Of a stretch of DNA of 64,000 bases, positions 1 to 64,000 are shown in pieces; position 1 is the stretch's first letter; every line of letters begins with the position of its first letter. Made by a program: the position numbers and the translations under genes. The DNA lies in assembly GCA_040954595.2 (NCBI GenBank), contig CM082591.2:1463745-1527744 (forward strand), given 5' to 3'. The stretch is from Balanoglossus misakiensis (Eukaryota > Animalia > Hemichordata). The notes under the pieces are model-generated. The model searched no databases and had not been told where the DNA came from. It was given only the letters and a program-made list of their open reading frames with translations.

Positions 1-1287
1 TAGAACGACTTTGTTGGCATATATGTACCAGTGAATATAAGCGACGACCTGACCCGCAGCAATATTGACTTGTAATTTATCGTAAACAAACAATCGTATG
101 CGCAGCGCCTGATCCGCTCGGAATGAATACATGCCATATTAACATAAACAAAATCTAGGCATTATGACTTACCTGCCACAAGATGCGATTCCAGGAGAAG
201 AACGGCAAATGTCGCGTAAACTACAGCTCTCTTCATGGCTCATGTTGTTTGTGAAAGGCGAAATCGCCATGTTTTTGTACAAAATTGACCTCTTCAACGT
301 GACCTCGTATGACCCCCTAAGTGTTTGTTCTTATATGCAATCGGACTCTCTAGCTGTGCTCACCAAAAACGCATAGTCTCAAATCTTTTCCGGGTCACAC
401 AACTTGATAGACACATGCATTTTCCATCATTACAGTTGAAAATTATCGCACAGCAAATAACGTAGAACGCCTAATTTTCTTTTTTGACATTTCAAGTGTT
501 CAAATCCGAAGTAGCAATTAACTCTTTGTGTAGTCCAATAAACCTCGACCAGGCCTACGCACAACCAAGGCCACCTCTGGTAATTGGACCAATGTCATTA
601 TAGACATCCAATTTAAATCGCCTAACAATCATCACAGTTGCCATGGATACATAGAAGTCACAATGAGCTGTCTACTCATCACATCTGCAGGGCGAATTGA
701 CTCATAATTGACGTCAAACGAAGATTTACCCAACAACAATTCCGCTGTTAAATCGTTAGTGATATCTTTTGATGAAGATCTGATCGAACTTGACCCATTT
801 CACGGTGTTCATGAACTTCGCGTGCAGAACACAGTCGCTGTTTCACTTATAAGGTGCGCGTTACGACATGTAGGCCTACTGTATACTGAACACATACCAA
901 CAAAAGTACCAGTTTTTGCAAACTTTCTCGTAATTGGAATTCTGGCTACAGATTAAAACGCAGTGCGTGTGACTTTTGCTCCTGTATGCTTCTTATCATT
1001 GACCCAGATCAACCGCAGATAGGAAAATGCAATATTTCTTTCACGTTTATGGCACATAACCTGTAGTGACCGGCAAATGTACATAAATACCGCAATTTCG
1101 TTAACGTTCGTTGTGTAAATGAGCGTACTTAAACTGTAGATGAACGACTATTTTTTACCGTTGTCACGTGAACTACAGATCGCAGCACCTCCTGTCAATC
1201 ATAAAACCCGGGCGTGCGCACTTATGTAGATGGTATTGCAACCGAACGCACAGACTTGTGAACACCGTGGGCAAAGAAACTGCTATC

Positions 1288-4200
1288 ATGGACAGCAGAT
1301 GTACTGACGAACTGATATTCTTCGTGAATGGTCGTAAGGTAAGCTCTTTATCAGGGAAATCTCTGTTAAAGGAAAATTAGCTGTAACTTTTGGGCTATGT
1401 GTTCCAGTCAGTATATACTGTGTGTCTTAATGCCCTATATAAAACATGCTAAAATGCACAACATTCTACTTGTCAATACAACTTCTATATGTTTAATAAC
1501 CATTGTTATTATTGACAACTGATATCTAGTCCGGACTTGAATTCAATTTTAAACCATAGGAATGCTGACATACAGGTATAGGATGCGAGATAAGCTACTG
1601 GATGTATCATCGCGCTGAAGCGATTCAAACTAAAAAACTGCAGTAGACGCCGCACAAAACTACATTAGACTACTGGATGACTGAAACGTACTTGCTGAAA
1701 TATGTTCAATGACCGGTTGTTACAGCTCAACTCACATGTATACAGTGAGAATACCAGTGTGTACTAACCAAAGATAAAATGATAGAAGTATCTATTTATT
1801 TTTTATACGTTTTCGTGGAGTGTCAGATTGCCCCTGGCAAGAGCCCTTGGTAAGCAAGCAGAGGCCACGAATACGTCCTTCACCCAGCTTATCGCCAAGT
1901 GGAGCACCATGACCCTCGAGACCAGTTTGTTAGGGAAGAACAATTTAATTGGGGGTGGGGGATGTCTAATAAAATAAAACTACGATTTCGTTTTTCACAG
2001 GTCCAGGAGAGACGACCCCGACCTCGGCAGACTCTGCTCAGCTATCTCAGAGATAAATGTATACTTTTATATGTTACACACAGACAAATGTGAAGTTTTA
2101 TATTCTGAGAAATCGATCTAATCGGCAGATATACGTCTTAATTCACTTCCTCCCTTTATAAAGGAGAATTGCATAAACATGGCTGCCATATCTGTGAAAG
2201 GAAACCTTGCTCCAAATAATCTGCCTTTAAGAGTGAAGTGAACAAGATCTTAGAAGGCAAACGTTTACAGCGAACAGTCTTCTCCTTAACAAACACCTTT
2301 CCTCCAGTAAATCTGAAAGGGACCAAGTTGTCCTGTGGTGAAGGTGGATGTGGGGCGTGTACAGTGATGATATCAAGAGTGGACCCTGTCACCGATAAGA
2401 TACGGTATATAGATCATATTCATTATTCGTTTACCATAAATCTTTCTACCTTAATTTGATCCCAACCTATATATAGATGGTAACAACTGGTATACCATAT
2501 GTTTGTCTTTTTAGTCACAGCTGCGTGTACGCATGCCTGGTGCCGATATGCTCAATCCACGGAATGGCCGTTACAACCATAGAAGGCATTGGAAGTGTAC
2601 GAGACAGACTGCATCCTGTTCAGGTAACAAACAAACAAACAAACAAACAAACTAGATGGAAGTAATTTGTGGCCATATCCCGACGCCTTTTATTGCATCT
2701 TATTCTTTGAAACAATTTGCTCCTACAGGATTGCCTCGTCCGTAACCATGGTATTCAGTGTGGCGTTTGCACACCTGGTATGGTGATGACAATGTATACG
2801 TTGCTACGCAACAATCCGGAACCAACGAAGGAAGAAATCCTGATGTCGCTAGAGGGGGTTATTTGTCGGTGCACAGGATACGCGCCGATCTTGAAAGGAT
2901 TTAACAGCTTTAGTAAGGTGAGGTTTTCAAGCGTTACACGTGACATCTGATTTTGACAAAGAGCACATGCATATATATATTCGCAGTTTCATAATCCGAA
3001 GAGATCATAATCAGTCATATGTACCATTCCTCTAAACTACATTTAATCTATTCTGTTGTGACGTGTCATTTAATTATTACTAGGATCAGAATTCTGGATG
3101 CTGCAGCCAACTCGGCAAGGGTAAATGCTGCATGTCAACTCAGTATCGTGACGTCACAGAATTGGAAAATGGCGGCTCAGAATGTCCACAACTGTCTCAG
3201 GTTGATGAGTTAAATGATGACGAGGTCAAGATGATTGGAAAAGAAACAACATCCGAAAGAAGAAATGAAACACAGGAACTGATATTTCCTCCAGAATTAC
3301 TTGTAAGTTTAAAATTCGCACGAACAAAGTTAAAGGCACAAAGTCGTTTGGCATAACTTTTACCCTGAAAGAATTTTCAAAATCTATCTATGACATTGCA
3401 TCATCAGGTCAACCAATCATACAACAAGAAGATGGTGACGTTTGCTGACGACAACATCACGTGGTTTCGACCGACCACGTTGGAAACTTTATTGGAACTC
3501 CGCCAGAAACACCACGACGCAACCATAGTAGCCGGATATAACGACATTGGTGAGACAAATTGAATACTAGTATACATGAAGCATGACTACCCGCGTGTAC
3601 CATCTAATGGTCACGCCAGCGACAGTAAAAGCCAACAAAAACATTCTAACAAAACATTGATCTGGTTTTAAAGTGTTCCTTCTGAATTCCTTTTCAGGTC
3701 TGGACGTGTTGTTAAACCATACTACACATAGTATAATGATCAGCTTGTCTCAGGTTCGAGAATTGAACGAGATCTCGAATGATGACAACAGTGTTACCTT
3801 TGGAAGTGCTGTCACATTGAGTAGAATGATTGAGTATTTGAATGAATTAGTGGGTCACCTACCAGGTGAGTGTAAAACACTATCACATTTTTGAATCACG
3901 TCGTATTATTACAAATTTAGGCAATACAATGTATAGAATTTCCTAATGTATACATTTCATGGTAATACTCCATTACAGATGAAGAAACGAGACTTTTCAG
4001 AGGCGTCCTGGAAATGTTGACGAGTATTGGTGGTGTACATACAAGAAACACTGCAGTAAGTATGGCTGGCTGTCTCTGACTGACTGACTGATTGATTGAT
4101 TGATTGATTGATTATATGTTTATTGATTATATGTTTATCATTTGCAGACGCTTGGCGGCCATATTGTATCCGCAGCAGAGTCGGATGTCGTTCCGCTGCT

Positions 4201-7200
4201 TATTGTCGCCGGATGTGACGTCACTATTTTTGGACGGAACGGGGAAAGCAAGATGAAAATGAAAGATTTCATATCGCACTCAAAGGACCCTGGTCTAAAC
4301 AGCGATGAAATACTTACGTACATCACTCTCCCAAAGTCTTCTAAGGTAACATTTTATTTAATATATTCGCTTTTCGACTATCAACCACGCATAATAATTA
4401 CAACGACATTTGCTATGTCATACACAGGGTGAACATTTCTTCGGTTACCGAACATATGTGCCACATCGTCGTGCCTCGAGAGATGACGTTATTAACGCGG
4501 GAATGATGGTGAACTTTCATGTTGGTACAAATGTTGTACAAGAATTCGTCGTCTGTTTCGGTGGTATTACAAAGACAGCTGTTATTATCGAAAGTGTGAC
4601 CAGTTTGGCCAAAGATAGGTACGTAGTAAGACTTATTGCGAATTACCCCGACCACGCCTAAAATGTTATCAAAATTTAAATTAAGCTTTCGGTGACTTCC
4701 ATCATTTCATGTTTGCCCTTTCAGAACATGGGACGACAGTCTCTTTCAAGACCTGCTCTCCCTGGTTAAAACTGAAGTCGAGACGTCTACATACAAACAA
4801 ACCATGATGAAAAGCTTCCTTCTGAAGTTTTTCTCTGCAGTGGACGAAGACAGGGAAATGAAAACGAAGACAGTGAATATGCGTGATCGTCCGATATTCG
4901 TAGAGACTGACACATGTGCACAGCTTCAGGTAGTCATTTGGCCTTAAAGATCACCTCACAAGAATTCACATCATAAACGTGTTTCTCATCTCTCCTTTGT
5001 CAGCTGTAGTTCCCAGTCATGTGGGAAGCACCAACATGCTTTGTATAATTATGTGGTTTATGCTTTCAACTCAGGCAAGTCCATTTGGAGGAGTTGGTGA
5101 TCCCTTGCAACATGTATCTTCCCAACAACTAGCCACCGGAGAGGCTGTCTTTCTGGATGATATTCCACCAAGATCAGGTAATTGAGGTTTTCAAATGCAC
5201 ATCGGTATAACCTATAGCCTTAAAGACATAATATAACGCTGTGTATAGATAGATCTGACGAACGACCTTTCGAGAATGACCACGTGCATGCAGCTTGTCC
5301 AATCGGAGCTTGATGTCTGTTTGTTCTGTTTCCTCCACAGATGAACTGGCTTTGTGCCTCGTGACCAGCAAGAAAGCCCACGCCAAGATCAAGTAACTTG
5401 TTTCTATTTGCACATTCCTAGTATCTTTTGTCCAGATTAGGTTTAAACACGTGTTTACTGTCACCTACAGCTTACATATATGCCCATATATGGGCAAAGG
5501 ACATGTCTAAGTCTTTGAATGACCACACGATGTAATGGCTCGATAACGTTTCGGTATGCATATAATGTTCATATAATGTTCACGTTTCATGGCTCAGGCG
5601 GGTTTTATGGAATGAAATAATGACTGTGTATATTATTACCATAAAGGTCAATAATTGCTGACGACGCATTGGCTTTAGAGGGCGTCCTGTGTCTGGTCGA
5701 CGCCAACGATGTTCCAAAAATCAATATCATGAGCCGCCGTTTTCCAGATGAAGAAATTTTTGCTTCCAATGAGGTATGAGAATTTGGACAATATTCTCTA
5801 TGGTCTTGCTGAACATGGAACCGAAAGCAATTGACCTACACGTTTACTATGAATCATAACATTGCAACATGGTTATTTATGGTTGCAGGTAAACTGTGTT
5901 GGTCAGGCAATAGCAGCCATAGTCGCAGAGACTAACGAAATTGCTTGTCAAGCAGCAAGATTAGTCAAGATAGAATATGAAGAACTCGAAGCCATCTTTA
6001 CTATTGAGGTATACTCGCAATTGTGTATTGTTTTCTGTTCTGTGTCCGTTTTCACAGAAAATAAGAAAGTATGGAAAGGAACATCACAGGAAGTCCAGTA
6101 GTCTAGTAACCAGACACAAAACGAGGCTATAAAGATGGCCGCGGTTCTCGCCATATTGATTGTTGTGAACAGGGGGATTCTGGGTATTGCATCATGCTTG
6201 CAAGACGCCCACGTGTCTATTGATGATTCATAATCTATAAATTTAATCTACCTTCAAACCAGGAGGCTATCGAGAGAGAGTCATACTTGAAACCACTGCA
6301 TGAACTCAATCATGGCCCCAGTCTTGAGGCAGCATTTGCGTTATCAGACCATATCACTGAGGGAGAAGTTAGACTTGGTGGACAGGAACACTTCTACATG
6401 GAAACACATCGTTGCATAGCGATTCCAGATTTGGGAGAACAAAGTATGGAAATCATATCCTCTACACAGAATCAGACTCACCTGCAGGTATTTGGAAGTT
6501 TCAAACTTAGGGGATTTTTTTGTCATTTGGCCCACATGAAGCATTTTGATGGAACTTGGTATAAATGCTGCTCTCAGATGGTTGTGTGATGTTCAGAATA
6601 CTGGTTACTATCAAACACACGTCCATAACCTTTCCAGAGCACACGCGAACCAGTGACTGAGATCACACCAACGCTAACCATGCCAAAATTTCTGCAATTA
6701 TACAAATTAAAGACTGTTTGTTAACAGATGGCTATTTCTGATGCACTGGGATATCCTGCAAACAAAGTCAAGTGCAAAATAGCGCGAATTGGTGGCGGAT
6801 TTGGTGGGAAAGAATCACGATCGGTGGTTGTGGCAGCTCCATGCGCAGTAGCAGCCCATAAGTAAGTGATAATTTAAGTTTCTTAAAGTTCTTACAAGCC
6901 TAAAACCACATTGCAGCCATCTTGGCAACTGCATGCTGGGAAAATATGTCAAAGGACTCTAACTTGCCCTTGAATAACCTCCATCTGATTACGCATGTTC
7001 AGATTATAGTTTCAGACAGTTTTACGATACTCTGCATGCGATTTGCCTATAAAAGCTTGCAAGTCTGGCGTATCTTTCCAGAACAAGGAGGCCTGTCAGG
7101 TGTGTTTTGGACCGGGACACTGACATGAAAATCAGCGGAAGCAGACACCCTGTTCTCGGCAGGTATAAAGTGGGATTCTCTAAATCTGGGCACCTGATGG

Positions 7201-10039
7201 CGCTCGACGTGGACATTTTCTACAATGCAGGACATTCTGCTGATCTGTCACATGATGTAAGTAAATAATGGACAATCCTTAATTACAGAAATTCCTGTTG
7301 ATAATTTGGTATTCACCCTAACGAACGAGTGTTATATTCTATTCAAAGATTGTTACTTATGGCATGCTGGATGCGACCAACGTTTACAATGTTCCAAGTG
7401 CAAGGGTCAGAGGTTATGCCTGCAAGACCAATCTGCCTTCGAATACGGCGATGAGAGGATTTGGCAGACCACAGTCCATGATGATATGCGAAAATATTAT
7501 AGGCAAAGTCGCCATTACTTGCGGACTATCAGAAAACGAGGTATGGAAACAATTGAGAAACTATGAAAATTTAAATTTCTTGTTTTCGAGTGATAATATA
7601 TACACAGAGAGACAGACAGAAATACTCATATGAACATGTATATTTTTTTCTTCTTTCGATGACCACTTATATAAATACAACAAGGTGCGAGAAGCGAATT
7701 TTTTACCCGAGAATGTGTTAACCATATTTGGACAAACGCTAGAAAGCCAGAAGATAAACGAATGCTGGGAAACATGTAAAGCCAACTCTGATTTTGCCAA
7801 AAGATTGCATGAAGTTGAAGAATTTAACAGGTAAAACTTTTTTTCTTTTTTTTTCATAATTGCTTCTAAGTTAATACGAACTTGTACATATGCCTGTTTC
7901 TCTATGGAGCACACCTGTCTTTATCTTAAACACTCTCACTTGCTGTTATCTATGCACCAACTGGACTAGGTTGCTGATGCTTTGTGAAATGACCTGCACT
8001 GACGACACATGCATCATTCTGTTCCACAGGAAAAACAAGTGGCGAAAGAGGGGAATTGCAATGGTACCGACCAAACTGGGAATTGGGTTTGGATGCAAAT
8101 CAATGGGCCAGGTAAATATAAACAATCATGGAGGGTTCCTTGACAAATAACGACAAAATACATGTGTGTAATGAATATGATAGAGAGAGAGAGAGTTCTG
8201 ATGATAGCAACGGCGTGAAACTCGGAGTCACAACTAAGATTTAATACTAAATTCTTTGTTGGCCTTGTAATTAACACTGTGATAGCCTCACTGAAATGGT
8301 TCTCAATATCTACATGTATTTGTAGGCGAGCGCTTTGGTCAATGTTTACACCGATGGTTCGGTTCTGCTCACACACGGTGGGATAGAAATGGGTCAAGGG
8401 TTGCACACCAAGATGATCCAGATTGCCAGCACTGTACTTGACATCCCGGTCGACAGAATTCACATCTCAGACACGTGCACAGCGACAATTCCAAACGCGG
8501 TACCAACTGCTGCCAGTTGCGGGACCGATCTCAATGGAATGGCTGTCAAAGTAAGATATAAACTTGTGTTGCCTTGAGAGAAATAGGCCTTTTAATGTTA
8601 AAGTTAAGAATGTGATTTCTGATGTACGTTCTAACATTCCTACACTTTCGTTCATCTAACTTTACCCGCGAATTTTTATCCTTAAGAATGCCTGTGAAGA
8701 AATCAGAAGAAGACTAGAACCTTTCAAGAAAAGTGACCCAAAAGGAACATGGAAGAATTGGGTGAGTCTTTAACCCGTTCACCCCGATTTCCATCATTAG
8801 CGGTCCACCTGTACCATAGAAAACAATGGACTATGTAAGATATCGAATGAGAGGACGCCGCCATGTTGAAAGGTCATGCCCCGAGAATGACTCCCTATCT
8901 TCGCCATTTTATGATACCTCAATATCTGTTCTCTGTTTTTGTCAGGTCAAATCAGCATTTTCAAACTTGGTTAGTCTGTCTGCTGCTGGTTATTATGGGT
9001 AAGTTGAAGGCTTCTTTTCTTTCTAACAAAATTGCATCCGTTGCCATCTCGTGACCGGAAGTGCGATATTTTAGCAATTGATCATTTTGCTCTATTAATG
9101 AACAAAACGCCGTCAATCATTATGGCGACCTATATGACTGGAGAATTGGTCACAGAAACGCCAGTGTTCTTTTTGTTTCAAAGAGACAACGAAATCCATT
9201 TCAACATGAGGACAAAGAAAGGAAATCCTTACAAATATTACACATATGGTGCTGGCTGTTCCGAAGTGGAGATCGATTGTTTGACAGGGGAACATCAAGT
9301 TATCCGTACAGACATCGTTATGGATCTGGGTCGATCGATCAACCCTGCCATCGATACTGGACAGGTAAACGTTATCATTGTGGGTGAACACGAATATTCA
9401 TCATCAGAAAAGTCCCATTATGTATTGCCTTCACTCCTTGTCATCGTTATTGCTGAAGCAATTGCATCTTTTGACAACAAGTATGATGTGCCAATTATAA
9501 ATTTACATTTTGTCCAGATTCATGGTGCTTTCTTGCAAGGCTATGGTCTGTTCATGATGGAAGAACTTCAGTGGTCGGAACGAGGGGAATTATTGACCTG
9601 TGGTCCGGGCATGTACAATCTACCACGTGTACATGATATCCCAAGACAGTTTCACGTTCACCTCTTGGAAAATTCTGAAAATCCAAAGGCCGTCTTTTCT
9701 TCCAAGGTAAATGATCTATCTCTTTGATCTATTTTCCTGATGTTTCTTTATAAAAGAATGATCCTCCCAATAATATATCAAGACATATGACCTCACTTGT
9801 GACCTCTCTCTCTCCCTCCCCCACAGGGTGTAGGCGAACCGCCTCTCTTTCTTGCTGCATCGGTATTCTTTGCTGTCAAAGAAGCCATACGTTCAGCTCG
9901 AAGTGATTCTGGCCTAGAAGATACTGACTTCAAGCTGGACTGCCCCGCAACAGCCCGGAAAATTCGACTTATGTGTGGAAACGACTTTACTTTGGATGAG
10001 GCTAGAATACGATCATGTAAAAATAAACTTACCACATAA
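1288..10039 (+). CDS. Xanthine dehydrogenase/aldehyde oxidase family molybdo-flavoenzyme (28 coding exons), AOX-like divergent paralog
   Basis: GT-AG exons join in frame without stops. First exons: 1288-1338 ([17 protein letters not shown]), 2001-2058, 2308-2404, 2515-2623, 2729-2917; last exon 9827-10039 (TAA). 2Fe-2S motifs [35 protein letters not shown]; linker [10 protein letters not shown]; Mo-domain motifs [56 protein letters not shown]. Confidence 0.95.
2059..2307 (+). other. U12-type (minor spliceosome) GT-AG intron 2 of the XDH/AOX gene
   Basis: 5' site GTATACTTTT (consensus RTATCCTTT, one mismatch). Branch sequence TCTCCTTAAC at 2281-2290, about 17 nt before the AG. Phase-1 position just before the [10 protein letters not shown] motif, where XDH/AOX genes are known to carry a U12 intron. 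Confidence 0.75.
2626..2652. repeat. (AAAC)n microsatellite in XDH/AOX intron 4
   Basis: aacaaacaaacaaacaaacaaacaaac read directly. Confidence 0.85.
4076..4137. repeat. (TGAC)n/(TGAT)n microsatellite plus short duplication in XDH/AOX intron 9
   Basis: ctgactgactgactgattgattgattgattgattgatt followed by repeated gattatatgttt. Confidence 0.8.
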
Positions 10040-10869
10040 CCAAGGTTAAACTTGCCTGGAATTCTTTCTTGAATCTGTGCTTGCAAAACGTGAACAGATT
10101 CACCTTCCAACAACTGTCAGTTGTCACATGTACTGATGTCAGCGATGAAGGTCAGCATGAGGCCGCGCCGTCCACGTGTTATGTCGTCCAGTCATGTTCC
10201 CAGCGCATGTTACAACACGTGTGCTCCAAACATTTCGCGAAACACGGTGAACGAAACTTGGAGTTTGTTTCAAAACTGCACATTCAAAGGTACGATAAAT
10301 ATTCGAATCGTCCGTAAATAGTTCAAGATTCGGGAAGCAAAATATCCGTTCAGTCTCGGCGTACCTGAAGACATGCATGCGAGCACAGTCACCTCTCTCA
10401 ACTGTGGAAGTGTTGACACCGTTCTTGTTATTTAAATGTTATATAATTACTTGTAAGGTCGTGTATTTGCATATAACTGTTTTGAAATACATTGTAAATT
10501 TTAACTGTGCACATGAAAATCACTTCTTTGTTTGTGTAATGACTATCCAACGGGTATTTATGCGATCGAATGAAAATATTGAATTTTTCAGGACCCCTAC
10601 AAGCATATAAGGTATGGAGGAAAACAAGCAGATATTCACTTTAAAATCTCAGGCTGATATCGAAACTTTATTACACATTTTGATTGATGCAAAATACATT
10701 TTTTTGGGTTGATACCGTATCCTGCCCAGATGCATTGTGAGTTGAAACATCTGTACTTTTCCTTTTTCTTGCATAACGGTTCACTGCTCTCTAATAAAGG
10801 TACAAGTCTACACAGGTCTGCCAGGTAATGGTGCAATGAAACATTATCTCCTCGTCAGTCTTGTCCAAA

Positions 10870-10934
10870 CCTTGGTTCAAGAGTATCAGATACAATGTGT
10901 TTACTTTGTCAATGTATCATCATGACAACCAAGA
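10870..10934 (-). promoter_or_regulatory. Eukaryotic SECIS element in the 3' UTR of the deiodinase-like gene
   Basis: Minus strand reads UCUUGGUU-GUC-AUGA-UGAUACAUUGAC-AAA-GUAAACA-CAUUGUAUC-UGAU-ACUCUUG-AACCAAGG. Pattern AUGA-N12-AAA...UGA, helix II GAUACAUUG/CAUUGUAUC (8 of 9 paired), helix I UCUUGGUU/AACCAAGG. About 200 nt after the stop codon. Confidence 0.88.
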
Positions 10935-11135
10935 ACTTCGTGACCAAGATACTGCGTGAAGGTTTATGTCAAATGTTTTTTTTCTGTCATTTTGATTAGT
11001 ATTTCATAACTTTCTTCGCAAATAAATCTCGGTGCAACTTGCGTTACTTACTTATTTGTCATTCTTGGACAAGAGTATTCGACGGATTCAATTAGTTGTA
11101 TATCTGGAACTTCCTAAACACTGCACTATAGATGT

Positions 11136-12705
11136 CTAACCTTTGGCGGGAAAACGACCTTCCAACCACTCTCTCAAAGAATCGGTCATTAACTTGTACG
11201 GGTTCTCGCACTGTGCCCTTATGATGTCACCAATGTACGCCATTTTGTCATCCTCGATGACAAAGGCACGGTCGGGTTGCCCAGCATAAGTTTCAGCGAA
11301 AACATTCTCCATTGTGTCTGCTACGATTCGCACCTGATTTGCATTTTCGGTGTCGGTCGTAAAAGTTTGAAATCGACTATCGGCTTCCATCAATCGCCTA
11401 TACACAGAAATAGAGTTCCTTAATTAGCATGCGCAATGACCCCAATTTAAAGGAATTTGTTGTACTTGACCAAACACCATGCCAACCTCCTGTTCCTGTA
11501 TTCAGACCAACAAGACAGTTCTGAAATAGCTGGTGGATGGGCCCAGTAGTCACTGAATTTCAAATTTGAAACAGAGCAATCAATGATAAATCCACAAACC
11601 TGGCAGCGGCGATCCTCTCGTCCATATTTTTGTGTTGGTAATAGGAACTGTAGTGCGCCCCCAGTGGCCAACCTTCGCGCGGGTGGGCTTCAAGAACATA
11701 GATGTAGAGGAAGTCTGCCAATTCTTTGTAGTCACTGTGCAACGATGACAGAGAGCCACTATGAACAATGGCCTGGAATGAAGAAAAAAAAACACTTCAT
11801 CGTCTCCCCGCTATGAAATAATCCCGAAATACAGATGTAGTTCCAATAATATTCACATGTATACGATAAGACCCAGTTAATTGACAAGACTTACCCGCAG
11901 CGGAGGTCAGGACATCGATCCTGACAATATCACGAGGGGACGATCTTTGTGAATGTGCAATTTCGACAAAGAAATGGTTTCCTTGGTATCTATAGCAACG
12001 AGGTCAACATTGGGTCTGTTGTCTCCTACTTTCAGGTCACCAATCCAGTTCCTCGATCCTTCCGAGGCTAAAAATGACATCAAGTCCAAAACCTATTAGA
12101 AAGAGTATAGACCATGTTGCAAAAGTTCAGAAACAGAGACAAAATTTATAGTGAGTGGAGTTTCTTGGCAGTAGACTCACCGGACCAGGCTCTTTGGGGC
12201 AATCATGGTCGCCGCCATGATTGTTTTGTAAGGATGAGCGCGCGGTGAATTGTGGGATTTGTTGCTAAACAAAGAGGGCGCTGACATGACCCTCCAACCC
12301 CCCCCCCCCCGGGACGTGACCACACCTGCCCTTTAACAGACATGTAATGTGTGTATGTGTTATCACTGCACGTGATGGAATATGCCTCCTTGTTTGGGGT
12401 CACAGGTACCAATGGTCTAATTTATGATGTTGAAATCTCACCTCTTTATCGTTACCATGGTATTTTCTCACCAGTGCAGATAGGCGGCCCGGGAGTTTGT
12501 CGGGATCAACACCATTGTCCCTGAGAGCGATTCTCGCTGATTCATCAATAATTCCTTCCAAGACTGCAACCAACTTAGACGGATCTGTTTTGTTGGGGTC
12601 CATTCTCTGGTCGTATTTCTGCATGGTAGACTCGGCGTACATGACTTCTTTGAAACGTGACAATATTCTCATCACTAGATCCCTGTCCTCCATGAATGAC
12701 GCCAT
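11136..12705 (-). CDS. Iodothyronine deiodinase-like selenoprotein, 298 aa, 4 exons, in-frame UGA = Sec
   Basis: Exons 12705-12442, 12092-11895, 11772-11600, 11397-11136 with canonical splice sites and consistent phases. Motifs LKVGDNRPNV, RPLVILSGSMS-U-PPL (DIO FGSCTUPPF), DFLYIYVLEAHPREGW, QHKNMDERIAAAR, VADTMEN, YAGQPDRAFVI, LREWLE. TGA at 11909-11907; SECIS downstream; good start context aagATGG. Confidence 0.92.
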
Positions 12706-14122
12706 CTTGAATGAATAGGTTTCAGCGGTTTCAGTTACCTATCAGTAATGATACAGTTTGTCTTTTGAGTGACTTGTGACGGTATTAAGTGTATCCACTT
12801 TAATAGATTACGTATTTACACGGGTCAAAGGTTATCAAGTCAACATTCGCACGTGTCTATGTTGGAAACAGGGCAAAAGATTGTCTACAGTTCTTTTTAA
12901 ACAGTTCAGCGATGCATTTGAAGTTACCAACAGCATTGAATATCTTATAGGCCTACATGTTATTTTTGCAACTCATACAAAATCGCAAATTTGGCGACAT
13001 ACTCTGTCATTAAATTTTCAGAGCAATCTTCAATTTGGGCGACGACTCATAACTGATACTCTTAAAAAACGAACATGACTGAAACTGACCACAAATAGAA
13101 TTACGGACACTGCACTATAATTCTAATCCCATGCATCAGCTTTTAAGCCGGCGTAATATTAGTTCACGCCACTTCAATAGTTCTCAACAGCCCGCCAAGA
13201 AGTTAATATGTCACCTAATTTGGTCACATGACAGCAATTTACGCGGCCATATTATTTTCAGTTCATGGGCACTATGACTGGTACATGAATAGTGGGAAAC
13301 AGTTTTAGACAAACGTCTGGTAATGTTTGGCGACTGAATTTTACAGAATTGAGATAGTCAAGGTGAGTCAGAAATGTTCATATTTACAGGGACGCTACCT
13401 ATAGACAACCCCATATATATGTACACGTTCGCAAACATTGTATTGACTCCTGTGAAAAAAAAGTTACTCTAAGACTCGTCACTTTAGTGCCCACTGGACT
13501 TTTCCTTCGCCTCTGCAGACATATAACAGCTCATTCATTTGTAAATATTCGAATTCATCCATAACTGTCCCTAATTAGCAGTTCAAAATGTCAACCCTTT
13601 CATATCTACGCGATAAGACAAATCCCACTGTGCGTGTCAACTCGAATATTTGGTTACTATATTTTTGCATACCGTACATTCAGACGTTGTCGAGCACATA
13701 CCTTGCAAATATTATCTGCATATACCTTTCAGCAAAAAGATGAGCATAGAAAATGTCCCCTGGAAAGTGATCGAAGGGTATTTTTTGTAGTTTTCGAGGC
13801 GAGGCTTCAGGTCAACAGGTGTCAATGACACTATGCAAATATAGCACCAACGCGGTTACCACGAAGTAGTGTTGAGATAATGGTTATTTATAAATCTAGC
13901 GTATTGACATTCCCACATCTCAGTTTGAATACATTAATGTCAATTTTTTCGCCACTTGTTGAATATTGATATCGATTTTGTAATAATTGGTCACATAAAA
14001 ATCATGATATCCGTTCTTCTGGGCGTGAATTTTAATATATTTTACTGCATTTGAAGTACATGTAATTCTTCAAAAGAATTTATCATATTTATGACAGAAG
14101 GCAGTACAAGTAACCTAAAAGT
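12706..14122. promoter_or_regulatory. Probable shared divergent promoter region of the deiodinase-like gene (-) and the CACHD1-like gene (+), with a likely 5' UTR intron of the latter
   Basis: Start codons are head-to-head 1.4 kb apart. Strong donor aag|gtgagt near 13362 and acceptor gacag near 14097, upstream of the ATG at 14123. Confidence 0.45.
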
Positions 14123-14502
14123 ATGGCCCATGTATCCGTTAGTCACGTGGCTTTTGGGATACTCTGGCTTGCATTGGTTGCCAAGGGCGCCATCTTGGAT
14201 GTGAGAGAGTTTGGTGAAGCATTGGATAAGTTGGCCAATGAAGGATTAGGTGTGGAAGAAATGCAGGTATGGAAACCATCTCAAATTTTCCGAATTTTGA
14301 TGGGAGAATGTTATAAGTGTTCATGCCCTGCTATATCTCACCGTAATTTTGATTTTCCAGGAACATTACGACGCTTTAACTACGAGAATTAAACTCTTGG
14401 ATGGCGATCAAATAATGAGCAAGGTAAGTGAGCATGCGCAGATTTCGTCGCCATATTTTTTTCTTAAGAGGATTTCAGATATTATTTTCATTGCCATTAA
14501 AT

Positions 14503-14537
<35 letters not shown>

Positions 14538-14542
14538 TTCAT

Positions 14543-14585
<43 letters not shown>

Positions 14586-17500
14586 TAGCTGAAGAAAGAT
14601 TTGACAGCCAAGTTCGGGTCACGACTTACAGCGCTGCAGAATCTCCAAGCAAGTGTTCAACTCTCGTATGAACAGGAAGAGCAGACGGCATTTGCTGAAT
14701 GCTGCTCGTTGCAGGGACTTGAATACGACTCGCGATTTGGAACCGAGGTATGAAATTGTATGTTGCATGGATTGTGGGCGTCAGAAAATCATAATTTGTC
14801 TTTTCTGTCTGTAACGTTCACTTATATCTTTTTTTTACAGATTGACGCGGACGCGGCCTGTCAACGAGTGTCTCCGCAAGCCACGGCGAAACATCCACAT
14901 AATCTGACAGAAGACGTGTTGAATACCATGAAAACAAATCTTCAAAACAACCCTAGTTTGAAATGGCAGTATTTCGGAAGCGAGGAAGGAGTGTTTACCA
15001 TATACCCAGCTCATTTTATGGAATCTTGCATTACATATGATAATCGGTTCAGGTATGGTTACTAGAAACTTTTGATATTATTAGATGGTTAGTCTGTCTG
15101 TCTGAGTGACTGACTAACTAACTATAGATGTCATGCAGTCTAACCAGACTGCTTTTCTGCCTGTCATTCTGTCAACCAGTCTGACGCTACACAGATAAAT
15201 GAATATTTAATGGTATAGAAAGAGAACCATAGATTGTTTTTGAATCCAGACCAAGTGAGGAAGTAAATTGTCATCTTTCTCTCTTTCTCCACAGACCGTG
15301 GTATGTTGAAACAGCTACACCTGATCCGAAGAACGTCGTCATAGTGATTGACAAGAGTGGATCCATGGGAGACATGTACGAAGGGAGAACTCTCATGAGA
15401 ATCGCAAAAGACGCTGCAAACTCGGTTCTTGGAACAATGAACCCCAGTGATAAGGTATACTCTCGCTAAACAGAATTCTCGAGTCGGCCATCTTTGCTAC
15501 CTCCCTATGAAGTTGATGGCTCTTATGACACGTTCTGCTTTTTCTGTCCTTACAGGTTGGAGTGGTAATGTTTTCTGACACAGTAGAGGTGCCTCCTGGA
15601 ACATCGGCGACCAGTTACTGCTATGGAAAGGAACTCGCTGCGGCTAATTCATTCAATGTCAACTACTTGAAAAGTTTCATCGACAAAACAGTAGAATTTG
15701 GTAAGATAGGGATAACACAATAATTCGTTCTACACATTATTCTGTTGCCGTGTAAGAGACATAATGTATGTAGCCTATTAAAACAGCCATTTTGTCCAAA
15801 TTATAACACTGTTGTGTAATTCTTTGCAGGTGGTACACATTATGACAAGGCGTTTAATGCTGCCTTTGATTTGTTGGAAGCCTCTCGTCCACTTACAGGT
15901 GACCCTGATAGAGGTATGTTGACGTGTATAAGCCTTAGATATCGTGATATACTAGTAGGCATATTGAACATTGTGAACATTGGTCTAGGTGCCTCCAAGT
16001 GTAAGCATCAACCATTAAATCCACGAATCCCTCCTTCCCTCTCACTCCCTCTGGCTCTGTACCTACGCTTCTCTTGCTCCCTGTCTCTGTCTCATCTCTC
16101 TCTCCCTCTCTCTCCCCTCCCCCTCCTCTAATTCTCACCCTTTGTTTGAAATGTCTTGCAGACCAAGTAATACTCTTTCTGACCGACGGTGAACCCACCG
16201 ACAGCGCAGTGACGGATTATGAACGAAAGAATCAGATAATGACAACAATTCAAGACAGGAATCGAGTGATGTCAAATGAAGTCATCATTATGACTTATGG
16301 ACTGGGCGATGGTAAGTTAAATCTGGAGTTACCTGGTCTATTCCATTCCACTGCCTCTCAAGTACTCAGCTCATTCTTGTTTTGTAACAGTCAACTTAAA
16401 TCATTCATCCGCCATACTCATTGCAGATGTTGGGCTGGACTTTCTGCAGGACATCGCCAACCAAAATGGAACCAAATATGGCGTTCCACCTGATGAATCT
16501 GTAGGCGAGATCAAGGTAATACTTCCGGATGACCCGGAAGTAAACTTCATTATGAAAACCCATTTGGGCAAAAAATACCAAAACATATCCCATCTCTCAC
16601 CCTTCATATTTAACAAAAAAACGGCGTTATAAGAAACATCTAATGAAGCAAGACATCTCACTGAAACTGCAGCAACAACAGCCATCTGGAAATGTACTCA
16701 ATCTGACACAATTAGGTCACAAGACAAACATTCATGACCAAAAACCCAGCGTTCTCTTCTTTCAGCCAGGTCGCTATGTCCATGTCTCAGATCCCAACAA
16801 TCTCCGGACGGTGATGGCGTCCTACTATGACTATTTTTCAGATGATGTACACTCAGACCAGTACATATTCTCAGTTCCTTATCAAGCAGCATCTGGGATT
16901 GGTAAGTGGCGTCAAAAAAACTTACAGGCAGTGGATTGTGGCAAGTTGAAAGAAAGGCGGCCATTGTAAGAAAATCTGTTCTATTGGGACATTATTTCGT
17001 ACTATTACCCTATAGTAAGAACCAGTTAAAACACATCTATTTGTTCTAGCTGTAACGCTATTAAAATCTACTTTTGATATTCACATTCACAATGAACTAT
17101 GACCTCTTTCACAGGTTTGGTGACGACTGTGGCTCTCCCTGTGAGGCATAACGACGAACTGAAGGGCGTGGTCGGCGTCGATCTGGCGCTGGCAGATTTG
17201 ACGGCTGAACTCACATTTTTCAGAGGTGGTCAACTTTCTTATCCTTTCGTCTTCGATGGAGAAACAAAAGCAGTCGGTAAGACAACACTGACGTCTATCG
17301 TCCAAGTCAGACTGGTTTGCGTAACATAAAACTTTGGAAATGTGTAGCAACTTTGCATTGTTCTCAATGTAGCAGTCGTCTTGAATTCTTGGATGTGGCC
17401 GCCATTTTGTCCCCCAAATCATGGTGAAATGTCGACCTTATTCGATAGCACAGCAGTGATGTGATCATGGAATCAGACTAGCTATTTGAATTTATTCCAA

Positions 17501-20500
17501 TCTCCTTTTTTCAGGACGTACATTGGTTCATCCTCAGCTTCCAGTACCAACAAGAGTTAGTGATACTAATAATATATTCATCCATATTACAACACTTGAA
17601 CGAGAACAGGCCTTCAAGGAACACGTTTTCGATAGGGCAACTGGGTAAGCTATACTAATACATGTTTTCATGAAAAGGACCAGCAGATTTGACGTTCTCG
17701 TGCTTTAAGTCCATTTGGTACATCCTTAGTTAACACTCAGATGCTAAGTTTAGAATGTGCCATCCCATTTGACAGAAGCACAGCTGAAGAGGGTGAGGTG
17801 ACGTACGTGTCCAATCGGTATCTGCCACGTGGTGATTCAGAACAGGAAGGGGTACAGGTTATTGCAGTGAAGACCACCGTCTATTGGACAAAGGTGAGAT
17901 GACATGTGACATCTGACGCTTATATGCCAACAAATTCTGTGGAAAACTTCCCAAATGCAAATATTACACAGATTCCAAACTTTAGTTTCTAACACTTGTA
18001 CGTTCTGGACAAATTTCTGATCACACAACATCGATTTGCTTTCAGATAACCGACTCTCCTTTTGTCGTGGGATTAGCGATCGCTGACGAGGATATACACG
18101 TTGAACTTGACAGCCAGGTTCCCTCAGGTAAACTTTCGATCAGTCAAAGTTAAGTTCTTGTGTGACCAATTGATCAAACCAAACGCCCATTTGGATTCAG
18201 GCTAGAGATAACTAATAATTATTATCATTTCACAGGGAAAGACTTTCTTTATCATCGTATTGACCTTGTTCCGCCGGGATCACTTTGTACACATTTTGGA
18301 GTTGAAGCCACGAAGGGTAAGAGTTCAATATATTTGTTCGAGAAATTTTCTATGACTTGTTGTGATCGATCATAACGATAATAAAAAGGGTATTGTTTGT
18401 ATTCGTGTTGTCACATAATAACAATAATGTTTTATCATACAGAACAGTCAGCTGTGAAGTTTGCACCCGAAGCTTTCAAGGACCCTATCAAATATTTGGA
18501 AATGGAAGAACACGAGTTTCTTGTCCACAGTTACTCCAATTATATGAATGATAGAAGTGGTTTCATTCCAAATCCTGGATTTAAGGTATATCATATTTTC
18601 TCATGTCTGTTAACACAACATACATGGACACGACGCTGTCCAGAACGTTCCCATTGCCCAGCGTATATTGATATGGCCACTAACACAAGTTTGACTGTAT
18701 TTTACAGGATGAAATACGAGACAGCGTGCAGGCAACTGCCAAGGTCAACGACATGTGGGAGGGTGACGAAAGCGGAGTTGAAGATTTCACTGTGGTGCGA
18801 TACATTGGAACAGAAGATGGCGTCTTTCGACAATATCCGGGGCGTAAAATGCACAAATACTATGACCCAACCGTACGACCTTGGTAATGCGTTCTTGTTT
18901 ATCCTGATAATAGTTTATGTCATTTCCTCTTCTTCCTTTGTACACATTAATTTAAAATGGTTAACTTCTCTTTGACAGGTATTTACGAGCAAAGAATAAC
19001 AAAGGCAAAATCACGTTGTCACCACCATATCCACTGAGAACGAATTACTTAGTGACACTTAGCCATACATTAATTAGTGGGTGAGTTAAATTCTCCTTCG
19101 CTCATGCTCGTATTAGATTTATTTAACGAATTAATTTCCTAACTAGTAATTATTGAAGTTTATGAAGAATTCCTTTGTTCGGGTAAGGTCATGTAAGATT
19201 GTGTTTGTTGTTTTCAGCAACCAATCAGAGCTCGCCTCGTCGGATGAGGTCATTTCCGTTATGGGGCTTGATTTCACATTAACATATTTCTATCGTCTGC
19301 TGGTTGCTGCCTACCAGAAGTGCAGGGACGATAAATACAGGTAACAACTTCATTTTTTCTGTCCTAGAAAAATGCTATTTACCAGTTCTCACTAAAATGG
19401 CGGTCAAAACAAAAAATTGTTCGGTAAGTTAGTCCACAAATATTCATATTTCCTAATTTGCTTTCAGCTGCTTCGTGATGGATGAAAGCGGGTACTTTGT
19501 TGTACACAGGGACTTTTTCAAAGATGGCGGGCAACCGCGAGTTTATGATGAACATATTACGCAGCACGAGTCACACATCGCCCAGGACTTAATCAATAAA
19601 CGCGTACTTGTCAAGAAAGTCTGCATAGATATGCAAGATATTCGGATGCAGTACTACTACGAGGTATTGTATTACTAGTAATTGATTTGTTTGTTTGTTC
19701 TTAGTGTCGTCTCTCTCGGAAACAAATCCTATGAACTTTTGATCATTTTCTGTCTGTTCCAGGTGGCGATCAACAACAGCAATGGCGAGATTGACAACAT
19801 GGCGTCCGGAGATCCATGCACGAAATACCAACTGACTGCCATCCCAAACAGTAATGCATTTTTAGGAATTATCGACAGATCGGAAAATTGCAAGTCTGAC
19901 AGCACGTGTCCTTGTCAGGTTAGTTATGTTATGTCACGTGACGTGACGTTGTTATCTTAATATCTGAAACTTTTCTGTCCGGTTTTAACCTAACCAGACA
20001 CGAAGTTTTGTCTGGATTAAATTATGTTAATAATGATTATCAATTTCAGGAGGTTTGCGTGAGCGATTCGTCACTAGATTGTGAGTGTCCGTGTGTGACG
20101 TCACGGAATTTGAAGTACGACTTCTGTGAGGGCGAATTTACCCTTACGAGGTATGTATCCTTCCGCATCCGTTGAGCGAGACTAATAAGCTAATATCAGT
20201 TCACAAGTGGTGAATTTGGGTACAGGTATCCTTCATGTAATGCAATGATACTATACAGACATACAGACAGATATAAACTCACCTCCATGTTCTTGTATTC
20301 CTCAGTGGTGATCCACCACCCTGTCCACCACCTGTCCAAGAACCGCGGAAGGAATTATTCCCAAACCGAGTCAAAAGTCAAGATCAGCTTCCACAATGTT
20401 TCGATCCTCGTTGCCAAGACAGAGAATCTTACAGGTTGGTACTTGTTGTTATGGTTTCCGATGTCGTGAAAAGCCGTCTCTGAAAGTGAAATAGCAAAGT

Positions 20501-22011
20501 TAGCTGATCATAGTCTTGAACCTCATGTATGTGGGACTAATGCAAATCTTCGAATTCCAATTTTCACTATTCTCTGGAGATTACACAACACGTTATGCTT
20601 TCTACACATTGCAGCGCTTGCTTCGGAGTATTAAGTTGTGCCTGGTGCAACACTGACAAAGATGGAGAGTTGGATGAGCCTTATTGTACCAGCATCAATG
20701 ATGTATTTCAAGACATCTGCAGTGAGTATAAACGATATTTGTAAATCTTAATCCAAGTGTTCAAACGACTACACATTTCGAATAGAGCGCCACCATCGGT
20801 GAATATACATTGAGAACTATGTTTCCAGATACATGTACAACATTTTTAGGTAGCTGATTACACAGTAAACATTAAAATTTAAAGAGGTGAACTCGCTTAT
20901 TAATAGTTGTGATATTAAAGGGACAATGTACTTTCTCAATTTCTCAGCTTTTACACCCGAAGACACTACAACAATTGAACTGCCAGGTATGTATTTGCGG
21001 GTAATTAATCTGCTAGTTCCAAATAATGTACCTGTAGTTCAATTATAAGCACGTGAATGCCTCTTGGTAAACATAACAACATGAGAAAATGTTTGGTCGA
21101 AGTCATGAACAAGTTAATGATTCAAGTACTGGCCAGTTACAGCAACTGGGATATAAATTGGGTTTTGTGGGAATATTTACCAACATAAATGATGATTCCC
21201 TTTTTCAGTAAAAACTGAAGCAAGTCCGGATGAAGCCAGTTCAAGTTCAAGCCTGTCATCCGGGGCAGTGATCGGAATTGTGTTTGGAGTCATTATTGCC
21301 GTGGTCATACTGGGCATTCTCGCCAGAAAGGGGGTGAAGGTGATAAAAGTAAAGAGGGAGGAGCGCAAGAATCAAGCAAGAAGTGTAAGCGTAGACATGG
21401 AGTACATGGCTGTGCCATCAGCTCCTCCTCCGCCCTCGGCACCCCTGCAAACTGACCCAGAATATATGAACATGGCTGCGCAACCAGTGGGGATTATTTT
21501 TGGCAATAATGGTAGTCAAGTGGTGTACAGACCTGGTTTCAGTGGCAGTACAGAAGTTGTCGATCAAGCTCCTACAGCATCTGCAGACTCTGATGTTGAC
21601 AGTGATCTTGAAGAGGTCCCGGTGAGACCAGACGCTGGGGGTGGCGATGGTGACGATGAATTGCCTGGCAGGGAAAGTGGTGATGAGGCCAGTGGTTCGA
21701 CGGGCACAGAAGATGGCGATGATGGCAACGATGCAACTGGCGCTGGTGTTGGCCATGGTGACAATGAGCGAACTGACAGCGAAGATAGCCATGGCGCAAA
21801 TGAAGGGTCTGACGCAGGTGCACAAGAACCACCGGAAGTGAACGACACAGGTGATCTTAGTCAAACCGGAAGCGGAACTGGTCAAGCGACACATGACCAC
21901 AGTGGAAGCGAGGATGAGAGAAGAAGGTCTTCACAAACATCATCATCACGTGACAGTAGCGAAGGCGGTGACAGTTCCTCAGAAGCTGAGGAGACTAGTC
22001 CATTGGCCTAG
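14123..22011 (+). CDS. VWA and Cache domain-containing protein (CACHD1 / Ca-channel alpha2delta family), type I membrane protein, 26 coding exons
   Basis: Signal peptide (14123-14266 exon); LKWQYFGSEEG and YDNRFRPWY; VWA VIVIDKSGSM...GGTHY...ILFLTDG; Cache motifs KGVVGVDL, GRTLVHP, RYIGTEDGVFRQYPG, YDPTVRPWY, CFVMDESGYFVVH; Cys-rich CECPC and CFGVLSCAWC; TM GAVIGIVFGVIIAVVILGILA; long acidic tail ending TAG at 22011. All exons join in frame. Confidence 0.93.
14500..14586. repeat. (ATTT)n microsatellite directly abutting a splice acceptor
   Basis: About 21 ATTT units ending ...atttatag|CTG at 14588. Confidence 0.95.
16030..16128. repeat. CT-rich low-complexity tract in a CACHD1-like intron
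   Basis: ctctctctccctctctcccctcccc... polypyrimidine run upstream of the acceptor near 16161. Confidence 0.7.
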
Positions 22012-25000
22012 ACAAAGATGTCCCGATAGTCTTTCTTGCCGGTTCCACAATGCATTGCGCGATAATCTTCACCTAGTGTAGACGCAAACGACACCCAGGG
22101 CGCCCTCAAGTTCTTTTTCTCATAGAGTACTTCCAGAAAGTGATGTGATGTCATATTGATCACACCCGACCCACTGCCAAGTAAAATTAACGGGTCCTAA
22201 CGGAAGTCTCAGTAGAAACGAACTCGAGCCATTCGCAAACAGGTATCCTGCAAATGGTCTTTTGCCAAGGTCACTGAACAAGTTTATAAACCGTGTCGTC
22301 TTAATTAAGTGTATTTGGTGTACATTTTTCTAGCTTATCAAGTTAGTGAGAACTGTTATTGGATGAGACGATAGCTAGATGGTTAGTTATTATAGTCACT
22401 CGGTAGCATACGAACGTCATAAAATCGTACAAGGGATGACCAAAATGGCGACCGTCGTAAACATACACAAGTTATGTCCTTTGAACGTGATACCAGCACC
22501 CGTACTATCACACAAAGTACAGAACGGATAGTTTAACTCAAAAACTGCATTTCATGGTTCACAGACCTCACACACGTATTTAGATAACTTTCAAATAATT
22601 TAACCGAAATTTATGAAGGCTACGCGAACTACGACGTTATTAGGAAACCTGTTTCCCCTTCTTCAAAACATTCCCGCTGTGGTCATTCGGCGGCTTGTGT
22701 CACAGACGTGCCGAATACAATCTCGGTTGTTCAAATGACTAGATTCTGCTGTCTCTATGGCAACAGGTTTGTCGTAAAACAAATGAACGTTGTTGTCTGA
22801 GTATATGACGTAGGTAACACTTCATAATTCGCGTGCTCTTCGTACAGTAGGCAGTCGTTATTACGTCATAGCCATCATGGTTATACACCATCATAGTGTT
22901 GTTACGTGAAGAGTCGATAAATCCCCTCTTTATTCGCCAAACGTCTTCAAGTTGTGCTCAGCCATAACAAATCTCCAGGTTTTGTCGGCTGGTCGCACCA
23001 TTAACCGCTGAAAGCCCGCGAATGGTCTGAAGAGCATGTAGTCTGGTCATTGCGTCACGCACGAACAGTCGCAGGCAAATTTTATGACGCCATTTTGTTT
23101 CGATCTTGTGTTGCATGCCAACAAATCTTGGGCTAACATTTTCCTTAAATTTTTTGTTCAACTTTCACTGCACTGTCTTGGTTAAATCTGGACTGGTCAA
23201 ATCTCGCTTCTTTGGAGATTTGTGGCATCACACACTTGCAGTCGTCACCTAGAAGTACAAGCACAGCATATGTTTAATAATAATGACTGAATATTTGACC
23301 TTCACCTGATCGTTTCCTCACCACGTGCAGAACATGAAACATTTAAAGGAAGGGTTACTTACACCAATAAAAATAAATAAAATGACTCCAACACTACAAA
23401 CAAATTTTGCTGAAGTCAATATAACAACAATTAATTACAAGTAGGTATGATTTATCCCCATGTAACTTTTTATTGACAGTTGCCGTTATCACCGTATAAA
23501 TTCAACTAAAAGAGATAAATTATCGTTTTAATTGAGTTCACCGAAGGGTGGTTTAATCAGTCTTTCTGATATCGCCTGTGCATGTGTGTGTTGACCTGGG
23601 CGGAGGGGAATTTCAGGACAAGTTGATGATTCCTGAGGCCCTGTACAGACACACCCGCCATCACCGTTGCTTCTACGCCCACGATGGCTGCAGTAACTCA
23701 CAACACGAGGTGCAAGTCACATGTGTAAAATATAAATAACATTAAATTAAACTCTTTCAGCTTACGTCACTACGTTTTAAGGTTAGTGTCACCATTACCT
23801 AAGGGAAATGCTTGCGTTCTCTGTCACGGGAATCTCGCCATCGAAGGGGGTATGGAATCGAACACATCAGTTATGGCCGCTCATAAAACAAAAGAATTGC
23901 ACCTCTTCGAAGTCCATATTGTTTAACACTTGTCTAGAGTTGTTGAAAATGTCGTTAATTAAACAGACCAGCACTTAAAACCACAGAGGGGGTTAAGTAA
24001 AGGCCAGAACTCATGCACATTAAGGAATCTTTTACAACGTAAAACATTCATCGAGTTTGTTTTTCGATGATTCGTGACAGTCGGGGTCAAAGGTGACCAG
24101 CCTGTATTTTCTCTGAAAATGAATCGGATCATCTGATTGGTCGCGGAGGTAAACAACAAATTTGATATTCCAGAGACTATAATGGCGGCAAATTGCCAGG
24201 TCATAGTAAACGTGCATGTATAGCCCCAGGTCGACCGTAACTGACATCAACTGTATGTATGTCAGTAACCATCAAAAATTATTGTTTTACTCTTTGTATG
24301 CCGTAACTTTACCAAGCTTCAAATCGGAGAATAAACTGTTCAAAATCGTTTTGAAACTTATCTGTGGTTCGTCCACTAGTGCTATGTCTTAAGTCGACTG
24401 ACACAAATTCGTGAGAGCGGGTGGGGTTGAGCGAAGCCTTGTGAAATTACCTACACGTGGGGTGCAATAAAACCGCCATGGGTTCCAGAGAAAATGCAAT
24501 CCCTTTACCTTCCCGATGGTCACCGGGAGGAATCTACATCCCCCACACGAGTGTATCCACCAAACTCTCGTTAAATACACACCGTCTAAGAAAACATATC
24601 ATAATTCATATTACAAATGTCCAGTTTTATGACGGCCATGTTGGTTTTTGGTGTAAGTGGAACTTCGAGGGTGAGATAAACATCTCCTGCCAACAGTACC
24701 ACCCTCGGGCTGCTGTGCCCAACTCAGAGTTTGAGTTGCAACGATATTTCAGGAAAATGGCATTTATTGGTTCTGTCACGTGTTCCTGTAACTACCAGCA
24801 TCGTTTTAAACCATACTCATCCAAACCGAAAGGATTATGAACTGCAAGAGTCACCAAACACATGTCTCTGCATAGAAAACACATCGCATAATCAACATCA
24901 TGATTGGTACTCAGATTCTGTGCCTCTGGTCACAATGAATCATTCTGAAAATAAAGTACGAAGGCCAAAAGTATCGGCTAGACTTTGACGTCATATAGTT

Positions 25001-25599
25001 CACTTCCAATTAAAGTCATCTCCGATCAGAAAATCTCGGAATACAAGTAATTCTTTCTAATCTGTGGAGAGGTACGTATAGCCTCGAGCTGGGGAATATT
25101 GATGGAGCTAGGGCAACCTTGAGGTCACCGGGTCAACTCCTTCTTGTCTAACTAGATATGTCCTTAAACTTACATGTCTGTCTCGGCGCTCGATGTCGTC
25201 TCTCCTATCCCTTTCCATACTTTCCGGAACTGAAAAAACAAATACACAACGATCGAGGTAAACACTTGCCAGAACTGTTTGGCTGTTTGTCATGTCTAAC
25301 GCGTATTCCTCGCGTTGTTTACTCATTGTTGGTGTTCAGCTATGCACACATTCTTAATTTCTCTGTCCAAACTTGGCCAATTAATAGTTGGCCTTACAAA
25401 ATAATGTGACCAGAATTTAAGGTCACGCAGAGGTCATGCTTCTTAGATCTCGAATAATTCTTTATCACAGCAAAATTAAACTAACACTCTGTGGTTTTCA
25501 CATTAAGGAAGTCACATTAAGGAAGTGATAATGTGTTTTCGGTACGATAAACCCTTTTCTGGGTGTTCCGTTTACAAGGCAACGAAGAAATATCGTGTC

Positions 25600-27250
25600 G
25601 TTCGGAAGTGCGGCTTTCAAACAACAAGCACATTATTATTGGTCGATGGTAATAACTTCTTCGGTAGCAGAGTTGTCAAACGGCATCGTTCGTGTCGTTT
25701 GCTCGTAACGTCGATGAGTGGCGTAAACATGCATTGGGGCACGTGGCCAACACAACATTTAAGTTGAAACCGACGTTATACGCTGATCGATGTATACGCC
25801 GAACAGCTCATAAATAATCGCACGATGGGCCTGTAGTGACAATTTTGAGGTCGGTACGAAGTAGTTCTGGCTGAACCTGTCAGGGCTAAAACGCCAACCG
25901 GCTAGATCTACGTAAATTTATCGGGCGGGCGTGATAACGCATGGATTACATAGTTGCCAGGCATGGTCGTGGAATTGTAGACGTCGCGACGTCTCAGTCT
26001 TGCGAAGTAAACGCTACGATTCGGCACGACAACATGGTTTTATTCCAGAACACTGAAATACGAGTAGTAAATCTTTACAGCCTTAATATGAGTCGTGCGG
26101 TCCGGCTACAGTGCAAAATTACAATTTTGACGATACCAATAGAGGGCGCACTATGAAAGCTTTAAATTGACGGATTTGACGTATCCGTGCTCACTATCGA
26201 CTCGGTTTCCTTTCGGATTGATACGAGGGGCGTCGCTGGTTTCATGCTGACTGCATGCGCAAGACAAACTCATCAGTTGTGAATGCTTCTTGTCCATTCA
26301 GCGTCGTTGAGCCGAAACGTGGCAAGCGCCCGGGGGAAAGCGAACCACTGGAGATCAACAAAAGACGAACAAAGGATTTTACAAATCGTTCGGCTGGTGA
26401 TATTTTATCTCGGAGAACTAGCAGCCAGTGCGCAAAAGCTTCTGAAGTAGTCAGGGAGATCTGAGAGAAAGCGCGTCAGGAACCTGTTCGTGGTCGTTGC
26501 CATGGGTAAATCGGAGAAAAGAGAAACGGGCGAAACGGCTTGGTGTTGCAAGTACACGATACGAGTCTACAGTCTCTTGATGGTGGTAAGTTGGTGATTT
26601 TTTGCGTGTTCGCTTCAAAACTGATAATCAAATGTGTGAACAACGATAACTTCGGAGTTGTGACTCGGTGATTATGACGGTTTGATTTCGCCGACGCGGA
26701 CGCGCGCGTGATGAGCGCAACCAGGTCAAAGCATCCATCCTCCAATTTTCGAAGCGTTAACCTGTTATCTCGTTGTGGATAGAAGAAGAAAAAGCGATTT
26801 ATAGGTCACGGTGTTATCCATCCGCAATTTTGAATTAACGCTGGGGTGACTGAACCAGGTACTGGCTCGTTGCCGAGCGTCAGCGCGTTCTGTCTTCGAA
26901 TTCTGCCTGAACGTTTTAATAGCTTTTACAAGTGCCCTCTCTGACAAAGAGCGTCTGTCATCACAGTATCACCTGCGACTGCGTCACATCACGCGCATCT
27001 GCAGGTAAATTTGTCAATCTTCGCGCGGTATTGGGGGAGAAACGTGCTCCTAATGTGTGGTCCCTTGCCTTTACCGACGATTTTGTAAAGACACCGGCGT
27101 TTTTGAAGAGCTTACGGCATTCAGAGAGTCACGGATGACGTGCCAGATGGCCCCCGTATGCAGATTTGGACACCCGGGCAATTGACACATTACACACACA
27201 GTCAGAGACGCGGTTATGGTTCGCGTTCAATATTGTTGCCCTCAGATCAC
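25600..27250. promoter_or_regulatory. CpG-rich, promoter-like region (possible distal promoter of the + strand tetraspanin and/or a divergent transcript)
   Basis: Visibly CpG-rich compared with the CpG-poor 37-64 kb region. CTCF-like CCAATAGAGGGCGC at about 26136; donor-like cag|gtaaat near 27004; no credible ORF. Confidence 0.35.
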
Positions 27251-30200
27251 ACGCACAGCAATAACGGTGTGTTATCCGTAATATAACCCGACATTTGAAT
27301 AAATGATAAAAGCATGGCGCTGGCCAAGCGATACAGCAATCTAAGTAGGTAGGGTGTTTAAAATGCAACAAAATGCTTCAATAAAAGATAAAAATAATCA
27401 TTTAATAAAATTTACGTCTTTGTCGTTATAGTAAACCTAACCGCGTAGACAGACATTAATATTCACGCCACGTTCGCTACGCATCATTGTACTATTATAC
27501 ATCAATTGTGCTCAATATTGATTTTTTAAGACTGGATTTTGCCGATATTGATGTCAATTGTTAATGTTATGAGAATGTTACAAGAGTTTTACATGCGGAA
27601 ATAATATATTTTTCTTTTTAAATTGATGTAATTTAAAACGTGATCAATATCATGATCTACGTTCAGTTTGACTGTTCCACGCCGATATTCGAACAATATA
27701 ATAAAATTACTGGTGTCTACAATAGGACATACCATTAATTCAGAGGGGTGTCAAGCACATTGGAATTGGTGGTGATCAGGTATTGCCAACAGACTCAGTC
27801 ATTTAGCCGTACACCACTGAATAAATCATACATATTTGATTTTGTGAATAAACAAATTTCACGGTACCACTGACACGTGTAAACATTTTTCATGTTTTGT
27901 TTATGAGTACGAGTCATTCATAGAAAAGGGGCCGACCATTGGTTTTCGACGTGGGTGGATTGAGGATATAAAAGGCACCATGATGTATATTTGTTGGTTG
28001 GTTGTTTACTTGCACCATCTAGACCCTACTGCCCTTGATGCAGTTATATCTTTCAATCGCATTGCAAATGACTACCTGCCGGGCCCAATCGACCATAGCT
28101 CCGGGCTGCATTTGGTTTATTGACATTCAATTTCGCGTTATCTCATCATATATATACACCTAGCCTCATCTAACATTTCGCATGTCTCTACATGGGAATA
28201 ATCATATTAGACTATTATAGGCCTATAGACGCCATACTTATTTTGGACAAAAACCTCTCAGCCTTTTCCATCGTTCGTTTGCGTTCTCACTCGTTAGGTG
28301 ATCGCTCTGTGACCGATATTTTATTCTAGATGCGGTAAAACCAGACACACAGCGCCTTTTTGACTGATGGTAATGTACACACAATCTTAGAACCACTAGG
28401 AACCTTCAGGGAATGTTCACAGCTGTGCCCTTATGGCAATATGGCGGCCCTTTTGATTCTGCTGAATGGCGCAGCGCATGCGCGCATGCAATGGCCAATT
28501 TGAGTTTTGAGTTATGCTTGCAGAGCTGCAATTGAAGGCGCGGGATAATGATGAATGACCTGGAGTAGAAAATTGGCCTTTTACTAGGAATTTCGTCACA
28601 GTCGGCTCCATTTATAGGCTTCACACAGTTATACTAAAACGATGACGTCAGTAATAGAAGTTGACATTAAAAGTAATCACAGACTCTGTTCATGTATTAC
28701 TCCGCCAGATGTCTGCCAATCAGTGGTGTCATATAGAGCGTTTCAAAAACAAAGTGCCAACTATTGTCAATTCAGATAAACATTTCCAAAGTCACAACTG
28801 ATACAGTAACTTATTATGTGTTAATTTATAATCAACACAAGCGCTGTAAGTTCAAAATCGGATAAACTGTTTATCGTTTGTATTGACGTGCAAAGCAAAA
28901 GGGCATCACCTTTCAAGAATTGTTGTCGCAATAATAGCATTTGCAGTAAACATTATCGTCATAAAAAACTACTGTTCCAGTACTTTCTCCACTGTAAATA
29001 TGGAGTCTTTCACAAATCGTCTACATAAGTCGCAATTACTTTCATTATCGCCTGTCCAATAGCCAACATTTGCATCTTCTGTATATATATTTACACTTCG
29101 TATAATAAGGTATTCGACTCGTCCGTTAAACAAACCACTCTAAAAATAAACATCCTTTCACTTACAGATGTAATGTCCCGTTTAAGCTGTTAGTCAATCA
29201 TGGATATTGAGACTGGGTGTCACACAGGTCAGATAATCCAAGTTGAAATGGTAACAATTTTTCTGAAGGTGCTTCCCTTCAAGACAAGTGAAACTCTCTA
29301 ACAAATTACATCTGACTCAACAAAAAGTTACAAGAAGATTGTTTTCACGTGGTTTCCATGGACAGAGGAGGTAAACTCTAGTTGCCAGGCAACACTCAAA
29401 GATCATCTGGGGTAATATTTGCTCAACTCGTTTCTTCAAATTCAGTTATTTGTAAAAGTGGAATATATACTCGACTACTTGGGTTCGTCCATAGAGACGG
29501 GGATGTTAAACATTCAAGCACAACAAGAAATTGTCTGTCATTTCCCTCTGCAGTGACGTCATTCTGTGTTCAGTGACCCGGATGTAACCCTTCCACGAAC
29601 ACAGTGCCGTCCTGTGACTGGATAAACACGCTGATCAATTAGAGTTAATTAATTCATCACTTCATAATCGCTTGTAAAGTGATGTAATAATAAACATCGA
29701 TTTCCGAGGAACAGACGACTACACAAACATGTTCCCCGTCGACAAACAAAATCTGATCCGACTTATTTCGTTGCGTAATCTTCGCATTAGTAAGTCAGAT
29801 GGCGCATCCATGGGCCCTGGTGTCAATGGCACGGCCTGAAATCACGGGTTAGACAGCTAAGAAGAGTCTAGGTGGTTGAATGATGGAGTTTTCTCTTGAT
29901 TAATGACAATCAGTCGACAGAAAGTCATATGTCATGCGCCTCTCGTGTTTTAAAAGTCTCGCGAGGTCACGCGGGGTTTGCCCTTACTCTGGGGCAACGC
30001 CCTCTCTGGCTTCTGACGACAGAATCCTGTAAAGTTACGACTTCTAGTCACGATTTTTACAAGCAATCGCCGTCAATCAAAGCACTAACCGGCGCCAGTG
30101 TAGTTCCGTCGAGGTTCTAGTAGACGAAACGAGTGCCGTTCTTTCCATCACGGTCAATCTGAGATAAATAGAGATGTCTGCCCAAGCATCGCATGATGAA

Positions 30201-33200
30201 AACTTCACTTCAAGATCAAAATATTTCACTCTTCCAAACAAACCTTTACGAAATTGAATTTTGTTTCAAGGGTTATCTGAAAGCCAAACAGCTTCACGGG
30301 GGTCTAAATTGTCCGAATTGATGACGCGAAACAGGCCTAGGTTGCTATGACGTCAGTGATAGTGCTGTTCTCAGATGAGAAACATCTACCAGCGAAAAGG
30401 AATAATTCGATATCATCAACAAGGAAAGGTCAAAGGTCAGACTAATTAGAGGCAGGGAAGACCTGGCTAACGTTGATTTTTTAGTTTGTTAAAAAATCTT
30501 CGTCTACGCCTCAGATCGATAGTCTGCCCCTCTGAGTTCAAAATAAGGGTCGCCCACCGCGCGAACAGAGGTAGTCAAGCACGTATATGACGTGTTGAAA
30601 GTCGTCAGGTAAAACTGTAATAAGACCTTGTCAGACAGACATCGATGTGGACCCTTGGTCTGACCTCATTGCTAAAAATGTGATTTATTAGGTATATTGG
30701 TTCGAATCCCTTGGGCTGGAAACATCTACGTCGATAAAAATTGACGGAAAGCGTAATGAACTGCGACGAGGTTATTCGACTAAGTGTTCGGCAGAGGCAG
30801 ATAGAATTTATTGTCCCGTGGGGCTTTGCGAGGAAACCAGCCATCTCGAGAGAAGTCGAGATCTCGCAACTCCCGAGGTGTGTACGTGAACAAGACAGCT
30901 TTTGGAAATATGGCTGTTCGTACAACAGAATTGCAGCGGACATTCAACTAACATGTCAAGTGATGTCTCAAACATGTGTTTATCCGACTGTTACAATTAA
31001 ACGAATTATGTCAAACGTGAAAACATGCAGAGTAAAGATGGCAACACAGTTTACAGTTTCAAATGTTTGCACCCTCCAAGCAGACTGCTAACCACACTCC
31101 AACCCCGCCCAGAATCTAACTTCTAAACTACTACAAAATCCAGAAACCCACAAAAATAAACAATTTGGCTGGATTCCATCAAATCAGTACATAAAGTAAA
31201 TATTTCCACTAATTAACGCATAGCGTTACAGCGATTTGTTTATTCGACCTTCCTGGGATTTGATAATGAAAGAATCCGAATCCGAAATGGTCGCCAGGGA
31301 GGGTCAACTGATGTCACGTGTCTGTCGACACGCCATTTTTGTAAGAAGCGATGAAACACGATGAAGTGGATTCAAGTATCTGAATCTCAATAACATCCAA
31401 ATGTTTTCAAGTAGAACAAATCAATGCATGTGTTTAGGCTGTCGACAGAAAGTAGTTGAATTTTTGAGTATCGATCAGTCACGTTTAGCGTGTTCAGTTG
31501 CAGGGGGAGTTCGAATTCTGGATTCTATCATTCACCAGAACTGCCACTTTCTGGCCCTATGCCGTTGTTGTTCTATACACAGCCTAAAACTGAGAAGGGT
31601 CTTTCGGCAAATCTATTCTTTTAAAACATTGCGTCCATATTTGCATCAGAAACAAGTCAAGCCTGTAGCAAATATTCAAGACACAACACTCGATCTATGC
31701 TATTTGTTTTATAGTTCTATTTCAAAGTTGCAGACGTGGCAGAAAAGGAACACTATCAGAATGATCACATAAGACATATCACTGAGCGAATGATAAATAA
31801 CGTTGTTTTGTGGTTTCTGATTTGACGGATTGTTCGGGGTAATTGAGGGGAGAGTTCAGACTTGAAACAGAATCCGTTTGTCGTCATCAGACTTTGAATA
31901 ACACGATTTTGTTGTTTTTCTTGTGTTCCTGTGTTTACAGGAAAGTTGTTTGACGCGGGGTTCTTGTTAGAGGGATCACATCTGGTTTTTGTATGCCGGA
32001 GATTAGGGGCCGAAAATTAAGTGCTTTGCATTGACACCTCTGCACAACCCTACATCGATTTTAATTTTTGACGTGTGCACGACAGAAAATTTGAACAGAT
32101 CTGGAACACTGTCAACTAACATTCTGCCACGTTGGTTGCACGATCATGGATATGGAGAGGGGTAAGGTCAGATGGGGTCAGTCATCCGGGTCAGTCGTGG
32201 CAACCCACCAACTGCTGCAACCGAAATAGAATACCTGACAACTTCTTGTATTCAGTTCTCGTGGTTGATTCTAAGAGAAATTCAATCGGAAGGTTCTCAT
32301 GTGAAATTATCAAATGAAATCACTCCACCGTTATTTGTTTTCACGTTTTACCACAACTTTCTTAGATCTTGTTTACTGTTTGAACTCGTTTGGCATGGTG
32401 AGATAGCAACGTAGTTTAAAACATTATTTGTTGAATCTCTTCTATCGGAACATATTTTGACCATAGCACTTTCAATACTATTAGTTTTTCAGAAATTCAA
32501 CAAGGTTATTATGAGAATAAAAGTAGACTAACATTCCCACCCGACATATAGAGATATGTTCTACTGCGAACGAGGTTATTTTATGACGTCACGGCGGAAG
32601 TACCCATAATCCTAATTGTCTCACGTCCGGCCGCGGTTTCAACGGACACTGGGTAGCGCCATCTTGTGATACAGATCGATGTTTAGAAATCGCTAATTTA
32701 AAAGCAAAACTTGTCAAGGACACACATGATCAGTTTGAATTCCCAAAAGTCTTGCACTAGTACTCCTTCAGCCAAAAACGCACCCACCCCCTCCCCAGCC
32801 CTCACCCTGTATGATAGAATGACCACTCCCTTAGAGAGTTCCGGGAGGATCATGAGACACGTACACTACACGGAAACCTAATCCACAGTAAAGCCGTAAC
32901 CATCATACGTGGGAGTCTTGACAATTACGCGGGAGACATGATCGTAAAGGTTTTTCTATTGCACTTAAGCGTCTCCAGATTCCGGAGATATACTGTCAGG
33001 GAAATTGATCGTTTCACTGGTCATAGTTGTGTCTGAGTCTAATATTAATATTTTTGATTCATATGCACAACAAGAATTTTTGATCAGTTTATATTCAAAA
33101 ATGTAAATATTTAATTTTTCGAGTTCTCGGTGAAAACGTACAGCTAGTTTAAAATGATCTGGGTGGGGAATGCTAAGCTCATTAATAAAATATGCCAGGG

Positions 33201-35386
33201 TCGGAGCATTTCAAAATGAAGGAATTTAGTTTTGTTAATCCACCAGATTAGGCAAAATGCGAAAGCACATCTGCAACAGAAATGATAACGTTAAATATGC
33301 ATGTCTGGTGAATACGTGGGTGGAAGTGTACAAGCTATGCGGAGAAGTCGCGCTAGTGTGAGCTCAGTCATGATAGCTTTATTTTACGGCGGGTGCTTTC
33401 AAGTTGTTAGATGAGGCGGAAATCCTAGCCCTGCACTTGGACGTCATATATCGTTTTGTTATCCGACAAAATTCATCTATAACAATGAAAAGCAATAGCT
33501 ACTAATTTAGCCGATGAGTCACTATTCTATTGGACCTTGAATAAATCCGTCTTCATTGATAAAGGAGATCACTTTGAGACAAGGGGTGGTTCTGTGGCCG
33601 CTGCTATAATACACGTCCCTTTGGCGGTAATATACAGCTCCGCCAACTAATAGCGTTATTTACGTTGGCTTCGATTCAATTTTCCTCGGCTAGAATCATC
33701 CTTTTATCGAATTTATGCCATTTGCCAACTTCAATAAAAGCTGTCTACTCCTAACAACGTCGCTGATAACCAAATGCGAAATAAAAACCCATTAGCGATG
33801 AAGTGATTGTACAATATCTACCACTGGGGGCGCTATTAAGTTTGCACAGGACAGTTTTAGACCTTATACATTATTTGGACTTCAGAAAGCCCGTCGACAG
33901 AATAACCTCAAACTGGTGACTCCGGAATAACACCGAGTACAATATCCCCCTCAACGTTGGTAATTGATCCTGGGAGTTGTTGTATGGTTTAAATACAGCA
34001 TTTTCAGAACGAATACTTATCGACTGGAACGATATGATCCACACAATATTAAAAGGAGCGACTTTTAATTTTCGCTCAATTCACAAATCGTTTGGTCCAA
34101 CGACAAAATGTACGAAGTTTGTTGTCTTTAAAAGTTCTCCTGGCCCTATTTCTCTTCTTCGGTTGTCCACGCGTGCTCTTGCAAATCGCACGTCCGACAA
34201 TACGAACTACGACTATCCTAATACGTCATCATCTATATTGTGCAAACTTCAAATCACAACGCCTTAGGATACATCCCAGACTACGCCAAGTGTTTTTGGT
34301 AGCAGGTGTTCCCGGTCTTGTCTTTAACTTATGTGGTCCTTTTACAACTTGGTTTATGTCTCGCTTTGCTTCACCGCAGACACACTATCTTCCCAGGGCG
34401 AGAAGTTGCCCAAAACTCGATCTGTATTTCGCCGCCAAAAAACGGAAACTCGAGTTTCATTGCTTTGCTACTAAAATGAGGGTCAGGGAAACCGCACTTT
34501 CTTTCAGGCTGGGTGGCCTGAGCTCGCCCACTTTTAGTGACCGGCAGTGAAGGGGTCATGGATGGCAATAAAGCCTGTCAACATTCGCTCACAAGTATAC
34601 TATAGTCTTAAACTAACTATCCCATAATTATGGCAGTTATCTGACCGAACTCGCATGACTTAATTTATCGGATCAAGAAGTTTAACCTCATATTCAATAA
34701 TTGGCCGATTAATTCATTCGTAACAGCTCAATTAAGCTCAATAAGTTAATTAATTAAAATGCTGATTATATGATAAATAACAATTTAATTTATTAATATT
34801 CTTGTCGGGGAGATATATATCCAAGAGAATGATTTGGCTGATGGGCCACACCCTAAAATGTACTGCCTCATATGGTAGGCCTAGGTGGTATTATAGGGCT
34901 TCAGAGTTGCTTGGGGCTTATTTGGACAATACATTGACACCCTATTACAAACAGAAGAAGCTTCTATTGTCTATGTCCTTATCTGAAAAGGCACTTATCT
35001 CCATTTGGCGTTAATTTCTGCAATGTACACTGAGCGTGGACTATATCATCAAGGATGATGCTTCTTTTTCATTTTGACAACTCAATATTTTCGAAGTGAA
35101 ATCTGTTATCGATGTGTGCTGAATTTTTTATTACAACGCTTCTAACTTAAATTAAATAACTCGGCTATCATATCTGAGAATCTTCAACGAATTCCAAATA
35201 CATTCCTGAAGCGCTGTGGTATCATTATCCACCCACGTTGATATAATGGTATCGCCTATTCAGCTATAGTACGCGTCGCTGACATAGGGCACACACATAT
35301 ACATACGGTAGCTATATATATCGGCATACGCTTAAGACGGATATATTGTGTAATATTGCTTAAACTAGGCAAGGAAATCTACCAGG

Positions 35387-38300
35387 ATGGGTGAAGGGTG
35401 TTTTAGGTGTTCCAAGTACATGTTGGTGATATATAACTTCATACTTTTGGTGAGTATGAAACTGACTATACCCGAGCAACGCGCGAGCGCGATTGGACGC
35501 GGCGTCTGTCCGCGCGCGAGCGCGTCAGTCGCGGAGTTTTAATAGGATTTGCCGTGAGACTCTGCTATATTTGCTGGTTGTAGCTATAGCAGGGCCTGGT
35601 TTTAAACAACGACCGGTAAAAGGCTTCGTGCAGATTGAAGCGCGGGTCCCTAAGCATTATCGGCTATATTAGAGCACTGGTAATGATTTGATCAGTATGT
35701 TTTCGCACAGTAACCGAGCGCCCGTTTTGTGAGACGCGCAACAGACTAGACCGCACAGATCGACAGGACGCTCATCAATGATCGCATTCAGACCCGGAGA
35801 TATCGATGTGCAACTGGTAGTGTAAACAAACCGGGTCGTGGAGTGCAAGTGTGAGCTCCTGGTCGCCTGATTCACCTGTACACGTGTATGCCATGTTGAT
35901 AAGCTTAAGCCACGTTTGCCAAACAGATAAAAATGATATTCTGTCCTGGGCTGATATCTACCCTGGATGGTCGGGTCACTCGAGGATACAGGCGCGTCTT
36001 AAAATAAGATGATTTAGAATAGCTGTTTCCCGGTAGATAACAGCTAGGTGTAGGCCCATTATCTGTTGCGGCAATCAGTTTTTCAGTTCCGCCTGAGTAA
36101 GCTACGTGATTCTTCATATTTTTGCGTCTCATCCAACATTCTGCAGTTGTTTTAAACTCGCCCGGTCGCGTCAAATGTTCATTGCACTTTGCGGCCTTGC
36201 GATGCGCGCTATTTCATGTTTCTTTCAGGAACACTGAACATGTTCGTTGCATGGGAATTTTCACCCGCAGAGCAGCAAGGGCGTGGGTGTCCGCAATGAA
36301 ACCAATGGTACCGGGGGAAATATAAAATACATGCCGGCAGCATAAACACAAAGAAAGCCCGGCGAGCAGTTGAATCATGGATGGAAAAATCCTCATCGAT
36401 AAAATTCCTGCCAATTCGGTGGAATAAACCGCAAACACTACTCAAAAATATTTGGTCTCAATCGTCTGCTAGAGTTCCGAACCATTCGAAATTCTCTCAG
36501 AGTACGTACTGGTCAGCATTGCACAAATTATTTGTATTTTTTGAGATCAGAATACAGGCGATTATCGTTTAAAGTTTATCTCTTTGAGATAAACATTTGC
36601 TAGGGCGGGTTTGTTTTTCTTTTGGCAAAGTTTAACCAAGTAGATATTTAATACCGTAAAGGGAAGTAAAAAAATGTGTGACCTACATTTCTGAATCGTG
36701 ACATACTCAGAAGAAACCAAGTTATCTTGGTGTTTTAAAAAGCAATTTTACGTATGAAACTAATAATCAGAGCAGTGAAAATCAGTTATGAAGAAAAACA
36801 TTCTTGCAATTCCGATTTTGAAATTTGATAATTATTATTGTCTAATAAACGAAAATGGTCGTGATTTCAGCCTGTGATGTCTTATCCATGTCATGTGCAT
36901 ATAATGAAATGAAACAAAAAGAGAATCTAAAATATGTTTGTTTGAATTAAACGTATTAATAAGGTTGATAAATTGGCATATCTCCAGTATCTCACATATG
37001 TTTTTATTGATATGCGGATGAGATGAAAATGTTAGATTTAAAAATAGAAAACAGGAAGATATCATTCACTTAGAGGGACACTAGATATAAACATGCCTAA
37101 AGATTAGTTTTCACAAAGCCTGTATCACGGCAGACTGGTCTAATAGACGGGAGTTTTATTGATATTATATATTCATGAGATGCAAAAATAAGTTGCAAGT
37201 GTTCTACTCATTTGCATAAATGTATCTAAGTAAATACAGTGTATCATTATGTGTAACTCCATTACTCACAAACTATCTTTAACTCCATCTCGTATCCCCA
37301 TAACTTTCCCTGTTATTTTTTCCTAAATGAGTTCGTCATAGAATGTGACAAGAATAATTCATGACACTGAGGTCACACTGAGAAAACAGTATCAACGCCG
37401 AAATGAATTCATCTGATGTAACATTTAAACTATTTTTTTTAATACAAAAAGAATTTCTCTGTAAAATATTTTAATCTGCACATGGATAAAAGGCTAAGCC
37501 TCTCTGTTTCAATAGTTTGCTTCTGTACCATCACGAGTTGACGCCATTAATTTTACTCCACTGTGTCACAAAGTGGAAGTTTTTGTTGACTTTGAGGGAT
37601 TAGCTTACAAAACAACTTTAAAACAAGCCCAGACAAAAATGACTTCTTTGTGCTGTGGAGCACTAAGTGCTAGACTTTGCCGAACAACCCTCATTATTGA
37701 CCACTCATGGTGACTGTTGTCGCAACCTTTAGGAAGGAAGTCAAACTACTTTACTTGTCACTGGTGGAATTTTGAGCCTTTCACCATCTTATGATGTCCA
37801 ATTTTTCTGCTTTTGCTAAAATACTTTGAATTGTGATTGTATTATTATCAGTGTTATTCAAAATTACATGGAGTATTAATAACATACATGTAATTATGAA
37901 ACGTCATAAGTGTTCCATTAAAGCGTTCTAGTATACCCTTTCTTCTGGATCAGATAGTGACTTAATTGTCAAAGCAATACGGACACTTTCCATATTCAAA
38001 TTTAGAGAATCAGAGATGGTGAATTTGTGTTGTAAAAATAACTTTTTAGCTGGGAGCATCTGTAACAGAATCTGTCACGCAAGAAGCAACTAACAAACAA
38101 GACATTTAGTGGATGTACTTCGAGTTTGGAAATAATCTGTTTCCTGACCCCAAAATTGATAAATGTTAAACTGGTAGAAGATGCACAGGGCCGGCAAGTC
38201 ATTAAATGCCATGTATGCAGTGAAATCGAAGTCAGCAATGTTATGTGCAGAATGTGGAATTTAGTACAGCTGTTGTCGTCGCTCACTATGGATGTAAGCT

Positions 38301-41300
38301 GCAGTCTGATTGGTCAATGGTAGACTGGCTGTAGACCATCTGTGCATTGGGTCATTTTGACCTTTTTAGTACAACCTAGAAACATGTATGTTATAACTTC
38401 CATTATGTCCATCCCTAATTATCTATGTCCACCCAAATGAACTTTACCCTTTAAACTGTATATTAAAAGTTATGAACATTAAATACATATACTTTTATTA
38501 TATTTTTTCTGAACTTTGGTCTTTCTGGACAAAGTTGCTGGTCCCCACTCCCCACATATTTGTACATGTGTGTTTTTGTCCCATTTTAAAGTTTGTTGCA
38601 TTGTATATAGTCATGTACATTTAAGAATTAAACTTTCACATACCTCACTTGAAGTTACTGATAGATTGGATAGGACAAGAGAACCTTATATTTTCACAAT
38701 GAAATCACAATTTCAACACACTTACAATGACCTTTGACACAAGGCCCTGCTCATAAATTTCAGGTCCATTGAAACTCCATATCAGTCTATTCACCTTCAT
38801 TCATACTGAAACAAGTAGCTATCCCCCTAGGGAAACAGTCTCCATTAAGACTTAAAAGCCTTTTTAAATGGCATAGAAATAGAGCTACTGGCTAAATATA
38901 GCCCTTCTGAAGGTTAAGCTGGACAGTCTGTGCTCCAGTATAGTTTGTCTGGTATCGTGGGTATACCCTGATTTTATAAGCTTAACTGTAGGCTACTTTT
39001 AAAGGCTCTAGGAAGATCTAATCGGTGTACAGTTTGGAGTGTTCTTAGTTTGTAATTCATCCACGCAGAATGCTCTTGTGGACTTCCTTGTTCCATGAAA
39101 TTTGCCGGGAATCATTTCATTTGGACGGTCATTCCATGATAATATATTCTACGGAGGAAATGAAGCAATCAGAAATCTTTCCGGGCACTGACTTTTACAA
39201 CTCGATTTCCAAACTTGATTTTCATCAATCTAATTACACTCTCAAGAAATTACCTTGAATTAATACATACACATGTCATTTTGCATACAAATATACAAGT
39301 GGTTTCAGAGAATTTAAATAGAGTGTGATTTTGCAAATGCTTGCTCATTATTTCTCAGTCTGTGAGATGGCTTGAGTGATTCTTAGAGCCTGACCGTAGT
39401 CAGTACAGCTACATTGGCAACGCACGTTGTGATGTTTTGTTGCCAGGAAGTTATATTGTGTTCTTCCTGGTGCAAATTCCTTGTACTCTATTTTAATGGA
39501 TTTAAGAACAGGTGTTTTCAAAACGTGCGACGTGTTTTGAGAATCAGCCACAAATTAGGCAAGTGTCCATTTGATACCCCGAAGGTCAAGTGTTCATGTT
39601 CCCCCTCGAAGCCATAACAAGCTTCAGAAAACTCCCAAGAGAAATAAAAGAGGGCTAAAATTTTCTGTTTAACATTTATAGACATTGAGTGATACAAACC
39701 AAACTGAGCTAGTGCCCTATATGCTTCCATTAGCACACTAAACTGGAAATGTTTACCCAAATATTAGGGGCCCAGACCAGGGTTGGAGTCTCAAGGTTTT
39801 CCCACAGAGGTCAATATCATTCCTGAAATGCCAATTGTAAAAAAATCAAATCCTGTTATCAAGAGAGTACATTTCTTTATCATTTTTAAACCGAAGTCTA
39901 AATCTTTAAAATTTGAGCCTTCTGGTGAGAAGAGAAATGGGAATTGTTCTAAAGTAGTAATTGCCATGGTTACACTGACCCTATCAGATTCAATTCACAA
40001 ACAGTCAAACTGACACAGTCAGTGTTAATATTTCATCAATGCAAAATTTTAACAAACTGTTGATCGGTGCAATAAATCTGAAAGCTTTGGTGCGTTCCAA
40101 TATTGCTTCATGAATATTTGATACTGAAGACATCAGTTTCTGTTAAATAATGCATGCCACTCATATAACCTCTGCCGGGAGGTCTTTGTACGAAATTTGT
40201 TGTCATTCAGATCACTGTTCGACGGCTACCACTCTGAACTTTGACTGATCTGCCATTGTGATCATCACTATACCCAGCTGGTTTTTCCCCAGATCAATTA
40301 TTGATTAAACTAGCTTATTGATTGTCTCATGACAAGATTGATGATGAAATTTCATTGTATCTATTTGTTATCAGTGATTTATAGAACTGTATAGAATTCT
40401 AAAGATTGTTTTCATAAGGGTTCTGGTCATGATGATATAGTTTGTGATACACACGTGTAACAGTAATAAATTTTGCAGTGTATTGATAAATCTCAAGGAT
40501 TGTTCTTTTTTATCAGAGACACCGTTTGATTACAATCTCTCCTCTATGGATGAATGAATTTCCCACCTGCTGTAATTACTGGCTCTGTCACAGAGATGTG
40601 TACGGTAATTGTACACTAGGCTCTACAGTGCTTGCATAAACACAATGACACGTACAGGTTCAACTTATTTTGTACACCAAGAAACACTTCCACGGACAAG
40701 TGCTGCGACAAAAGAGACAGAAATAGAAAACAGAAACGGAGTCGAGACACTTCCGGTTACATTAAAGTATTTCCATCTCCTTGAAACTCAGCAGTACCTG
40801 TTTGGTGTACATGTACTCTGTGTGTAGTCTGTTTATTAGGATAGTAACAGCTGGTACATACCAAATGGGCCTTTACTGACCTTTTGACGGCCAGAACAGA
40901 GGTCACCTCTGCTTGTCTAGATCAAAATGAGGTCACCGATTAAGGTTCAACTGGTGCATACAGTAGGATATGTGCAGTATACAAAATTTGACCAGATCAC
41001 AGTGAATAAATAAATAAAGAAATAGGACTGATAAATTTCTGGATTTCGTAAAAAATGTTTCACAGTTTCCAAAAATCGAGTCAATGTCAGATATGACATA
41101 CCGATCACGCCTATATTTTCAATTCTACATTCACAGACAGAAGATAACACTCCTCAGCCTATTACTATGTATTTAAAGCTGTTAGGTTTAGAACTATAAT
41201 CATTGATAGACGACATCTCTTATTAACACCCGTTATATGAATACCAGTAACCTTTGAGATACTGCAATTAAATGATGTGAACATGATGGTTGTGAATTCT

Positions 41301-43929
41301 TGTCTATTTCTGGTGGTGACCTTTGTGAGGGCAGGTCACAGCGCCACTCTATGAAATATGTGACTGCTCATTAAATGTTTATCAAAAGGAAAAAGTTTGT
41401 AATCATCCATTTGTCAATCGTTAAATAGTTTTTTCTTGAGAATGGGAGTCTCTGTTTCCTAAATTTTAATAGTTTATTTGACGTAAACATAAGTTATGCT
41501 GATTGTACCAGTGTATTTTGATTTTTCAACACTAGATTGATCCACAGTATCCAAGGTTACATTCTGAAATTTATCTCTCTCAGACCTCAATATAACCTAG
41601 AAGTACCCTGGCAATATGGAAGTAATCAGTACCAGTACAATGTATATACATCTTGGAAGAAGGACATTTATGTGGACACTTTACACTACAACACAGATCA
41701 CATCCGATGAGCTAGCACTAGGCTAGCAATGAGTTAACTGTACACAATACATATATTGTATTATATTAAAAGCGCAGCATATATTTTTGCTGTTAATTTG
41801 CCTCATGAAAATGCTTAATAAGTTTTACTGTTGATGCACAGCTATTACAATAATATTACAACAATAACTAATTATTCTCTTCCAATTTAATTGTTTCTTT
41901 TTCTATAGTTACTCGGTTGTGGACTGGTTGCGGTTGGAATGTGGCTACGATTCGACCCGAACATACAGGTATACGTCGACTCGGTGAGGGAACTGGAACA
42001 ATACTATCTGTTTACATACGTCATCGCAGGATGTGGAGCTCTCATGATTTTTGTCGGATTTATTGGATGTTGTGGAGCATGCTGTGAAAATCAGTGCCTA
42101 CTCTGTTTTGTAAGTTGCTGTTTTTACTGGCCAGAAAATTAGTTTAGTTACTTTTATCATTTGAAACCAACTGTGGGTATAGTCATATTGATTTCTCTTA
42201 CTTTAATAATGATTTTGAAATACAATTTCTTAACTTAACTTTAATATTGACAATTGCTTTGTACTTGTTTCAGTACTTCTTCCTGTTAGTCTGTCTGTTT
42301 ATCGTACAAGTCGGTGGCGGTGTGTGGATCTATTTCAACAAACATGAAGTGGTGTCTCGCATAGAAGTAGGATTCGCGTACTCAATTAAAAACCTCTACG
42401 GAGATGAAGGACAAGACAAAGTGACAAAGGCTGTCGATTCATTGCAAACAGAGGTAACACTTCCTTTATTGATTCATATACCTCTTTGATGACCTTTGAC
42501 CTCTGACCTTTCACTTTCTGTTTTATGCGGCATAGAAGTGGACACACCGTGATCGTAAAATGTTGTCTGAAATTTTGTCAAATCTGGGAACTTTTTTGAA
42601 ATGAAAGGTGTAAACTTAATTATGAATGCCTCATGAGTGTGCAACAGTCCAGGCAACAGACTATCATCATTGCCGCAAAACAAAATGGAGACAGGAAGTT
42701 AGACTATCACCATGGACACCTGAGGTCAAACACCCTCTAAGATCACTGCTAGCTATTTTCTACTTGTGGGATTTTAATACAATAACTTCATCAGATATAT
42801 TTTGAGAACACAATGCCAAACAAGAACCCAGTTACAAAAAGTAATGTACGTGTCTAGATCTCTATGGGTAACCTCTGACCTTTGACATCTTTTCAGGAGA
42901 CAGCATACTGACCTAATTAATCTCTCAATGGTGGCTGTAACCTCTGACCTTAAGGCATATACACAATACTATGCATCTGTATAAAGCCAATCCCAATGCT
43001 GCATCTTGCAAGATTTTCACTGCATTTTTTTGCCACTCTTCCAGTTTATGTGTTGCGGAGCCAAGGGCCCGGAAGATTGGGTGAATTCCACATACTCAGA
43101 AAAAGTGAAAAAACACAGCTTGCCGGACACTTGTTGCCAAGAAATCACCACAGACTGTGGAAACGGCAAAATCATTGATAATAAAGTGCCTATTGATGAA
43201 GGCATTCACACTGAGGTTGGTACTAAGTGTTTTCAGAAAATAAAAAAGGGTTACTGACCTAAACCTTAATGTTTATGGGACAAAAATTTACATACAAAGT
43301 GTATGTCTGTCAAATCTGTATGTCTGTCAGACTGGAGTCATTAGAAGAATGTCTATTTTGAGAAGTTTCTTTTTACAGACATTTCAAATCACTGGAGATA
43401 ATTCAACCGATCTTGCTCAGTTAGAATTATGGAAAGGGGTCCAATCTCGTCATTGGAGCGATCTGTGAAATGCCTATGGTCATTCTGTGTTTAAATCGTG
43501 TTTGTCTTATTTCTTTCCCTTACAGGGCTGTACCTACAAAATGGCCATTGCCATGCAAAGGAACTATGTTCTAATAGCTGGTATTGGTATTGGTGTGGGA
43601 GCAATACAGGTGGGTAGACTCAAATTTGCATCTTGAAGGAAATATGTGGTCCCACTAAAGTCTTGTGAAAGTGTTCGTCATGGAAAGTTCTTGTGGAAAG
43701 ATGTAAGCTCTGTCTGTTTGTAGGTATAAAACTACTTGGTAGAAAGTTTGATGTGTACCGCAAACAACCTTTATCCCCTTAAAATCTTTGTCCCTTTAAC
43801 CCTTATAACAAACAACACTTTAACTCACTCATTTTTCTGTTCTTTTTTCAGCTTCTGGGTATGATCTTCTCACTCTGCATGTGCTGTGCTCTAAGACGAG
43901 GCGAAAACAGGAAAGAATATGCATATTAA
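35387..43929 (+). CDS. Tetraspanin (258 aa, 6 coding exons)
   Basis: Exons 35387-35449 (MGEGCFRCSKYMLVIYNFILL), 41909-42109, 42274-42453, 43045-43215, 43526-43609, 43852-43929. Four TM segments, GFIGCCGA, CCG, PDTCC, EGC; 6-Cys large extracellular loop. The acceptor near 35368 implies upstream UTR exon(s). Confidence 0.92.
35460..36400. promoter_or_regulatory. CpG-rich island-like segment at the start of tetraspanin intron 1
   Basis: Dense CGCG runs (acgcgcgagcgcg...ccgcgcgcgagcgcg) followed by an abrupt switch to CpG-poor DNA after about 36.5 kb. Confidence 0.4.
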
Positions 43930-45896
43930 GATCCTTTACATTACCATAGCAACAGAGTCACCATCTTTTTATCTTACTTTTTTTTATCTTATTTTTGTTG
44001 AAAATCTACTTACATTGTACTTCTCACTGAAAACTACTGAATTGTCAATCTAGAAATATTAAAAATTATCAAGTATTGAGAGGACTTTTTAATGCAATAT
44101 TTAGCAAGATTACTTAGTCACCACGGTTAAAGTTGAAAGTTTACCTGAGATCAATGATTATTCTGCCACAGTTATACCATTACTTTTTGCAAGAAAATGG
44201 TATCTGTAATGAGAAATAAAAGGAAAGATGTGATTGGCTTGTCAGACCTGAATACTTGCAATATCATGTACAGCAGCCAATGATTGTTTATGAAACAAAT
44301 TGGCATTTATTGTAGTGGAAAATAGTAAATTAGAGTAGAGTGACTGTAGAGTATTTTCTATTGAGATTTTTGGAATCTTGTCAGTACGTAATAGTTGGTG
44401 ATTTTTAACCTTTCTCCTATTAAAATTTTAATCAGAAATTGAAATATCAAACAATTTCTTTATCCTTAGTTTGGCAATAACATATCAAGATTCATATAAT
44501 AGAGAACCAATCAGAGTTTTGATGTTAATCATGTGATATAATCTGACCAATCAAACATGTCTATATGAATGTCATAGGTGAAAGGTCAGGGAATAGGTCA
44601 AGGGTTATATGGTGTGACCTTTGTACTGATAAATAGAAATGAGAACATCCCCCATTTTATTATAGACTAGATGTGTTTGATGTGTCTTTTAAAATTATCA
44701 ATGTTGGAGTAACATATAAGATAATTATGCTTACTCAACGGTGACTTTGTAACAACAAAATAAACATTTAATTTTTACAGTTAAAAAGGTTAAGTAGGTG
44801 TTACGTAGATATGGTTATAACAGGCTTTTTTGCTGTTTGTTAAAATGTACAAAGCTAGTTGATCTTGTTAGTTTTCTAGCATTTTATTTTATCAAAACAA
44901 TATTGTTTTATTTCTATTGTTAATGTGAAATATGCTGTGATGCAATTTTGTACTCTGTAATGCAAATTTATCAATGTACGTTTTCTGAGGTGGTAAGTAC
45001 ATGTATGTCGTGTGGGGGCGCTGTCCACAATAACAGTTGCCATCCAAGATGTTACTTTAAATGACAAATTTAAGTTCACTGCCAAATTAGGCAACCAGGT
45101 GAACAAAATATCAAGTTTGATTACCCATTTCTATTCTGTTGTGCCTTGAAGGGTTTTTATGAGTGTATGATTTTGGTGTTGTGCACATTTGTTGTTTAAA
45201 CTTTGTATTACATTTGATAATTCTAAGTGTCATTAGAATCGACTTTGTGTACAAGGAAACTTGAGTTTTACATTTTGTGAATGTTCCTAGGTTTGCCTCA
45301 TTACTTGTAAAGTATCATAAAATTTCAGGGTATGTTCCAGCATAGTTGCGGCAAACATAACCATTGAACTTCAAAATAGTAAGAAAATGTTCCGACAGAG
45401 GAAAAATAGCGGACTTGACACTGCCAAGGCGAAATCTTGCCATAAATTTATTTCCCACATTTGCAAAATATAAAATATGAGCATTCATCATCTTATGTTA
45501 GTAGTTTTGACACATTTTAACATCTTGCATGGTAACCCTTATTTTGTCTGCTCTGTATTTTGATAGTTTGTTTCTCAGTTTGCAGAACAGAATGATCTAC
45601 TTGATCAAACTTGTTTTAACAGTACGTGTATGTTTTTCCTGATTTAAAAATTTACTTGCAGTATAGTTTTTTCAACTCATTTTACAGTACAAGCAGCTAT
45701 GGTACAGATATAGTGTTCTTATGTGCTAAATACGATTGACTGAAATTGTTACTGTACAAGTTTGTCAAGTAGTATTTGAATTGAGTATTTTAATTTTCCC
45801 CCAAAACATATTATACGAACCTATTTTGATACTCAATAAAAAATAAAAATTAAAGCAATGTCTGGCATTTATTTTGTTTTCTAATTATGGAAGTTT

Positions 45897-46235
45897 CTTG
45901 TAATTTGACGTGATCAATATCACTCCACAATAAAGAAATTAAAGTGTGATGCCAATTACAGTTTTAAAAATGCAATAAAAATATTTCCTACCTTCCTATC
46001 TACTCTATTTCTGAAGGGCTTGGATTACCTGTACAGGAAAGACAATATTTTTGTAATTTTGACTTGATCAAAATAACACCATAACATGGCGTGTCCAAGA
46101 TAAACAGAAGTCAAATGATTTGTTAAAAGAATATTTCCTACCTTCCTATCTACACTATTTCTGAAGGGCTTGGATTACCTGTACAGGGAAGACATTTTTA
46201 ATGTTGTCAATGATCTGAGCAATATCACACATACA
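45897..46235. repeat. Degenerate ~150-bp tandem duplication
   Basis: 65-bp core aatatttcctaccttcctatctac(t/a)ctatttctgaagggcttggattacctgtacagg(a/g)aagaca at 45980-46044 and 46130-46194, with weaker flanking similarity. Confidence 0.85.
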
Positions 46236-49200
46236 GCACAGTTGTTGAGAAAGGCTATTTTATTTATTGTAAAAATAACACCAATGAAATAGTTATTAAT
46301 AGGTATTAATATTGACTGTAAAAACATTACCATGATAACAATCACATAACATACTGTTTGATACCTCCTGAAGAAATTTGTTGTGTGCCAAATTAGATCA
46401 AATTCATTTGTGAACAAGTAAAAAATTTCATAAGGTGTGCATGTTTTTTTATCTGTAGCGATTCATTTTCAAGCCATCATAAGTTCATTTCAACATGTTC
46501 TGTACATTTTTGAGCAAATGTACAGAAGTTAAATTTGCATTTTTTGCAGTGTAGATGTAACCATGACACACACACAAGTTTCCATGGCATCCGTTGGTGA
46601 CAGAAGAGAACTGGGAAATCATATTTCGTAGGTTTGAGAGCTTCAAGGCCACATTTGAAAAAATAGCATCAAGGACACTGTGGTCCCATTTGAAAAACTA
46701 CCATGTGTATCCATGAAGTAACATATCACACATATCCATAGAAACAAACACTTGTATGAATAGCAGGAAGTAATCTTTAGTCATGTTAAAAGCCAACATT
46801 TGATTGATCAATAGAAACCAATTATAGTTCAATCAGCCAATCAAAACATGACTTCTATACCACCTTGGATTATTCGTAACAAACTTGATTATAAATGACA
46901 TCTTGTTCAATATGTGAATGTTGTTCCATGGACACTACTCGAACACTTGTTTTTTGGGTGATGAAAAGAACTTACTGATTATCTGTATCTTGATTACAGA
47001 TGCTTGCTCCCCAGTTCTGCTACCAAACAATTCATATACCACAACTCCATCTAATTGCAATCACTTTTACATTATTTACATCAGGACAATCTGACACTAG
47101 AAATAATTATTTGAGAAGACCTAATGAAAACCCCTCAGCAAACCAACCCTGATCACCTCTAGTATCAGAGTGGTCATGACTGGTTTTCCTTCGATTGGTT
47201 AGACTACATTCTTTAGAAGACTACATTACCTTGGAACATGATTGCTTGACTATAATTGTTAAATTTGTGAATACAAAATGTTAGACTATGAAAATGTTTA
47301 TCATCTATAGAAGATACCTGTGGTTGGCTCAACTCATATCTGTCAATCATTTTGACTGACAAAGTTGAATTCTGAAAAGTTAGAATTGTGATATTTTTTT
47401 TTAAAATTATTTGCTGAAGGCCCCAGTCAAGGCTCAAAATTGTGGCTGAATTCTACACAATTACTGAATATGCAATGATCTACACAAATACCTACTAGAA
47501 CCTATATTGTTCTACATAATGGGATGGTCCAATTGTTTTTATGACAACAGAGGACAGAAAAGAACATGAAAAGCAGCTGTCATAAAAATGTACACTCTCA
47601 GTATCTTGTGTTCGGGACATACCTAACATCGGAACAAAAAGCCATGCAAATTTTGTCAAGAATTGCTAAAACAAATGAATAAAAATACAATGCTAATTCT
47701 ATGTTTCCATAGAGACAATTTAAAATCACTGTTGCTTTTCCTGAGCTTCCTTGCTATGCACTATTTCCATGGCAACACAAAAACAAACAGTATCAACATC
47801 AGTGAAACAAATTGGTTTGAACAATCATTACCAAATCTGTGTCCGCTACGAGAACAGCAAAAACATTTGTGCTTTCATTGTAATCTATTAAAAAAATACA
47901 ATGCATGGTTCTACTGGACCTATACTGGCCATTAATGAATAATTCACTGAAAATATATATATAAAAAAATTATTATCACTATAAAAACCAATAAATACAA
48001 CAAGGTGTATCATGAATATATTAGCTTGACATCTACAATAAATACATTTCCTTTTTGTTAATACATGTAGTTGATCGTAAGAAAGATAATAGCTATTTAC
48101 CATGGCAAGAAATAGAGGACAAAATAATTACACCACCCTCCCCATTGTGAATTTGGAATAACCCAGTTTAATTCTATCTACTATGGGCTATACCAAGAAA
48201 CAGATAATGGAGGGGGTGTGAACAGAGGAGATATGGATACTAAGAAATTTCAAAAGGCAATCTGAAAATGTCTGCTTTACATGAAATTTGCATGAGAGAG
48301 TGGAGTATAACTTCTTGATCACAATAAGCCATTTTGTCATTCCTGCCTACATTTCGAATAAATTAATTCTATGAAATACTGTTTCGGGCCATCAGGTCAC
48401 AATATAAAAAGGCAACTGTTGTATGAGTTATACTGCACAGACAGACTGACTTGGTTTAACGATAACAAAACAGAACTCATCATTAGAATGTTGCATAATT
48501 TGTTTTGCTTTACATGTCTAATACAGTGGAGAAATAATTTATTCAAAATGGCCGACAGGTTATAATAGAAAGATCTGGAGTGCATACCTCAGATATGAAT
48601 GATGAAATTTACACATACTTAACTAGAGAAATTATTTCAGATTTCTTTTGAAAAATCCAGTGTGATAAGTCAACATGACATAAAGATTTTTACTTCCTCA
48701 AAAAACAACGGAAATTTTTCTCTCTTAAGCTTTCAGGGTTTGTATGATGATGACATATAATCAAGCTTTGTACAAAGCCTCACCCCTGAGTTCCATGAGA
48801 AATCTTCCTTCCCCTCTTGTTGAATGGAACAGTCCACAAATATCACACAAAGCAAAACTACACAGCAGGTGTCTATACTGAAAGAGGGGTTGGATTTCAA
48901 ACAAACTAGGGCACTTAAATTTCCAAGTGTTACAATTTGTTCTATCAGGCAAAGACAGGCAATGACACTTGAAAAACTAACCTATTTGTCTTTTGAAAAA
49001 AGTCATAAAATTACACATTTACAAAACATCAAATTTCCATACAATACACTATATATTTATAAACAAGGTAGCATCAACATACATCGATCATCTTTGAGTA
49101 AGACATTGCAGAATCAGAAGTTTGTAACTAAAGTGATTGAAAAAATTATTTATCTACCAAAGTCAAGAATATTAGATATAGAAAGACTTCATTAATAGTT

Positions 49201-50657
49201 CGTGATTTCCCCTTGTTAAGTTCATTATTTTGGTGACATGCAATATGCAGTTTTTTTATATGAATTTCAACTTAACAAAAAACTCATCACTTTATATTTT
49301 CTTAAAATGAGAAACAAAAATATAATTAAAATTGCATTTAATGGTCTCTCCCCTTATTTTACTTTTTGTTGGCCTCTACATTTCAACAGGAATTACTTGC
49401 TCCTTGCCGTTGAAAAGTTTACGCCATGTTTAATGATATGCAAATTAATGCATAATTTCAAAGCCCATTAACAAGGATTCTGCCTGGACACACTACAGAC
49501 TTCTGTTATCGAAGTCACTTATTATATGTTGTTTGCAGGTTTTAATTTACTGTTCCGCTAAATAACACCTTCCTCTCCATTAGCTATAATTATTTTATCT
49601 ATTTTTCTCTATTTTTATTGTGCCTGGTGGGTAATTGTTGTGTTACGATATAATCAAATCTGTCCAGACTTTTGAATGAGACTTTAGCAATCTATTCACT
49701 ATATACCACTTAAAAAAACAAAAGGTTGTTTTCTCAGATAGGAGGTAGAAATCTGGGACTTGATATACTCCTGGACTTTTCAGAAATATTTTAATATCCC
49801 AGGATTTTCATGATTTGTACGAGAGCTCTTTTTGTCATTTTCAAATGTGATATAGAAATTACAAGTATTCCTCAACTGTCTACTACTAATACTGACAGTC
49901 TTAATCTGCATACACAGTTTAACTTGTTCGATGAGAAATATGACAATATGGCAATTTACTTATGAAAATTTGACAAGACTTTAAAAAATCATGAATTTTA
50001 TGTCAGAAGACAAATATTTTTTTTGTTCAGATAAGCATCTCTGAAAGCTTTAAATTAAAAATTACTGAATAATTACTGAGTTCAATAACTCATATAATTC
50101 TGGTAGTGAAAGTGAGACAGTGGCTAATATATAGTGCATTACTTCAGTCAAAAATTCACTGGCTACAAAAAAATAGTTAGAAGTAAAAAATATATCAGTG
50201 CTGAATGTACTCTTTTGTGAGATAGAATGTCTACATTATATCCAAAATAAAATAGAGAATACACCTTTTAGTTTTATAATTACTAGAAGTGCCTTAGAAA
50301 AACCATGTGGGTGGGATAGGACTATACTTTGTCCCACTCACATCAGTCGTATTACAAAGTCTGACAAATTACAAAAATCACTTGCCAAGGACAGACCCTT
50401 GGTTGAACACAAGACCCAGATAAGATACATTAGCTCTTCATTAAAGAGGGAAATGATGCTCTGTTTTCGCTCTTCAAGAAGCGAGAGTCAGAACTACAAT
50501 GACAAACGAAAGTGGGTACATTACAATTCTAGAGAGGGCGCTATCGGGTAGCAATCTTCTGTCTACCAGGTTACTGTATAAAAAGGGCACCTGATTTTGT
50601 GTGATGCAAAAACTTCTGAATTTCTTGGTGATGTGTTTCCATGACAACTGGACTTGG

Positions 50658-53235
50658 TTAATCATCGAAGTCATAATCCTTGAGGTTCCGTAGCAAACAG
50701 ATGGAGAATACAATCCCTAAGAGCTGCAGAAATGAAAAAAAATTATAAAACATATTTATAAATATGCAAGAATATTACAAGTTCTGAAAAGAAGGCTTAC
50801 GTACCCCATCGCCATATGTATTGGCCAATATTACCATTGAATATAAGAATCAATTAAACAGTTTCAAATGCATAAAATGTTTTTAGGAGATTACGATGCA
50901 GTAAATGAAATAGGAGAATGCGAAAACTAATCCTCACGCAACAGTTACCTCTTATGATATTGCGAAAATTACCTGTCGCGAAAATACCTATTTTACAGTA
51001 TATTGTCTTTACCTGTAACACAGCAACTCCCATACCGATTCCACCAATGATCCATATATTATCGTTGAACGCTTTGTAGATTTTGGGGTAGCAGCCCTGA
51101 AATTAACACAAAAATTAAGTTACATCATTTTGAGGTCGCCAATCCGGCTCAGAATCCTTCCTCAAAAAGGCTCAGTATGTTCACAGAGATCAATCTGTGA
51201 AGTCTAACATCACTTCTTGTGTTATTCAGCTCAACCCAAAACCAACACTTCCTTACCTCACTGTTCATGTAGATGTTGGGATAATTTCCATTGAAGCAGA
51301 CAGTGGAATTAGCCGGTTCCGGAATCTTTCCGAGCTTGATGGGTTCACTTTTCGATTTGATCACACAGCAAGATTCGGGAAATACCCGTGAGCTGTTCTT
51401 GTGCGCCTCATACCACTTGGTGTTTTTCCAATCAGTGTAATATTCCGTTCCACAACAATCAAACTATTGGTAACGAATCAAAGTGCTTCTCATTAGTCAC
51501 ATGATAAATACTTGTCAGTGATTGGTTATTATTATCATTGACATATACTCATGTATACATTGCCTCAGTACGGGTAGCTTGTGGAATATTTTACTTATGC
51601 CAGTTTGGCAGAGTACAGACTAAAAGGTTCTGATACTTACGGTGATTTGAATGGCATCGATTGCTTGTGTTGTCAAGTCAGAATCTGCCTGTTGATAATC
51701 TTCAGTCATGGTTTCATTCAGTTTCTGTTTCAAGAAACTCTCCACCTGACACCAAAGAACCACAGAATTTATTAAATTAACTCTTACATCCACCACGGTT
51801 TGGTCAAAATCCATTGTTTGAAAATAAAAGTTGATGCTTTTGGCCTTTAAAATTGCACTAAAATTATGTGGCTTGCATGTGATGATACCACCTACCTCAT
51901 TTTTGAAGACAAACAGAAGGATGGTGCAGACAATCTCCGCTAAGAGAATGATGAATACCATCAAGAAATACTGCAAAATACAAATACAAAATCATGAAGA
52001 AATACTGCAAAATACAAATACAAAACCATCAAGAAATACTGCAAAATACAAATACAAAATCATCAAGTGTCAAATAACCCATTTTACAGAATACAACTTA
52101 CCGTCCACAACATACACTTATTCTCGCACCATGCACCAGCACAGCCGAAGAATCCCAGCAACGTGACAAAGCCACCAACTCCAATCATGACGTAACCGGC
52201 TGTTTGGAATATTGGGCTGTCCATGATCTGAAGAAATGGCACACTCATTCGGTCCACAGTCACCCAAACACCAAGAATCAGCACGACTAAACCTGTCAAC
52301 TAAAAAGCGAGCAAGAAATATAATATTAAGTTCAAGGAATCCACAAACTTATTGCCACAAGTTAACAGATTTATCTTCAGTTACATTGAGCAGAATTTCA
52401 GTGTACAATTATACTATTAACAACTCAAGAAAAATGAAACTAGGTCAAGGTCAGCTAAAAGCTAATGATAACATTGAAGCAGCTGATCCATAATGGAACA
52501 ATAATGGAACTCTGTTGTCTACGTGCAACGCAAAGTGAATCATCGCTCCGCGAATCTGCTCTGAATTTCAACATGGCCGACACGTTTCGGTCATTGACCT
52601 ACACAACTAAGAAACTGAAGCCTTGACATGGGGATGTGTGTGTCAAGGCATTATGAGACTATCTGAGAAGCAATTCGGGTATAAAAATTTGGGTATGTGA
52701 ACAGTTGCTCACACAGGGATTCAAAATGCATCTAAAAACTCTCAAAATACTGCTACATATTTGTGGCAAATCATCATTAACTTGTAAACATGCATGAGTT
52801 AACATGCCGAGTTAACATTTGAAAATGTATTTACGATCTTCCAGTTATTTTGGCTGATATATTCCAATATGTCAGAAAGCATGGGCCAGTTGAACGACAA
52901 ACGTCAGACCTCCATTAATATTTATATCTGTTGCTTTTTCTTTGGTATGTAGCTCTCTTTGACTCACATTTACATCGACACTGCAGAGCATTTTGGAGAC
53001 AAATTTTAACTTCTCATTTCAGACCTCCCAACAAGATAGAATCAGGAATCTTGTCAACATGTTGTGTAATAATAAGGGGCGTTGGCTGCACATTTTGAGA
53101 TATCCTATTCCACTTTTCAGTGATATCTCTGTGAATGTATTTACCAGAAAAAAAACATCCAAAACTTACCCAGAAGATGAAATTGAAGAAGAAAAGGAGT
53201 ATTTTCGAACACGTGCCGCAGGCAGTGGTTGCCAT
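50658..53235 (-). CDS. Tetraspanin (266 aa, 7 coding exons)
   Basis: Exons 53235-53170 (MATTACGTCSKILLFFFNFIFW), 52299-52102, 51970-51896, 51745-51641, 51463-51257, 51096-51013, 50723-50658. GFFGCAGA, DCCG, PESCC, EGC motifs; four TMs; ends KDYDFDD-TAA. A probable UTR exon ends at a donor near 54536. Confidence 0.93.
51959..52067. repeat. 34-bp tandem repeat, 3.2 copies, spanning the intron 2/exon 3 boundary of the minus-strand tetraspanin
   Basis: Unit cat(c/g)aagaaatactgcaaaatacaaatacaaaa(t/c) at 51959, 51993 and 52027. Confidence 0.92.
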
Positions 53236-56200
53236 GACTACTGTTGCTGTTAGTTCAATGTATCGAGATTGGTGATGAAGACAATCTTCAGTGTCTCACT
53301 GGTCACTCTTCAATATCTGTGAAAATAGGATGGTAATATTCAGTAATCTGACTAATTCTAACAGTTCACCATCAGATTTGCTTATAAGAAATACAACATA
53401 CACTCACTGAATTCCTGGGAATACAATCAAAAGGTCTTTATTCTGCTCTTTCCTTGTAATATTTTGCAATTAACCTGGAAATCTTGCCCCGGGAATTCAT
53501 GGAGTGAGCAGATGGATCCATGTTGGACATCAGCAGGATGTACCGGCATAAACACAGGCCATGTTGTTCTGATTACAAAGATCACATCAATACCAGGAAA
53601 ACTACAATTTCTTTTCCACATAAACTTCCACTGTTGCGGAATAAGTTTCAACGCAACAAACTGATAGTCTGATGTGATGATGCAAATTACGAAGTCCCTT
53701 TACTTGTTCAAACTGACAAACAAAATCGACTTATAGATATGTTTGGCAATTTGCTATTGATCTGTTTGGTGACGTATTCCAAGTTGTGTTTGGCTTACAA
53801 TGTCACTCTCTCTATATTTCACTACCGGTATATTAGTATGGACATGACCAAAACTAGTCCCCAAATTATAATTAAGCCCTGGCAGGGTTTGGATATAATG
53901 TATAAGAATGTGATAATACAATCAGGACATTTTTCTTAATAGCTGTACAAAGTGCGTAATGTTCACAATGTTGAAGAGTGAAATCATCTGAACTAACAAG
54001 AAATGCAATGCTGTAACTGAAGACAACTTGTACAAAGACAGGCCAGTTCAACTTTCAACTCAAATTACTTGGGGGCAAAACCATTTGTAAATGGCTCTTG
54101 ATATTCTCAGTCAATAGCTTTTAATAAAGAAAATAACTTTAGTCTTTGCAACAACTAAACTCTCTTGTTCTGCTTGCTAATTAAAACATATTATAAGACA
54201 TATGTTAATTGTTATTATGTCATTTGGAATGCTTCACATAACTTCTTTTAAACAAAAGAAATGGGGAATACATATTACGGTAACCATGTCAACAGTACCG
54301 ACGTTACAACTGAGAGATCTGATAACACATCTTTTCAATGAATGCTGCTATGCATTGAAATCGTCTGCATGTTGAATTTCTCTACATTGATTCACCGATC
54401 AATAGCCGAACACACTCGACAAATATGAACAGGAAATATCAAAAAAGAGTATTGCCTGTATCTAAATTCACATTCAACAACATCCACAAATTGCCAAATT
54501 TCCCAAAATGCACACAACACTAAATCACATACTTACTTTGTGATGGACGCTCATAGCTGTGTTTATCCACAACTCGCAATTTGACCTGAACACAGCGACA
54601 TCAACCTTGACTTGATTGCAAACCCGAGAAACTGATATACATATAATTACAATATTCAAATCTCTTACAAGGAAACACTCTCTCCCACACAGTGTGACAC
54701 ATGTTTATATCAGATTTTCCTTCCTGTGTGACGTTCATAAATCCAATAGCTGACATTTGTATATTTAAATGAAACACGAGCTGTAAAGTTTGATTTTTTT
54801 CCACAATATTCACTCTTTGCATACTACAGTTTCTTATAAAATCCTAAAGCCCATTTGCCCACGAGTGGTTAACTTGTTAACACAATATTCTATTCATTGT
54901 GAATCTTGCAAATGCGATATATTCACTGTATATTGAAGTGTCACTATTAGAAAACGTCGCTCTTGAAATATCATGCTGTCTTAAGTTTTTTGACGGAGAC
55001 ATAACATTAAAGAAGCTGGTTATACATTTTATTGAGCATCTGTTGTTTATTTCAAATGAATAAAGCAATAGTGAAATTAACTTAAACGGTTTTAATAATT
55101 ATGTAACAACTACATAATCCTGGATGGGAACCCTGGACAGTATGAATGACAGATGAAGCATAATGTGACTGTTGCTTGAGGAATAAACTCTAACCCTGAC
55201 CATCAACTGACTATTTGCAGGAGATAGTTCCAACAACATATTCCATCCCCTATGACCCATAAACCAATAATGCCACACAGCAAAGGTCATGCGACCAATG
55301 AAGCTGCGACTTGTCAAAGAGCAGTCTCTAGTTGAAAGTTTATTCACACTGATCGCCACTGCCCACATACTTTCACACACAAGCCGAACAATGCCTGTGA
55401 CATAGCAGGCATTTTTCAAACTCCGGACGCCCTATCATTCTATTTGTGTCTTTTGTTAGTACCATCACTGCTTTGATGAATTGTTTCTCTTTATGGTATC
55501 AGTTAACCATCTAAACATCATTATGTGCAATGAAGCTTTCAATAGAGTCACCCTTGAGTTGATGATGTCTTCACTTTCCCATCACTGTTTCCCACTAAAC
55601 ACACTTTAACATTTTTATTCTATTTACTTCGCCTCAAACACTAGTCCTGAATCTCTCTCCATATTATTCGATCTCCCTCAATTTATTTACAACAAAGGTT
55701 TTATTAGCAATCTTCTTTCAATAAAAATTCTCTGATATTATAATTGCAAAAACTCAACAAGGGTGTGGTGAGCCATGTTAAAATTTTAATCAACAACTAC
55801 CATTACAAAGAACATTGGTGAAGCATTCACAATTTCACTGTTAAAACTTTATACGTCAACTACATGAAATTATGTACTAATAGAAAATAAAACTTATATC
55901 CTCTAATGAGCTGATACGATATATCATCTGCCAAGTGGTCTTCAGTTTTGAAAACGTGTCTTTTCCACTTCAGCAATAAACCTACAAGGGTCTGTGACAA
56001 GAGTACCTCTTGTAAAATGTCACTTCATCCAAACCATCAAATATGTGAAGTCATGCATGTATTTCATTCTCACACCTTGGGGCCATGTACGTGTGATGAG
56101 ATAGGCATTGTAAGTGAATTTATAATGCAAACATATCAATAATGTTTGGCTCACATTTTTGGCATAGAATATTCACAGCTTGGAATTTCTGAAATTCTGG

Positions 56201-56329
56201 CAGAATTTTTGTGCCTATTGTATGGTAGACTAATAGTATAAGGTACCCACATTTGATAGTGACCAACATTCTGCAAATATTTATGTTTTTGTATAGTCAT
56301 ACACTTTCAAAGTCAGCCATGAATTCCTA

Positions 56330-56379
56330 TTTACCCTTTCAACCCAGTTCCCTCTTTACCATGGAGGTGAAAGGGTTAT
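56330..56379. mobile_element. Possible relic of a miniature inverted-repeat element with TTAACCCTT-like (piggyBac-style) ends
   Basis: ttaccctttca...tgaaagggtta inverted termini; a similar lone left end ttaacccgttcacccc near 8770. Confidence 0.3.
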
Positions 56380-59300
56380 GGCAACCATTTCCAAATTAAA
56401 TATGACAATCATATGATTCATTCCAAAGTTTACTGGGTAGACTAAGTGATTGTATACTAAGGTAAATTTGAATTAACAAAACATACAATTCCTACTTCAT
56501 ATTTCCTGAATATAACACAACCATTTTATCAATGATGATACACAGCCATTCTCTCCCCCAAATGATACACACACTGTCACAGATTTTCACAAGAGATACA
56601 AGCAAATTTGTAAACAAACACCAGCAAAGTCAAAAGGTTGAAATCCCACCCTGAAAGATAACCTTCAGTGTGTATAAAATATTACATGATGGCCTCCATG
56701 CATTGATTTACACAACTCCTTGCTATTCCTGACACAGAACCAACAAACATTCAGAAATAAATTCTGATTAATTTTCCACCCATGATAAATTTTAAGGCCG
56801 CGTAATTTATTTCACATCGCAGCACAGTTCAGAGTCCTTTGTTCTGAATGTCCGCTGGGAAATTATTAAGAAGTGATGTATTGTTGGCAAGAGCCTGGTT
56901 AATTTTAGAGCTGTCAGATCGATTCATATCGTGTTTACAAATGCTTTGTAATGGTTATTACTGGGTTCTGTTAATTAATGATGAAATGTATGGAATAGTA
57001 TACTACGCATTTGTGGTTATGATAGGTTAATGTTTTCCTAAATTGTCCTCTTTCATCTGATATAAAATTTGTTCCTATCACCCCAGTCTTTGGTATTTCA
57101 CAAGTACCAGGTTACACTAAAACAGGTTTTTGCATGAGACCACTGAGTCAATATCACTGCCAGGTCAGGCTAGGTTGAACCAATACTTCATATACACAAC
57201 CAACTATTGAGAGACACATCACAAATATTCAATATGCCAGAGTAAAATAGCTCAGGAAATTAAATTAACCTGACATGATTGAAGTTAAATGACATGTATC
57301 TCAAACTTGGACAACGTCCAAGTTTATCTCTAAAAGTGCAAGATACAGTACAAAGCTATTTTGAACATGCATCTAGTCTCTTCTAAAAATAGTCTTTTGA
57401 TTTAAAACAACATTGATTGATTAAGCAATTTTACAAAAGGTTTTCGTCATCAAAATTGTACTATTCAAACAGCACTATGTAGACTTATGAAAAACTAAAT
57501 ATCAGTAAATGAATGTGACTTGTTATTTAACCACATATTTTAAGGAATCAAGTTGGTCCCCTAATCACAATATAAGCGGCTTTCAAATTTTGAATACAGA
57601 GAACCACCCTCTGGACAATTCATCAAATCCAAGTTATCGTCAAATACCTGGTACTACATATTCCCATTCCTTTGACGTTCCCGCATCTGTTCAAAGATGC
57701 CGACATTTCTTACAGCGAAATACTCATGTTACATTGATACATGTATGATCATGTAGCAGTAAGCTGTTAATGATGTCAAATTGTACTGGGAAAAGTGCTG
57801 ATGGCATTTAATATGTTGTCAGTATTTAGTATTGAACACACAACAATCAACAGTTTCATATTAATAAGTTTCTTGTTGGTATTCAGTATGATACCATGCC
57901 AGTATTTGAATATTTTAATAGTAGCTACTATTATTATTTTACATGGAAATTACAACCACTTTCTATGCCAACTAATATTAGATGTAAAACAGCAATACTT
58001 TCATGGGCACACTTCTTTCATCTAAGCCATCGAACATGACTCTCACATGTGCATTACTGGACATGCAGCCCATCAAAAAATTGCAGCTGCTGATTTTTTT
58101 TATTTCATGGTCTGTTGTTCCTATAGCAACATCATTTTCAGGTCATGCTATTCATCTAAACCGTCAAACGTGAGTCACACATAGGAACATTCATACATGC
58201 ATATGCACCAGTACGATGCATGTGTGGCTTGGGAGATTTACAACAAATTGGAACCTTCAGCTTTATTTATCACTGGTTTTTCTCCATCCTTTGTTGTTCT
58301 TTTTACCTTTATGATTCAACTTCCACTGTCTTACTCATCAAAACCAGTCAATGCTATATTTGGTGTACATCTTACACAGTCATCACCTTTACACTATAAC
58401 CATCACCTGGCAAATAAACCTACCATGGTCAAAGTTAACTTAGTGATGTCACATGCTGCTAGACATTAATAACTTCTATCTTTAATGCCAGGATTTGTTA
58501 GAATGCCAATTTTGGACATATCCTATGGCTGTGAATGTTATATCGTCACAATAAAATTTATCACCTGGAACAGAAAAAATAATATGATGACTCACAACAT
58601 TAAAAATACTGTAGATGACATGGGCAGGGAGTAAAATTAGAAATTAGGTCAAAAGTCATACATAGGTCATCATCGAAATCTTGTATAATATAATGAAATA
58701 AATATTTGCATCAACTAATTTAGAAACACTGAGGGAGCAATATTTACCAACTCAATAGTAAAATTTAACACTAGGCATTAACAAAATACTGATTTTTTTC
58801 AAGTGAGGACTAAACTCAACTGGTTTGTATTAATGATGGTGCATATCAGTAACTTAAGTATAAAGAATCATATTTTAGTGCATTTTTAAATTAATTTTTT
58901 ATGTATTTTAACTTTTTCACCAAATCACTTCCTGTTTGCTGAAATCCTCAGACAATAACGTCTATTGCCCTCAAATGGAGAAACCTTTGGAATTAACAGT
59001 ATGCAATAATATACTGAGACAAGGATTAGACACGACTCCAAACTTTAAGGTCATATTATTTTATTACAGCCAGATTTGGCTCTCGTTTGCAAAGAGCAAT
59101 TATTTATTGAAATGATTGAATTTCATTCTCATTACCGATTGATTCCAGCCTAACTCATTATTTGTGATAGAACAGTTGTTGTATCAGATGGAAAAGAATT
59201 ATTTCACATTTTCTGTTTCACTGATAAAGTGATTTATTTCTGACCAAAAAGGTAATACATCAAGTAATACTTTTATCAGTGATATTTGGCAGACTTTATG

Positions 59301-62300
59301 AATATTCTATAATTGATATCCAATTAGGTACTTGCGCACTGAACAAAGTAAAAAATAGTTTGCGCGAGACCTTTGGTATTCACGTTATCAATGCAGACTA
59401 CAAGTCAAAGATGCAATGGAACTAGGACACGCAGAGCTATGCGACGATAGCATCTCTGGAGGGTTTGCTTCTACAGATGTCATGTCAGTTAACTTCTGCT
59501 CGCTGAGAAACATGTCTGCAAACCCAAGTAACCTCTGCTAGTTTATTAGTATCCGAAAAAAACTGACAGAAGACCTTTACATATATCTCTACTTTATCGA
59601 CGTTAAAATAAATGTAATCCTCAGTCCAATATATATCCAGGTATTGTCATCTATGAGTCAATCTCTCTACACTGTAAATGTTTATTCTTCAAAATCTGAT
59701 AATCTGAAATTTATATCAAGTAATAAATAGCGAGGGTGTAACCAGTGTTTATTGCATATATGCCTTGATGTACGTGATGGGATTCTCAGCTGCAGGAGTC
59801 TGAAGCAGATTGAATATAATATAAAACTCGCTTAGTTTATGTTTTTCTCCTCCACGTCTCTTGATGACAATCAAACAATGTCGCATACAGTATTCAATTT
59901 GTTGACAATTCTCATCTACGGTAGGCAACACATCACCTTTACTGACTTAACAGGAACACACACACGACCCCTGGGTCACACTGGGGCAAAGATCAGAAAG
60001 TACATGACAACTAACAGGCAATAATAATTTAGTACAGCTTGACTTGTTGAATACAAAATTAATTTCCAGTTTTCTATTTTTTTCACTGTAAATCTCAATT
60101 TTGTTTGAATTTAAATTTAGTTTATCCTAATGCAAGAAACTTGCTTAAAGTTTGACATAATTTGTATACCTTTTTCTGTCATTTTCCTTATAACAGAAAA
60201 AGGTCAAATTATGTTATATCTCTATTAGCAGTTTTGTTTTCTATGTATGTATGGATATGTGATATGATCATTGCATTTATATAATTTCTGACGTGAAACA
60301 CTATACTCCATAATGATTTTGTCAGATGTTCCCTAGACTCGCACATGAATATATTCAAACCACCATGACGAAGGCATAATCTGCGACACCTTCAGTAAAT
60401 GCACCATGGACGTGGGAGTCAAATTAAACTGTTCTGTCTGTTGTTCTATAATTTGACGCAAATATGATCATCTGCTAACACCTGCTACTGCGGCTTCTGA
60501 ACAGCATAATTATCTTCTTTTCACAAAAAATCATCTTGATTAACCAGTCGATGTCGCCGTGGACACCTGATTGGTCGGATGCCCTCCGCTGGGAATGGAA
60601 TCAAACAGTTTATGATCCGTGGAAAAAATGATACTTGATGTCAGCATTCCCAGGTCCATCCGCAGTGTGTGACTTGATATCCGGGGGAAAATAAAACGTC
60701 GATTAGGGTTCATTCCCAGGGTAGTGTGATGATTCCACGTCTGTGGAAAGCTCTTAAATGCCTTTGGAGTGACATGCAATGTTTCAGGTGGCAATCCAGG
60801 GGTCACTACACATGCCACTACTTGCTTGTTTTATCCGCATGACATATGGGAATCCTTTTCCAATTACATGAACCAAACAGTGTTGAAAATTCACCCCGAA
60901 GACCCTATCCTTTCCGGACAATTTTCTGCTATTTTAAGTAATTTTTTTTCAGGATATGTTTTATTTCTGCATTTTTGTAATTTCCTGGAAAGTTTAAATT
61001 CCATGTGTAATAGAAAAAATAAATCGACAGAACCTAATGTAATTTCAACTGTTTGACTATTTTATGATCAGACTTTATGCTGTAATTTCTTTACATTTTC
61101 CTCATGAAAAAATTAAATGAGCAGTTTATAAAAGCTGTAAAAATACTGGCAATAAAGGAATTAGTTCACACTATTACCTCATCAAACTTTGAGCCATTCA
61201 TTGAAACCACAGAAGTAGTCTTAACTACATTTTACATCATCTACCCCTAAATTCCTACACTTGTAAAGAATATGCTTTTGCCATCATGGCCGCCATTTCA
61301 TTTTCAATGTTACTTACATCAAAGTTGCTTACAGTTTTTCCAGCACAATTAAGCCACAAATGATCCGACCCCAGCTAACAGAGGGGCAAATTAATCGTAC
61401 GATAGACACACAGCATCTCATAAAACAAATGATCTGAATCATTAAAATGATTTATGTATATCCTGTAAACGTCCCGGACAGAAAATTACAACAATTTATT
61501 AAAGATAATTAACATTTAGTAGTCATCTTATGACCTTGTGTATTTTCCTTATCGTTTTGTTTTGATTAAAACCAGATAAATTGTCTTTTTACTTTAATTC
61601 ATTCATATATTCAGTCGTATGCAACGTCGAAGCACTATTGCATTTATCGATCATGGTATAATTCAGTTTTCATATAATTTTACTATTAACAAACCCAAAC
61701 CAAAAGAATAACCAACATGTTCAATGTTTTAACAAAATTCATCATTTATTCTTTTCACCCTTTTATTACATCATTCACTGTTAGTTATCACATCTTTTCA
61801 AAAAACATTCCCTTTTGAATGTATATGCCAGTATTCATTGATTCATTCTACCTTTTCACTATTTTGCTTTTCATTCATTTATTTCTCATAAATATTTTAA
61901 TCTTTTCCAGCAGCCACTGGCTGAATTGTTTCAATCACTTTGCATCCTTTTATACCCAGATACATTTTATAAAACATGAATATTCGCTATATTTCTTGTG
62001 ATAATACAGTCTCACCAGAATTTCCTCTGACTGCACATTCACACTCATTCACTTGAATGTGACGTAGATTACAGTGTCACCATGGCAATGGTTCCTAGGC
62101 AACACAACTCCTGTCCCAGTGATATAGTTCACAAGGCCACTTACAATCACAGACATAAAAAGGTCTTCCTTTTCATTTTTTTTATCGGCAACAAGAGATA
62201 AAATCATAAAGCAATATGCCAAACATCACATTATTTAAATCAATGGTATATCATAATTTTAATGCAACGAAAGTTATCAATTTGACTGTCTAAAACAGTC

Positions 62301-64000
62301 AATTGACACAGAATCTAAATATTGAATATGTGTAAATATGTTCTGTAAAATACAATAAACTGGAAAAACTATGTTGAGATAACTGTGTTTGCAAAGTTAT
62401 ATTTTAAATGACGAACATATGGTGTTAAACATCTGCTCTTTTTCTCAAATCCTTATTTTCTAATCTCATCCTGATAAAAGACGCAGTATATACTGTGATT
62501 TATTTCAGGAACATTTTAAAAATATCAACTTTATCATCAGCTGTTGCAAAATCTTTTTTTGATGCTATCATGTCATAATGTCAGTGAAAAACACAGAGTA
62601 ATTGCAATATAAAAAGTGTCTTTCAAACTGCAAAGCATAACATACAAGTATCACTGAAATGTCAAATATTCTTTTGACAGGAGCTTTGTTGAAATCAATA
62701 TTACTTCACTCTCCAGTTAGAATTTCAAGTTGTGGTCGAGGAAATTGCTTTTCAAACATATTTCACTCCTACATATTCAATTTGACGCAATTGTCCTTTA
62801 AATCAGTATTTTAACATAAACCATGAAAATGGAACTGTATCTGTTAAATTCAAAACACTAAATTATGTTGGGAAATAAGACTTAACAATCAATTCTCATT
62901 TTTAAAAATACACACATTTTTTTCACTGCGGCAGCTGCATCAATATCACCCAGTAACTACCGGTACAGACTATTTTTCTCATTGTCAATATGATGGCAAT
63001 GAAACTGAATTTCTTTGTGCAAGTTTGTGTATTAGTTTATTCACACGTATTGTCTATTCAGTCCAAAGAAATATCACAGTAATAGGGCACAATTTCCCCT
63101 ATTTAAATTCCATTTTGCATTTCAGTGGCCTAATTTTAGAAATTGGATTTTTCAAATTTGTCATAATCATTTGCAATGAATATTTCCTAACTGTATTATG
63201 GCTGCCTATTGTCCCTCAGTTTGAAGTCTCATACACAAGACCATGTTCATTTTTTGCCAGATTCGTCAAAAACATTAATTAAGAAATTATACATCATGAT
63301 TTTGAAGTTCATGTATCGCATATACATAGTGAAAAGTGTTGCACTGAATATTAGAGAAATTACAAATCGCAAAGGAAGAATTTGAGTTGCAACACATACT
63401 GAATTATTACAACTAAAGAATAATTCATATTACAAACATGTAGACTGCAAAGTTTACAGATTTTGCAATAATTTTACGAGGAACTACCCTGGCACTGGCC
63501 AGAGGCTACACTTACAAGAGGTCACCGCATACATTCACTATCAGTGCCGAGTCTGGCCAGAAGGCATGATACGTCCAATGTTGAAATACTAGTCCCTGTT
63601 TATGGAGTCTGATACAGCTTTTTACTAACACCATAACAGACATACCACCACTTTCTATTTGCAGTAAATTGCTTTGTTTATACACCACACATTACAAGAT
63701 GTTGCATGGTCTGCAGTTTATATTGAAATCAATTCCTTAAAATGATAGTGATACCATCCCTGGCAGGTTTTGGAGCACACAGTACTATTAGTACTACATG
63801 TACTATCAACTGCACGAGTAAAGTGATTGCATGCAAACCAAGGCCTGGCTATTACACACAGCCAATACTGGTTGTTTGACCTCAAGATTTTTTTACACCG
63901 CACTCAAATGCACTGTTTTTTCTCTTGGTTTATAAGCTCTAAATCACAGGGTTATTCACCTGGTTCCAAAACGTCGAATTTTCTCAGCTCTGAAGAACTA

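What the first reader, a model, noticed from the sequence alone, without database searches (positions are those of the whole stretch)
1288..12705. Candidate halo-aromatic metabolism gene pair: AOX-like oxidase tail-to-tail with a soluble Sec-dehalogenase
Seen: two enzymes, each diverged from its textbook function, with stop codons only 1.1 kb apart and nuclear-receptor repeats near both 5' ends (DR4 at 300; imperfect DR1 GGGTCA-A-AGGTTA at 12822; imperfect DR4 at 13809). Known: deiodinases reductively dehalogenate aryl halides, AOXs oxidise aromatic aldehydes and N-heterocycles, and many marine invertebrates (e.g. acorn worms) make bromophenols and haloindoles. Inference (speculative): a co-regulated cytosolic route for iodo/bromo-aromatics or thyroid-hormone acetic-acid derivatives.
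Basis: inference. Interest (0 to 1): 0.7.

Follow-up and report, generated by a model that had tools for sequence, protein, structure and literature searches.

The report
Soluble acorn-worm selenium deiodinase beside oxidase
Two intact enzyme genes sit end to end in what is likely an acorn-worm genome, but they are probably chance neighbours; the notable one is a spliced, likely selenium-containing relative of thyroid-hormone deiodinases that has a predicted soluble helical domain where the membrane anchor should be and whose active site is missing from most database models.

Summary
Both genes are real. Gene A (1288-10039, +) has 28 exons and encodes a 1331-aa molybdo-flavoenzyme. It keeps the catalytic Glu, lacks the xanthine-binding Arg and belongs to an acorn-worm clade of XDH paralogues with very variable pockets. 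Gene B (12705-11136, -) has 4 exons and encodes a 298-aa deiodinase-fold protein. It has an in-frame UGA at the catalytic position and a SECIS-like hairpin. One run shows a spliced contig, and 13 of 15 allelic changes are synonymous. A helical domain replaces the membrane anchor. Gene B belongs to a hemichordate-echinoderm subfamily (99/99 support) whose Sec motif is missing from 13 of 14 database models. The shared pathway is not supported. All four genes here lie 1.0-1.4 kb apart. The nuclear-receptor repeats are enriched across the whole window, and both DR4s lie nearer other genes. No further halogen enzyme was found. Relatives carry both families on one chromosome, but their accession numbers are not consecutive. 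Co-expression and substrates are untested. Verdict: probably incidental neighbours; gene B is a new variant of a known family.

The parts
1288..10039 (+). Gene A: 28-exon XDH/AOX-family molybdo-flavoenzyme, 1331 aa; acorn-worm clade of XDH paralogues
6728..6861 (+). Gene A exon 18: Glu806, equivalent to XOR Glu802 (human 803), retained
7349..7540 (+). Gene A exon 20: Tyr884 at the XOR Arg880 / human AOX1 Met889 position; Arg916 and Phe918 retained
9827..10039 (+). Gene A last exon: catalytic Glu1265 (XOR Glu1261) retained; stop codon
12442..12705 (-). Gene B exon 1: 88-aa all-helical N-terminal domain in place of a membrane anchor
   Evidence: donor position set by homologues
11895..12092 (-). 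Gene B exon 2, ending in the catalytic motif S147-M148-S149-U150-P-P-L
11907..11909 (-). In-frame TGA, inferred selenocysteine 150
   Evidence: aligns with Cys of the sea-cucumber homologue, which aligns with the Dio3/Dio2 catalytic residue
11600..11772 (-). Gene B exon 3: Tyr179, Glu182, His184, Trp189, His201 (proton relay and omega loop)
11136..11397 (-). Gene B exon 4 and stop; intron 3 is spliced out in a contig of run X3
10871..10933 (-). SECIS-like hairpin in the 3' UTR of gene B: AUGA/GA core, apical AA, helix I
   Evidence: own scanner; 2 of 1000 shuffles; not hit by Rfam; folding z -0.84
10667..10672 (-). Candidate polyadenylation signal of gene B; a contig of run X3 ends at 10653
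12822..12834 (+). Imperfect DR1, 117 nt upstream of gene B's ATG; one of 19 such sites in the window
286..315 (-). Perfect DR4 plus a third half-site, 63 nt from the ATG of the divergent neighbour gene
13809..13824 (+). Imperfect DR4, 299 nt upstream of the VWA/cache gene

Best explanation
Two intact genes that likely work independently lie tail to tail: a molybdenum hydroxylase that has lost the xanthine-binding arginine and likely oxidises non-purine aldehydes or N-heterocycles, and a spliced deiodinase-fold gene whose UGA is likely read as selenocysteine, giving a predicted cytosolic reductive aryl dehalogenase. Gene B mechanism. Shown: UGA at the catalytic position, proton-relay residues, no hydrophobic anchor, splicing of intron 3, purifying selection. 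Inferred: the 3' UTR hairpin recodes UGA; the selenolate abstracts I+ (or Br+) from a halophenol ring while Ser149-Glu182-His201 delivers a proton; with neither resolving Cys present, an outside thiol would re-reduce the enzyme; the helical N-domain would take over the stabilising or dimerising role of the membrane anchor. Most likely substrates are iodinated or brominated phenolics; which ones is open. Gene A mechanism. Shown: all cofactor domains and the catalytic Glu. Inferred: Mo-OH attack on the substrate, electrons passed through two [2Fe-2S] clusters to FAD and probably to O2, since the NAD-site residues of XDH are altered. The adjacency is most likely a by-product of two expanded families that share an old chromosome.
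For: Gene models intact. Gene B: the P. flava orthologue is annotated in two halves, one ending exactly at the Sec codon; a sea-cucumber homologue has Cys there; its model has pLDDT 92.5 and matches Dio2 and Dio3 first (E 3e-11); SECIS-like hairpin in 1 real UTR against 2 of 1000 shuffles; spliced contig with no intron depth in run X3; 13 of 15 allelic coding changes synonymous; T125S keeps DIO1 active (PMC9141512 passages). Independence: ATG-to-ATG or stop-to-stop gaps of 1051, 1096 and 1418 nt among four successive genes; repeats window-wide; 0 of 114 plus 14 scanned reading frames elsewhere hit a halogen-metabolism family; the R880 column reads Y, E, V, T, I, C, Y in the 7 clade rows; the deiodinase subfamily includes two echinoderms, and no row named as an echinoderm is among the 120 listed oxidase hits.
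Against: Both families lie on a contig of the same length in Ptychodera flava (62,999,500) and in Glandiceps talaboti (23,840,982), which a functional cluster would also predict. A DR1 does lie 117 nt upstream of gene B. Rfam did not hit the hairpin, its folding z-score is only -0.84, and my scanner was written after I had seen it. Run X3 is listed as 'DNA?' and comes from the same sample. Only 120 of 1366 oxidase hits were listed. The AU test does not reject grouping gene A's clade with vertebrate AOX (p 0.149). No activity or substrate was measured.
Confidence: 0.68

Rival explanations
1. One reading: the two genes are a co-regulated cytosolic module; the oxidase would turn a halo-aromatic aldehyde (for example the aldehyde precursor of TRIAC, or a bromo-hydroxybenzaldehyde) into the acid and the selenoenzyme would remove the halogen.
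For: Same chromosome in 2 of 2 relatives with chromosome-scale records. Enteropneusts accumulate halogenated aromatics (PMC6315191 abstract). Amphioxus makes TRIAC and has a TRIAC-specific deiodinase (PMC10083991 passages; PMC8143656 section 5). Both proteins lack targeting or membrane segments as far as examined.
Against: Accessions are not consecutive: nearest gaps 69 (G. talaboti) and 312 (P. flava), and 8483 to the closest P. flava orthologue. Tail-to-tail genes share no promoter, and each is head-to-head with an unrelated gene. The repeats are background. The oxidase pocket is not conserved even in its nearest orthologue (N/V/K against E/Y/F). In search, 0 of 15 listed papers on TRIAC contain 'aldehyde oxidase'.
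Confidence: 0.12
2. Gene B is not a dehalogenase but a peroxiredoxin-like or thiol-redox selenoenzyme on the deiodinase scaffold, as may be true of deiodinase-like proteins in amoebae and bacteria.
For: After Dio2 and Dio3 the fold matches thioredoxin-like proteins and peroxiredoxins. A deiodinase homologue occurs in Dictyostelium, where thyroid hormones are not known (PMC2375036 passage). The Dio3 Phe258 and Arg275 regions are altered and there is a 13-residue insertion.
Against: The deiodinase-specific omega-loop and relay residues (Tyr179, Glu182, His184, Trp189, His201) are kept and nearly invariant in the subfamily. There is no resolving Cys as a peroxidase cycle would usually need (own knowledge).
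Confidence: 0.13
3. The TGA is a true stop or gene B is a decaying pseudogene, and the database models that skip the motif reflect real isoforms.
For: 12 of 14 database models lack the motif and 1 ends at it; Rfam finds no SECIS.
Against: 13 of 15 allelic changes downstream of the TGA are synonymous (naive p 1e-7); the skipped pieces differ from model to model but always remove the same codon; Cys orthologue in sea cucumber; SECIS-like hairpin inside the covered UTR.
Confidence: 0.05

Closest known systems
Vertebrate iodothyronine deiodinases DIO1-3 (PF00837; PDB 4TR3/4TR4, 9H48)
   Same: Thioredoxin fold with the deiodinase insertion, Sec at the catalytic position, S-x-(T/S)-U-P-P motif, Tyr/Glu/His/Trp/His relay, 3' SECIS-like element.
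   Different: No N-terminal transmembrane helix; an all-helical domain of about 90 aa instead. Met and Val replace the proximal and distal Cys. A 13-residue insertion, and a helix where Dio3 has its Arg275 loop. Separate clade (99/99).
Invertebrate deiodinases: ascidian Sec enzyme, amphioxus Cys enzyme specific for TRIAC, and the DI expansions in Trichoplax, Lottia, Capitella and Branchiostoma (PMC8143656, PMC3473315)
   Same: Multi-copy, often tandem deiodinase-like genes in marine invertebrates, in Sec and Cys forms.
   Different: None of the passages read describes a hemichordate enzyme or this N-terminal domain. Whether some genes in PMC3473315 belong to this subfamily is unknown because its supplement could not be read.
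Deiodinase-like selenoproteins of microbial eukaryotes (Dictyostelium DI homologue, PMC2375036)
   Same: Two unnamed proteins (P0217, P0197) carry a related N-terminal helical domain (HHalign probability 94.9) and lack a hydrophobic anchor.
   Different: They fall outside the subfamily in the tree. Their organisms are not given, and I did not compare the Dictyostelium protein itself.
Xanthine dehydrogenase/oxidase (XOR) and vertebrate aldehyde oxidases (AOX1-4)
   Same: Full domain order, Fe-S cysteine motifs, Gln767, Arg912 and Glu1261 equivalents; Glu802 as in XOR; loss of Arg880 and of NAD-site residues as in AOX.
   Different: A mixed pocket (Glu kept, Arg to Tyr, Thr1010 to Gly), an altered FAD motif shared with acorn-worm relatives, and a best tree that places it in an acorn-worm clade apart from both canonical XDH and vertebrate AOX.

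Membership tests
Iodothyronine deiodinase family (PF00837) | Thioredoxin fold with deiodinase insertion | tested here: met
   Pfam on exons 3 and 4; model of the sea-cucumber homologue matches 9h48 and 4tr3 first
Iodothyronine deiodinase family (PF00837) | Sec or Cys at the catalytic position, with UGA and SECIS | tested here: met
   TGA at codon 150 aligns with the catalytic residue; SECIS-like hairpin by own scanner, not by Rfam; recoding itself is inferred
Iodothyronine deiodinase family (PF00837) | Proton-relay residues (DIO1 Ser123, Thr125, Tyr153, Glu156, His174) | tested here: met
   Ser147, Ser149, Tyr179, Glu182, His201; T125S is active in DIO1 (PMC9141512)
Vertebrate-type DIO1/2/3 | N-terminal transmembrane anchor | tested here: not met
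   Maximum KD19 1.08 in the window protein and at most 1.2 in the first 110 residues of 16 homologues
Vertebrate-type DIO1/2/3 | Groups with DIO1/2/3-type sequences | tested here: not met
   25 subfamily rows are one side of a 99/99 branch against 26 others, which include rows I judged DIO1-like and DIO2-like from their motifs
Iodothyronine deiodinase family (PF00837) | Deiodinates iodothyronines; works as a homodimer | not testable with these tools
Xanthine dehydrogenase (XOR) | Two Fe-S domains, FAD and Moco domains, catalytic Glu1261 | tested here: met
Xanthine dehydrogenase (XOR) | Purine-binding Glu802 and Arg880 | tested here: not met
   Glu806 kept, Tyr884 in place of Arg (roles from PMC4334109 passages)
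Xanthine dehydrogenase (XOR) | NAD-site residues (Trp336, Phe337, Asp429 region; labels recalled) | tested here: not met
   Ser360, Ile361, Arg454 at those columns; the Asp429 column lies in a gapped stretch
Vertebrate aldehyde oxidases | Orthology with vertebrate AOX | tested here: inconclusive
   Best trees separate them, but AU p = 0.149 does not reject a joint clade; only 2 partial mammalian AOX rows were used
Vertebrate aldehyde oxidases | Oxidises aldehydes or N-heterocycles with O2, not xanthine with NAD+ | not testable with these tools
   needs enzyme assay
Functional gene cluster (pathway pair) | Adjacency conserved in relatives | tested here: inconclusive
   Same-length contig in 2 of 2 relatives, accessions not consecutive; no eukaryotic genome could be read directly
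Functional gene cluster (pathway pair) | Regulatory elements specific to the two genes | tested here: not met
   Repeats enriched window-wide and both DR4s nearer other genes
Functional gene cluster (pathway pair) | Co-expression and shared substrate | not testable with these tools

The most novel reading that the evidence does not exclude
Acorn worms and echinoderms carry an overlooked, ancient subfamily of soluble selenoenzymes that strip bromine or iodine from their own halophenols and haloindoles, the first dedicated animal aryl debrominases, and in acorn worms they work with a radiation of xanthine-dehydrogenase-derived oxidases on the same chromosome as a halo-aromatic tailoring and detoxifying route.
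Probability: 0.12. Interest if true: 0.75.

Novelty: new variant of a known kind. Interest (0 to 1): 0.36.

Why it matters
All three vertebrate deiodinases are membrane-anchored dimers, which makes the whole enzymes hard to purify. A natural anchor-free subfamily, with a Cys member in a sea cucumber that needs no Sec machinery, would give a directly testable soluble enzyme for structure and mechanism. It is also a concrete candidate for how acorn worms handle the halogenated aromatics they accumulate, and for how thyroid-type signals are cleared outside chordates. Because gene models delete its active site, surveys of the thyroid toolkit built on database proteins may have misread it. The pairing with the oxidase would matter only if microsynteny and chemistry confirmed it.

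Tried and rejected
No whole genome is held, and the genome tools cover prokaryotes only, so microsynteny could not be read; RefSeq accession order was used as a weak proxy (that it is not strictly positional is recalled). No RNA holder was listed by the run search. Gene A exons were never laid, so its expression has no verdict; the lack of X3 cover at 10500-10628 is no evidence. Rfam gave only a chance snoRNA hit. My first exon-1 donor for gene B (12472) was dropped for 12442 after homologues showed the missing residues. A recalled likeness of the N-domain to protein C10 (PF14974) was not confirmed: no Pfam hit, and only an under-the-bar Atlas row with 19% of members. Fold searches with the N-domain model gave nothing clear: no Foldseek match at E 0.001, best VIA Z 5.4 with rmsd 3.7 over 67 residues; this shows neither a new fold nor a known one. 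The absence of allelic changes in the hairpin (0 of 14 UTR differences) is not significant (p about 0.06). The supplement of PMC3473315 could not be read and may hold members of this subfamily. PMC11304627 passages added nothing. Look-ups of earlier findings by place, by sequence and for relatives returned nothing.
Full report
Observation. Gene A runs on the plus strand from 1288 to 10039 in 28 exons with GT-AG introns and gives 1331 aa without an internal stop, with all XDH/AOX domains in order. Gene B runs on the minus strand from 12705 to 11136 in 4 exons and gives 298 aa with one in-frame TGA at 11907-11909. The stops are 1096 nt apart. The best named hits of both genes are Ptychodera flava proteins (73% on gene B exon 4; 62% over gene A), followed by Glandiceps talaboti, so the animal is very likely an acorn worm near the Ptychoderidae (inference).

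Gene B is very likely a selenoprotein. The TGA sits in S-G-S-M-S-[TGA]-P-P-L and aligns with the Cys of a complete sea-cucumber homologue, which in turn aligns with the catalytic residue of mouse Dio3 and Dio2. The closest P. flava gene is annotated in two halves, one ending exactly at this codon (XP_070564186 and XP_070564193). Of 14 database proteins that I picked as carrying the same N-terminal domain (isoforms left out), 12 lack the motif, 1 ends at it and 1 has Cys. The missing piece differs between models but always includes that codon. A hairpin with AUGA/GA core, apical AA and a second helix lies at 10871-10933. My scanner found it once in the UTR, in 2 of 1000 shuffles, and at one other place on the two strands of the window. 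Against this, the scanner was written after I had seen the hairpin, Rfam did not hit it and its folding z-score is -0.84.

Gene B is spliced and conserved. Run X3 (listed as 'DNA?', same sample as X1 and X2) has a contig that joins 11396 to 11599, which is exactly intron 3. It has no depth inside that intron and covers the 3' UTR down to 10653, past the hairpin; X1 and X2 do not show the join. I read X3 as RNA; this is one sample and says nothing on level or tissue. Of 15 allelic coding differences in exons 3-4, 13 are synonymous, against 21% of all possible changes (naive p 1e-7).

Anatomy of gene B. There is no hydrophobic anchor (maximum KD19 1.08). Exon 1 folds as a confident helical domain (pLDDT 92.7). 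The whole sea-cucumber homologue folds at pLDDT 92.5 and matches Dio2 and Dio3 first. The relay residues are present as Ser147, Ser149, Tyr179, Glu182, His184, Trp189 and His201. In DIO1 the Thr-to-Ser change at the Ser149 position keeps activity, and the proximal Cys is needed for reduction by glutathione (PMC9141512, passages). Here that Cys is Met and the distal Cys is Val, so the reductant is open. Vertebrate enzymes need dimers, and a leucine zipper can replace the anchor (PMC11592359, passages and section 15 part 1 of 2). The helical domain could play that part, which is untested. Fish deiodinases have been linked to PBDE debromination (PMC7144113, passages), so bromo-aromatic substrates are chemically plausible but not shown.

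Family of gene B. In a quick tree of 142 of 156 rows it lies in a 31-row group (SH-aLRT 96). In a careful tree of 51 rows that I chose, 25 subfamily rows are one side of a 99/99 branch. Named members come from three acorn worms, a sea cucumber and a sea urchin; the rest are unnamed. Two unnamed outside proteins share the N-domain weakly (HHalign 94.9%; above all 400 shuffles), which hints at an old soluble lineage.

Gene A. Fe-S cysteines, Gln743, Arg916, Phe918 and the catalytic Glu1265 are kept. Glu806 matches XOR Glu802, but Tyr884 replaces Arg880, Gly replaces Thr1010, and the FAD/NAD region is altered. The roles of Glu802, Arg880 and Glu1261 come from PMC4334109 (passages); the other labels are recalled. 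Trees put gene A with P. flava and G. talaboti paralogues (SH-aLRT 100; 100/100), apart from canonical acorn-worm XDH and from two partial mammalian AOX rows. The AU test does not reject joining the clade with vertebrate AOX (p 0.149), so independent origin is preferred, not shown. Pocket residues vary strongly inside the clade, which suits a broad detoxifying radiation better than one fixed partner substrate (inference).

The pair. Four successive genes are packed alike: 1051 nt between the ATG of a divergent signal-peptide gene and gene A, 1096 nt between the stops of A and B, and 1418 nt between the ATGs of B and a VWA/cache gene. Each enzyme thus faces an unrelated gene across its promoter. 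The repeats are real but window-wide: 19 DR1 against 4.15, 8 DR4 against 4.28, and 76 AGGTCA against 30.3. The two DR4s are nearer the outer genes. Only the imperfect DR1 at 12822 is close to gene B. Pfam scans of 14 and 114 reading frames elsewhere in the window (chosen from 920 by length or codon score) found tetraspanin and cache domains and two weak unrelated hits, no halogen enzyme. In favour of linkage, both families share a contig length in P. flava and in G. talaboti. Conserved chromosomes would give this without function (inference), other paralogues lie on other contigs, and accessions are never consecutive (gaps 69, 312 and 8483). In Saccoglossus the one deiodinase hit and three XDH-family hits are on four different scaffolds of a fragmented assembly.

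Literature. Ten searches listed no paper whose title or abstract start describes a hemichordate deiodinase, this subfamily, an acorn-worm AOX clade or such a pair; subscription journals are largely missing. Invertebrate DI expansions and clusters are known (PMC3473315, passages; supplement unreadable and possibly relevant). PMC8699336 (passages) notes that non-vertebrate chordate DIO sequences often lack the N-terminal half and blames annotation in part. PMC9856734 (passages) lists many sea-urchin Dio genes without Sec analysis in the passages seen. PMC8143656 (passages, section 5), PMC10083991, PMC2375036, PMC6315191 and PMC11304627 were seen as passages.

Verdict. Most likely these are two independent enzymes (0.68); the pathway pair gets 0.12. 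Gene B is a new variant of a known family and the part worth following. Interest 0.36.

Noticed in passing
window 176-237 (-): First exon of a divergent gene with a signal-peptide-like reading frame and a GT donor; the perfect DR4 and a third half-site lie 49-78 nt upstream of its ATG.
   Followed up: partly
window 14123 to about 22011 (+): VWA_N/VWA/cache (alpha2delta-like) gene with signal peptide, a membrane helix and a long acidic tail, head-to-head with gene B.
   Followed up: partly
window about 41900-43300 (+) and 51100-53300 (-): Two convergent tetraspanin genes; DR1-type repeats cluster at 42490-42950 and 44576-44627.
   Followed up: partly
window 12181-12218 (-): An ATG in good context followed by a strong GT donor inside intron 1 of gene B, out of frame with exon 2; possibly an alternative first exon, or chance.
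   Followed up: partly
window 10672-10798: A plus-strand polyadenylation hexamer at 10793 lies inside gene B's 3' UTR; if gene A uses it, the two 3' UTRs would overlap by about 150 nt.
   Followed up: no
window about 22100-41800: About 20 kb without a recognisable coding exon in the frames scanned; contains a perfect DR1 (30427) and a perfect DR4 (32165).
   Followed up: partly
window 11026-11112 and 11443-11575: The second haplotype differs by an 85-nt deletion in gene B's 3' UTR and by rearrangements in intron 3; the animal is highly heterozygous.
   Followed up: no
gene B exon 4, residue 274: A Cys in the C-terminal helical insert is shared with XP_077994459 and XP_070564193 but not with all members; it could be a substitute resolving Cys.
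   Followed up: no
P0087 (XP_077986243, G. talaboti): A member of gene A's clade has Gln in place of the catalytic Glu1261 equivalent.
   Followed up: no
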